A stretch of DNA of 64,000 nt from Klebsormidium nitens (GCA_000708835.1 DF237304.1:31005-95004); one strand, 5' to 3'. Positions 1 through 64,000 are shown, counted from the stretch's first letter. A program made the numbers and translations. Notes: a model not told the origin generated them from the sequence alone.

Positions 1-348
1 ATGGTATAATGGTACTATACCCATCCCCTGCCAATCATTTGGCGTTTGAACGGCTCATCCTGGGACGTCAGAACCTCCACGCATCCCAATCCCGTGACAG
101 CGAGGTTTACTTTCGTACACTTCTCCGCTTCCTCTTGCCTGCCCTGCGAGCGCTTGTGTACTTACGACTTTGCTCCCGTCTGCCAGCCTTGAAGTTTGAC
201 CCCCAGAATTTGACAGAACAATGTTGGCAATGTTTTCCCAGCAGTCCCGCGTTTCGTCACGGATCAGATACTGGATGCGCGGTAAGATCGTTACATCTAC
301 AGCCTAGCTAGTCTCCATGTCTTGAATTTGTTTCCTACAAGATGTGCC

Positions 349-650
349 TTTCTTCTGCAGGCAACAGATTGCGTCGGGCGGCCAGTCCCCGCGGGCCCTC
401 CTGGCGACCGTTCTCCAGTGCGTCTGGCGCTGTGTCGCTCTGAACCAGATTAAAAGTGTAAACCCAAGGTTAACACGCAACCCCAAAGCAACCCTACCCG
501 TCTCCCGGCCAATGACCTAAGTCAACATACGGGCTGATAGAACTGAGACTGCAATCCTGCAGGCACCACATTGCATCCGCGGGGAAATCTCCAGGGCCCT
601 CCAGGCGACCGTTCTCGAGTGCGTTTGGCTCTGTGTCGCCCTCAATCAAA
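349..650 (+). repeat. Two degenerate tandem copies (period about 200 nt) of the acceptor site plus first ~90 nt of the CFAP69 exon at 761
   Basis: cag|gcaacagattgcgtcgggcggccagtccccg...tgcgtctggcgctgtgtcgc at 361 and cag|gcaccacattgcatccgcgggg...tgtgtcgccctcaa at 563, versus the real tag|gcaccacattgcgtccggtggcc...tgtgtcgccctcaa at 761. Confidence 0.9.
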
Positions 651-760
651 TTACATTCCTGAACCAAAGCCGAACAGCAGTCCCAAATCAACTCTACCGT
701 CTCTAAAGGAACGATCTAGATCAACAGAGCCATAACTCAACATAGATCACTATCTTGTAG

Positions 761-3700
761 GCACCACATTGCGTCCGGTGGCCAATCGCCGGGAGCCCTC
801 ACGGCGACCGTTCTCGAGTGCGTCTGGCGCTGTGTCGCCCTCAACCGGAAGAATCTCGCCCGATTCCTGGTTCTCGAGGGGCTCGGTTTGCTGCTCCAGC
901 TGCTAGAAAGCTCGCGCCCGGAGATCTGGCCCGGGCTTCTCTCGTGCCTCGCTGACGTCACGGAGAACCCAAAGGTGAGTGGCTCGCTGACGTCACGATG
1001 GTTTTTCCTGGTTTCTGGTTCTCGAGGGGCTTGATTTGCTGCTTCAACTGCTGAAGGGCTCGCGCTCTGAAATCTGGCCCGGGGTCCTCTCGTGCCTCGC
1101 TGACGTCACGGAGAATTCGAAGGTGAGTGACTCTGTGACGTCACAATGGGGATTGCCTAGTTTCTGGTTCTTGAGGGGCTCGGTTTGCTGCCCAAGCTGC
1201 TCGAGGGCTCGCTCCCAGAGATCTGGCCCGGGCTTATCTCGTGCCTCGCTGACGTCACCGGGAATCCGAAAGTGAGCGCTCACTCATGTCATGCTGGACG
1301 GAGCGGGGGACTTTCTGAATGTTTCTCGGGGGGTCTATCGCTGTGATGTTCGTCTACAGCGGAGCCTGGTGGGGTAAGGGTTTAATTGTTTGGCATAGGT
1401 CTGGGGCTCCGGTGGAAGAGCTTCTACACAGATGATTTCGAGTCTTTGAAGCCGGAGACATCGTTGCGAATTTCTTGTGTTTCAGGGCATGTGGAATGCG
1501 AGCTTTACAGAGAGAAGCATGCTAGTAGGTTCTTCGCGACGCATCAACCGTATTCTAAGCTCAAGCCACCTGCTTCTAGCGCGACCATAAAGCCCCGCTT
1601 AAACATTCAGCCTGCGATAACCATTTTGCATGGTTGGAATTGTATATAACCATTGGTTTCTTTGAAATCCTGAACCATTTTTGAAACTCAGGCGCATCCG
1701 TTCTTCCACGAGTGGAGGTCCCCGACAAGTGGCGAATGTGGCGCCCAGATCGTCATCAAGGTCTGGGACCAAGCGAATGGAGGTCAGTGAAAACCAACGC
1801 CTTCTTTTTCTCGAAAGCGTTAAGACCAGGTATCTTTAGACAAGACGGCCCAGTTTCTTATGTCTTCCAACAGGCGGCGTCGCGGAGGCCATTTTCCTGT
1901 GGTTGAAGCGGCGAAATTGACAGATACGCAATATAACGACAATTTCGTGCTAAGATATTGATAAGGACCGGACTTGTGGGGTGTGAGACTATCAAAGTTG
2001 TCTGATCCACTGTAATGTCACCGACTATACTCACTCTATACTTGCACGTTTGGGCGAGTGAACAAAATAGAACAATTCGAAAAATTCAGCGACAATGCAA
2101 GTGGAACCGGAACCATTGTTCGACTGCTTGCAGGTACAAGCTCCTCCGAGGAGCTCGCCGGAATATCTCCCGTAACATCTCTGAAGGTGCGTTGCTCAGC
2201 CGAAACCTTGTGCCCTGCAGCTTTTCGCGGTCTTAAATCCACAAACACAGCTCGCAAGTTAGTTACTCTGGTCACATTCAAGACCCGCATCGATCAAGAT
2301 GAGATCGACAATAGGTTCGAAGCTTTGAATCTGGTCTTGTCTGTCGGGGGCTCTGTTGCAAGATGCGGTGCGCTGCTTTCTGAGCGCGCGAGGTGCTAAC
2401 GAAGGCCGAAGAGCTTCCTCAGACCTTCTGACGTAGTGCAATAACGTCGCCTGTTCGAGCTGACGTACGCACGGTTTAGGTTCAATTGTCGAATCAGTGA
2501 AAAGACATGAAGAACCATGGAGGAGGCGTGTCATTCTGAAAGTTCACGGTCAGATTATTCCGGGCCTTTTTGCAGGATACAATCTACGGCCTCTTCGCCA
2601 ACCTGGTCTTTTCGACGTTCCCTTATTTGAGCCACTCCGACAAAGCCAAGCTCGTTGCGGTGAGAGATTTAGCCTACTGTCTGTGTATCTTGTCTATGTT
2701 CGACGTAAGTAAGAATCAAGGCTATCGTGATTTGAAGAGTCTTTGCGCCGTTTGGATCAATTGACTTGTTCGCCGGAGATAAGGATAAGGTTATCATTAT
2801 TTGGAGAAGGCTTTTTGCATCGATTGGATTGATCGATCTGTGTCGAGACAACGTCGAAACAACGCGGGCTCATGAGAAAATCGGATCAGGAATAATCTTC
2901 ACTCTAGATCTGGCAATTCATGTATCCCCACGCCAAAATGTTCTTGAATCTCAAGATCTTCGGCAGTCGATGCTCTGCTCTGCTCGACTAATCTGTAAGG
3001 GGCGAAGTGTGCTGTCTGATTAAGAGATGCCGAAAGGGCAGAGTAGATAACAACCAAGCAGCAAAGACGCCTATAGTTGATGCAGCTTTGCAAAAGATAC
3101 CCAGACTTTTCACTCACCCCTAGTTGGAACTCCTTTGCAGATCGAGCAGCACATCCAGTTCCAGGAGGGCCGCGCCTGGGCTGACATCGAGCGCGCGCTC
3201 GCGGCCGCGGGCGTCGTCCCCGTGGAGGACGACGCGGCCATGCTCGCGCGCAGGCGGGCCGCGGTGGACGCGGCCGCGCGGCGCGTCGCGGAGGAGCGCG
3301 CGCGCGCGGACCAGCTCGCCAGTCAGGTGAGATTGGCGGCCGCCCCTGAGGAGAAGCTTTGCCGCTGACGAGGGCTCGACCGAGAGATGCATCGCAGTAG
3401 TTCTGAATGTCCCTGCGCCTATGTGCCTACTGGCGGATCAGAATCCGCACCTTTGAGCTTTCTGTTTGTCAGAATGACCAAAATGCAGACAGGTGGGGAC
3501 GTACGAGGAACGATTTTTTTCTGGATCTGCTAGAGATGTACTCCAAGGAGTGCACTCCATTGGGTCACATTTTTCCACTTTTGATTGCCTCGACGACTTC
3601 TGTTGGTGCTCCATTGAGCCGTCGCATAGCCAGCGTAGCATTCTAGTCCAGTACAATACGCATTAAGAGAGTCATGCGCAGAGGAACGAGGAATTGACTA

Positions 3701-4615
3701 GCGGTACTCTTTGAAGAACGCTGTTGATGTTCCTCTCGCCTCCTCGCCTCCGGAACTGTTTTCGTTCTACTTTCGATTCGAACGTGCATCATCGTACCCC
3801 ACAATTGGCTCTTTTCAGATTACATCCTTGTAACCTTGATCCTAGCGCGCTTACGTCAGCATGCCGTCACCTTCGCAGGAGGTTGCGGCCCGCGAGGCCG
3901 CCTTTTATGCGAGCCTGACGCGGCAGCGCGAGGAGGAGGCGGCCGCGCGGCGCAAGAAGGGGACGGGCACGATGACCATGCGCGAGCGACACGTGAGTGC
4001 GCGCGCGTCGCAGTTTACAGCGGTGCATTGATTCGCACACGCGGAGGTTTTGCGTACGTACTGTGTCCCTGCCATGGGCGATTCGAGGGCGTCTCGTCGG
4101 CGCAATTCCAAATGCTGAAACCACAACGCGGTTTGACTTCTGACGTTACAGTAGTCGCTGCCGTCTTCGCCGAGGGCACATGGTGTTGTTCGTGCAGTCG
4201 GAGAAGGCGACATTTGTGCTTGGTTCTTGATCTTGGGCCGTTTTCGAAAGGAAGCTCAACCTAATCCAAGAGTCTGGACTGACGTGGCTGCGGCAACATT
4301 CTCTCCATTGCTCGTAGTGCATGCCTTCGTTAGACTCCGTTCAAATTTGTGCGAGACTCCTCTTGTACCTGGTTTGATGGCCGGAATGGCTACGACCAAA
4401 AGGCCTTGGTCCCGGTTGTCTTCCAAGGGCCCGTACTATTCTCCTGAGTCAAAGTTGCATGCCTAGAGGCCACCACAGATTTTTCCGGAATATGTGACGG
4501 TTGATCAATCTCCTATGGCAGCTGGCCAAGATTCAAAAGGAGCAGATGCTGGAGCGCTCCGTTCAGAGCACGGAGTTCGCCTTTCCGACCGCGGCGAGCG
4601 CTTCAAACGCTAACG
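761..4615 (+). CDS. CFAP69: Cilia- and flagella-associated protein 69, 3' part (5' exons lie upstream of the window; last exon uncertain)
   Basis: Phase-consistent GT-AG exons 761-974, 1692-1782, 2134-2186, 2576-2659, 3141-3326, 3879-3992, 4522-4615 give ...TATVLECVWRCVALNRKNLARFLVLEGLGLLLQLLESSRPEIWPGLLSCLADVTENPK-AHPFFHEW...IVIKVW...DTIYGLFANLVFSTFPYLSHSDKAKLVA-IEQHIQFQEGRAWADIERALAAAGVVPVEDD...LAKIQKEQMLERS. This matches the order of conserved blocks I recall for the CFAP69 C-terminal half. Confidence 0.7.
1005..1275 (+). repeat. Two degenerate tandem copies (period about 150 nt) of the 3' half plus donor site of the CFAP69 exon ending at 974
   Basis: ctggttctcgaggggct...atctggcccggg...tcgtgcctcgctgacgtcac...aag|gtgag recurs ending near 1121 and 1271. 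Confidence 0.9.
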
Positions 4616-4815
4616 GTGCGTCGGGACAAACTCATCTCAACTCAACTTTTCGTGTATCTTGTTTCATTTGAATCTACTCTTTGTCGACGGGTGTTCGTGA
4701 CTCTACTTTCTAATCTCTTTACGAACGTGATTAGGCGAAGGCCGCCGATGTCAGGAACGAGGTCCAGACTTGGATGATGGTTGAATCGTTTCTGTTTGTC
4801 AAGGCTGAAAGATTT

Positions 4816-6450
4816 CTATGCGTAGCGTTTAAATGGGGATCCGCACGAGGCTCGCCAGAGGCGTTTGAATCGCTCTCCTCTGAACAAAAAAACAGAGGAG
4901 TAGGACAAAGCGACCAGGTAAAGTGCCAAAATCCTTAGCAGCTGCGTGCTTGGTTCGTAGGATGGAAGATTGTCAATCTCGCCAAGTGATCGGCTTTTCA
5001 GCGTGATAGTACTGCAGAAAAAGTCGGATACACCCATTGCTGACTCGGATGCTTGCCACCTCGGCGGTTGAGCATTGCAGGAACGTCTGGCTTTTGCATC
5101 TTTCTCGTTCGTCCAGCAATTCGCTACCTGAAATCCGCTTAGATTCTGTGAGGACACTTCATCTAAGTTTATCCAACTGGCAGTGAGCTGGCAACGGCAT
5201 GTTCCTTCATTTGAGCGCTTCCTGAGTGCTGCGCTAGTGTCTTACTCTATCTAGATGATTGTCCGGTTCATCAACACTACTGTATTCGGTTTCCCATTCT
5301 GGGCCCAATCTATACTTTTCGGAGCGCAGATGCATTGACCATGAGAAGCCTATCAAAAAGTCTCTGCTCTTTGGCTGCAGAACAACCAGTGACGAACGGT
5401 GACCCAGCAAACCCGTCCTAGGTCAGATGGATCAGACTGTAGGGAGGTGCCCGAATGAACCCACGAATGAAGTGAAAGCCGGTATTTCGGAAAGGCCGCT
5501 GATTGATCGAACAATCGTCACGGTGATTTGTACGTACATAAATCCAATGTGGCTCGAACGAAGTTGAGCTGAGACCACTTCCGTCCCCAACGGGAATGAT
5601 CGGCGTTTGCGACGTAAAGTGTCTGAGTCGCATGCTCATGCCATTCAAGTATATGCAAGCATTGTATGTTGCCAACTCGCTAGTAGAGCGATCTAGACGA
5701 GCATGCACGTTGCTGACGCCCTCAAACTTTTCCGCGTGCTTCCGGAACACCGGGATACAAGGCGCGTCGAGTTCAAGTGTTTGAAGGACTATGCCGAGCT
5801 CTTGTTTTGAGGTGAGCATCTACATCTGCATATGTGTTTACACGGTACGAATAACATATACGTATAACATGTGGCTGATGAGACAGATTTAGCCAACCCA
5901 GTGGGGTACTCCTCGTAAAACGGTGTCCTTTCGTGTCGCATTGCGATTGTGTGGCCCGTCCTTCTCAATCTGGTTGATGAGTCACGCCTCTTGAACAGTT
6001 CGAAGGTCAGACCCTCCATGTGGTCCACTAATCCGATCAATCATGTGTACGTCCCTATACTGTTAATGGCGGAGCCTGGAGTACATCAGGCTTTGTCAAA
6101 ACCATAACATGCGGCCTGACATATATCCATCCCGATTTGAATGGCCGGGATAACCTTTTACAACTCTGAGCATCATTCTTTGTGGCAGCAACGTAGGATG
6201 CTGCTGCATACGGTAGTCGCACACAAGTCCGAGTCGCCGGCGGCAGGGCCGCGGACCCCACGGAACAACCTGGCGGAACGGCATGATCTGCGGGCGGAAG
6301 CGGAAGCCGCACACACGTGCTTGGCAGCTGGCTCCAGCTGGCAGGTTGTGCAGTCTCCTGACTCCTGCATCGGGGGTCACTGGTGAAGTCAGAAATCCGG
6401 GCAGTGGAACTTGGGAGGGAAAATCCCTGTCCTTGCATATGAATCATGAT
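4816..6450 (-). pseudogene. Decayed coding relic of an unknown family containing an internally repeated domain
   Basis: Broken ORFs carry FEPHWIYVR...IRAPPYSL (around 5560-5430) and FKSGWIYVR...LQAPPLTV (around 6140-6060), plus a Cys-rich stretch (CTTC...HVC...VC..CC). They are interrupted by stops and frameshifts. Confidence 0.3.
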
Positions 6451-7024
6451 TCAGGGGAAGGGAAATCCCTGTCCTTGATTCGAAGGCCCAGGGCGCAGTG
6501 TGAACTTTGAAGGCTATGTACGTGAAGGCTCTGAAACGCTGGTGTACTTTGCCCCCTGAAAGTTCTTCCCAATTTTAGATTTTGCCCTTCTCTTCTTGGG
6601 GGAGGGTTGAAAGGTTGCATGCAGCACTTCTGGAACATTGTTTGAGCAATCAAGGAGAGCTTGAACTGTTGGAAGCCCCTAATTGAGCTGCATCTGGTGG
6701 TGGTTGAGGTAGCTGAAAGCACGGACTTTGCTCTGCTGTTCAAAGTCCAGCAAGGTTGGCTATTGTGCATATCTCGGAAGGATATCCTAAGGGCTGATAG
6801 GTTGCTGTTGGAATCACAATTTATCAAGTCAAATAAGGAGTTCCAACAATCACTGTTCGATAGAGAAACACCAGACAAATCTTGCGGACACCCCGGAAAC
6901 GAGAGCCGTCAAAGCGTGGCTTGAACTAAGCTGCCAGATATTACGGCATAGCTCAGCACTACTCCCAGGTTTTCAAGCTGGTCGGACTTTTTCTGAGCTC
7001 TGCGGAGCGACATCCATAGTAGGA

Positions 7025-10000
7025 ATGTTCACCTACTTCTTTACAGCGAGTGCGGATGGTTTGGGGCAGGGGCCAGTCACACCAGCGGCCATTTACACCA
7101 GCAACCGCTTCTGCCCGCACCAACCACACATTGCAGCCCTGTCCAGCTTGTCTGCTAGCGGATTGCAGTGCCGGTGCGGGCAGGTTTTCAAAGATGCGGG
7201 CGCGTTTGCTATTTTACCTCCGGGGGATCCCCTTATGGTAGATCAGGTGAGTCAGACTTTTGCAGTTTGCAGTTTGCTATCTGGTTTTTAAGCATTAGAC
7301 TTGGACCACGGGGAAACGATCTTATTGGCCTCACTGCACGCTAGGTTTGTGTTTCTCAGGTGAAGCAGGGCCAAGTTGTTCCACAGAAATGCACAGACTC
7401 TCACAACAAGCCCCCTCAGCAGGTTTTGTTGCAGCTCAAGGGTCACCCTCCTGGTTTTTGCTCACCTGTTCAGAAATCATGCGGGCGCCTGCCCGTCCTA
7501 AAGCAGATTGCTCTCAATCTCATACTGAGTATTCGTTTGGAAACATCAACCTTTTGATCATCATAAGCTCTTCCTTTGCTCTTTTTGGTAAAAGACATTA
7601 ACTTTGAGTCCGCAATGAGAACCCCCGGGCCGCTTGGCGAGAACCCCGCGCAAATGGCACAAAGCAACGTGTCCTCACAATAAAGCTCACCATCTGCATG
7701 ACACTTGACGTACTCCCCAGAAACTTTTCAAAATGTCAGGCGAAATAGACTGACATTTTGAAGCTTACTACAGTGCGCGCCACGTGACAGGTCCATTCCT
7801 TCGCGCTGACAGCCAGTGATGGCGCCCGCACCTACGGCTTCTGCCGGCACATTGCTCCCTTTGGGGGAGACTTGAAAGGCCCTGTTCAGCCGACGGTCGC
7901 ATGCATCCTGTCCAGCCACTACTGGCCCAGCGTATTCCAAGAAGTGCTCACAGTCTTGGAAGCGCTCCTCTCGACGCCGCTCGATTCAACCGCCCCCCAA
8001 ACAGGGCCTTCTGAATGGCTGGCGCCCCACTCCCCGGCCAGTCAATTCTTGGAGGCCCTGTTGGAGACCCGGTTGCCGCCGCCGGGAGACCTTTTCTCAG
8101 TCCGCAGAGTCATCTCCAAACAGCAAGTGGACCATCCCCCTCCAGAACAGGGCCTCTCGCCCCTGCACCTTCTAGACGCGTCCCCGGTGAATGTGCTGGG
8201 TTTGGAGGGGGGGGGCATTGCCTGGGCCGACAGACTCAAATCGACCCCCCCTGACGAGAGTCCTTCCGGAGTCCTCGACGCCTTTGACGCTAACAACCCC
8301 TTCGACCCCCCTTTGTACGACACCGATGTGTCCCCTCCCCAAACACGCCCCGACACCCCCGCACTATCGTCCCCCGACTCACAACCTCCCCCCCCGGATC
8401 AAGCCCCTGACGACCCTCCCGCCAGTCCAAGCAATGACAGTTCCTTCAGCAGTTTCTCTAGCTTGGGCTTTATTTCCCCCGAAGTGCCGCACTTAGAGGG
8501 AGCCACCAGCCCGCCACGTCGCGACGCGGCTGAAAACGGGGCCTCGGAGCCGAGTGTGAGCGGCAGGCTGGAGGGCTGGGAGCTGGTGTACAGTTTCGAG
8601 AGGCCATGGGACGTGGAGGGGGATCCCCTGGCGGACGCGTCGCTGGAGCCCCTCCTGAGGTTGGTCCCGCCGCAAGTGGTGAGCGACCCGTGATCCCGTT
8701 CCACTCGTGATTCCGTTCGACTCTTAATTCCGTTTTTCAGGATTGAGACTCCTTTCCTTTTGTGCGCTTACTCGCGTCCCTGCAGTCAGGCGCTTGTACG
8801 GAACGGCAGGTTTACGTATCGCCACTATATCTGATCCCGCCGGCTTATCTTTCCTTGCTGTTCCCATTGGAAGTAGTGAGTGTGGGACACCTGGGAGTCA
8901 AGTTCTGAGTATCATTGGTCGACTTTGCGACTGACTTGGTTCTACCGCCCCCCTCTTGTCGGCTGGCATTCCCATGCCAAGTCTTGGAGGTTTTTGGGTC
9001 TTGGCGTTCACCAACTCATGGCGCGATCGCATACTGGCAACCAGTAGTGGCTCTTTTCAGATGCATATACACTTTCAACCCTTTGTTGAAGTAACTCACG
9101 TTTGCTTCTGTCTATAATTCTTGGTCGTAACCCTCATCTAGCTGACTTCATCCTGGTGTCAAGAGAGGAGGTTGAATGTAGATGACGGCTCTGAAAGGGA
9201 GCCCGCCTGGTCGAAAACCCTCGTGTTACGCCTCCAACTCTTTGAATCTTCTAAAGTGTATATTCTCTTCAACGATGTTGCTTTCCGCTGGATTGGCCCT
9301 GGGTCATGTGTCCGCTTTCAAGCAACGCCTCTTTCTCTTCCAAGGTATGTAATTGATGATTCTTCTCGTGCTTCACGGGTTTTGACCATGTGAGGAACCC
9401 CTCGAAACCGCTCCTATTCTCCGGAAGAACGTCCCGCTTGTTACGCTTGTTATGGTGAAAACCCGTTTCGCGTCAGAAGCATGCTCCGTAAATTCAAGCA
9501 GAAGGAATCGTAATTTCGACCAAACCCGTTCACAATGCAGAACGAGACATCCGAAACCAGTTTGACAAATCTTTCTGCTTTTGCGAGCGAACAATCTTGA
9601 GGCATTTCTTGTGTGTCTGACCAGTCCTTCTGTTTTTCCGCAGTTGGTGGCCCTTCTTGCGGCTCTCCTGCGCGAACGACGCATCGCTATCGTCGGACCG
9701 AGCCCCGGTGACGTTAGCGGCGCCGTGTTCGCTCTCGCGGCCATTCTCCACCCCTTCCAATGGCAGCACATCTTTCTACCGGTAAGTAATCCGCCCGGTT
9801 TCAGAGCCTTTGAAAGCTTTTCTGAGTTGCTCAACGTTCTTCCTCGTGACTGCGGGCTTCAAGAAGGGAGCGGTTGACCGTGGGAGAGAACAGTGCAGTT
9901 TCGACCGCAACATTTCTTGCCATGTGCGCAGTGTAATTTGGAAGGGCACCTTGGTCTTTGCTTGGCAGAATCATTGCATCTGAGCTGAACAGGGGTCGCT

Positions 10001-12351
10001 ACATCAGACCTGCTGGTGTGTGTCTCAATTGCAATCGGAACGAGCGTCTCTTTGTGCTTCTCTTTGGCCTCGGCACTTTGTACTTCGCTCGAGAAAGGGG
10101 TCGTCAGCTTCTAATGGTACATATTCATACTTCGATGATTTGGCTCTTTGCTGATCAAGCCTCCAACCTCTATTACCACGGTTCAACTGTCGCCCTGCCG
10201 TTTAAGACCCCGCTCGAGACGTTAGGAGGTCCATAAAGATGCAAGTCAAGTGCGCTGGCACATTTCAAGTGTTCTCGCAGGATTGTCGATGTTCGCTCGT
10301 TGTGGGCTTTCATACAAGCTGACTCGCGCGCAACAAGCACCCGTGTTGCGCAGGTGGCCAGCTGACCATCTATCGGGTCGCTCCTCTAGTTCCTGACCAC
10401 CTGTAAGATTCTCATTAGGGAACATAGTCACTCAAGGAGGCTCGAAGATTGGAGACTTACGAAGGTTTTCTATATGTGTGCCCTTCTTTTTGCAGACCCT
10501 TCCGGAGGCGTTTCTGCATTACCTGTCGGCGCCAATGCCTTTCCTCGTTGGGGTACAGAGTGCCACGTGGCAGAAGCTGCAAGTAAGCGCGTAATCTTGC
10601 TACCTCCGCACCTGAACAGACAGGCATGTGTCATTCTTTGCGTTTTCGGACTGCCGTTGAGTGTTCTGCTTCGATCATACCAGAATTGATTCAGAATGCC
10701 AAACCTTAACGGGGCGTCTCTTCGTCCTCAGGCCAGATGTTTCTGATCATTGAATCGAAACCGTGTCGGCTGAAGACTTGCACTTCTCAATGGCACGTGG
10801 TTGACCCTGATTCTGTCTATCCCGCTTTTCTTTGCAGAGCGAGGACATTTCTTTGGGCGACATCGTGGTGCTCGACCTGGGCCTTGGGTCGCTCTTCTCC
10901 TCCTTCCCCGACCGCAAAGAACTTCCCAAAGATCCCGCCTCTAGTTTAGAGACCAACCTGCGGGCCGCCTATTCACACCTCTCCCCCCCCGCCGCACGCG
11001 ACGCATTCCTCCGCTTCTTCCTCTCCCTATTCGGCTGGTACCGACGCTTCGTCCGCTTCGACGGGGGGGGGCACGTGGCACGCCCGGATTCGCCGTTCGG
11101 GGGTCCGTCCGCCACGTGTCACCTGTGGTTCGACCACCGGACGTTCGTGGAGAGCGTCCGGGATAAGAAGACGGCCGCGTTTCTGAACGGCTTCCAGGGC
11201 TCGCAGATGTACGAGGCGTTCGTGAGGGAGGTCCTTGCGAGGGCTGCTCGGTGCGCTAGCGGAGAAGACCCGTTCTCGACTGAGGTGCGCCCGGGTTTCG
11301 TCATCGCTTCTGGTCGTCGCAAAGTCAGTCTGGATATCCATTTTATACCACTTTTGTACGGCTGTCCTTCACTTCCACAAAGAGGATCCTTTCCCAACCG
11401 AGGTGAGGCTAGGTCTGCCATTTTCGGTCGTTGCAAAGTTAAAATGAATGTCCTCTTTGGCCGGGTTCCGTAGGGCTTTATTTTGCTTCCTCATATGTAA
11501 CCTTTTTTTACCACGGAAGTAAGCCTTGGTTATATCTTTCCTCTATTGCTCATCGATCACGTGTCTTGCTTTCCGAATTCGGGTATTGTTCTCTGTGGAG
11601 GCATCTCTGTTGTTCCTCTTGCCCGAGGGCGATTTTCGTCCTTTTACCATGTTCAGCGCCCCCAGCGCCCTCAAGAAGGCCCAAATGAATTTTAAAATGA
11701 GGGGAGGGGCCAAGACGGGCATGCGTGACCGTATGAGTACGGGGCGTGTTAGATACTCTTGTGGCCATTCTGGTTGTGCGCTTGTTTATCTGCATTTTGC
11801 TTTCGGCCGTTACGAAAGTGCAAGCGATCGCGGTCGGACTACATCTGCTGCATCTCTCCCTTTCTCTTCGTCCCTCGCTCCTTCTTATTTTCTTTGTTGC
11901 TATATGCGCTCGAATGAAGAGGGCTCCCTCGGAGCAGGAAGCTTGTTTATTGAAGTCTTCTAGCTTTGAGCCATGCCGGCTCCGTTTCATCAACTTGTTT
12001 CTTGCATATTTGACTCGGGTTTCTGCCTCACTTTCTTTCCGGGTTCTTGAAATGAGCATTTCGAGCTATGAAGAGCTTACATTGAATCAAATTATTCTGT
12101 GTTGGTGGAAGGAGGCCAATGCTTCACACTATTCAAAGATTAACAGGGCGAGGCGAGGAACAGTTTGATCTACAAAAATTTTCCTTTTCAGTTCATCTGC
12201 TCGTTTGTGTTGGAAACGGTTACGAGTCAAAATGCTTAAACCCGAAGTACTCACACGTCCTCAACGCTCATGCTCTCCAAACATGAAGTCTGACTTTTCG
12301 ATCTGCATATGATTCGTGCAGGTTCGAAGACTCTATGATCAGAGTTCCTAA
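7025..12351 (+). CDS. DENN-domain protein (uDENN-cDENN-dDENN; putative Rab GEF)
   Basis: Exons 7025-7246 (MFTYFFTAS...), probably 7360-?, ~7791-8678 (HSFALTASDGARTYGFCRH...VACILSSHYWPSVFQEVL, Pro/Ser-rich insert, LEPLLRLVPPQV), 9644-9781 (LVALLAALLRERRIAIVG...AILHPFQWQHIFLP), 10496-10582 (TLPEAFLHYLSAPMPFLVGVQS), 10838-11284 (DIVVLDL...DAFLRFFLSLFGWYRRF...FQGSQMYEAFV) and tentative last exon 12322-12351. These are classical DENN motifs. Confidence 0.85.
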
Positions 12352-13284
12352 AGGTGGTCTGTGTAGGCTTCCTTCGTTGACGCATGGGGTTACATGAGGA
12401 CGAGGCCTTTCAAACAGCGTATCTGCAATCCAATTCAACGGCTTGCTTGAGCATGGCTATGACCTAGACCCTTCAGAAGGACACTCCAGATTCGAGTCTG
12501 GCTTTATAATGCAAGTGTTGTGAGTTCCTGCCAGTTGCATGCACGGCAATATGCGCGCCCGCCAGCATAAATTTCGATTGTCATGGGCACTTGCAGCAAG
12601 CCAAGTAGCGTAATCGTGGCCTTTAGCTAGTCACTGTCGGGTTATTGCACCTACCTCAAATGTCATGCATGTCTAAGAATGGCAATTGGCATGACACGGT
12701 TGTATATCGCACGGTAAGCTGCCATGTATTTGCTTGTACTTGAGTTGGGATCGGATCTAATCCATGCATGTTGAAATGAAAATAGCGCTCTTCTTGACAT
12801 ATTTCAGACTCCTTACTGGCTGCAAGTTCATGTTGATCAGCTTCTCAGCTAGGCTCCTGCATCCCCTCGGTGAACTTCGGCAATCACACTCTTGATCGAA
12901 TGTTGCAAATGGATCATAACGAAATTGCACCATATGAATTCATCATATCATTTCATCATTTGCAATTAGTAGGGAGACAATTATACCGTTGAACGCGGTC
13001 AGAAGTGTTATAACATTCATAGGGGTATATATCCTGACTGATATGTCCAAAAGCCGGTGACAATGCAGAATTAACTGCTATATACGTGCTGACGTGCGCG
13101 CTAGTTTGTGAACAAGGCAACTCGAACAAATGTTCCTAACCGCACACAGCCGGCATAACTTTATGCACGCCTGCCAGGCGCTATCCATGCTGCAAACTGG
13201 AGTGCCAACTTGAATGAGGTATCAAATGCATTGTGCTGAATTACGATTTTGTTGCACAGGGTCGGCCCGCGAATGCGAGAATGC

Positions 13285-13840
13285 AGAGATCCGGTAGTAG
13301 GTACCTAGGTCACGTAGTTGGGTACCGGGATCGACGAACCTTACGGAACCTGGTTTGGGCCTCTACGGTACTACCTAGGTAAGTACCCACCTGCCTAGGG
13401 TTCAATTTCCTGGAAGGTACCTACCGGCTAGTACCTTCTTAGAAGGCGCGAATCGGTCCAAGCAGGTACGTACCGGTAACACCACCTGGCAGGGGGGTAC
13501 CTACCCGTAGTGGCACGACCCTTTCACACCTCCTCGCTGCGAACAATTATTTTTTCGCTTTTATTTTTTCACACCAGCCCAGCGACCAATTTCAAATTTT
13601 CACACCAAAGAGCAAACCCCAGGAAGTTAGCAGTACAAACCTTGTTTTTTTGCATGGAACCACAACCCTGCAACCCTAACCAGCTTTTCCTTGTTTCACT
13701 ATTTCACACCGGCCTGTTCAGAATTATTTATTTTTTTCACACAAGCCCAGAATAATTATTTTTGGTGTGAAAGGGTCGTGCCACCACGGTACCTTAGGAC
13801 CGGGAGGTACGCACGTAGTACGCACTACCGTACCTAGAAT
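13285..13840. repeat. Tract dense in GGTACC/CCTAGG/GTAC palindromes, probably an older non-autonomous element
   Basis: Many ggtacc, cctagg and gtac words in about 550 nt, far more than in flanking DNA; hosts the MITE below. Confidence 0.45.
13505..13789. mobile_element. 285-bp MITE with 26-bp terminal inverted repeats
   Basis: Left ccgtagtggcacgaccctttcacacc (13505-13530) and right ggtgtgaaagggtcgtgccaccacgg (13764-13789), one mismatch. Flanked by tac on both sides. Several internal tttcacac(c/a) repeats. No ORF. Confidence 0.85.
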
Positions 13841-14398
13841 GCACCTCGCGCGCGCAAAACGTGATGGTGTCAGCCGGTTCATCATCCAAATTCACGTGGG
13901 TCCTCGCTGGCGGCTGCCACAATGCACTGTACGACGTCGGGCATGACCAAATACATGCATATTCAAACAGCGCGGATACCACCTTTCCAAAAGCTCACAG
14001 CAGGTTTGAGGTGGGATCCACGTGCTTCCAGGTGCGGGCCACGCTGATCATGTGATTCTCGTGAGAGTGGGGAGAACTTAGAAGAATCCAAATCCTGTGT
14101 GTGACTTCCGAGCCCACAATTGGTCTCGCACCACAGATCTCCACACACCAAACCGCTTGCGAAACAGATTCGTGGTGACTTCCCCTTCCCCAGCTTTAAG
14201 TTTGACCCAGCTTCGACCAGCATGCATGATTCAGATTCTCTAGCTAGCTGACGAGTCGGCAGGGCGCCGCAAGAAGGGAAGTGCTAAACTGGGGCGGGGT
14301 CCTCCTTGGGCGTCTGAGTGCAACCAGCTCCTCTGACCTTCTAGCCTGTTAGTGGAGTTTCAAAAGAATACCAGACAACGACCGTGGGAAGGAGGCAT

Positions 14399-17218
14399 AT
14401 GCAAGACAGGATGCAGTCGATGCAGTCCCCGCGTCTAGTTGCGGTGGGCCCCATCGGGCCCGACATGGCGAATGCAGCTCTGTTGCAGGGGCACTATCCG
14501 TTCATGGGGTCCGCTCAGCAGATGCAGCAGGTGCAGCAGATCTTCCAGGGCCAGGGGATGCCCTATCCCCATGGGATGCAGATGAACGGCAAAGGTCATG
14601 GGGGGACTGGGACAAGGAGCGGCGTGTGTGCGTCCCGCCACATGGCCGCAGAGCAGAGGAGAAGAGCGCGTATCAATGAACGGTGAGGTGTTGGAGCATG
14701 TATCTCTCATCTTTCTTTGATTGTCTGAACCACGACATGGTGACTCTTTGGAGGGGCTTTTGACAGTCTTCATGTAAAGTTCTATCTGCCAGTCCCTGGC
14801 CCTCTTCAATTGGGGTAGCACGCACTGGCTGATTTGGTTCACTTCCCAGCTGAGGGGGGGACTCCTTTTCGTTGGCTTCCTTTGTGTTCTCTCTCAGTTC
14901 TCAAGTGCAAGGAGCTGCTTGTGGAGCTTTTTGCGGGAACCTTTATCAGTGTTGCGGTGGCATTCCCAATATTCCTCTGCTTCTGAGTTGGTGGAGCTGC
15001 CTCAAGCTCTCTGAAGGAGCTACAACACTCTGTGGCCTTCAACTTTGTTGAGTGGCCCTCCCTGTTGCAGACTGTTAGGCGCTGCTTTCATTGCTGTACT
15101 CAGATACAAGGTGTCAGTTTGCTACTGGTATCCAAGTTGCAAATGAGGACCTTGTGCCAGCTAGGAGCATGCATAATGTGTACTCGTTGGCTGGTGTGCT
15201 GGCTGGTTGGTCATAGAGCTGGTTGAAAGTAATAAGAAATGAAGGGGCTGTTTTGCTTGGCATGTCTGCCAACAAACAAAGCTCACGAGCAGAAAGTAGT
15301 ATGTGCGTATTTAACACTAGCTGCGTGACATTTAAGCCAGCCTAACCCGAGCATTCTCCTGTATACGGTTGACATGTGCACTTTATCAGCTGGAAGCACA
15401 CTAGCGTGCAGCCTAACCCTAATATTTCTCGGAATAAGCAATGGCTGAAGTATGTATGCTGGCCTTGGTACGGATAGTGTAGACACTCATGGTGTGAACA
15501 TTCCCCTGTCTTTGCCAGGTTGGAGGCCCTACGAAGCCTGGTCCCCCACTCCGCCCGCGCCAACACCGCCGCCTTTTTGGAAGAGGTGTACGACTACATC
15601 AGTGCACTGCACAAGCAGCTCGAGCGGCTCGGCGGGGGCCCTTTTGCGACTCCAGGGCCGTCCCCCCCCACTGCGATGCTCGACCCTCCCGCTTCCAAGA
15701 TGGCGAATACTGGCGGGGCAACTCAGCTGACGGGAAACAAGCGCGAGCGCAGCGTCAGCGAGGAGAGCGACATGCAGGCCGGGCACCACGGCCTGGAGGA
15801 GATGACCGGGAACAAGAGCCAGTTTGCGCCATACCTGCAGGCAGCGCTCCTGCCGGGGTCGCTTCCGGGGTCGCCGCTCTTTGGGGCGTCCACCGCTCCC
15901 ATGGTCATCCCAGAGATGTCTCTGCGCTCGATGATGACAGAGGGCCTGCGGCCTGTCGCGCCGGTGGCCCCAATGCAGCAGGTGATGGCGCCTATGCAGC
16001 AGCAAGCAATGGGGCAGCGGCCGATTGGGAACGGGTCGATGCACAATCTGCTGGAGAATGGGCTACAGAGGATGCCATCACCATTGGAGAATGGGCTGCA
16101 GAGGATGCCATCGCCAGTGGCGGAGGAGCAGGGACTGGGCCCCCAGGCGGACGACGGGAAGTTGGCAGTCGCGCCAGGGTCAGTTGCTAGCCTAGGTTGT
16201 CTCACGGCGCCACCATTTGCCGGTCAACGACTTTCTCATTGTTGACCGTGTGCAAAGCGCTGGCTTCTCTTGCTTGATTTCCTGTTGCGCTCGCCGCTTG
16301 TCTGTGGAGATGAAGAACTGTGTTTATAGGAGTCGGTGGGGTGATTGGAAAGTGCTGCCCTCATTGTCGAGGCACATTGAGTGTGTTGCTTTGAGCTGTT
16401 GCTTAGATGCAGATTTAGGCAGAGCCAGCTAATCTCATCTGGTTCATGTTATACATGTGATGCTCCTGCAAAACCCTCTTCTCGTCGCAGGCGTTTTTGA
16501 GGTTCAGCTCCTGATCATGATATCATAAAAGGAGTCGCTTTGCTTTGTAATCATCAAATGTTTAGTTTTGCTTCTATTTGCCACTGAATATATCAACTGG
16601 CCACTGAATATTCTGATGCGTAACTGGCTCCCTCTGTGTCTTGCCAGGCCTTCTGAAGAGATTGCTCCGGAAGGAGAGCTTCTGGGGTCCCCCCAGCAAG
16701 AGCGTGAGCTGTCTGCGGAGGTGGAAGGTACAGAGGGAGCGGGGACGAGCCAAGAGGAGGCCGCGGCAGAGGGGGAGCTGGCAGCACCCAAGAAGCGCGC
16801 CAAGAAGTCGGGTCCCACCGTTGAGATGTGCGGAATGAAGGCCAGAAACGTGCAGGTATGAGAGTCACTTGCAAGCTTGTGGATGGGGTAAAAAGTGGTC
16901 TTGACAGCAACTGTGCTTCAGGCGCTTGTGCACTTGTCTCTTAGACGGAAATGGTCTTGCTTTTGGTGGTTCAAAATTTGCATGAGCATTCTGATGCAAG
17001 CTACCGCGAAACAGAGCCAGGAGTTTCAGGATTTGCCTTTGCTCCGGCAATGGACATCCCAGCCATGCTGCATGGCTTCAGCGGCCGTCAGTTTAAAGTA
17101 ATCATTGATGCAGGCTGGAAGCTAATCTACATCGATGTTGTTCATGTCGTCTGTAAAGTTTGTCTCTCTATCTTTGCAGGGAGTGCATCGCCCCATCCCC
17201 ATGAAGCCTCAGGCTTAG
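14399..17218 (+). CDS. bHLH transcription factor, BIM-like (subfamily Va)
   Basis: Exons 14399-14682, 15519-16178, 16648-16855 and probably 17180-17218, all phase-consistent. The bHLH reads SRHMAAEQRRRARINER|LEALRSLVPHSARANTAAFLEEVYDYISALH and resembles the BIM-type H-x3-EQRRR-x2-IN basic region. Q/M-rich flanks and a KKRAKK putative NLS. Confidence 0.85.
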
Positions 17219-17379
17219 GTATCGAAAGGAGCACAAGTTCCAGATGGCACTATCCTTTTGTTGAAAGGACCAGCATGACATAGAGCAGGGACCTCGAATG
17301 AAGGTCTCTGGCTTTGGTTGTCCTCAGGCGATTTTCGGTACGCAGCTAGAGGGCACCAACACAATTTTGACCGTTTCTA

Positions 17380-19930
17380 CAATGTCACATGGTTCAGGTG
17401 TGTGGAGCATAGAGGCAAAGTCTGCTCATGAGGAGTAACGAGCGATAGGTCTGTATCGAATCTCTGTAATCCTAGATAATGGATTAGTCTTTGGAGCCTT
17501 GTGATTTCTCTATGTTGAAGGTTTGAAGGAGAAAAGGCTTCCTCGGCGTGTGTATCAAAGCAATGAGTTGATTCTTCTCTGGACTTCAAAAGTAGGCCTA
17601 GATAAAGCGAGTGAACAGAGACCCGGCCTCAAGCCGTTTGTTCTACGGACAACCATACAATTGTTATGTTTTCTCATGATCACTGCTTTCATGATGCTGG
17701 AGACTATTAGTAGCGGGAGATAGATGGGATATTTGTTGCCAGGATCTGATTCCTGACGGCCCACAACAAAGCTCGCTAAATACCGGTCGCGATCTATGTA
17801 CAGCTTTCGCTATAAACTTGGGTATTTTCTGCATTTGCAATTCCCATCATCATTCGTGCTTCTCAATATATAACGGAGTGGCGATGATGATCATTGCAGC
17901 TCAAATTGCAAAACATACTTTGTACGGCCATGTATATGATGATGCACATGCCATCTACGATGCAACTTTTGAAAACGTAAAGCGCGTAGCTTACAGGCAA
18001 ATTTGGAATGCCACATGATCATGCCGCCAAGATCTTCATGATCATACGGTAGCTTGCCGAAAGTGCCACAGAGGACTTGCTATAAGTTAGGAGGACCACT
18101 GTCAGGCTTCATCAAACATATGCCTAATCAATACAATTAAACGGCGGGGCTCCGGGCCGGTGAGTGCAAGCCGGGCACCATTAGCTAAAAACTGACACTA
18201 GGTATGGCCCCCACTCGAATTGTCCCTTAATTCGGATGCCAGTAAATATGCAAAAACACACGCCATTGGCCTCTGATCTTCTTAAAGCCTTCGCTAGCCT
18301 GTTGTTGCAGGCTAAGAGTTTCGACTATGGATTTAACTGTTGACTCCTCGAACCATTGGCTCACCAGAGTATTGCCCAATGCATGAACAAGGTCATGAAG
18401 GGTGATAGACATGCACAAATGACCATCCTCCACTCATACAAACAACCTGACGCTCAATGAACACGTTGGCACTTTGAGACAAGACTTCGCACTTGCATGT
18501 GAGAGCATGTGAGCTTCAGCAAATATTGCTCGAAGAGTGGCATACACATTGCCTTCATCACCCAAAGTCAACTCGGATTACAGAACAAATCTGCCAACGC
18601 AACTCGTTCTAGCAACACATTTTACAATCTAAATCTACTTCTAGACTACCCCCCATGATGTACAGCTACTGCTCAACTCAAATGTCTTGTTCTTACAATA
18701 TACATTATGCATTAAGGGCTCTCACCCGTTCAAGATGACGCCTTGCTCTTTCTCTCGCTCAAGCTGTCTGCCATTGCTAGACACTCTTCCATCTCGTCTA
18801 TGTCCATCTGCATTGAGAGAAGGTTTCAGCATTGGATAAGTTTCATGAGAAGGGCAGCTCGTCAAAATTCCTTTCTCACCTTGTCAAACCACACTGCACA
18901 TTGTCAGGTTAACAACAATGTTACTTGCCTTAGGTAAACGGACAGTCTTGCTGGCTCTTTTGAGAACAGATGTGACCTTTGACATCATACTGTCTTTGTA
19001 CTTCAGTTGCACTCAGACATTTCTTGCTACAGTGACTTCATATATCATCTGCACCAGGATGCCGAAGCAGATCTGTACAACTGTAGCTTGTGAATGTGCA
19101 TTCAGCTCAATCACTTCACCAGACAAAAAGCTGCAAAAAGAAAGGCAAATCGCATTTTCCATGCACTATAAGCGAGCCAGCATGCCAACAGTGTCGTTGA
19201 TCTAGTAGGAAACCACAAGGAGATGGACTTTATTTGATTGCACTCAACGACACTATCCCAGCAGCTCAAGTAGAGTGACACCATCGATCAGGTCCGGGTC
19301 CCTCAAAATCTGGTTAAAGGTCTGAAGATTAAGTGAAGTTCAACAAGTCTTGCTGCAACCGAGCCTGGGGCTAGGTTAGGTCAAGATTAATCACTCAATC
19401 TGATTGCCCCATTTGCACGTTGAAGGAGCAGGAGGAGCGCTTCAGAGCTCATACTGGCACACATGATTGCCCAAAACAATCAATGGCTGGCCAATGGAGT
19501 TGTCAGTAGTACATTTTTCCTCGACTTACTGTTCCAATGGCGTCCAAGCACAGGCTGATTGCTCCAACAGCCTCTGGATCATCTCCGTCGCCAGCAGGGA
19601 CCAATCTTTGCTCTTCCGCCGGCTGGCTGTTCCGGTCTTCTTCTCTCTCGCTTTTGCCTGGCCCAATTGCTGGCGTCGTGTCCCTCCTAACACTTGTGGG
19701 TGTGCTCACGTCAGCACCAAGTTGTGCCCTTGAGCCAGTGCATCCAACACGTCTGCTTTCCAGCTTCCTCCTAACAGAGCCCTCTCTTAGGAGAAAGCAA
19801 GAGAGAGCTACAAATTGCGAGCTCCCAGCAAGCAGGGATGAATGTGGTGCCATCCGACAGGCAGAATGTGACGCAAAGCACGCCGCACTGGCGGATTGCG
19901 AAAGAGAGACCGACGAGAGTGCCATTGCTC
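17380..19930 (-). pseudogene. Decayed spliced coding or transposon-derived relic, unidentified
   Basis: Exon-like blocks with splice signals on the minus strand (ttttgcag|...FLSGEVIELN...; tgcag|MDIDEMEECLAMADSLSERKSK) are broken by stops. No diagnostic motif. Confidence 0.22.
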
Positions 19931-20852
19931 CGAAATGATGTGCAGGCTGTGCGGAGCGGAGGTCAGCAGGGGGACACCTTCGTGCTCAGTGCCCAATGCG
20001 TCAGACCTTATTGGAGCTCGAATTTTTTATTGGCCCTCATCTCTTGCCTTGCAATGCTTCACAACTCCTTGCTCATTTCCTCCATGCTCATCACCATTCT
20101 TGTCTACCATTCTAGCTCAGCTCGCCTCTACTACGGTACCCCCTTGTTTGCTGCATTGTCAACAGGATCCTTGATATCCACTTCCGACGGCTTGGATCGC
20201 CTGACATTCTATCCACGTGAGAAACGTGTTAAGATGGTGCAATCGTAGCCGTTGGATCCACCTGGCCCCCCAAGATATTTCCATTCTTGCTCGGGGTCCA
20301 GGTGCCTATAAAGTAAGTAGAGAGGATTTAGGAGATGTGTACTTAATCTTTAATTCTTTGTCTTGTATTAACAAAACAGCATTCAATAATTCCAGAACTT
20401 GGTATAAGTGCCTTCTTGAGAGCGCGTATATTGAATTCTGTAACTAGTTCGGGTGATAAATTCAATCAGGGGCCAGCTGCGGCCAAAGCATGCCATGTGA
20501 TGGCACGGGCCGCCTGAGCGCGGCCGCGGCCTGCCGGCCCGACGCGCGCGGCCGAAGCAAATTGCATGCCGCAAATTCATGGGCCGAAATGTGAAGAACG
20601 TTTGTCGCCTAAACTTGAGACAGTCGGAGAGGCAAAGCTCAGAGCTGTGCTTTCAGAAGAGCCGGCAGTGGTAAGTTGTAATAGCGGCGTACTACAATGA
20701 CATGCAGCTGAGCAAATGCGAGAATGCGCGCACATTCATTTATCAAAGGAGAATGTTCCACTCTCAACGTCGGCAAATAGCAGCTTGAAATCGCGTTGAA
20801 TTGAAGCTTTTGATCTGGAATTTTAATCAAGTCTTTTCATCAGTCCACCAGC

Positions 20853-23800
20853 ATGCAAGCAGCAGTGCGATGGGTTGGCTCGGCGCCTGCCATTGCATTT
20901 CAGCATCCCGTTGTCAGCAATGGAAAGTCATTGGAAACGGGAAATAGAGCTAGATTTTGCAGTTTGAAGTCAAGAGGCCAGTTTGGAAATAAGGTTCCTG
21001 GTCTATCAGGGCATCGGATGGCCGTTAAAGGTCGCAGATCGTCATTGCCTCTGTCGGGGCAGGTCAGAGCAACCAGTGACATGACATCAGTGAAAACCGG
21101 TGAGAATGCGGTTCTGCTCAATCTGCAATGCAGTGCATTGCTTATTTCGCGCTTGCTAAGATCGGATTGGTGATGTCATGCCACAAGAAGAGTAAGACAA
21201 ATCCTCCTAAAAGGTCAGCTTTGGATGCATTGCTTTTATGAGCTTGCAAAAAGCTGATCAGTGGCGTTATGCCACGGGAGCAGTATAACAAAGTCCTGTG
21301 ACAAGGTCAGCAAGTGCAGCGCTGACTTGATACAGCTTCTTCCGCTTCTTTTGCGGGAGCCGTTAGATTTTAATTGCTGGTCGACTAAAAGCTCAAAAGG
21401 TTCGGTCAGCCGAGCCGCATTAGGGTTAGCACAATGAGTTGGAGGAACAAAATGTTTTGCGGAGGAGAAAAGGTCCTATGCTTTGAGGTGGACATTTCTT
21501 GATCTTGGCCCTTCTGTGCACTTCTCACTCTCTGGTGTTCTTGTCAGCACCGATGGTCATTGCTGGTTCATCTATTGCATCGGTCGATCGATAGTGGATG
21601 AGGTCAAATGAAGTTGTTCTAGTACTAGACGAAGGTACAGATCATGGACCTTATCAATAGACTATCGGTGCTTCCTTGATAGAGTCTGTCTCAATCGCAT
21701 GTCTGTCAATATAGCAAAGCGGTGAGATGTTCCTCTGCATTGACAGCTTGCTTCATTCTTCTGCAGAAGCCCAGCCTGTCACCTTCTATGATATCCTGGG
21801 GGTGTCCAGGGAAGCAAGCACTGACGATGTGAGGCCCCATGTCTTTTTTTTCAAATCGTTGCATCTGCTCTGTCTTTGAACCGTCTATCTGCATTGCTGG
21901 CTTCTCCCAGGAGTAACTTCGTATCCAGCACTGAATGTCCAAACGGCAAGGCAAGGGCTGGCAAGGAGAAGCCTTGGACCATCGAAGGTCGTAGAAGCTA
22001 GCTTAGGACCAGTCATTGACTGTAACTGCAAAGGAGCAGCTCCCCCACACAGCTCTTCCAGTCTTGGATGAAGAAAACGCCTGAAACAATATCTACCAGC
22101 TCTTTTTGATTAGAAGGTTCTCTGTCAAGAAGGTATTTCTCCCCTTGTCCACTCTTTGAGAGAAACTGCCGATGAAGAACCATGCCTTTGATAGCCTTTG
22201 TAGGGACTTGAGTTGTCTGCTTGGCTTGGTCGACACCCCACTTTGAAGACATCCAGACCTAAACCAGGGCTTCATAGTCGCTGGTTACTTGGCATTCCAT
22301 GATATCCTTTCGAAAAGCATTTTCTCATTTTGACAACCGATTGCTCCATCAAGCTACCTCCTTTGCTTGACCTGCCAGATGGACAGCGTTCTGGTTATGA
22401 TCCGGGAACTTTTCGTGTCTAATTATAATATGCAGGCACCGTCAGGCTCATATCCGAACCAGTGTCTTGCGCATGTTTTAAGGTCGTAAGGTCGATCTAG
22501 TAGTTTGATTCGTTTCTCCTGTCCCTCCTTAAAGATCCACTTGGCTTACAAGGCGAGGAAGAAGCAGATCAACGAAAAAGTGGGGTCCGATGCGAAAGAG
22601 CCTCTGGAGGCCCTTGAGGTGAGTCTTTTGGACACGAAACGCAAGTGATCAGGGCGAATATAGACCGTTATGACCACTTCCAAGGTCAACCTTAGATGCT
22701 TGGGGAGCCGATCCGCGTGCAGGTTGCAAGCATAAGTCAAAATGGGCTGAAGCCTGATGCTACATGGTCTCAATTGACTTTCGAGCTGGTCAGATCGGAT
22801 GGGTCCCTCCTTGATTGATTGGTTCAAAGAGTTCAAGAGCTAGCAACAGGTAGCGACCTGTACAAAAGATCGTTCATCTGGTCCAGGTTGCGTATGACGA
22901 GCTGAAGGATCCACCTTTCCGGACTATCGGAAGCAGCCGTATCTGGCCGCATCCTGAACCCCCGGGTATTCATAGGTCCTAAAAGAACACACATCCGGAA
23001 TACGACTTTCAACATCTATCTCAGAAATAATGGTGTCCTCCAGGTTGTTCCCGACTTGCTGCGGGTACCGAAGAGCTGCCGGCTAGTGGCTTCGGGCCGG
23101 CGAAAGGTACCGCTGGTGTGGCCAAGAATCTTGATCTTAAGAGGCAACATTCTCAGATCCATGTATTCTCAATCTCGACATCCCGAGAGTGTGATGATTA
23201 AGTGGTGTCCTCCAGGCGGCCCCTAACGAGTTGCGGGAACCAGAGCGTCGCCGGATCCACGACTTCGGGCTGGCGATCAGTACCGCTGCTTTGGCCGCCA
23301 AGTGACATATAGAGAACCAACACTCCAGCCTCATGTATTCTCAAACCTGCCACTTCAAGAAAAGTGATGAATACGTGGTGTCCTCCAGGCTGCTTATGAC
23401 GAGTTGCGGGAACCGGAGAGCCGCCTGATCTACGACGTCGAGCTGGCGAAAGCTCGTGTGGCCACAAATCGAAATCTCAAGGTCCAATACTCCCGGATAT
23501 TTTGGAATCTCAAACCTGGTCTCTTGAGAGAATGCCGATTAAGTTGTGTCCTCCAGGCTGCTTATGACGAGTTGCGGGAACCGGAGAGCCGCCGCTTCTA
23601 CGACTTCGGGCTGGCGAATCAGGCTGTCGGGGATGCGCCGTTTGTGTGGCCGTACGAGGTGGACATGACGCAGCGCCTTGCCGCAGAGACGGAGCAGAAG
23701 TTCAAGGAGGAGGCCGATCCCACTCTCTTCTCGGTGGGTGCATTTCTGTGTACTTTTCCTTCCTTTCTCCTTTGCCTTTCCTTGGACTTTTTCCGATGCT

Positions 23801-25215
23801 TCTTTCGAATCAACTGAGATGTTGTGAAGTTTGCAGTTGGCACATGTGGTCGAGCTGTGGTGACCATAGCAAAACGGTCAGGCAGCCGGCGATCGTTTCA
23901 TTCTTTCGAATGGATGGGTCTCGCGAAGGCTTTGGAGTATCCGTTTTGAACTTGAGGCTTCCAAGGCAGATGAAAAAAGCCCGATCTAGTGCAGCAAAGA
24001 CGGAGGTTTACGCATCTGTGATATACGACTGCGGATCTGTGCTCTTTGTCAGATTGTGCTCACGTGCAATCAGAAGGCGGCAAGCGCCTCCTTGTTCCGA
24101 GCGGAGGCTTTCACGTTGCCTTCGGAATTCTCAGTTCATGAAATCCATTTGGGTGTTCAAGTCCGATAGAAGGCTCGAGTTGAATCTCAAAATCTGGAGA
24201 GGCAGGTAACGTCTCGTGGCGTCACTTTGGGTTTTCCTTTGGTCACGTGGTCCTTTATGATAGTAAGATGTCGCTAGACGGTTCTGGAGTCAAGCGGTTG
24301 GAGGCGGAGCGAAAAGTCGGGGAGATGGCCGACGTTCGCAAGGTCCAGGTGGGTATTCTCCGCACCAGTAATTTGTTTCACGTTCTCGGATTTTGGACAC
24401 TGTAAGCGTTCGCGGTGATCAGCTGCGTGATGGCAAGCTGCAGAAGCTTAAAGAAGAGCAACGAGTTGGCTCACGTTGCGCAAGCGATCTCTGCACACGT
24501 CCAGCCTTTGATCCCTGATTGGTAAGATTGAAGGTGAAGAGCCGTAGGCAGTTGCGGGTCAGTTCGACTCGAGCCGAGGGCTGATTGAGCAGATTGTGGT
24601 CCTGTAAGCCATATCGTTCGGAGGGATGAAGTTTGGGACAAGGAAGCTGGAGAGTTGACAGGTAGAATGATTGGTCACTATTGTTTGCGGAGAAGACTGT
24701 TGATGCAGTCAGAGTCCTCTGCTCGGGCTTTGGACGAAGTTCCCGTCCAAAACTGGTTCTTTATGCATGAAGCCGAAGTGGTCAGGGACGGCTGAGCACG
24801 TTCATATTTGATCAGAAGCCCGCTCTTTCACAATCCTTAAATCGACATCCCTCTGATCCCCTTGTTGCTGAGGAAGACAGGTGCTCGACTCTCCTTTGAA
24901 CCATGCTTGGACTGATCGCAACTGAAGTGCATGAGAGTGGGCTTCAACCTGCCCCAAAAAGTGCGCTATCCACCTGACCAGTTTCTGTCCACAAATCTGG
25001 AAGCGCATCTAATGGTCGCCCCCTTGTTGCAGGGTTTCGACAACGACGGCCTGTCAGACGACGAGCAATACGACTTGACGTCCGATCTGCTGATCATAGG
25101 GGTCCTACTGTCCTTGATAATCAGCGCTGCGCTGAAATTGGGCAATGTTGGCTTGAATTCGTTCCAATCGATGGGTGAAACGGCTGTAGAAATGTGGGAA
25201 AAGCTAGGACCTTAG
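20853..25215 (+). CDS. Plastid J-like protein of the NdhT/NdhU (CRRJ/CRRL) type
   Basis: Exons 20853-21099 (transit-peptide-like), 21767-21828 (FYDILGVSREASTDD), 22535-22618 (IHLAYKARKKQINEK...LEALE; no HPD), 23557-23733 (AAYDELREPESRRFYDFGLANQAVGDAPFVWPYEVDMTQR), 25033-25215 (GFDNDGLSDDEQYDLTSDLLIIGVLLSLIISAALKLG; one TM helix). Phases are consistent. Confidence 0.72.
22875..23556 (+). repeat. Array of four degenerate copies (period 157-173 nt) of the acceptor and start of the exon at 23557
   Basis: tccag| followed by gctgcttatgacgagttgcgggaaccgg-like sequence, with AG at 22886, 23043, 23215, 23388 and 23556 (real). Similarity falls with distance from the real exon. Confidence 0.9.
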
Positions 25216-25884
25216 TGCGGTAAAAAGGTTGGGACCGACCATTCCGTATTGGCGTCTTACCAAGGTTTGAAGCAATGACAGCGTGTAAAGCATGTACTTT
25301 GTATGTGACTGCAAAGCAAGCTGACTTGGGGTACTAGGACAATTCAATTGTTGGCAACAATCCGGCTCTGCCATTCGTATCATTGTTCAAGGGCCATCAC
25401 TTCACTATACCATCCGAAGGAAAGTCTGCTGATGGTTTACCAAATTCGCTTCTGGGTCATGCCGCGCTATGTAATCAGACTGCGAAAACACCAGTCGAGC
25501 ATGGTTGATCGCCCCTTTGTGGCGCAAAGGGGGACCCGGGGCCATTGAAACTTACTAAGTTTCAGTACCGCACGAGTTGTTTCGGTGTTGACGGGCCACC
25601 TAGGTACTGGCCGGGTGTTCCAAATGAAGAGAACTTAAGTTGACACATATGTGCAACCGTCATTGGTCAGTGGGCACTGCGGGCCCGGGCCGGCAGCGCT
25701 GTCATGACATGCATGGCATCGCCTCAATGATCGTGGTATACGGTATCAATATTGAACTCAATCTTTGTACTTAACTCAACTTTGCCATCGGATTCGATCC
25801 AATTCGATCATGATTGACGAGTCTGCTGCCGACGTTTCGAGTTGCGATAATGATATATATGCATCATTCTCATATAATGTTATA

Positions 25885-26643
25885 CACAAGCTACCTATGG
25901 TGGGTCCCGGCCGAGTCGACTTCGACTCAAACCGCGACGAAAATGTGGGACCCGGTATCAAATTTCGTCAGTAGTACCGGCGGTTCACGTTACGACGACT
26001 CGGACTTCCGTAACATGTACCCAACGAGTACTTTCAAAATCTTGCTCGGCCGTAACCGAGTGTCATAATGGTGTAACAGAGTGTTTTGATTTACACTTTG
26101 ACAGAAGCATAAAAATGCCACACTATGAGGAGGCTTATGCAGCTTATAGAAACCTTTGACAAGCAAAAAAAAATGTTGAAAGGGCGTCATTAGAGGTCCT
26201 TTGAAGCTCCAACATCATGTTTTGTTCAGGACAAATCTCAAGAAACAGCATAGGAGGCGCAAAGTGGGCCGCCATTGTTGATTTTTGCAGAGCGCCTTTC
26301 CTTACACTGCTCTATCAAATTCCTGCACTCTCCTTTCAGTCTGGGTACCGCGGTACTCCTGCGTGGTTCAAGTCGGAAGTTCCGACCAAGACCATAAATT
26401 TCATAATCGATGTACGCGCAGACTCGAGCGGTACCGTACCTCCGCATAGTACGCACTTGACCGTTGATCGACGTGTCAGAAAAAGTTCAATTCATGAACT
26501 CAGACCTGATTCTCAAGTACTGCCGAGTACGGTCGTCAGTGCCGCGTACACAATTCGTCGCGACACGTAACACCGGTGTAAGAAATTTGAGACCGGACCG
26601 TCGCGCGGTCGATACCGTCGAGACCCACCATAGGTAGCTTGTG
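25885..26643. mobile_element. 759-bp non-autonomous DNA transposon (MITE-like) with TA target duplication
   Basis: Perfect 22-bp TIR cacaagctacctatggtgggtc ... gacccaccataggtagcttgtg, flanked by ta on both sides. Subterminal ccggt(a/c)tcaaatttc motif at both ends. No coding capacity. Confidence 0.88.
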
Positions 26644-27039
26644 TAATCTGATGGTGTGGGCCCGAATTGAATTTATTCTAGCCACTCACGTTGTGTTCTC
26701 GATCCGGCCATGCAATCAAGTTCCAATTGAATGTGCCATTGGAGCGCGCTTTAAGCCAAGCGCCAACTTGGTTTGCAGTGACCATCTGAAGGGCTAACCA
26801 TTCAATTAGATCATCATTCGTCTGGCAACTCCTCGTGAAGTGTTTGGCACGGACACCGCACTTAGAAGTAGGCGGTGAAGTCTCAATCTTCATTTAGATC
26901 TATGCAGCCTAGCTCCCCGGACTTGGTGCGGAATATACGAGTCAGCCCGTGAATACATACTAGCTAAGCATGCCAGTGATACAATCTGGACAACAACGCT
27001 GAGTTCAAGTTGATTACGTTTCCATCATTGTCAATAGCT

Positions 27040-30000
27040 TCACTCCTTCGTGATGATGGCGTCCCTTCCAGGCCCGACCCCTATCCACTTCACCTCGACT
27101 CCTACAATCTCTTCTATTCTCAGTACGTATGCTTGCGCATTCTTTGGTAGTTGTGACCACTTCCTCATCCCCGAAATGTCCTCCTCCCAACCTGGCAGTA
27201 CCTCGTAGTCGACCTGCAGCGAGGGGGAGACCATATTGTGAGACAAATCAGAAGAAGCTCCCTGGGCAGCCTGCACCAGTTGACGGCCTGATCTTTTCCA
27301 GCCCTCGATTTCCGACTTGAGCCAGGAATAAGCTCACGATGCTGAACAACCAAATGAGACACTAGCAAGTATGCGGGGGCTGCTGCCATACGAGTGGAGT
27401 CAAGCCGCCAGAATGCATAAGAAACCTTCGCAACAAATGTACGCACAATCCGGCCTCGGCAAACCTTCGCTCACGGTAGTTGACCCAAATCGATGAGCCC
27501 GGAAAGGGACCCACTGGCTGCAACGACTGTTGACATTTACAGGCGCAGTGAACGACGTACTTGCTTCTCCTGGTTGCATCCGGACGACCATTTGACGTTT
27601 CATTTCCAAAAGCCCAATTGCCTCTTGCTTAAAGTGGGCGTAGGCCATGCATGGACACCCCTAGGCCATCTACGGTGGTAAGGCCCCAGATTGTTCGAAC
27701 TTGCAATCTGGTCCGTTAAAAAAAGACTCAGATGCACGGAGTGTGCATTTCCGGACCTTTGAAATCGGACGCCCACTTTAACCAGATAAACACAGTTCCC
27801 ATGTATCAGACGCCCCACGGCAGACAAATGGTTCAACCTCAAATGCAAAGAACAAGGACTTGTTCGTTCTTTGTAAAATGCCACCCACTTTGCATGACTC
27901 ATGTTGCCTCAATCCATTAAGATTGGCCACAATTGTCTTTCCTCCTCTGTCTTAACGATATCCGTACCTCGGCTGCAACCTCACCTTGATCTGTTCCCGA
28001 CGCCGGGAACGCTGCCATCAGCTCCCCCGTTCAAACTGGCCGGTTAATAAACCATCAACCCATTCAATCCTTTCAAACGTGCTTTGAACCGGGCCCAATC
28101 TCACCTTCCAAAAACTCCTCTTATAGGGTCTTAATATTCTTGGGTCTTAGGGTTCAAGGGCTTATGTCGTCGGGTTGATATTCACCTTGATCTGTTCCAA
28201 CCAACTTCTATTTCAAAGGGTTTAGGGTTTCAATATTGTAGGGGCTTAGGGTTTATGCGGGATTGATCCTCACCTTGATCTGTTCCAGCAGCTCCAGATC
28301 CGCCGGAAACGCCGGAACCACCTCTCCATCTGGCGCCCGATAGCCCACCCCGAGCTTGATCTCTGAGAAACCCGACAGCACATCTAGCTTGGTCAGGTTA
28401 ATGTGCGTGAACCCGTTAATGTCGCACGCGAACCGGAGGGCGACCATGTCCAGCCAGCCGCACCGCCGCGGTCGCCCCGTCGTGGTCCCAAACTCGAACC
28501 CGTTCGCCCGGAGCCGGTCCCCGGTCTCGTCGTGCAGCTCGGTCGGGTACGGACCGGCACCGACCCGCGTCGTGTACGCTTTTGCCTGGAGTGTGAAATT
28601 GGGTTAGGATCAGATTCGTGGATCTTAGTTTGGCTCGAGTCAGTTTCAATCATTCGACATCAGAGCTGCTATGTTGCAGGCAAGCATAAGAGACGGCTTG
28701 AGAACGAGAGGACTCCAGGAATCGAGTTGTCTACCATGCATCCGCAGCTTCTTGTGAGAGGCGTTACAAAAAGCTGCGGAGATGAAAGTGGGAGCGGTCT
28801 CCTGCTCCATACTTTCAGAAATCGCGCATAAAACGTTCCTTGAGAATCGTCCTCAAGAATGGAACCCTGTTTGCTCTTCTGCCTGCCAGTGTGCTCAACC
28901 AAAGCGACTGTTTCACAGCAACGAACGGGCTTCCTGAGGACATGCGCAAAGGCCCTCCGACCATTTTCACTTTTCTCCCCAAATGTTCACAAAGGGATCG
29001 TTCCACAACTTCTATGGGGGCATCCTCACCACACCAATGACAGCCCCCAGCTTCTGCGGCGCGAGGCCGAGCCCGACGATAACGCCCCCGATCGACGGGT
29101 TGGATGACGTCACGAACGGGTACGTCCCAAAGTCGACGTCCAGCAGCGTGGCCTGGCCGCCCTCGATCAGGATCTTCTTCTTCTCCGCATGCGCCTTGTT
29201 CACGTAGTATACCTATGGGGATTAGAGGGGGCCGTATAAGGGGCTTCCAGCCGAATGTTTATTGTGTATACAGGATTCCCGATGCTAGAAGGGAAGGAAG
29301 GAGATGCCTTCAAATGCCTCATACTCTAGATGCCGAGTCCCTGCCTACTTGCGGCTTGAAAACCGAAAACCGGAAAAGTCTGGTGAAGGTGGTATGTTTA
29401 AGAAGACTTGAAGGAGTATGGAAGACGGCAGTACGTGATTGACTTTGGGCCTGTCAGAGGCTTGTTTTCAGTTTCAAACCTCTTCCGCGACCCCTTATTG
29501 ACAAGTGCAAGAGGCCTAAACCGACCCTACGAGGGGTTCCCCGTTGTGAGTTGCAGCCAGGTCGCACATCCCAGACATTCTGTGCATTGCACGGAATCTG
29601 ACAGGTTTGATAAGAGGCCGCACCGTCAAACTGGCCTAGAACAACCTTCCGACAAAAGGATCCCCGGCTTGAAGCCGCATGTAGCTCGCACATTCTTAGT
29701 GTTTGGTGCCCTACATGATCAAGTGCGAATCTGGTTGCACAAGCACCTCACGAAGGGTTCGCACAAAGGGAAGACCCCAACATAGAAGTAGAGCGGCCTG
29801 CTCTACAAACTCAGCTATCTAAGTCTCCTACAAAAACGGACCATATCATCGACAAAGAAAGAACCTGACGCTCGCTGATGTGATATGTATTAACGACCCA
29901 CGGCTGGGCAGTGAAACATTACGGGCGCCCGCGCCGATCTATCAACATCATCATGGAGCTTCCAATCCGCGCACGCAGAATCTACCACGCGCGACAACGC

Positions 30001-33000
30001 ATGTAATCGTGCCACTTTGAAGAGCGGGTTGAAACGTTCTTCTCTCAACAACTTGGTGCAGTCCCTAAAAAATCGAGTCGAGTCGCCGGTCAAATCGGGC
30101 CTGCAAAGCCCCTCTTAGACCACAACATGCGACCGTCGACCACAGATTTGGTCGCATCACTACAACAGCGGCTCGAGAGGCCTCCTCAATAACTTGTTGC
30201 CATCCATTGCCATCCATTCGAGCTTCATTGAAACCGCCAAAGCGACAATCAAAAGAAAAGACCCACGGCCGGAAGTAGCCCATAAAACTAGCCTGATCTT
30301 TCTCATCCAAAAAAGGTGCACAGCCGACACCGAGAGGGCCTGCGACTGGCCGCTGCCTCACCGTGTCTGTGATGTATGGTTCCAACCGCTTCCCCAGCTC
30401 GACATACCGTGCAGCCTCCGCCGAAAGAATCTCCTCCGTATAGTTCAACCCAGGAAAGCGCGCCTTTGCGTCCTCGTACATAACCTGCCAGCGGTATGCG
30501 TAACCACGTCAGCACAAACAAATTGATACCTTTGTAACTGACGGTTAGCTTGATGTGAGCTAAAAATCGAAGAAAAAGACTCGGTAAAACCGAAAAGCCC
30601 TCTACAGGGAAAGGTGTACAACCGGCACGATGTCGAATCGTAGATACAACGGCATGCCAAAGGATATTTTGAACGCTGCAGTGCTTCACCTTGAATGGAA
30701 TCGGAACTTACAAACCTAGTCATGATAACAAACGGCTGTTGAGCCGAGCGACCTGCCAGAAATTCGGTCCCCCACTCATGTCTTCCAATGCTTGCTAACA
30801 TCGTTATGTAGCGTTTTCCTTTCCGTCTGGTCGGTTGCAGATCATCGTTTAACAAAGTAGCAAGACGGGCTTGGATAGGGAATCTGTACACCCCACAAAG
30901 GTTAGTCCTTCTCACGTCCCATCCAGCTGTTCCCCTTCGCTTCTTGTTCCTCTTCGTCATCCCTTCTTCTTGTCCGTCTTCTCCGGTGTTTGCAACCTCA
31001 TCTCTCATACATCCCGTGCACTCACCCTGAGCTTCTCTTTGAACGTCTCGGGCCGCCGCAGCTCCCCGACGCGAATCCCATTGCGCACGACTTTGCTCGC
31101 GTACGCGGGCCCGATGCCGCGCTTGGTCGTCCCAATCTTGCCGCCTGCCAACTCCTCCTCGCGCAGCCCGTCAATCTCGCGGTGCAGGTCGAACAGCAGG
31201 TGCGCCCTGCGAGAACGAAAAGCTGACGTCATCCTGGGAAGCTGATGTTATATATTTGTATCGAAGTAGCAATAGCAGAGGTGAAGAAAATCTCAAATAC
31301 GTTTCTGCTGAGTTGAGGTGTTCACTTGCTGACTGCCCAAGAAACTTCCACCTCGCGCGGTGCAGGTCGAAGAGCAGGTGCGCCCTGCATGGATGGAAAG
31401 CTGACTTTATCATTTGGTGATGCTGATGTCATCTCTACTTTTGACATAGTAGCAGGGGTAGCGGAACCTGCCGCACTGCCCCAAACTCGTCCACCTCGCG
31501 GTGCAGGTCGAAGAGCAGGTGCGCCCTACGGGACGAAAAGCTGACGTCATCGTTCGAAGCTGACATCAGCTGCTTGTTGAGTAGGAATGGAAGTGACGAA
31601 ATCTTGCCAACTTCTGACGACTTTTTGGGAGTTTACCTGTGGATCGCCCCGAGAAGCGTTTACCTCGCTGTGCAGGTCGAACAGCAGCAGGTGCGGCCCG
31701 CAGAAAAGAAATGCTGACGTCATGCCCCGTGAGGCTAGAATAGGAGAGACGACGGCCGCGTTTTTGTAGTGCTTACACACTTCCACTGCAATCTGTTGAA
31801 AGCCCCGAAAGCCCTGCGACGGCCAGAACAACATGGGCAAGCCTCTGGAGTGGACTAGGGCTGGCGCCAAGTACACTTACTTGAACTCCAATCCGGCATT
31901 AGGGACCTACAATGACATCTGATCTTCAAATCAAAACTCGAAAAAGATCTGGTCAAAACCGACCAAGACAAACGGCAGCGATCTGTCGCATAAAGACTGA
32001 GGTGCTGAAAATGGAATCCCAGATTCACCTGTCAGAGACCAGGACCCGCCCCTCGGTGTTGACGCCCTGCGACTGCAGCTTGTCCAGCTCGTCGAAGAAG
32101 CTCGGAAGGTGCACCACGACGCCGTTTCCAACCAGGCACGTGGCCTTCGGATTGAGCACCCCGGACGGCACGCCGTGCAGTGCAAACTTCTGGCCCTTCT
32201 CGTTGTAGATCGTGTGGCCCGCGTTGGCTCCACCCTGGAAGGAGCGAATGTTTCATCTCAATTGACATACCCAAAGCTGGTGGTAAGACAAGGTTGGAGA
32301 CAATGCGTCAGGCCCTTATTGCTGTGATTCGTGTGGCCTGCGTTGGAAAAAAAAAAAGATTTCGGTTTGAAAGCAGACACTTTGAAAAGAAGGAAGCACG
32401 TCGTTGTCAACTGGTTGAAGTAGCAGGGCAAGACAAATCTCGTCACTTTTGAGAACAATGTGGATTTTCAAGTCGGTGGATGCTTTGTCAAGTACAAAAG
32501 AGAAATTTGATCTCCCTCAACAATAGGTCTGGCAGTTGGTACAACGAAAGACTAACCCAACCGCCACGATTCAAAAAATTCAGACCGAGTTTCCCACGGG
32601 ACAAGGGCCCTATGGACAAACGAAGGATGCAATCAATATACATAAAGGTTAGAACGTCACAGAAGCACTAAGGTTAGTCCAGGACCCAATGATGCTCTCT
32701 AGAACTAGGTCCTTTTATGCAGAAACATATGCATTGGCTCAAAGTTCCCCTGCAATTGCATACCATTGGACAACATGCAATTGACTTTCATGGCTTGAAA
32801 GCGGGTAGGTGCCCCATAATCGGAATCGTGTAATTACATGCGAACTTGACTAACTCCTTCATGCCGGAAATCTTCTTTCCAAAGTCCGCTCTTGGCCCTC
32901 TTTCAAGGCAAACCACTGAAGTTGGAGTCATGCAGCAAGTACTACTCAGTCATTACAATCACAATCGAGCAGGAAAAAGCTAGTCAACGCAAGCCGTTGA

Positions 33001-33701
33001 GTCTGTGACATTGATTATAAACCTGTGGCAACATACACTCCAGTATATAGAGTCAGTGACCGAAGTCAAGTGCAGAGGAAGCCCAGGCCCACGCCTCCTG
33101 CAAAATCATCAAAGGTGCGGCCACATCAGGGACGGCTCACCTCAACTGACGCGCCTGCCTGCAAGATATTTCACCTGGCACCTGGCAACTTGCCAATTAA
33201 GGCCGCTTACTTCTTCTTAAATGGCGAAGACTCAGCACCTCTTCTGATCAGTGGCTGGTCATAATGAAAACATAGAGTTCAATTAAAAGATGACGCTACC
33301 TGGCATCTCGCGACGACGTCATATCTCTGCGCCAATATGTCCACGAGCTTGCCCTTGCCCTCATCCCCCCACTGCGTCCCCAGGACTGCCGCCACCTGCG
33401 TCAGCTTCCCAAACTCATCCGCCGCCTTCTCAATCTCCGCCTGGGGCGCTGAGACAGTCTGCGCTCGCACCCCCCCAGCCGCAACGAACTTTCTCTTCTT
33501 CTCCACTGGGGAGAACGCCTGCTGGTGGCTGAGAATGGATACTGACGCAAGTTGCGAATGGAATCGGGTCTGGTGAGAGGCGGACAGAGGGAAGGGGCTG
33601 AAAGAAGCAGGGGGAGTAGTGGTAGCGTGATCTAAAGCCGCAGTGTGACCAGGCAACCACGCCCCCGCCGTCCCTGCAACACAATGCATGGCGGCCGCCA
33701 T
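27040..33701 (-). CDS. purA: Adenylosuccinate synthetase, plastid-targeted
   Basis: complement(join(27040..27213,28274..28585,29030..29212,30362..30484,31026..31206,32029..32234,33300..33701)). Motifs [84 protein letters not shown]-terminal transit peptide. Confidence 0.98.
31340..31720 (-). repeat. Three degenerate copies of the purA exon-3 acceptor junction inside intron 2
   Basis: Plus-strand gcggtgcaggtcgaa(c/g)agcaggtgcgccct...aaagctgac recurs near 31360-31405, 31495-31548 and 31665-31720, versus the real junction at 31180-31230. Confidence 0.9.
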
Positions 33702-34261
33702 GGTCCTTGCTTCACCCAGCCGTTACCAGCATTCCTGCAATCCCAGGGCCAGGGATCCCAGCTCTCTGCAATGTGCATGCAGAACACTCCTGGAGGCTGA
33801 AGAAAGACTCCTCGGCCATCCATTTCGACAGCTGGTTGTGCAGGTCCTCTGAGTCTTGGGTGTAAAATACTCGGGGCTAATCGAGAATGTTTTGGCGATC
33901 CAGGAGTCGGGGGTCAATGACGAAACCGATATCTGACCCCTGGAAACAGCAAGTACGTGGTCGTTTTGAAAGAAACGGGATCTTCACACTAAACGGAATT
34001 GTGATATTTAGTGCGCGGAGTCGCAAAGTTTGGTCTGCATTGCCTCGAGTTTGCAGACTGCTCCCTGGGCCTCAACTTGCCTCATGACCAGTTCGCCTCA
34101 ACTGCGCTGTGCAATTGTCTGCAGAGCTCTGCTTCAGGCATTCATGATTCAGCAATCTTCTTTTCAAGGATTTTCTTGTCTGAAGTAGGAGTAAGAAGTT
34201 CCTAGTCGTTTGGGATTCATCCAAAATCATTCAATTTGAAACTAGACAGCGCTGAACAAAA
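33702..34261. promoter_or_regulatory. Short divergent intergenic region, likely bidirectional promoter for purA and the cyclophilin
   Basis: Two start codons point away from each other 560 nt apart. No specific motif assigned. Confidence 0.4.
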
Positions 34262-37200
34262 ATGGCGACCACGAGTCAAGATTGGCACACGCGCCCCACG
34301 AATCCAAAGAACCCTGTGGTAAGTATGACTGCACAGTATGAGGAGCTTTGAAAATCATCTCCATGTGAAGGTTAGCTGGCCAGCATTCAGGCTGGCTTCC
34401 TCACAGAAAGAAGGAATCGCCTGTTTTTGTGTCCATTTTGAGTCCCAGTAATCTGACAGTCTGGTCGGAATTGTCTGCAAAGAATTGATTGAGGCAGCTG
34501 CTTGGAGTGGTGGACTTTCCAGAAGGACGTCTTTGTTCACCACCTTACCATCAACGAGTTCCTTTTCGTTTTGGAGCTCCCCTTCGCCCAGTGCACTGGG
34601 AAAGATTTTGAAAAAGGTTTGGTGGTGGCGGCGTGTCAGCAGGATGTTAGAATGTGATTCTCATTGTGGTATGTTCACCATCAGCACTTTAAAATAGTGT
34701 TCAGAGAGAATTTGCGCTGATCTATTCCAGCTAGAATCCTGATTGATTTGTTGTAGAAAGTGCTGATATTGAAGATACCGCGAAGAATGTTACAATCTCA
34801 CATTCTGTAAACACGCCGCCACCACCAAAGCATGTGCAAAATCTTTCACAATGCTGGGGCGAAGGGGAGCTTCAAAATGGGAAGGAACTCGTTGATGCTA
34901 AGGTGGTGGACAAAGACGTCGTTCTGGAAAGTCTTTCCCCATGGCAGTCATCCTGGTCCTTCCACAAATTGGTTTTGGTTTCGTAAGCCCCAGCCGTGGT
35001 GTTCTGAGAGTAGAATGTGCTGATGTTTTCGGCTGGATTCGTGACTAATCTGTTGCTGGGGCTCACGAAAGAATTGGTGAATGTAACAGAACGCGCCACC
35101 CTGAGCTGTGCTTGAGATGGGAGGACAGTGGACATTTGGTTGAATGTCTGCTAACGTGAGGCAGCTGAATATTTGTGGAATTGACCAGGATAACCCCCAT
35201 GGAGAACGTTAAGGGCAATTTGGCTCGTACGCAGTCATACCAAAGACCGGAAGGGTGCATTCAGGTAGTATTTCGGGCAGTCAGCACAGCACCTCAATCA
35301 AGTGGCACTCTACCTTGGCCCCCGATGGCTGTCCAGAAGGTGAAGAGGCTGAGTGAGGTTCAGCCGTTGCCTGTTTTCAACAGGTGTTCTTCGACGTGAC
35401 CATTGGTGGACAAGATGCAGGGCGCATCAAAATGGAGCTGTTTGCGGACATCGTTCCAAAAACTGCAGAAAATTTCAGGTTAGCAGCACCTTCCTTCTGA
35501 GCTTCTTGACCCCTGGTAAGTTTCTGCTTGATGCTGGTAGAGAAGAGGTGCATCCCCGTAGTACTGGTAGACAAACAGGTTGGAGGCCCCAGGTTCTTTT
35601 TGGGGGTGTATCTCTGTTTTCCGGTCTTTGTCCAGGGTCGAACATGTCAATTGAACACAGTTGTTAGAGCAGCTCGGATTGCCTCACCGTGGGGGGGAGA
35701 AAACCTGGGGGTATGCTGGTTGGCAGATTGAAGGAGTAAGTTGAGGTGATGGCCTTTGCTTTGCTGCTAGGGTCTTTTTGCTTTGCCGGATGAAAGGTGG
35801 AGCTTTCACTCTGAAGCTGCTGATTAAGGGCGCAAAGAATGTCATCAATGCTCTGGAGCGGATTATTATGGCGTCCACCGGATTGAAGCTCCCCATCACG
35901 CGGTCAGGGCTCGACATCAATCATTTCCTATTTTCTTGACTCTCCGCTCCCAGTGGTCTCGAGCACCTGCATATCCACCATTATTGATAGCTCACATGAA
36001 GCTCTCGCGGCACCTGCCACGACTCCATTTGTCTCTGGTATCAGGAACGTTCTCACTGTTCCTTGTCGTTGTTTGGCAGGCAATTTTGCACAGGGGAGTA
36101 TCGGTAAGTTTTTCCCTTAGTCTCTCATAGCACAGCAGTACTGCTGTCAGGATATTCCGTAGTGCGGTGAATCAAACCAGAACAAGAAGTCATGTGCCTT
36201 GACTCGTATGAAAGAGACAAAAGCTCCTTCCCTGTGAGCGAACGACTCACAAAGGCTGCGTCGTCTCTTCGAAAGCCTACCTAGTACATGGTTCAGACTT
36301 CTTTTCATCTGTCTACTTATTCCTGCTTGAGTCGGTTTGAGTACAGCCTCTGCCCGTCGCATATCTTTTGCAGAGGAGCTGCCTCTGCACACAGACGTAG
36401 TGACAACTGTCGAGTTCTGCGTAGCTCCGTAAGTCCTACAAAGGGCCTCTGATGCCGATAGGTTTGAGAAGTAGGTGGTTGGAAAGGTACTGAAAGGGTT
36501 TGAGAAAATATTCGAACTTCAGCTACGAAATGAACAAGTCCCGTGCAGGAAAAGTGGGATTCCTGTAGGCTACAAGGGTTGCGCCTTCCATCGGGTAATT
36601 AAGGACTTCATGATACAAGGGGGCGACTTTGTGAAGGTGAGCGTTTCCCTGCTACTCAAGAAGGGAACAAAAAGCAGATTTCGATTGAATGTCTGGAAGT
36701 GGCGCCCTGGAAGAGCTTGTGGAATCGTCAAGTCTTACCTAAAATGGATGAGAAAGTCAGGGCTCAGGCGGTTTCATACAATCAACTGTTGAAGACCGCA
36801 AAAACGGGCGTTTCCTTCTGCAAACCACCGAGCCTGTGTCGCTCTGACTGTTCCGTATGTCTTTCATTCCTTTGCAACTTTTCACTAGGCACTGGTTTTG
36901 CTGTTTGTCTCCTTACACCTGTCGATCGGATCAGCCCGCACCCTGACCTGCCCACGAGAAACAAATAACTTCGCGAGGGCTCCGTCAGCTCGAAGATCTC
37001 CTTTCCCCTTGGAAGAAGTGCATAACGTCAGGAGGGGCTTCAAGTTCCTGTGACCGGTACTGGGCCTCTGTTTTCTTCACGTCAGAATGACGTCAGCAAC
37101 TGTTGAATGCGGACTCCCCCGTCACGTGCAGGGAGACGGCAGCGGGTGCGTCTGCATATACGGAACCAAGTTCGACGACGAAAACTTCGTGGCCTCGCAC

Positions 37201-38244
37201 ACAGGACCCGGCTTGCTGTCGATGGTGAGCAGCGTCGTCCTCGCCTCGTGCTTAAGACAGCCAACAGAAATTCATGAGCAAATCGGAGGTTGCCCTTGCC
37301 GTATGTTGATGCCGTCGATTGATTGTTTGTGCCGCTGACGTCCTGCAGAACGAGGGCAGTTCCCCGTTTTAGCAACGGAGACCTGCTTCAAGGAATTCGT
37401 TTTGGTCCCCTGGTCCCCTGCGACGCGCATCAGGGCGGTTCGGTGTTGACTGGATGCAGGCCGGCATGGCTAAGCCGATCGCTGCAAGAGAGTTTTTTGA
37501 AATCTCGCTCCGTTCTTGTTGCAGGCCAACAGTGGACCCAACACAAATGGATGCCAGGTAGGTATTTCTGGGTCTTTCCAAACACTTCACGTTTCGTGCA
37601 AGTTTCCTGCTAGATGCGGTTGTTGTCACCCTTCCAGTGCTTGGGAACCTGTGCTTGACAAGCTGCAGGCAAGGCCCTACTTCATTGGTTGTCAAAGACT
37701 ATCTTGAGCTTCGGGAAGATGCGCGTTTTGGCCCAACTATTACAAGGGTTAACTGAATGATCACAAGCTGACTCGAGTCTGTCTATCTTCTGACTTACCT
37801 CGTCGTCCGACTCCTTCCAGTTCTTTATCACGTGTGCAAAATCCGACTGGCTGGACAACAAGCACGTCGTCTTTGGGGTAAGCATTTCAGCTCTGTACTC
37901 GCGTTTGTGCTGTAGTGGCGAAGTTTGCAATCACCCAAAAATGCTTATGCAATCTTTCTAGTTGTCTTCTTCGACAGACCATTCTCCTATAGGTTTGGAA
38001 TTTAAGGGTCTCGCATTTATCATTGTGAACACCGGAAATGTAGATGTGGTGAATCCATGTTGACTCCGGCGGGGGTCAATGTAAGTTGGCTTGTGAGGGC
38101 GAAAGTCTTGATCATACATGTCTTGTCTCGCAGAGGGTGTTGGGGGATGGCTTGCTGGTTGTACGAAAAATAGAGAACGTTCAGTCTGGTGCGCAAAACA
38201 GACCCAAACTAGCATGCGTTATATCAGAGTGTGGTGAAATGTAG
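34262..38244 (+). CDS. PPIH: Peptidyl-prolyl cis-trans isomerase, cyclophilin H / CYP22 type (spliceosomal)
   Basis: join(34262..34318,35384..35478,36080..36103,36549..36636,37132..37224,37525..37557,37821..37877,38134..38244) gives [88 protein letters not shown]...[51 protein letters not shown]...CVISECGEM. Confidence 0.95.
34513..34933. repeat. Long imperfect inverted repeat (arms about 178 nt, spacer about 66 nt) in cyclophilin intron 1
   Basis: 34513-34690 (gactttccagaaggacgtctttgttcaccaccttaccatcaacgagttcc...catcagcacttt) is the approximate reverse complement of 34757-34933. Confidence 0.9.
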
Positions 38245-38790
38245 GACGATGTGGGAGGATGATACTAGCTTGATGCATACATGTTGCTTTCATTTTTCAT
38301 GATTATAAAAAGAAATGTCCCTAAAAGCTTGAATCAGGTAAAGCACATGCTCGCTCTTTGCTCAATATCAGGCATTGAGTATCATTCAGTTCGCGAAGGT
38401 CTTATACTACAGAACCTTGTGAGGGTTTGATCCGATCTGACGTACCTATGCAGGCCAGAAGTTTTGATGGATTTCGAGTCTTGTTCGTCACAAGTAAAAC
38501 TTGTTGAATCTGTTCGCAGCTAGGTAGCTCTGATTTGCGCTGGCATGTTTCCAGCATCCAGCGATTGCTCATGAGAAGCTGGCACTCCGATACGTACTGC
38601 GGCGGCACAAATCGTGGTACCTACATATATACGATTACCGAGTTGCACGCCGTGTTCAATTGTAGAACTCTGGCACCGTTGATCTGCATAGGTTCGATGC
38701 AGGGATCATCCTTCGTCCTTCTGAGCAGCCATCTTAATATACAAGATTATCTAGTCGGACAGGCTTCAGCATTCCATGACGCCGTGTCTT

Positions 38791-40180
38791 CTGGCCGGCG
38801 AGCCAGCGCTAGCCCGGTGGCCGTAGTCAGGCGCTCTAAGTACTAGGTAGCTCTAGGACTACAGTCGTTTGCATGTGCGCTAAATTGAAATGAAGTTCGT
38901 CAACATCGATAGCTGCCATGGACGTGAGATATCTTATTCAAAAGCTTGCGTGCCCACCGTCATGCGATTTAACCTGCCATCATCTCGCCACTGCCTGGCA
39001 TCATATGGCACATGCATGGCTGGCCAGCGACATGCCATATTTCAAGTATGTGCCATGTGAACTGAACCGATGCAGGTTGATCTGACGAAAGTCTGTCGAC
39101 TCCTTCAGAGTATCTGTTGCAATTCACGTCAACCAAAGATATCGTGCAAGAGCCTGACACGCCGACATTCTTTTGCAACACGGCGCCGAACTAGAGACTG
39201 AGAGAGACCAAGAAATTCGGACTGAGGATGTCAAGATTCGCAAGCTCATAACGTGTAACGCGTGCTCATAGTTGGCGGGCCAGGATCTGAACGGACGTGA
39301 TAATACTCAAAGTTGGGCCGGCCAGGACCGTCCTCTTGGCCGCCAGCTCAGGGCACATGAAACTCGACATTTTCGTCCACGTACTCCCCTGCCTCCTACT
39401 CAAACTGCATGACAACGTTGTTTTCTACTGGAATTTATCATTCTTTGCAGTTTCAGCTTTGGATGGTCGAAGTCGCACCGATCGTCGCGATCCTGCATGG
39501 ATCCAGGTCGACTGCGATCCTAAATGTACCCCGATCGCAAGTTCACCCTACCATTTCGCTTCATTGAGTCGTCTCATCAGTTTTCGCAGCTCAGCAACTT
39601 GAGCCGCCCCGAGACCTCACACATCCGCTTCAACGGCAATGTCGATGCTTACATGCCAGAAAAGCTGAATTCGGCGGAATCCAAGAACGACCACGTTCTG
39701 GTCTGACCTTATACGGAGGTTCTGTTCCTGGACCTGCGGTCAGCTCGCCGAGAGCTAGACCAATGCATGCTACTTTTCCAAGCTGAACTTACGGATTGCG
39801 CAATAGTCCGAAGGCGTACGATTATCTTGTAGCTAGTGATCGTAGTACTTTGGATGCTCGCACCAGGAAACTTCAAGGAAATTTGCACTTGTTTAAGGTC
39901 ACAAGGAACAAAAGAATAGGCAAGAATCATGGTGGTTACCAAAAGGGAGATTGTGATGTCCTTGCTACGGCTAACAAATGAATGGCTGTCAGAATCGTCC
40001 GACCATGCTAAACGGAGCCGTCTGATCCTTTTCCGGTCCAGTACCGCTCAGGACAGCTGTCACAGCTGATTACTTATACGGCCCTGACACAATCTTTATG
40101 CTGCCGGTCCTCTCAAGGTTTGCCAAACAATCTTGAGAGGACCGATTGTCAAAGAATCGAGCTCCTGGCTCGCCGGCCTA
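38791..40180 (+). mobile_element. Probable decayed hAT-family transposon
   Basis: 14-bp inverted repeat ggccggcgagccag / ctggctcgccggcc and a degenerate 8-bp flank (cgtgtctt vs gctggctt). Internal broken frames give a BED-finger-like ITCNAC...LRAHETRH, an hAT-like WMVEVAPIVAILH block and an STLDART block resembling the first catalytic Asp motif. Many stops. Confidence 0.4.
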
Positions 40181-43100
40181 GCTGGCTTTTGAAAGAGCTG
40201 AACTCTTTCAGCTCCGGCTAGTCGAACCCATGTCGCCTGACCGTCACAGATATCATTCGTCGAAGTCTGTCATCTCAACAACTTATTGCAAGGTACTCTG
40301 ATTTGGTACCACCCGACAAGTTGGTCCTATTCGATGGTGTTACAGACGTGCTTGCCGCCCAAACGCCTTTCGTTCCAGCCGCACCTGAAAGTCAGCTTCA
40401 GCTCAATTTCAATCAGTGACTCTGGCAACCTCAATCAGGCAGTCCCCAGCTGCGAGCCCACAAGCCTCAATGCTTTGGCGACTAGTTATACCTAGTTCAA
40501 AGGACGAGGCCGGGACAGCTCAGTGAGCAGCTGTCGAAAGACCCATGGGCTAACATTACATATCGTCGAAGTTGGCTGATTCGAGTTCTTACGAGCCTGT
40601 GATCACGTGTCACGAAGTTCCTGAAAGGGAAGATCAAAGTGCAGTCTGATCATGCTTACGTTGTCTTTCCTCCTGGCACCGACGCTTCATGAGGCCTAGA
40701 ACCTAACCGCAAGCCTCACGAGCTGGGTCAACGGGGATCGAGTCAACGTTGCAAGACAGTCACCACCAAAAGGGGACTGGCATGAAAGACAAATCAGGGG
40801 CGTCTCAAAGCTTGCGGTTTGGATAGGTACGTGACAGGTTTCAGAATGTCAAAACCCTGTTCGATGGACGCGGAGCGTGGATGTGTCAATGAACACAAGA
40901 TCAGATCCGGGTCAGACTCTCCACGGCCCTATAACTCTTTCTTGATTACTTATTAAAGAAGGTCCAATCCGCATCGACCAGCTGGCAATTATGATGTCAC
41001 TACGTCGTCGATAGCTTGCTTCAACGTACAGACTATTGTGTCCCGTCAAGTATTATCGCTGGAGTGGTTGCTGCACTGCGAGGAAAAGATGGTACCTACT
41101 AGTACAAGGGCGGAGTGACACGGAAATATAAGTTGTAGTGCTGGTGAACTGTACTGTGCACCAGTGCACTCAGTCTGTGCTCTGTGCTGTGTCAGAGTGC
41201 AACAGGCTCAGAATGATTGAAGACCCAAGGCCTAAGGCAATGATTGGGGGAATGACAAAAAACGCACGGTTCAACCGAAAAAGTGGAAGAGCGCACCGTG
41301 ATGTGAAACCGTCGATGAGAAGGAGATCCTCAATGAACGGTTCAGAGCCTCGAATGAAAAGCGCCGTTCATGATTATTGAGCGGCTACGCACCGAGGTAT
41401 GCGGTCGGATGATTCCGAGTCAATCAGAGGTCGGCCGCCGTTACACCGTACGACCCGTGCGAGTTTGAAACCTACTTTCTTGTGGTCCACAGGGCCTCGA
41501 TTTTCCGAAGAGCCCCGCGAAATAAACGGCCTGCAAATTCGGGCGGCCGGGGATCTGATCTCGTCCGTAGTTCGCACACTTGAGCTCTGCTGCTTCCCGC
41601 AGAATGACGCCGGAGGGACGATCAATTGCGGAGCCATCATTGCGGATTTCAGTGACTCTGAGTCTGAGCACACACACACACCATGCAAGGCTAAGGGGTT
41701 CGTCACAATCGATCAAAAAGTTACAACTTACAAGCCCGCTGGTTGAATGCAAGAGGTAGATCAGGTAGAGTTTCCTGGTTAGTATGGTTATATTACTGTA
41801 GTAGGTTTTTACGAAAAGTTTCACACTTCTAAGTTCTCACCTGGGCTCTCTGATACTGAGAAAGTACTAGAAAGGGATAGCGCCAGGCTTGACTGAAATC
41901 CAGTGCTCATCATCAGAGCCATGTTTTCAGTGCCTGCTCCACGACTTTCTCGTGAGACACAGCATCTGATTTCTGACATGCTTCCTAGCTGCATGATAAG
42001 AAACAAGACAGGGGATCAGGTAGGGTCTTGACGAAGGACGTGGCAGCACTGAGCTCATACTCGCCTCGACTTCGTGCACTGAGTCCTGTGATCAGGAAGA
42101 TTCTCGTCTGTGAAACCTTGAATCAACTGAAGCCACGAATTGTACTGAAGCCAGGAGTTGCGCTTCTCTAGCACCGACATACACGTCGAAGTCAACTCTG
42201 ACAGGTGTCTGAACGCCCTATACCAAGTCAATTGCGAGGCATCCGAAGTTAACAGTGGCACTTTCCAAGAAGAAATGCGCAATTAGCGAGAGGAATAGGA
42301 CTTGCATTGGGCAATTGAGGATCGACAAGCCAGGTAGGGCTCCGAAGCCCCTTGCCAGTCTGTAGTCTCTGGGCCCCCTGTCACCAATTTTCTATACAAG
42401 TGAATTAGCTCTGCTGGAGCGACTACACGAAAGTTGAAAAATACCAGGCTGCTAACTTTGCCCTCTGTGGGCTTTTTTATGGGGCTTGTGATCAGCTCAG
42501 TCCCTGCCATCTCGTTCAGGAATTCTCCCATTGCGACGTTCGTTTGACTGGTCGAGCTTACCGTCACTGGAAAGGAGCTCAGGAAAAGTATCCAATGCTC
42601 AACTCAGACTTGGCCACAGAGACGCTGTGAGCTTGACAGGGGTATCCAGCTGGTCTACTTTGGGAGGTACCTGCTCACTGGGGGGTTAGCAAGCAGCCCC
42701 GTAACTTTAAGGTTTAGGACTGGTAGCCAGGTTAAACAAGGGGTTGAGCAAGGGTGGTTAAGCGCAGCTGTGCAGCCCCCTCATTGTGGGTCTAACAACT
42801 GACGTGGGGGGAACCCACCAAAGACAACTGATCAGGTATGCAATGCTTCAACTCTTCTAGATTAAGCCCACAGGTCATGATGAGAGAGAAATAGTCACAG
42901 ATTTTCAAAGAATGGACTTTTTCTTTATGAAAGTCATCTACCTGAGCGAGGCCAACTATCTTGAAGGAGCTTGGTAGTGTTCTATGGTGACCTTCAGAGT
43001 GATCTAGACTAACAGCTTTCAGGAAGTCAGCACCTTAGATGAGTATCAGCACAATTCCGGTTCTGCCCAAACCTCTTGTTTGGATGCACACTCAAAGTGA

Positions 43101-43739
43101 GAAGAGTTCACTTTTAAAGTCACCTTTTGGAAGGAGTGATTACTGAGAGTACATCAGCGGTGTGTAGATACGTTGCAGAAGTCATCTATACATTTCAAGA
43201 CTCTGGAAGGACCAACATTAGCGTAGTGTGACAGGGCGCATCTTGTAAGCAGGGACACCGTGAACTTGACTTGCTCTAGTCTGCTGCTGGACTCTAAAAT
43301 GGGGTTGACTATGTGCACATTTCTCTTGATCTAACAGGAACTACTATGGCGCGCATAGCTGGCCTGACAAGAATGCCAGCTGGCGCTTTGCCGCTCCAAC
43401 ACCTGGAGGTGTGTCAACTCCCTGAAGCTATCCTCTACAATGCAAAGACTGACAAACTTTCTCATACAGCCCATGTATTGCAATCTGAGATTAGGATATG
43501 GGCTATAGGATATAGGATATAGGATATCGATTTTCCTTTGGATGCTTCTGGAGCTTTGCCTCCTGCCAATTGTTTTAGCAAGAGTGATCCCTTATGAGCT
43601 ACAGGATTTGGCAGCCAGATCAGTCTACAATGCCAGGTTTCTAACCTTACCTGTGATCACTCAAGTTCTTATCAAAGAAGCTCTGGTTCTTGTGCAGAAC
43701 CGCGCAGCAAGCCTTCCAGGCAGCTCTGCCGAGACCCAA

Positions 43740-46700
43740 ATGAACGTGTCACCTCTGCACCCTGGTTCAAGACTAGGCACGCGGACAGCTGGCATTTGCC
43801 CCCCCCGCACTCCATGCTTTTCAACATATGAGGGGCTCCGAGCACGTCCACTGAGCTCTTATGCCCCACAGTCCATAAGCTATGGGAAAAGAGGATTCAA
43901 GGTGGCTTCACCGCACGCAATGTACGCGGAAGGGGCGGCTACCAGACCTGGCCATGGAGCTGACATCAGCAGAGGTGAGACTGACATCAGCAGAGGTGAA
44001 GGCTCTGGTTCATCTCGTTCAAGGCTCAAGCCCCTGCGATGCTTCTGTTCCTGAATACATGAGCCCTTGTTTTCTAAAATTTGTGTTCCTTCACATTCAG
44101 TGCCATTGGTTGTGATGCCATAAGACAGGTTCAAAGTGCCGTCTCTTCTAGAAAGCCTCCAGATTTTTGACAGCTGTGCCTCCAGTGCAAGTCTAGGGCC
44201 TTCTTTCAGCGGGCGCTTGGGTGTGCCAGTCTGCTTCTCTTGTTCGAGCCTTCTCTGCTTCTCATCGTCAACTTGACCGCCCTCTTTCTTGCGCGGTCAC
44301 GTTGAAAGCATTGCGAAACTCTGAAAATTTTCCATCTTCAGTTTCTAAAATGAAACAGCTGTTGATTGGGGATACCTGATCAGACAGCGTCTATTGACGC
44401 TCACGGCCTAGGTTTGACGAATGCTTCATCTTTGTTTGAAAGGGGAAAAGTAGACTATATTCGGCACACCCTTTTCACCCTCCTACCTTCGACTTCGCGC
44501 AGACAATCTCGAGCAAGCCGCAGCGGCGAGCCTGCTCTTCCAACTGCAGAGAGACTCCGGCGTCCAAACCATTTCCGTTGGAGAGATGGACATCCATTCC
44601 GTATCGCGCGGCGAGGCCGGAATGCTCTCCACCCTCTCGGAAGAGACCGATCTCTGGTCCGCGGTCCACGTAGACACCGGTCTTCGCGCCGATGTTCACA
44701 GCTGTCCTGGATTGCTTAGCAAAGCCGAGAGGGAAAACGTCGCGGCAGTGATGGCCGAACACGGGGGAGCTCTGTACCGCCCGGAGCATATGCAGCGCGC
44801 GCTGGCCGCGGTGGGCGACCGCGTGTCGAGGCAAGAGGTGGGCTGGTCGCCCTTTTTACCTAACAGGGCTCAGAGTATAGCATTCTGTTCGAGGAATCAG
44901 GAGAAGCGTGTCCGAAGCCGACGCAGATGAGAAAGCCTTGTTGGAGGCCTGGTAATGCGCTGCGTGGCCAGGCAGAAGCGCCAAGTTACTAGTTGCTGTA
45001 CAGATGACGTTTCGAAATTTGGACGACTCCGTTTGACACCATCTTCGCACACAGTCAGTCGGATGCTGAATCTTTGGGTCTCATCTTCATGTCTTAGAGA
45101 GTCCACATGATCAAGAAAACATACTCACAAGGTCGTCATACACTTTCAGATTCTGGTCAGCTTTATTCCCTAAACCGCAGTCAGTTACAACAGAGTGCCG
45201 ACACAGCCGTCCAATCCGCGTTCGAAGCGGATCGAATCAGCCTAATCTGATTGCTTTTCAAATCGACTCTGTTCTTCCGTACAGGCTGAGAAGTTGCTGA
45301 TGGAAGCAGGCGGCTCCTTCTCCTCTGTGCTCGCCTTCGAGCGGATGCTGAATGACATCAACATTGCGGCGACAGCTGTCCAGACGTGCGTGCCGGAAAG
45401 CGCGAGCAACGTGCATATCCTGCGCCCGCATATGATGCGGAAGGAGTATAAGAGGGGCGAGATTCTGGCCCTTCAGGGTAAGGCGATTACGTCTGCCAGT
45501 CTCCAGAAAGAGAGAGCTGACCTGGCCGCACATAAACCTCGAACGGAGGGATGATCGTCGTCGAGGAAACCAAGACTATCTGGCTGTTGCTACAGTCTTG
45601 ATCTGGGAGTACTAGATCCTCAGGGTATCATTCTCTGTTCTTCCGAACAGTCAAGAACGCCCGCGTCCCCCTTAAGTCAGAGTCGTGCGTACAAGTGATC
45701 TCTTCGTTGTCGAAACCTCTATATGGGCGTTGAAAGTTGAAGACTGGGCGTTGCGAATCTTGAATGGTTCAATCACGCTCTGACAACACACGGGAGTTGG
45801 CATCAGTCTTTTCCTACGATTGTAGAGAAAATCCGCTTCCATCCTTTCTTTATCTCAGACTTGTCCTGTTTTCGCTGACGTGGCAGGTGACATCGAGGCC
45901 GAGTTCTTCGCCCTTACCGCGGGCTCGGTCCACGTCATCAAGGACGGGAAGATGGTGGGCGGGATGAGTGCCCCCGACTACTTCGGAGAGCTGGCGCTCC
46001 ATACGCAGGTGCCCCGGTCTGTCACCATCCAGGTGAGCTTTAGGAAGGGTTTGGCTGCTGACCAGGCTGATTAACCAGACTTAAGTTGTTCAATAAGCGG
46101 GCCGTAAGTATGTTGAAAAACTGGTTCAACTGCTCGATTCTGGTCAGGGGACTATAAGCAGCTTCTAACCAGCCCGTAGCCGTAGCCGGTTGTGTTTCAT
46201 CGTCAAAAAGCCATATTGACACGAGTCTTTGGTAGTTAGCCATGGACGGTTATGGGCCGATTATGAGCTAGTTAGAGATCGGTTACATGTCCGAAAACCA
46301 GTAGAATTGGGCGGTACCAGCCTTGGAACAAGGCTAAAGCCTGGTCCTTTGTAAGATAAGCAAAGTTTTAAGTTGGTTCGCATCGAAAATACCTACTAAG
46401 GTTCCGCGTCCAAAAAGAAAATGTTCAGAGCTCATCTGCGGTAGTCTGAAACGTTGAGAACGCCTCAATCCCATCCAGTCGGGGCTAGCCTTCCAAACCT
46501 GGGTTCACCATTTGTCGGGTCATCTTTTGAGCGGAGGAGAAAAGGAAAAGCGAGCGCTTTTGTTGGGTTCTTCGGAATCCTTTGGGACATTCATGGAGTC
46601 AGAGGTACTGTTAGCTGATGATGAAGTCTTCGTTTTCATACCTGGATGTGAGGCTGACGAACAGATTACTTTTGTCTGGTTGGTGCGAAACTCAAACGCT

Positions 46701-49700
46701 GTACAGCTCGAGCAGTCGAGCTCCCCTCCCGCTGACGTCAGACCCACGAAGTCCAACCACATCCCCTTGAACCCTAATACTCAAATACACCAGAGGTCAT
46801 TTCTTCCGCAGGCGGCCGATGACGTCACGGTTTACATTCTACGGGAGGCTGACTACGTCAGGCACATGAAGGAGGAGAACGCGGACAAGCGCGCCAAGTA
46901 CAGCGCTTTCCTGGCGTCCGTGCCTTTCCTGAGTGAGCCACGTGTCACACTTATATGGAACCGGGTCCACATTTATCCTCATATCGGATTTGAATAAATC
47001 TGTATACTCGCTTGTACTAGGAAAGCCTGGTCACCTTCTCAAAGGTTTAGTGCAGCCGATCTTTGATTCTGGGCTTAAACGCCCGATGCTTAGCGCATAT
47101 TCAAACGACAAGATGCGCCAAAGCTCGCAGTCAGAAAAGGGTTTGTCAATGCCTTTGCTCAAAGCTGGCATGGGTGCCACGTACGGCTCAAACTGTCAAA
47201 CAGACAAGGGAAAACATGCCACGACCGATTCTCGACGGAGTCAGTTTGCATTATAGAGAGAGCGGCCCAGATTTCGGCCAAAGCCGAGGCACTCGCTTTG
47301 CATCTGCTTCTAGTTCCGCCAGTAAAAAGACAGTCGAAGCATGAGAAGTATTCTGGCCCATCACGTAGAACGGTGTTCCTCACTCAATTCACTCCAAAAT
47401 GAAAACGTGCTTTCCAGTTCCGATCCCCGCCTTATGTGGCTTCGCAACTCTCTCTCTTGCACATGCAAATCCCAATCAGATCCAACCCAACCCCTGACCA
47501 AAGTAAACCCACTTCCGCAGAGGACGTGGAGCCTTACGGTCGCCAGAAGCTGTGCGATGCGCTGAAAGAGGAGCGCTTCGAAGACAACGAGATCATCATC
47601 CAGGAAGGCGAGGAGGGCTCTCGCATGTACATAGTCACGGAGGTGCGTGCGTCGCGAGCTGACGTCATCGTTCCGTCACGAGCTGCGTCAATTCTCCGTC
47701 CTTCAGCCCTGCTGCGAAGTCCCTGGGTCGGTTGGACCGAAAGTCGAGCTGCCAGACATTGGAGTGACTTCACGTCAGCACCTGAGCTGAGCGAAATCTT
47801 CATGCTCGAGCGCGCTGACGTCAGCGCTTTTGGTTTCGCAGGGGGAAGTCGTCACGGTGAGAATGCCCGACGGCAAGCAGCCGGTCCACGCCGCCGTGGT
47901 CAGAGTAGGTGAGTGAGTTCGCACAGCACGAGATATTGAAACCGGCCAGCTTATGTTTAACAGATTTGCAGAGCTCCCCGAAGCAGTCATAGTGAAGACA
48001 CATCTCTGCTGATGGCCTTGCCTCGTCGTTCGCTGTTTTGACAAGGACTGTCTGGATTTCTGCAATCCCTTGGCAGGTAGCGTGGCTTTGACTAAAATTG
48101 CCTTCCTTGTCTGCTCTTGTGGGTGCTTTTTCGAAACGCGGAAGCATGAAGCAAATCGTACGCTACAAAACCTGTTGTTTCTCTTGTCCACTATTAAGTT
48201 GTCTTCTTCGCCCTTCACATACGAATGTGACTGTCGCTGTTGCGGGATACAGACCAAAAGTCGACCGTTCAATTTTCGGCAATTTGTAAAGCCAGACTTT
48301 GAGTTGCCAACTTATTCAAAAGAGCGCTCCCTCATCAGAAACGACGCGCAATCTGACCTTCCCGCTTACAAATGGGCCATGGGTCGTTTTGTTAGAGTCG
48401 CTCGTTTAAACAAGACCAATCCCTTAGTGTAATCTGCTTGTAAATCTGTCTTTCCGTTCCCTTACGCAGGCGGCTTTTTCGGGGAGCGCTCCCTGATCAA
48501 GAGCGAGCGCCGTGATTCGACGGCGATCTGCCACGGCCCCGTCGAGTGCGTGTCGCTGGACCGCACGTCGTTCCTGCGGCTGCTGCAGAGCCAGGCGACG
48601 TCCAGCATCGTACAACACATCGTGCGCGGCTACCGGACGGCCGCGGACGCCAACCAGGTCAGACGGAGCGTCCGAAAATCGACGAGAAGCCCCAGTATTT
48701 CGAATCCTCACTGTCCGAGCCCTTCGCATGATGCTTTTCTTGATTTTTCCAGACTGGGCGTCTGAATGAAGCACCAATTGTGGCATGCCGATGGTCGCAG
48801 ACGCCAACCATGTGAGGCGGAAGGTTCATAACACTAAGCTCTATGCAGTACATGTTTGACACCCATCATTTAGGAAGCAGACGCCCTAAATCCTTGAAAG
48901 GGTTCCGTGTCCTAGGTTCCGACTGGACACCTGAGGCAGCGAACATCGCAAGCGGACTGCTGCGGACGCGCGCTAGCAGTAAATGCCAGACGTCCCAGGT
49001 TTTTTGATAAGCTTGAAACTTCTTCCGCACTTCCACATCATCGTGCGCAATCACCAGGAGGCGGCCGACGTGAACTGGAACGTCCGAATGTCTCCAAACT
49101 TGTCGAGGTGGCGACGCCGATACTTGAGTGTGGAAAAGCCTCTTCTGTTGCCTTCGGAAGTCTCATTGACCAGGGTCACGCAGACGGATCTTGCGTCACA
49201 ACTGCGTATGTCACCCAGAATTCAAATGGAAGGACTGATGATTCAGGAGTGAGTGAGAGCGAGTGCGCATCGTCACATGTCCGGATTGCGGAATGAAACG
49301 TGTGTTTCCCCCGATTTTATTTTAGCTGACACCGTAGTGCTTAAGAAAGGTTCTCAAGAAGAGACCTCAGGAGATGAAAATCATCGGCGGGTCCAGAAGC
49401 TAAGCGCTGACGCCAACTATAGGTTAAATCCAAAAGTGGGTCAGCTTTAACCAATTTTTCTGTCATCCCGACAGGTGGCCACGCTGGGCGCCCTGGTGTC
49501 GCTCCAGCTCATCGACTCGGCCGCATTTGAGGACGAGGCATACGCTATGGACGTGGTCGAGGGGCACGTGCCCATGGACCTGGACGGCGTCCTGTACAGA
49601 AACGTGAGGGCCCGCCGTTTCGCTGACGCAAACGGGGGTGTGGCCCCGGTAAAAACGTCTGCGAAGAGAAAGACGGCAGCAGCACGTTACGGATATGGGC

Positions 49701-52700
49701 TCAAAAACGTCATCTTTCAAATCATTCCTGATTCTTGTGACATTTCTGGCTTGGGCAATGCATAAGAATACCCTGACAGCCCAAGATGGGGATTCCCTTG
49801 CAGGAAGTATGGGTGACGATCTCTTAGCAGGCGCTGCGTCGAGCTTTCATGACAAACGGTTCAAGGGCAAATGAACGTGACATACTCATATTCGCTTTCC
49901 GGAATGTCCTTTGAGTTTCGCAAATCCCGAAAAGGGCACAGATTGTTTCAGACCTGGCAAATCTCAAAGTCTCAAACCGCCTGCAGGGCCCCGCCGCATT
50001 GGAGGGAGTCGGCGGGTGGCGACTGAACAACTCAGTCGACGGTGACGGCTGTGTCGCCGCCTTCTCCTTCTCCGGGGGGAAGGTCCACCTGACAAAGAAA
50101 ATTGTACGCACGGCGGCTTTCGAGCGGGAAAAGGCGACCAGGAAATCTAGCTGCAGGGGGGCCTTTGGCACGCTGAAAAGTGGGGGGTATCTTGCGAACC
50201 TCCTGGATCTGCGCGTGAAGAACCCGGCAAATGTGAGCTTTACAAAAAAAGGAAGTTCTGAGCGTTGACACGTATATTCTGCGCTGATCAAAATGGTGCA
50301 AGTCGGAGGAACCACGGGAAGAAATGCTCCCAATGCCTAAGTAGGTGAGGATTACTCCTCTTGGAGACTCCTGTTTCCAGCCGCGTTCGCTTCTCAGATC
50401 CTTTCCAACACGTCTCCAAGATTACATTGGAACAAGATGCCAGCCTGTGACTTGACAAGTTGTGTACACATGTTTCTCCTTCTGTACGGATTCCCCCAAT
50501 TATCTTGGAAGCACTGGGAATCTCTCGTTCATATTTCTTTCGAAACTCTCTTGATTACCCTAAACTTCCTGAAGTTTCTGAAACCCTCGTGGAGGACTCA
50601 CTCAACACCCCTCACTAGTGTCTGGTCCCTAAACCCCTCTGATTATCTCGACCTTCTCGAACTCTTAAACCCTCCAAAACGCGCTTGGAGCCTTCCTTTC
50701 ATCTCTGTTTTCCAGACCCTCTTATCTCTGACCTTCTCAAACCCCTTCGTAACCCCTTCTCTGGACCTCCTTTTATTTTTTCACATTCTAAGACCCCCTC
50801 TTAACCCTCTTCTCCATAGCCCCCAACCCTCTGAACCCTCTGAACGTTTCCACCCTCTTAAAACTTCTGAATTCTCTTAACCCTGCTCTTCAGACCAACG
50901 TGGTTTACTGGGGCGGCAAGCTGCTCGCCCTCTGGGAGGCTGGTCTTCCCCACGAGCTGGATCCCGACACTTTGGAAACGCGAGGAATGACCGACTTGGG
51001 GGGTGCGCTAACCAGCCTGCTTTACCCGGTGTTCAAGTGGTTGGACCCCCCCTTCCAGCCCGCATTCGCCGCTCATCCTCGGATCGACCCGGTGAAGAAA
51101 CGGTGAGTTGAACGAAATCAGGTTAGCGGGACCTGAAGCCCAGATACTTAGTTGAGAAGATTTCGAAATTTGGAACATTGGAGAGCCTTGAGATTTCCGG
51201 TTCACTTGTTACGTGGGCTGTCAGCGAACACGCGCTTTTCAAGTAATCAACAGGGCTTTGTATTGTTCAAAACACTTTCCTAAGCTCTTCGATATTTGAG
51301 GTTGTCTGGCCTGTAAGTACTCCGTTGCACTTTGATTGTGTCAGCTTTGGTTTGACCTACGAAGGGCTCATATTTAGTGATGCCGTCTCTGTGGAGTCAT
51401 TCGGTGGGCTTAAGATGTTGCACGTGTACTGCTTCTAGATGATCAGGCGAGAGTCCTCGCGGCGCCGCAAGGGGCTTTCAAAGACAAGTTCCATGCTAAG
51501 CGACGGTTACATTGTGGAGAATGGTTGTTAGAACCTGAGAAAATCCACCAAGCTCGTCTATGGCAGTTTAAGCTATACACTGAAGCTCCTCTTGATGAAG
51601 TCTTCTGGCACTCTCGTCGTCGCCTCTTCTTGTGATCGATGGACGAGAAAGCGCATCCGACAAGATTCCATTCTACTTGTAGTCACATAATTTAAATCGT
51701 GAATCGCCCTCGCTTCGCTTGATCAGATGCTGACGTCAGCCGTCCTCTTTCGCTCGCAACAGATTCGTCAGCTTCAGCGCCACGACCTTCCCATACGCTA
51801 TCAACAACACGATGCGGCTGACGTGCTACGAGTGGGACGAGGACTGGAACCTGGTGTTCACGCGCGCTGTGTGGGCCCCATTCACACTGATGCACGACTT
51901 TTGCATCACGCCCAACTACTACGTATTCCTGTACACACCAGGAAACATGGACCTCCTCAGGTGAGTAAAAACCACGTCATCGAATCAGAAAAAACCTGGA
52001 AACTTATAATTTTGTGTCTCTGATCTGATCGCTCTCGAAGGATCGGTTTCAGGGTTTCAAAAGGGCTTCACTTGTTGGAAGAGCGAGGCAGCAGGTAAGG
52101 CTTTGAAAACTCAGAACTCTGTGTGAGGAAGCGTACTGTGAAAGTTCAAGACGTAGTCGTTCAGGTCTTCATCGTTTCTGAATGGTCTTTCAGGTCTTGA
52201 GTGCTCCGGCCTCGAGCTTTGCGGTCCTTTTGATTTCTCCTTGCTCGGAGGTGCTGTTACTACGTGTTTCACTCACCTCGAACTACAAAACCTGAACTGC
52301 TTTTTCACTTTGCGCTTTTGGGGTTTGTCAACCGCTTTATCAGGCCTTTTCTCTACATATGTAGCACACCCTGCGTTCAACCATTACGTCGAATCCTCCT
52401 CCTCTTGCAGAATGCAGATCTGTGTCGTTATGAACCTTTTGCCTGCACATGATGATCATCAAGTGCCGCCGAATCGAGTATCTCAGCGCGGACCCTTCGT
52501 TGATGCACAGACCCGCTGCCATGTTGTCCTTGAGGCCAAAGCTTTCAGCCCTTCAAGCTGACCGACTTTTTCGACAGACTAAAGTAATCCGCTAGTGTCA
52601 GCTTACGTTACGATTCAAATTACACTGCAAAGGATCCTCCGCAATCGAAACAGCGTCGCCCAAGCAACTGAAGAACTTCAACCCCCACTGTTCACAAACT

Positions 52701-55144
52701 TCTCAGCTCCCAAAAACTATCAATCCTTCTGGACCAGGTTCATTCTGAAGCCCAAGGGGGGAGTCGCGGGGGCCATCCACTTCAGCAACACTGAACCGGG
52801 GCAGATTCTCCTCATCTCCCGACACGATCCGACCGCACCCGTCCAGATTTTCAAGACCCCCCCGGTGTCGTCGCTTCACCACGCAAATGCCTTTGAAGAC
52901 GGCAACGGAGGAATCGTTTTGGACACCCTGAAATACACTGTGAGGCTCTCTCTTCTCGCCCTGTCTGTTTCATCGGAGACCTTTTTGCATCCCCAAGTCG
53001 GGGGCAGAGAAGCAGAGAAGCAGACCTGAAAAGCAGACCCACGAACTGATTTGACGGGATTTAAGATCGTGCATTTGCAGTATCTGGTGAGAAGCCCAGG
53101 TCGAGCGAAGAATCGAAAGCTTGCTCACCACAATCTGGTCTATCTGGTAGTGTCGGCTTTGTGCGGAAGTGGACGAGGCTTCGTACGTTCGAACAAACCT
53201 GGAGCACTGGGGCGGCATTCACTTCGCTAACGGCGATTCAGTTTCAATAAGACTTCAAGGATCAAAGCTCAATCAAAAGTCAATCTCCAAGTTACTTAGA
53301 ATACGTTCTGGTCATAATGTTGGAACTGGAAAAGGTGGGGTTTCTAAGGGGGTTTAGGGTGGACATAGCTGTAGAGCAGGTGATATGTCGGGTTAAGTTT
53401 TTTGAGTGTCAGGTTCGTTCTGAGTATAACCTGAACTCATCAAAAGAATTCTTAAGAATTCTCGTTTGAAATCTTCCTCTCTTCGCAGCGAGTCCCCATG
53501 TCGTACATGAAGAGCGCCGCGGAGCGCGGTGCGTACCCGCCGCTGGACTTCCTTCCGGCGTCGAACCTGGTGCGGCTGCGGCTCGACTTGGCCACGGGGC
53601 AGACGACCATCGAAACGATCGACGAGCGCAACGGCGAGTTCGCCGCGGTGCACCCGGACAAGGTCGGCAGCAGCGCGCGCTACATCTACACCGCGTCGTG
53701 CCAGGTGGGATATTAAATTTACTTTCTGGCTTGAAACCGACAAATTGTTTCAGGAAACTCCCAAACTTCGCTTTGTCCATCTCGAGCTCGCAGACCTCCC
53801 CCATCCGTTTCAGGTACGGGCGCCTTCAACCTTATCGCTCGTATGTTAGCGTGCGTTTGAGATTCATAGATTCGAGCATCGTGCATCGGCAGTCTCTTAC
53901 CTTGAGTTCTGCAGTTCTCGTCAGCCGCACTCCTGATTGTCATCCAATGCTGTTGACGCTGGCACGTTTGGCGATCACTGTTTTTGGGTTGGCAACCTGA
54001 GTGTCGCTTCATTTCTCCAATTTCAAGTGTTCGATTGTCCCCTTCTGGGAACGATCTTTCAACTCGCTCGCTCAGAGTCTTTCCGCTTTTCCGAAAACTC
54101 CCCTTCCCTTTTCGTTTTCCATGGTTTTCTTATTGTCCAAACCCAAACAGGTTCCGGAAGGGGGGGCTCTCTTCGACGCGCTCCGCAAGGTCGACACCAG
54201 CGGCTCGACCGCCCCGCAAGTGTGGGCGGAGTGGCCGACCGTCTACGTGGGCGAGCCCATCTTCGTGCCACGTGGCGGCCAGAGAAGCGACGATATCCTT
54301 CCGGAAGACGCGGGCTGGGTGCTGGTGCTGCTGTACGACACGGACCTGCTGATGACGGAGCTGGCCATCTTTGACGCCGAGGTGAGGACCAGTCTGCGTT
54401 GTGGAGTGCGGGGAAGAATTGTGTCAAGGGCGAGCTCACGTAGCTTTCAGTCTATGGTTCATCATTACACGGTGACGAATCGCTTTCGCGTGGTCGTTTG
54501 TCCTGTTCGGAAATTTGCCGATTTTTCAATTTGACGAAGTACAGTACACTTCCATGTTCGCTCGGCTAGAGACATTGGCGAACCGACTTCTCTCTGCAGA
54601 AGCAAGCGTTCTTACACTGCGAAGAGAGGCAGAGAGCGACGCGTTACGACCTGAGTGCTCGCCTTCAAAGCCCACTGAATTGCATCTCGTCAAGAGCAGA
54701 ACCACCCACCTAACCTAGCAAAAGTCTCCCTGGATTAGATGGCTCCTAATCGTACGATCAGACCTGATACAATTTGAGGGCGATCTCAAAACGAGAGAGT
54801 CTTTGCCGTAAAGGCAGGCTCTGCATCCATTAGTAAAAGCCCGGTCCGCAATAGCGGCTACCCCGGTACATTCACGACGGATCTTATCGAAAGCTCCTCA
54901 ATCTGGAGCTTTCGATGCATCCGCTGCATCGGCATGATCAAGCAGGTTTTCCCCCGGGAGCTGACGTCAAGCTGGAAATTCTGTTGTAAGCGATGACGTG
55001 TGGCTGACGTCATAGCCTTTGCGCGGTGCGCAGGATATCACGAAGGGCCCGGTCGCCCTGCTCCGGTGCCGGCACAACATGGCGTATGGGCTTCACGGCA
55101 CCTGGGCTCCCCGAGCTAACCTGGACCGCGGTCGGAGGAAGTAA
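43740..55144 (+). CDS. Predicted fusion protein: transit peptide + tandem cyclic-nucleotide-binding domains + carotenoid cleavage oxygenase (about 982 aa)
   Basis: join(43740..43974,44503..44837,45285..45477,45887..46032,46812..46932,47521..47642,47842..47908,48470..48657,49475..49603,49987..50232,50894..51102,51763..51960,52738..52939,53489..53704,54151..54381,55034..55144). All introns are GT-AG, phases match, total 2949 nt with a single terminal stop. The join 48657/49475 is phase 0-0. Confidence 0.75.
45285..48657 (+). other. Tandem CNB (cNMP-binding, PKA-R/PKG-like) module of the gene above
   Basis: CNB-A: KEYKRGEILALQGDIEAEFFALTAGSVHVIKDGKMVGGMSAPDYFGELALHTQVPRSVTI. CNB-B: ERFEDNEIIIQEGEEGSRMYIVTEGEV...FFGERSLIKSERRDSTAICHGPVECVSLDRTSFLRLL. 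Both phosphate-binding cassettes keep G-E and R. Confidence 0.92.
49475..55144 (+). other. Carotenoid cleavage oxygenase module (RPE65 family; cyanobacterial apocarotenoid oxygenase-like)
   Basis: VEGHVPMDLDGVLYRNGP, DGDG, KNPANTNVVYWGGKLLALWEAGLPHELDPDTLET, AHPRIDP, LMHDF, LHHANAFE, NGEF, VGEPIFVP, EDAGWVL, YGLHGTW. All four Fe-binding His and the three second-sphere Glu are present. Confidence 0.95.
50560..50893 (+). repeat. Low-complexity C/T-rich intron segment with many aaccct/aacccc words
   Basis: taaacccct, taaaccct, aaacccct, taacccct, taaccct, caaccct, gaaccct recur ahead of the acceptor at 50893. Confidence 0.6.
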
Positions 55145-58100
55145 CCGGGTGACGTAAGCAAGGGACACGTGGGCTGACTACATCTGCATGGGCTCAATCA
55201 GCATAGGTCGCGCAGTCGATCCAAGGGGATCACGTTGGTTACACATCTGGTCCAGAACAGTTTACTTGGTTCCCGGTTGGGTCTTTGTCGAATACGTTTC
55301 TAGTCAATGAGATGGAAGTTCCACGATTAGGGTGAAGTTTGTCAGTATGCCATGGTGACTTTTGAAGCAGATATTAGAAGCTCAGAGGCTGGTGGAGAGA
55401 GCAGGAAAGGCAGTTTCGAACCGTTCGCTCGTACACGCATCCCTTCGTTCGTACCACGTAGTACATGTTTATTAGCGATTTATGCAGCCAGGTTCTAAGG
55501 GCTTCGATCGGTTGACCTACTTGACATTGCAACTGAGCCCAATTTGCCTTCGAGACACAGCTGGTAGCATGCAGCGCCCGCGCACATGGACGTATCTGGG
55601 GTTAAGCTACCGTATAATGTCTGGTTACTGAGGTGCTAGCTCGCGTCTGTACGTACTTAACCATTTTAGGACTTGAAGCATTAGCCATCGACAGCTACTC
55701 AGTAGCTAGCCGCGCTGCAACAGCTGCTCTTCTAGATTCGGTCGCGCCGAGGTTAGGCTTGTACAGGATTCAATTAAGAACACGTGTCAGTTAGTGCTTG
55801 TTTGCTAGCCAGTCCATATAGATTCTGGTCTGTCAGTTTTTATGGCGAAGACAAAAAGTCAGTCGATCACAATCGTGAGCTTCTCCGGTGATATCACCGG
55901 GCTTTTCAAAATGTGAACATCTGTGCCGTTTGGATGCGACTAGCTTTGAGTCTAGCTTGCGTAGACGTATGTCTTGAACAAGTGTGGGGGTTACGCTTTT
56001 TAATTAATACCGCGTCTACCTCTCAGTTTGGCAGAAAATGGAGAACCATGATCAAAGTGACGGTTCAAAAAACATTGAATAATCACTGATTGTAGAACAA
56101 TTGTTGAGGACGACGACTAGCTGTTAGAGCTGTCGCTCAGATTGCAACACATGCATGCATGTTCTCTATCCATGTTTAGAGCGGCGTGATCTCATGCGCT
56201 CCAGAACTATAGTAGCTTGTGCTGTATAATTCGCCCCGGACCCGGGAATATGTTTGAAGTACCAGGTTGACATACATGTATGAGCCCGAAACTCCGCGGG
56301 GGACGCGGTGTAACAGACATAATCCTCCTAAAAGTAAGTTTGCACATACACAAAATACCCGCCCGGAGCTCGATCATGCAGGTGATCTCAAGTTTGAGCT
56401 GAAGGGAACAGTATGCACTGAACAGTAAAGAAGCACGAAACCAGAAGCAATCCTTAGACGGACTTCGATCCCCGGCCAAGGTCGAGATGATACACTCGTA
56501 GACTTAACTACCCCGAGATTTTGACTTACGCTACCACCAATCTAAGAATTCAAGCACGCGCGAGGCCTCCGAAATCGACATACTGAAAGAAGTTCCTTTT
56601 TTTTTCCTAACTTGCTCAGTCTAAATGTCTGAACCACCTCGAGAGCTCGAAGAGACAGGTAGCTGGCCTTTACGGAAGCGGCGAAAATTTGTTTTTAGCA
56701 GTGAGCATCATCAGGCAGTCCCGCATGGTCGGCCGTAACTTTGCCACCGTATGAACACAAAGCAGACCAATCTGCGTCGGAGAAAGGCGGGATCAGCCAT
56801 CAGCCCACGAAATTTGACGTGACAATGTCATCCGTTGGCGGAGTTTGCGGAACTTAGCTCCCGCCAACTTTGACAACGCATCGGCCAGAAAGTGCGATAG
56901 CGGAGGTGGATGGAGTGACGAGTCATCTTTTGAAAGCCGAAACTTGACCAGGAGAACTTATGAAGACCCCGCCAACCGGTTCCGTTCCGGATTCCGCCCG
57001 CGCAGAGCGGCATGCCTTCCACAGACCGCTGCTGTGGCTGTCCCTTACGGATCGAACCAAAGAAACTGAGAATTTGACAGCCACGTTTCAAGGGGCGTAC
57101 CTGCGGTGATTTTGGCACATATCCGGGTTCGCCACGCCGAAGTCAACGCGCGACTGGCTTGCCATGACGTTAACTGAGGAGCGGTGAGGACGTACGAAGA
57201 TGTTCGCGGGACGTGCGGCAACCCGGTGGCTGACGGGAACGAGACGGGTGCGGGGACGACACGCGCTTTGGGCGGTTGCTCGAGGCGCGACGACGTGACG
57301 GAGAAAACGCTGCACATGGGAAATTGAAGGTCAGCCTCAACAAGCTATGTCAAAGAAGGACTCTGAACGTTGTGCCCTGAGAAACGATTCGTGACAAGTG
57401 TTGAAGGTTGGTGCACGGGACTGAGCCGCACTTGGAGGGAGCGGCAACTTAACCTGGTATTTGTGGAACGAAGCAAACGGACTGCATTTCAAACAGAAGG
57501 AAACACTATCGCAGCGCGAGATAGCAACGTACAAGCCTCCAGACCAGGTCACAAGCCTATGCGACATTCTGACACGAGGATGTTCAGAGAATCTAGTTCT
57601 CCTCGCAAGCGCAACCGAGAGGACAAGGTACATCGGCACATGGTTATCACGATCGGAGTCAGCGCAAAACAGATGGTACATGACATTTGCAGAGCATTTT
57701 AGTTCTGGCTGGGATGGTAGGGGTGCAACCGGTGACCAAAAAATTACAGGGCGTAACGCTAAGTATGCCGCCTCCTCTTGCAAGCGAGTCCAAGCAAAAC
57801 GCCAGAGAATTGGGCGACATTGGTGCAGCCAGTCTCTAGATCGATCAGTAACGTTCGTGTCGCAAGACGGATCCGTGACACAAGGCATGCGCTTCCAATG
57901 AGATTCAAGAGGGCACCTGTACGGCCGCTTACCCCAGCGGAACAAGGAAAGAACGTCGATGATGCAGTTCCGCTCATCTAAAGGAGCAGCCCCCCTGATC
58001 CCTGTCCCGCTCTATCCAGCCGGCGGAGCGTGCGGCCAACCGCCGCTCTCGTCCGATTCGCGCCAAAACTCGCACGCTCGTTACTGAGACGGACAGCTGT

Positions 58101-60342
58101 GCACTGACGTCACCCGGGCCTTGCTAACGTCAGCACCGGGAGCCGGCTGGGGGGTCCGTCGGACGGGAGAAGTGGAGGACGTGGCACGGCCCGAATTGCG
58201 GTCCGCGCCCACGCTGCAGGAGCACGGGTGACGTCAACATGGGCCGTGATGACGTCAGCGCTAAGGCCCGCGAATCATGAAGCAACTTGAAGTTGAATGA
58301 CGAAGCGTCAGAGAGCACGGTGTCCTCAGAGGGGAATCAGAGAATAGACAAATGGTTGCATACACAATACCTTCCGCTACAGCAGACCACGGGATGAAAC
58401 GGAATACAAGCGACACCGGTGAGACAGAAATGTCAATCTGATGGGCCGGTATTGCTGGACCTTCGACGAGACGCGCATACGAGAAGTGCTTTCTAGCAAC
58501 CACGTAAAGCGCTAGCGGGTACACCAGCTCTTAATTGTGCAACCGGAGAAGGAGGGTTGACAAGACTCCAGTCGAGGATGATTTGAAGCGTCTCCGATGG
58601 CTTCACTCAAGTCTTACTCACGCTTTTGCTATGAAAGGCGATGCAAAGACCCTACCCTCCACCCAGAGGGAGCCCCAAAAATGCTGCAGATTGAGAATTC
58701 TAAGAGAAGAACATCAGGCAGCATATTGTCCAGAGCATCGGAGCGTTTTAAATGGTTCAGACCGCAAAAAAGATTCTTTCAAGGTAGACAACCCATCCAT
58801 CAGGAAAAGCGTGTCGAGTCTTGCACTGAACACGGTGACTGTCCCGTTCCTCCTATTGTTTCACCGGCTTCGATCTTGACAGCAGTCACCACTTCCCCTT
58901 GAAAAGACCAGAACGGCCGCTTACAAGCTTTCCCAGGCGCCCAGATCCTTGCTGTCCGCATACGATCTTTTCAGCGACGACTACCGCAATGTTAACGGCT
59001 CCTTAGCTCTTCTGCGACCAACTTCTATAAGATTCGGGAAAAGTTCAGGAAGCACGTCTCGGCTCACCACACTCACTGGCTCGTTCGGAGCATCGGCCCC
59101 GCTCAAGGTGGTAGCACCAAAACGGCGCCTTCGCAGCGAGCCGCGCGTTGACTTGCGTGCTACACGCCAGCGGCGATCCTGAATAAATATCATACTCTTA
59201 ATCAGCGGGGACGACTCTGGAATGCTACGAAAGACGGATTTGCTGCCTTATGCGTAGGATCAAGACAGAGTCACCTTACAGGCAGTAAGGGAACAGCCTT
59301 TTTAGAACAAGTCCAACAGTTGCCAGAAGCCGTACTCTTGAGTATCTTTACTGTGCAATCTCGTTCGGCAGCTTAATGCGGACGCAAAGCTTCGCAAGAC
59401 CCGTTGTAGGTCTTCAGGATCCATTGTCAAGCAAAAGCCCGACGATAAAAGTCTGACGTCATTCAAAACAAAGGTGCGTCTTTCTTCCGCGTATCTCTTC
59501 ACGACTAAAGGGATCGAGACAGCATCCTTTCAGGATCCTTCACACAAACGTTCTCAGCATCAGGCGAATTCTTAGTCAGCACGCTTCGACATGGTACTCC
59601 TGAAACTCACCCTGCTTCAATCCGCACTCTCACAAGGAGCCTCGGCGCACGCTCGCTCCGCTGGCCTACTAGTTGCGCTTACACTGCCGGGTCGGGCGAC
59701 CGGAAATAAAGTCCTCGTTGGGGCCCACCCTGCAACGAGCATGCGAATCCTTAGACAGCCCCAGCACTCTGACCTAAGCGTGAAGCGGGAGCTTGGAACA
59801 TAGCACATGACTATCTTCCAGAGCGTGGTAATTCGGGAGCCAGTATACAAACTAAACTCGTCTACCCAAGAGATCAGCTTAATCAGGTACGAGATACTTG
59901 AAGCACAGCAAGGCTCTGCTATTCGCCAAAGGGACCGAGGAGGAGGAGAAGCAATCGTCAGATACATCAGAGGAACCATCAAAAGCCTTGCGCATAAGAT
60001 GATCAATAAGGCAGTCAAAAAGGACAAGCATCCCTATGCTGAACCAGCAATAAAGCAGGACAGTTTCTTGAATGGATCCAACTTCGTACAGGACGTCATC
60101 ACAGCGGAGAGCAGAACGAAATCAGAGTCTTGAGAGGAAGATAGCGACGTGTCTGAGAGAGGAAGTTTAATTCGCTCAGATCGCTGACCCTTATGAACGT
60201 ACAACTTACGAAAGAACGTGTGACGTTTGATGAGATGCCTGATCTCGCTCTTTGCTTCGCCAAGCATTCCACCTTCGAACTTGTTCGTCACGTCACTCAC
60301 CGCAACTGTTTCAATGTACTCCTGCTAGGGCCACAACTCAGG

Positions 60343-62673
60343 CTACTGCTCCGGCTCCGCCGCTTCGCCCGCTTTCCAGCCGCCGCTAGTTTCTTCCGGC
60401 CTGCCACCTTCCAACGCTCCCGCTTCTCCTGGCTCCACACCCAAAAGGCACAGGATCTGCGCTGCCAGTTCCCGTAGCTCACTTGGGTTTGGTTCGTAGT
60501 CGGGCCATTGCAATGTGCAGTACCTCTCCAGCTTCTGAATGCTCCCAGGCACTGCAGCAATCGCTCGTGCAGTCTCGCTGTCTGCCGCCAGGTTCTTCAA
60601 AGCTTTCAATGCCTCATCCTTCCCCATATTTGATACATCTACCATCCTTACGAGTCCCGCTAAAGCCCCTGGCATGGCCGCTATGGTTTTCCCGATCGCC
60701 ATGTCCTCCGCCAGAACGGCGAGCACAGATGCCTGTAACAGCGGTGACGCCAACTTGTTTACCATGGCACCAAGTCTCTCGAGACACCCCGGGACGGCAG
60801 CGACCGTTTTACTGTTTGCCGGCTTTGCCACCAGGTTCAGTAGAATGCGGGTTGTTGACTCCAGCAGATACCTGTAGTCCTTATCCGAGGCAAGAATTTC
60901 GACAAGCCGTCGCATAACGCCGGGTGTCTCCAAGGTCGCCCTCTGCACGCTGACCTCTTCTGTCAATGTGCCCAAAAGTACCGTGCTCCAGTACATGTGC
61001 TCAGCGCGTTCAGCCACCACGCTTTCTGAGGTCCCCAGAAGAGCAAACAGCGACTCCAGACACCTGGGCATGCTGGCAATGACTTTCACCTTTGCAGCAT
61101 CTGCAGCAAGGATGTTCAGTATCTTGACAGCTTGCACTTGTGCGCTGACACTCGCACAGGCCAGTAATCCTACCAATTCCGCTTGAATCCCCGGCACTTC
61201 CCACACCTTGTCGACATACTCCGGGCTAGCCCCAAGGAACCACAGTATCTCTCCAGCCGCTCGGTGAGCGTGCGAGCTTGGACTGTGCAAGAGACTGAGC
61301 AGCTTTTGTAGGCACCCCGGCAAAGCGACTACACAGGCTTGGAACCTACACCCCAACTCCATCAAAGCCACTGTTACAGGCTCAAGCGCCTCGTCAGGTA
61401 TTCCTGCATCCATAAGTCCAACCAGCTTCTCCAGAAGACCATGCACTTCTGGGATCGCCTCGCAAAGTTCGTCATCGCATACCACCTTCTCAAGGACGCA
61501 GGCAGCCAGTTCACGCATGGGCCCGCACCCAAGAAGATCGATGATCCGCTGCAGGCAACCCGGCACGTTCGCTATGACGGTTCGCGCCTCAAACTCCGCC
61601 GCTAAGCTCTGCACAGCCCCCAGGACATCGCCATTCACCGCTTCCAAAGGTGCGTTGGTCAAAAGCTCTGCCAAGTGCCGCACTATGCCAGGCGTCTGAA
61701 CTATCAGTCTGCACGCGTCGTCATCGGATGCTAGATACCACAGGATTCCAGGCACATTCGTCTGGGGGTCTGCGTTTGGGGTTTGCAGGAGGGCCCCAAG
61801 GCGCTGTAAACACCCTGGCGCCTGCGCAATGGCCACCCTGCTCCCAGCGTTGCTTGCCAGAGCCAGCAGCACCCTGACCGCCTTTTCTCTAACATCTACG
61901 CTGCGGCTATCCAGCAATGCGACAACTTTCTCCAGGCTCCTTGGAACGCCGATCCTTGATGGATTCTCAGTATCAATCCCCGCTGCTTCATTGCCCCACC
62001 AGAACACTTTCTTCAGGGAACCTGACCTCAGGGTGTACGTTGCCCCCGTCAAACAGTTCAGCTCCAGGCTTGTCAAGGACGGAAACCGCTCGATGAACGC
62101 ATCAAATCTAAGAGGGGAAACTGCAAACCCTTGCAGCGTCAAGGTACGCAACTGAGCAAAAGGCTTTGGCAGCCAATCATTGCACAAGAGCCTTTGAAAA
62201 ACCTGCGGTTCTCTTGTCCAGTAGAGAACCTCCAGAGTTGCCAGCTCTTTGCATGCCTGGAACATCAGGAGCATGTACTCAAAATCGATGATGCTTGCTG
62301 CTCCGGCCCCTCCCATAAACAAGTGAATCTCCTCAAGCGAGTCCTGTGCCTGGAGAATGATGGACTGCAGGATAGCTGCTAGATTCACCGGATGCTCCAC
62401 AACCAAAGCCACTTTTGTCAAGAGGGAAGCGCACTTTCTCTGCTGGAGCATGTACCGCAGGAAAGCTGATTCGTCTTCAGACTGGTTGAAATCCCAGTCC
62501 AGACACCCAGCATTGTGCACTAGTTCCTGGAATCGCTTGCAGACTGCCTCTAGCCGCAGCCTTTGGAGGGCCTTGGGCTCGGTGAAGGTGTTCGGATTCC
62601 ACAGCAGCTTCTCAAAGATCTGCCCAACCAAGTCATCGCTCAAGCGCTCAAAACAGTTCCTGTGAGCTTCCAT
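60343..62673 (-). CDS. Intronless F-box-like / LRR-like / Armadillo-repeat protein (776 aa)
   Basis: Single ORF. N-terminal F-box-like CFERLSDDLVGQIFEKL...LEAVCKRFQELV, LRR-like LRTLTLQGF/FPSLTSLELNCL, then many ARM repeats (PGCLQRLGALL, PGIVRHLAELL, PGCLQKLLSLL, PGVMRRLVEIL, PGALAGLVRMV). Confidence 0.9.
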   Translation of the reverse strand: MEAHRNCFERLSDDLVGQIFEKLLWNPNTFTEPKALQRLRLEAVCKRFQELVHNAGCLDWDFNQSEDESAFLRYMLQQRKCASLLTKVALVVEHPVNLAAILQSIILQAQDSLEEIHLFMGGAGAASIIDFEYMLLMFQACKELATLEVLYWTREPQVFQRLLCNDWLPKPFAQLRTLTLQGFAVSPLRFDAFIERFPSLTSLELNCLTGATYTLRSGSLKKVFWWGNEAAGIDTENPSRIGVPRSLEKVVALLDSRSVDVREKAVRVLLALASNAGSRVAIAQAPGCLQRLGALLQTPNADPQTNVPGILWYLASDDDACRLIVQTPGIVRHLAELLTNAPLEAVNGDVLGAVQSLAAEFEARTVIANVPGCLQRIIDLLGCGPMRELAACVLEKVVCDDELCEAIPEVHGLLEKLVGLMDAGIPDEALEPVTVALMELGCRFQACVVALPGCLQKLLSLLHSPSSHAHRAAGEILWFLGASPEYVDKVWEVPGIQAELVGLLACASVSAQVQAVKILNILAADAAKVKVIASMPRCLESLFALLGTSESVVAERAEHMYWSTVLLGTLTEEVSVQRATLETPGVMRRLVEILASDKDYRYLLESTTRILLNLVAKPANSKTVAAVPGCLERLGAMVNKLASPLLQASVLAVLAEDMAIGKTIAAMPGALAGLVRMVDVSNMGKDEALKALKNLAADSETARAIAAVPGSIQKLERYCTLQWPDYEPNPSELRELAAQILCLLGVEPGEAGALEGGRPEETSGGWKAGEAAEPEQ

Positions 62674-63129
62674 GGCTTCTCCTTGGCCAGATGGCCTCTG
62701 CTTCTGCTAGTTCAATGCACTTAAAAGGTGGCAAAGGCAACACCGAATGGCATTGGCAGACACTTGCAGCTGGCGCGTTCACAGCATCCTTCAAAAAGGA
62801 TTTCAATGCTGCCTGAGGGAGACTGGGTATCTAGGTTGATGGGAAATTGCACCCAAGTGTTTCCTAAAGGCTATTCTTGTTTTTTTTGATATCGTTTCAA
62901 CCGTCGATCGGCACTCTGAAGCAAGATAGCCGCTCGATGAAGGGATCATCAGCATGGGACCAGTTTCTGGCTCAGGATGTGTACCGTGTAACTCACGTGG
63001 CGACCAATCACTGTGAAAGGAACTGGACTGGTCGCTACCTTTCGGAGGCCGATGAAGCTGTAATTTGCAAATTGCCGTTGCCATTGCTTCTTCTGTGGTG
63101 ATTTGGGGGTAGAGTTATTGACGCTTGCC

Positions 63130-64000
63130 ATGGATGCACATAGCAACTATTTTGACGCTCTGAGCGATGAACTGTTGGAGTGCATTTTCGAGAAACTCTT
63201 GTGGAATCCTCAAGAGTTTGCCAGGGGCGCGGCACAAGGCTCGCGAGAGACTGTGGCTGGAGGCAGTCTGCAAAAGGTTCCAAAGGCTAGTGCACACGTC
63301 CGGGTATCTGGATTGGAAATTCGACAAGCCTGAGGATGGGAACGCATTCTTGTGTTACATGGTGCGCCAACGAAAATGTACAAGGCTCTTGACAAAGGTG
63401 GCTTTGGATGTTGAGACGTCAGTGCAGTTGGTAGCGATCCTCCAGTCAGTCATTTTTGCAGCCCAGGACAGCCTTGAGGAGCTTCACTTGTTCGTAGGGC
63501 GTCTTGTCCTACAGGATGCAGTCAGTTGGGAACACATTTTCCTTCTCCTTGCTGCGGTGGAAAGGCTCCGCATTCTGGACATATTCCTTTGGGGAGAAGA
63601 ACATAGGCGGCGGTCGCTGGTGGCTTTGAGCACATTCTGGTTCCCAAAACCCTTCGAAAACCTGCAGTCCCTCACACTGTACGGCTTTGCCATCCCCAGT
63701 GATCAATCTGGCGCACTCTTGAAAAGCTTCCCAGTGTTAAAAGCCTTGGAGCTTCATTCATACGTGGGCGAAACCTGTGCCCTTGAGGAAAGACTGTTGG
63801 AGAAAGCTTTCTGGTGGGGCAACCAAAAAGCTTGCATTGATGTAGCAAATCCAGAAAGAGTTAGTCTGCCGAGAAGCCTTGAAAAAGTGGTGGCGCTGTT
63901 GGGGAGCAGAATTCTGGTTGTAAGCCAGACGGCTGCAGTGACACTGCGCACTCTGTCAGATAGCGCCGATGCTCGGAAAGCCATAGGTTCCTGGGACTCT
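63130..64000 (+). pseudogene. Head-to-head paralog of the F-box/LRR/ARM gene with a frameshift near 63225-63245; runs off the window
   Basis: MDAHSNYFDALSDELLECIFEKLLWNP, then after a net +7-nt insertion relative to the paralog: ERLWLEAVCKRFQRLV...AAQDSLEELHLF...PKPFENLQSLTLYGF...FWWGN...PRSLEKVVALL, open to base 64000. Confidence 0.75.

Follow-up and report, generated by a model that had tools for sequence, protein, structure and literature searches.

A single gene of the alga Klebsormidium nitens encodes, in one spliced and conserved protein, a tandem of cyclic nucleotide-binding (CNB) domains together with a complete carotenoid cleavage oxygenase (CCD). The gene lies on the + strand at positions 43740-55144 of the window, the 64,000-nucleotide stretch of DNA analysed here, and combines known modules in a new domain architecture. 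No CNB+CCD protein was present among the database matches that we examined, and the literature searched yielded no description of such an architecture, just as no description had been known when the original prediction was made from the sequence alone. Carotenoid cleavage oxygenases make retinal, precursors of abscisic acid and strigolactones, and other signals, while the targets of cyclic nucleotides in plants and algae beyond channels are a long-standing open question. To our knowledge, CCDs have been described as single-domain proteins, controlled mainly via expression and substrate supply, and we know of no CCD with any nucleotide-sensing domain.

Results

Gene structure

The gene model comprises 16 exons, all on the + strand and with GT-AG introns throughout, which join into an open reading frame (ORF) of 2949 nt (982 aa, no internal stops) with a predicted protein size of ~105 kDa. 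The domain order is an acid-poor leader, a PKA-regulatory-type tandem of CNB-A and CNB-B, a linker of 30-40 aa, and a full RPE65/CCD oxygenase, to which ~470 extra residues, the two CNB domains among them, are N-terminal. Exon 1 (43740-43974) provides the start codon and a 78-aa leader rich in Ser, Ala, Arg and Pro (3 acidic and 10 basic residues), a possible organelle presequence. It is followed by a variable region and a conserved pre-CNB segment (aa 148-190) in exon 2 (44503-44837), and in exon 3 (45285-45477) CNB-A starts after conserved pre-CNB helices. Exon 4 (45887-46032) encodes the CNB-A beta-barrel with its phosphate-binding cassette FGELALHTQVPRSVT (45982-46026), including Glu289 and Arg298 (46015-46017), and exon 5 (46812-46932) completes CNB-A and supplies the B/C helix that connects it to CNB-B (KRAKYSAFLASVPFL). 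CNB-B starts in exon 6 (47521-47642), with a Tyr where PKA RI-alpha has Trp260, continues according to the gene model with the middle of its barrel in exon 7 (47842-47908), and is completed in exon 8 (48470-48657) by the cassette FGERSLIKSERRDSTA (48478-48525; Glu412, and Arg421 at 48511-48513) and a C-terminal lid helix bearing Tyr461 (48631-48633). Beyond the fusion intron (intron 8, 48658-49474), exon 9 (49475-49603) encodes the conserved linker (VATLGALVSLQLIDSAAFEDE) followed by the first oxygenase strand. The remainder of the oxygenase is spread over exons 10-12 (49987-50232, 50894-51102 and 51763-51960) and exons 13-16 (52738-52939, 53489-53704, 54151-54381 and 55034-55144), ending in a TAA stop codon at 55142-55144.

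Fusion junction and transcript evidence

Exon 8 ends in ...YRTAADANQ at 48657, followed by GT, and an AG precedes the start of exon 9 (VATLGALVSLQ) at 49475, giving a phase-0 junction that is in frame across a gap of 817 nt. This in-frame, stop-free connection between CNB and oxygenase had been predicted, and both the gene model and RNA-derived contigs agree with it: contigs from runs X1 and X2 contain the exact GT..AG splice, skipping the 817 nt. The X1 contig is 369 nt long, with 133 nt on its shorter side, and the X2 contig (1096 nt) covers exons 5-9; all junction-spanning contigs come from one study (P1). Junction-spanning sequence, whose absence had been named in advance as evidence against a fusion, is present in both runs. 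The RNA contigs cover all junctions from exon 4 to exon 12, among them the CNB joints (46032 to 46812, 46932 to 47521, 47642 to 47842 and 47908 to 48470), and join exons 9-12, with a loose end at 51962 that continues into exon 13. Within the exon 1 region (43450-44100), ~0.31 of words occur in RNA contigs of several runs and studies, corresponding to about the size of exon 1.

As noted in the original prediction, the oxygenase exon has no start codon of its own: exon 9 lacks an in-frame ATG upstream, and its first in-frame Met is residue 494, within the conserved oxygenase N-terminus. Readthrough from exon 8 into intron 8 meets a stop after 35 codons. The intron carries decayed copies of the exon 8 end, i.e. 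three copies (65-70%) of its last 37 nt and two 88% copies of a 16-nt donor stretch, with an equally good 16-mer echo occurring in 12 of 300 shuffles. Donor echoes had been noted here and in other introns as well, and the second part holds for intron 1 only, where the donor is repeated exactly in tandem over 19 nt; the other 13 introns have no donor copy at <=4 mismatches in 16.

Conservation and selection

Orthologous fusions, whose absence had likewise been named in advance as evidence against the prediction, are present in at least two further genomes. A diverged relative (L001, a JGI metagenome contig; dS versus the window about 1.1) harbors the same fusion gene with a full 1008-aa ORF, in which exons 3-13 and 15 agree with those of the window in length and phase, exon 14 has 3 additional nt, and the junction is the same (...YRTAADANQ, gt...ag, V). 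A close relative (L004, a syntenic Logan contig with about 90% nucleotide identity in exons) retains the junction too, and the phase-0, in-frame arrangement is common to all three genomes. The dN/dS ratios between the window and L001 (CNB-A 0.144, CNB-B 0.152, linker 0.178, CCD 0.125) indicate that the CNBs, the linker and the oxygenase are all under purifying selection. At 82% identity to L001, above either CNB, the linker is the best-conserved non-catalytic segment; exon 9 is 86% identical to L001 and 100% identical to L004, and exon 5 is 80% identical to L001. Identity to L001 is 53% in exon 3, with equal length and phase, and in exon 2, which measures 335 nt in the window vs 155 nt in L001, only the C-terminal 43 aa match. 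Exon 1 is not conserved in sequence, with the L001 leader being similar in composition; in either species the N-terminus has few acidic residues and much Ser, Thr, Ala and Arg, a composition that suits a transit peptide and a putative plastid location. The interior of intron 8 had no blastn match in L004, and therefore offers no hint that an internal promoter or exon has been conserved.

The CNB sensor module

Exon pieces searched singly matched Pfam PF00027 (cNMP_binding) in exon 4 (profile positions 19-66, E 1.4e-4), exon 6 (positions 2-25) and exon 8 (positions 50-88), the last being the sole CNB piece above the gathering score by itself (28.6 bits vs a cut-off of 27.5), since the coding of each domain is divided among three exons; exons 2 and 3 matched no Pfam family at E<=1. 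Matches to CNB domains in the PDB reached E-values down to 1e-9. The best of these were CNB domains of apicomplexan PKG and PKA-R for exon 4, and the CNB-B start of PKA regulatory subunits for exon 6 (e.g. 5KBF, E 2e-8). In alignments, exons 5-6 correspond to the stretch of PKA-R where CNB-A passes into CNB-B. Exon 8 matches the C-terminal part of CNB-B (RI-alpha, E 2e-7), and ungapped extension of this alignment places Tyr461 at the position of RI-alpha Tyr371. Both phosphate-binding cassettes have Gly-Glu and Arg, conserved in L001, and with the Pfam and PDB matches these confirm the PKA-R/PKG-type CNB domains with G-E...R cassettes that had been proposed. The residues following the cassette Arg vary between the window and L001 (RSVT vs RAVT in one cassette, RDST vs RAAS in the other). 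In PKA-R, the cassette Gly-Glu and Arg and the capping aromatics contact the nucleotide.

With the CNBs of PKA-R (RI-alpha type and apicomplexan) and PKG, the module shares the CNB-A/CNB-B tandem, the B/C helix KRxxYxxFLxxVPxL, the Gly-Glu plus Arg cassettes, and aromatics at the W260 and Y371 capping positions. In contrast to PKA-R and PKG, it is covalently joined to an oxygenase, without kinase catalytic-subunit binding or fusion to a kinase domain. No docking/dimerisation domain was found in exons 1-3 (no Pfam family at E<=1), and the translation upstream of CNB-A has no RRxS/A-type inhibitor (pseudosubstrate) motif. Since both are missing, we do not class the protein as a PKA-R, but as carrying a PKA-R-like sensor module only.

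The oxygenase

The Pfam RPE65 profile (PF03055) is matched collinearly over exons 9-16 from position 6 to 469 of 469 (exon 9, positions 6-32; exons 10-16, positions 40-469), with six of the eight pieces singly above or near the 27-bit cut-off. The predicted RPE65-family centre of 4 His and 3 Glu is complete, consisting of the iron ligands His655, His708, His777 and His967 and the second-shell residues Glu609, Glu847 and Glu904, which align to H183/H238/H304/H484 and E150/E370/E426 of ACO (apocarotenoid-15,15'-oxygenase) and are kept in the window, in L001 and in 19 reference CCDs. The nearest solved relative is the Synechocystis ACO (Diox1, PDB 2BIW), which topped the PDB matches of every piece tested and for exon 11 (E 4e-11) was ahead of fungal CAO1 and lignostilbene dioxygenase. 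Among the profile matches listed, cyanobacterial proteins of the ACO type are the closest over the full length, with 38-40% identity over about 490 aa to those annotated as all-trans-8'-apo-beta-carotenal 15,15'-oxygenase, a level at which ACO specificity cannot be transferred. ACO enzymes cleave apo-carotenals at C15-C15' to yield retinal, and the Chlamydomonas eyespot proteome contains ACO-like CCDs (PMC5133782). The full-length RPE65/CCD domain with its 4 His and 3 Glu is shared with Synechocystis ACO and the cyanobacterial ACO-type CCDs. Whereas ACO and the best 120 profile matches are single-domain proteins of about 500 aa, the fusion protein adds two CNB domains and a linker helix that is conserved; ahead of its first His it also has an insertion, LLYPVFKWLDPPF, absent from ACO-like sequences.

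Discussion

A CNB module N-terminal to a metabolic enzyme within one chain is also found in other CNB fusions to non-kinase enzymes, e.g. the mycobacterial cAMP-regulated lysine acetyltransferase, whose autoinhibition is relieved by cAMP, and the neuropathy target esterase/PNPLA6 family; the protein described here differs from these in its non-haem iron oxygenase partner, its PKA-R-like tandem and its eukaryotic algal host. The fusion architecture of the proposed cyclic-nucleotide-gated CCD has held up, through the RNA junction, the orthologous fusions and the intact residues, whereas the gating is what we infer. The reading that we favor, and consider probable, is that of one gene whose product combines a targeting-like leader, a PKA-R-type CNB tandem, a short linker and an ACO-type oxygenase, with an apocarotenoid output switched by cyclic nucleotides. 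Judged by sequence, the domain content suggests cAMP or cGMP control of the synthesis of a retinal-like signal. The nucleotide seems likelier to be cAMP than cGMP, since the cassette Arg is followed by Ser or Asp (Ala in L001) and not by a conserved Thr. Binding of cAMP would close the CNB-B lid helix that bears Tyr461. The conserved linker, and with it the propeller's first strand, would follow almost directly on this helix, so that a shift of the helix could switch either substrate entry into the tunnel or the way the oxygenase docks on the membrane. An apocarotenoid aldehyde would then be formed, with a supply tracking the second messenger, and retinal is the leading candidate owing to the kinship with ACO.

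The locus could also yield mainly two separate proteins, one with the CNBs that terminates in intron 8 and one CCD translated from an internal start, with the fusion as minor read-through, which we regard as very improbable. Such a split would account for a 244-nt contig of run X5 (depth 2.2) at 49043-49286 inside intron 8, and for the ~1.5-fold higher word depth of contigs in the CCD half (12-16) than in the CNB half (7-10), and an almost complete oxygenase could in theory be initiated at Met494. The depth gap, and a contig break between exons 9 and 10 that recurs in each of the three runs, could reflect either 3' bias or an extra isoform. The in-frame phase-0 junction conserved in three genomes, the strong conservation of the linker and the unconserved interior of intron 8 argue against separate proteins, as do the absence of a TGTAA signal from this intron, the lack of a leader on the oxygenase, and the recovery of the spliced form by assemblers in two runs.

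Granted a single protein, it is unlikely, although less so than a split, that the CNB tandem has ceased to sense cyclic nucleotides and serves for dimerisation, as a scaffold or for localisation, or binds another small ligand, leaving the oxygenase constitutive. The differences beside the cassette Arg between the two species fit this idea, as does the absence of a PKA-type docking domain and pseudosubstrate site, which places the module already outside its ancestral context. The cyclic nucleotide pool is also doubtful if the protein is plastidial; a transit-peptide leader would imply a cyclic nucleotide acting inside the plastid, which is not established biology. A purely structural role, however, would not need nucleotide-contacting residues, and Gly-Glu, Arg and the capping aromatics have been kept across a dS of about 1.1 at a dN/dS of about 0.15. 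Somewhat less likely again is an oxygenase that acts on another alkene (a stilbenoid or other lipid), or as an isomerase, with a non-apocarotenoid product even under cyclic nucleotide regulation. The PDB matches do include lignostilbene dioxygenases and isomerases of the CCD superfamily, the identity shared with ACO-type enzymes is modest, and the insertion before the first His sets the protein apart; against this, ACO is clearly the top solved match and the closest full-length relatives are of ACO type.

A more far-reaching form of the favored reading, in which the protein is a second-messenger-gated chromophore synthase and cAMP or cGMP directly switches on a retinal or related apocarotenoid signal, appears to us doubtful. 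Cyclase-phosphodiesterase receptors and rhodopsin-type sensors would then make and destroy the nucleotide, and a feedback loop would connect light or chemical sensing with the supply of rhodopsin chromophore or apocarotenoid hormone. If this were true, the protein would be the first effector known to act directly for a cyclic nucleotide in carotenoid metabolism, and within the green lineage a cNMP effector that is neither kinase nor channel. The conserved and expressed combination of a PKA-R-type sensor with an ACO-type oxygenase offers a concrete, testable effector candidate for the question of cyclic nucleotide targets, and the fusion suggests a rapid, post-translational way of controlling how much apocarotenoid or retinal is made. 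Should the switch work, the module may be usable as a nucleotide-controlled source of retinal beside optogenetic tools.

Gene structure and splicing of the fusion junction

The gene model was built on the + strand from visible splice sites, reading 43500-56500, and comprises 16 exons that join to 2949 nt and encode a stop-free protein of 982 aa, with GT-AG borders in 15 of 15 introns. When the exon pieces were run separately against Pfam, exons 1-3 (43740-43974, 44503-44837 and 45285-45477) matched no family at E<=1, and the cNMP_binding family was matched by exon 4 (45887-46032; profile 19-66), exon 6 (47521-47642; profile 2-25) and exon 8 (48470-48657; profile 50-88), amounting to two domain passes, with exon 5 (46812-46932) and exon 7 (47842-47908) between them. 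RPE65 profile positions 6-469 then follow collinearly across exons 9-16 (49475-49603, 49987-50232, 50894-51102, 51763-51960, 52738-52939, 53489-53704, 54151-54381 and 55034-55144). Both parts of the original prediction, i.e. two cyclic-nucleotide-binding (CNB) domains and an RPE65-type oxygenase in one reading frame, were thus found, and the junction is as it had described: a phase 0 intron of 817 nt (intron 8, the fusion intron) separates ...YRTAADANQ, the end of exon 8 at 48657, from VATLGALVSLQ, with which exon 9 opens at 49475. An upstream ORF was also noted at 43594-43647 (ATG at 43594, in-frame second ATG at 43630, TAA at 43642-43644), out of frame with the main start; whether these ATGs belong to the 5' UTR hinges on the position of the transcription start.

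Contigs of four public RNA runs of the same organism were placed on 46000-51990. A 369-nt contig of run X1, covering exons 7-8-9, and a 1096-nt contig of run X2, covering exons 5-9 and ~500 nt more on the upstream side, each omit precisely 817 nt between 48657 and 49475 with GT..AG borders, and their shorter flanks measure 133 and 92 nt; the two come from one study. All junctions from exon 4 to exon 12 are present in RNA contigs, and a loose end at 51962 continues into exon 13. Since these contigs lack the introns precisely, their source is spliced RNA. RNA runs from several studies also contain exon 1, in a proportion that fits its size.

Conservation and selection

A phmmer search with exon 10 against 1.84 billion representatives returned no near-identical match to the protein itself, and a 77-aa fragment (P0008) at 77% identity. 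The fragment is carried by a 99-kb contig of JGI metagenome 3300060284, of which 20 kb (L001) were analyzed. The entire gene lies on one strand of L001 as an uninterrupted ORF of 1008 aa, where the equivalents of exons 3-13 and 15 are identical in length and phase, exon 14 is longer by 3 nt, exon 2 is shorter, exon 1 is diverged, and all sites are AG/GT. The junction reads ...YRTAADANQ|gt ... ag|VYTLGALVSLQ around a 457-nt intron. Searching with exon 11 gave a short contig near L001 (L003; exons 10-11 only) and L004, an 11-kb Logan contig from a close relative, with ~90% nucleotide identity in the exons and a syntenic downstream gene. L004 begins within the last 19 codons of exon 8 and has the same junction as the window, so that the orthologous fusion sought in related genomes was found whole in L001 and as an in-frame junction in L004, giving three genomes with the window. 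Among neighboring features, an ORF of 776 aa without introns, with armadillo-like repeats, is found downstream at 60343-62673 (- strand) and is syntenic on L004 at 9638-10999 (72% nucleotide identity), and L001 carries, ~3 kb downstream of the orthologous gene (18073-19599, - strand), a 508-aa ORF with a weak RVT_1 reverse-transcriptase match.

Nei-Gojobori estimates from a MAFFT alignment of window and L001 (overall dS ~1.1) gave dN/dS values of 0.144 for CNB-A (72% amino acid identity), 0.152 for CNB-B (73%), 0.178 for the linker (residues 451-490; 82%) and 0.125 for the oxygenase (77%), with 0.38 for the pre-CNB segment (148-235; 55%); residues 1-147 are not conserved (30% identity). Such low ratios at this dS indicate that selection has maintained sensor, linker and enzyme alike across a deep divergence. 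Because the linker is conserved more than either CNB domain, a structured coupling element would suit it better than a loose tether.

Leader and functional residues

As the original prediction stated, the gene model provides no separate leader for the oxygenase half. Acidic residues number 3 and basic ones 10 in the 78-aa leader of exon 1, against 4 and 22 in the L001 leader (163 aa, unrelated in sequence); Ser, Thr, Ala and Gly are abundant in both, a composition that would suit an organelle presequence.

The proposed catalytic center of 4 His and 3 Glu was recovered in full: in an alignment of window, L001 and 19 reference carotenoid cleavage oxygenases (CCDs), with the numbering of Synechocystis apocarotenoid-15,15'-oxygenase (ACO) transferred via P0003, His655, His708, His777 and His967 correspond to ACO His183, His238, His304 and His484, and Glu609, Glu847 and Glu904 to Glu150, Glu370 and Glu426, all seven being present in both window and L001. 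In the sensor, the CNB-A cassette is FGELALHTQVPRSVT (Glu289, Arg298) and that of CNB-B is FGERSLIKSERRDSTA (Glu412, Arg421). The best PDB matches were apicomplexan PKG and PKA-R domains for exon 4, the start of PKA-R CNB-B (5KBF, E 2e-8) for exon 6, and CNB-B of PKA RI-alpha (E 2e-7) for exon 8. A Tyr of exon 6 aligns with RI-alpha Trp260, and Tyr461 falls at the position of RI-alpha Tyr371 by ungapped extension of the exon 8 alignment; these two RI-alpha residues form the caps over nucleotide bound at sites A and B. The cassette Arg is followed in L001 by AVT and AAS, so that the next position (window/L001) is Ser/Ala in CNB-A and Asp/Ala in CNB-B. Domains selective for cGMP have a conserved Thr there; since none is found, cAMP is tentatively the likelier ligand.

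Exon-edge copies and a recurrent palindrome

Within the fusion intron (interval 48618-49420), the end of exon 8 recurs as 37-nt copies (three, at 65-70%) and 16-nt copies (two, at 88%); one echo in this intron, at 49405, overlaps a CTGAC branch-point-like motif. The intron 1 donor (43960-43999) carries an exact 19-nt tandem duplication. Donor echoes had been described as a general feature of introns here; they hold for introns 1 and 8 and are absent from the others of this gene, and the general claim was rejected. The relatives have copies too: the fusion intron contains a 29-nt copy (86%) of the exon 8 end in L004 (33-190) and a 20-nt copy (80%) in L001; in L001 the start of exon 8, too, recurs, as a 68-nt copy (84%) in intron 7 (L001 copies within 7717-7944 and 8033-8234). 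Decayed exon-edge copies thus occur in adjacent introns of window, L001 and L004, several retaining an AG|GT-like site, and may represent tandem duplications or cryptic donors.

We counted 21 copies of the palindrome TGACGTCA in the 64 kb, vs ~1 expected from length alone (953-1250, 29105, 31224-31715, 37088, 46733, 46820, 47660, 47816, 51731, 54962, 55005, 58105-58250 and 59454); those at 953-1250 are clustered in what resembles a tandem array. Inside the gene it is mostly intronic, as gCTGACGTCA, and since CTGAC stands 12-33 nt before the acceptor in 5 of the 15 introns, part of this signal is probably a branch-point motif.

Known relatives and novelty

The best solved match of the oxygenase is Synechocystis ACO (2BIW), and it is 38-40% identical over ~490 aa to cyanobacterial proteins annotated as all-trans-8'-apo-beta-carotenal 15,15'-oxygenase; it differs from ACO-like sequences by an extra insertion before the first His. 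We class the protein in the CCD superfamily, with a predicted PKA-R-like tandem sensor. It shares this tandem with PKA regulatory subunits but is not one, since no docking domain or inhibitor site was found. CNB domains are known on other enzymes, e.g. the cAMP-dependent acetyltransferase of mycobacteria and members of the neuropathy target esterase family. Algal CCDs have received little study (PMC5133782).

CNB domains were absent from the 18 phmmer matches to exon 10 checked with Pfam, and no fused protein was among the best 120 profile matches to an alignment query (A3; long CCD plus exon pieces) aimed at proteins of 430-1370 aa, all of which were single-domain and dominated by cyanobacterial ACO proteins. 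An exon 8 profile run against a 5.8-billion-protein database returned solely an L001-type fragment, so that this search and the one with exon 11 gave only contigs of this gene family. A literature search combining CNB with CCD or RPE65 yielded no pertinent paper, and the accession numbers of the runs and the metagenome led to none either. The only return of a metagenome DNA scan with exon 8 (L002) was rejected as a 24-residue chance match with no further similarity. No CNB-CCD fusion outside this family's contigs therefore appeared in the searches made, which reached eukaryotic proteomes in part, and we rate the protein as a putative new domain architecture made of known kinds.

Alternative readings and proposed mechanism

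Some transcript features leave room for other products. In three runs the RNA contigs are interrupted between exons 9 and 10 (49583-49990), although this joint itself is covered, with 19-21 nt on one side; word depth is 7-10 on the CNB half vs 12-16 on the CCD half (~1.5x higher downstream), and X5, a run from another study, has a 244-nt contig of depth 2.2 inside the fusion intron (49043-49286) and nothing on the exons compared. These features could come from a minor isoform, or from a combination of 3' bias and pre-mRNA. The break may be due simply to 3' bias, or to a branch in the assembly graph caused by a paralogue, retention of intron 9 or an alternative form. The X5 contig lies in a stretch that L004 does not conserve, and could stem from pre-mRNA, carried-over DNA or a small transcript unrelated to the gene. 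That the locus mostly yields separate CNB and CCD products is a weak alternative, because three genomes share the in-frame junction, the close relative does not conserve the interior of intron 8, exon 8 read into intron 8 meets a stop after 35 codons, and the intron holds no TGTAA signal. Two further readings accept the fusion and question its function: the CNB domains may be ligand-blind scaffolds, and the substrate may not be a carotenoid. Our results show one conserved, expressed polypeptide in which, judged from its residues, sensor and catalytic center are both intact.

For a nucleotide-controlled enzyme, we propose that nucleotide at CNB-B would pull the lid helix (Tyr461) over the ligand, as in PKA-R. 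The conserved linker VATLGALVSLQLIDSAAFEDE is placed nine residues past Tyr461, followed by the first predicted propeller strand; as the lid leads almost at once into linker and propeller, its closure would shift the sensor relative to the oxygenase, which could open or block the substrate tunnel or the membrane-docking face. ACO enzymes cut apo-carotenals at C15-C15' to give retinal, the best-known algal apocarotenoid, and ACO homologues are included in the Chlamydomonas eyespot proteome (PMC5133782). The output of the Klebsormidium enzyme would be an apocarotenoid aldehyde, with retinal as the leading candidate.
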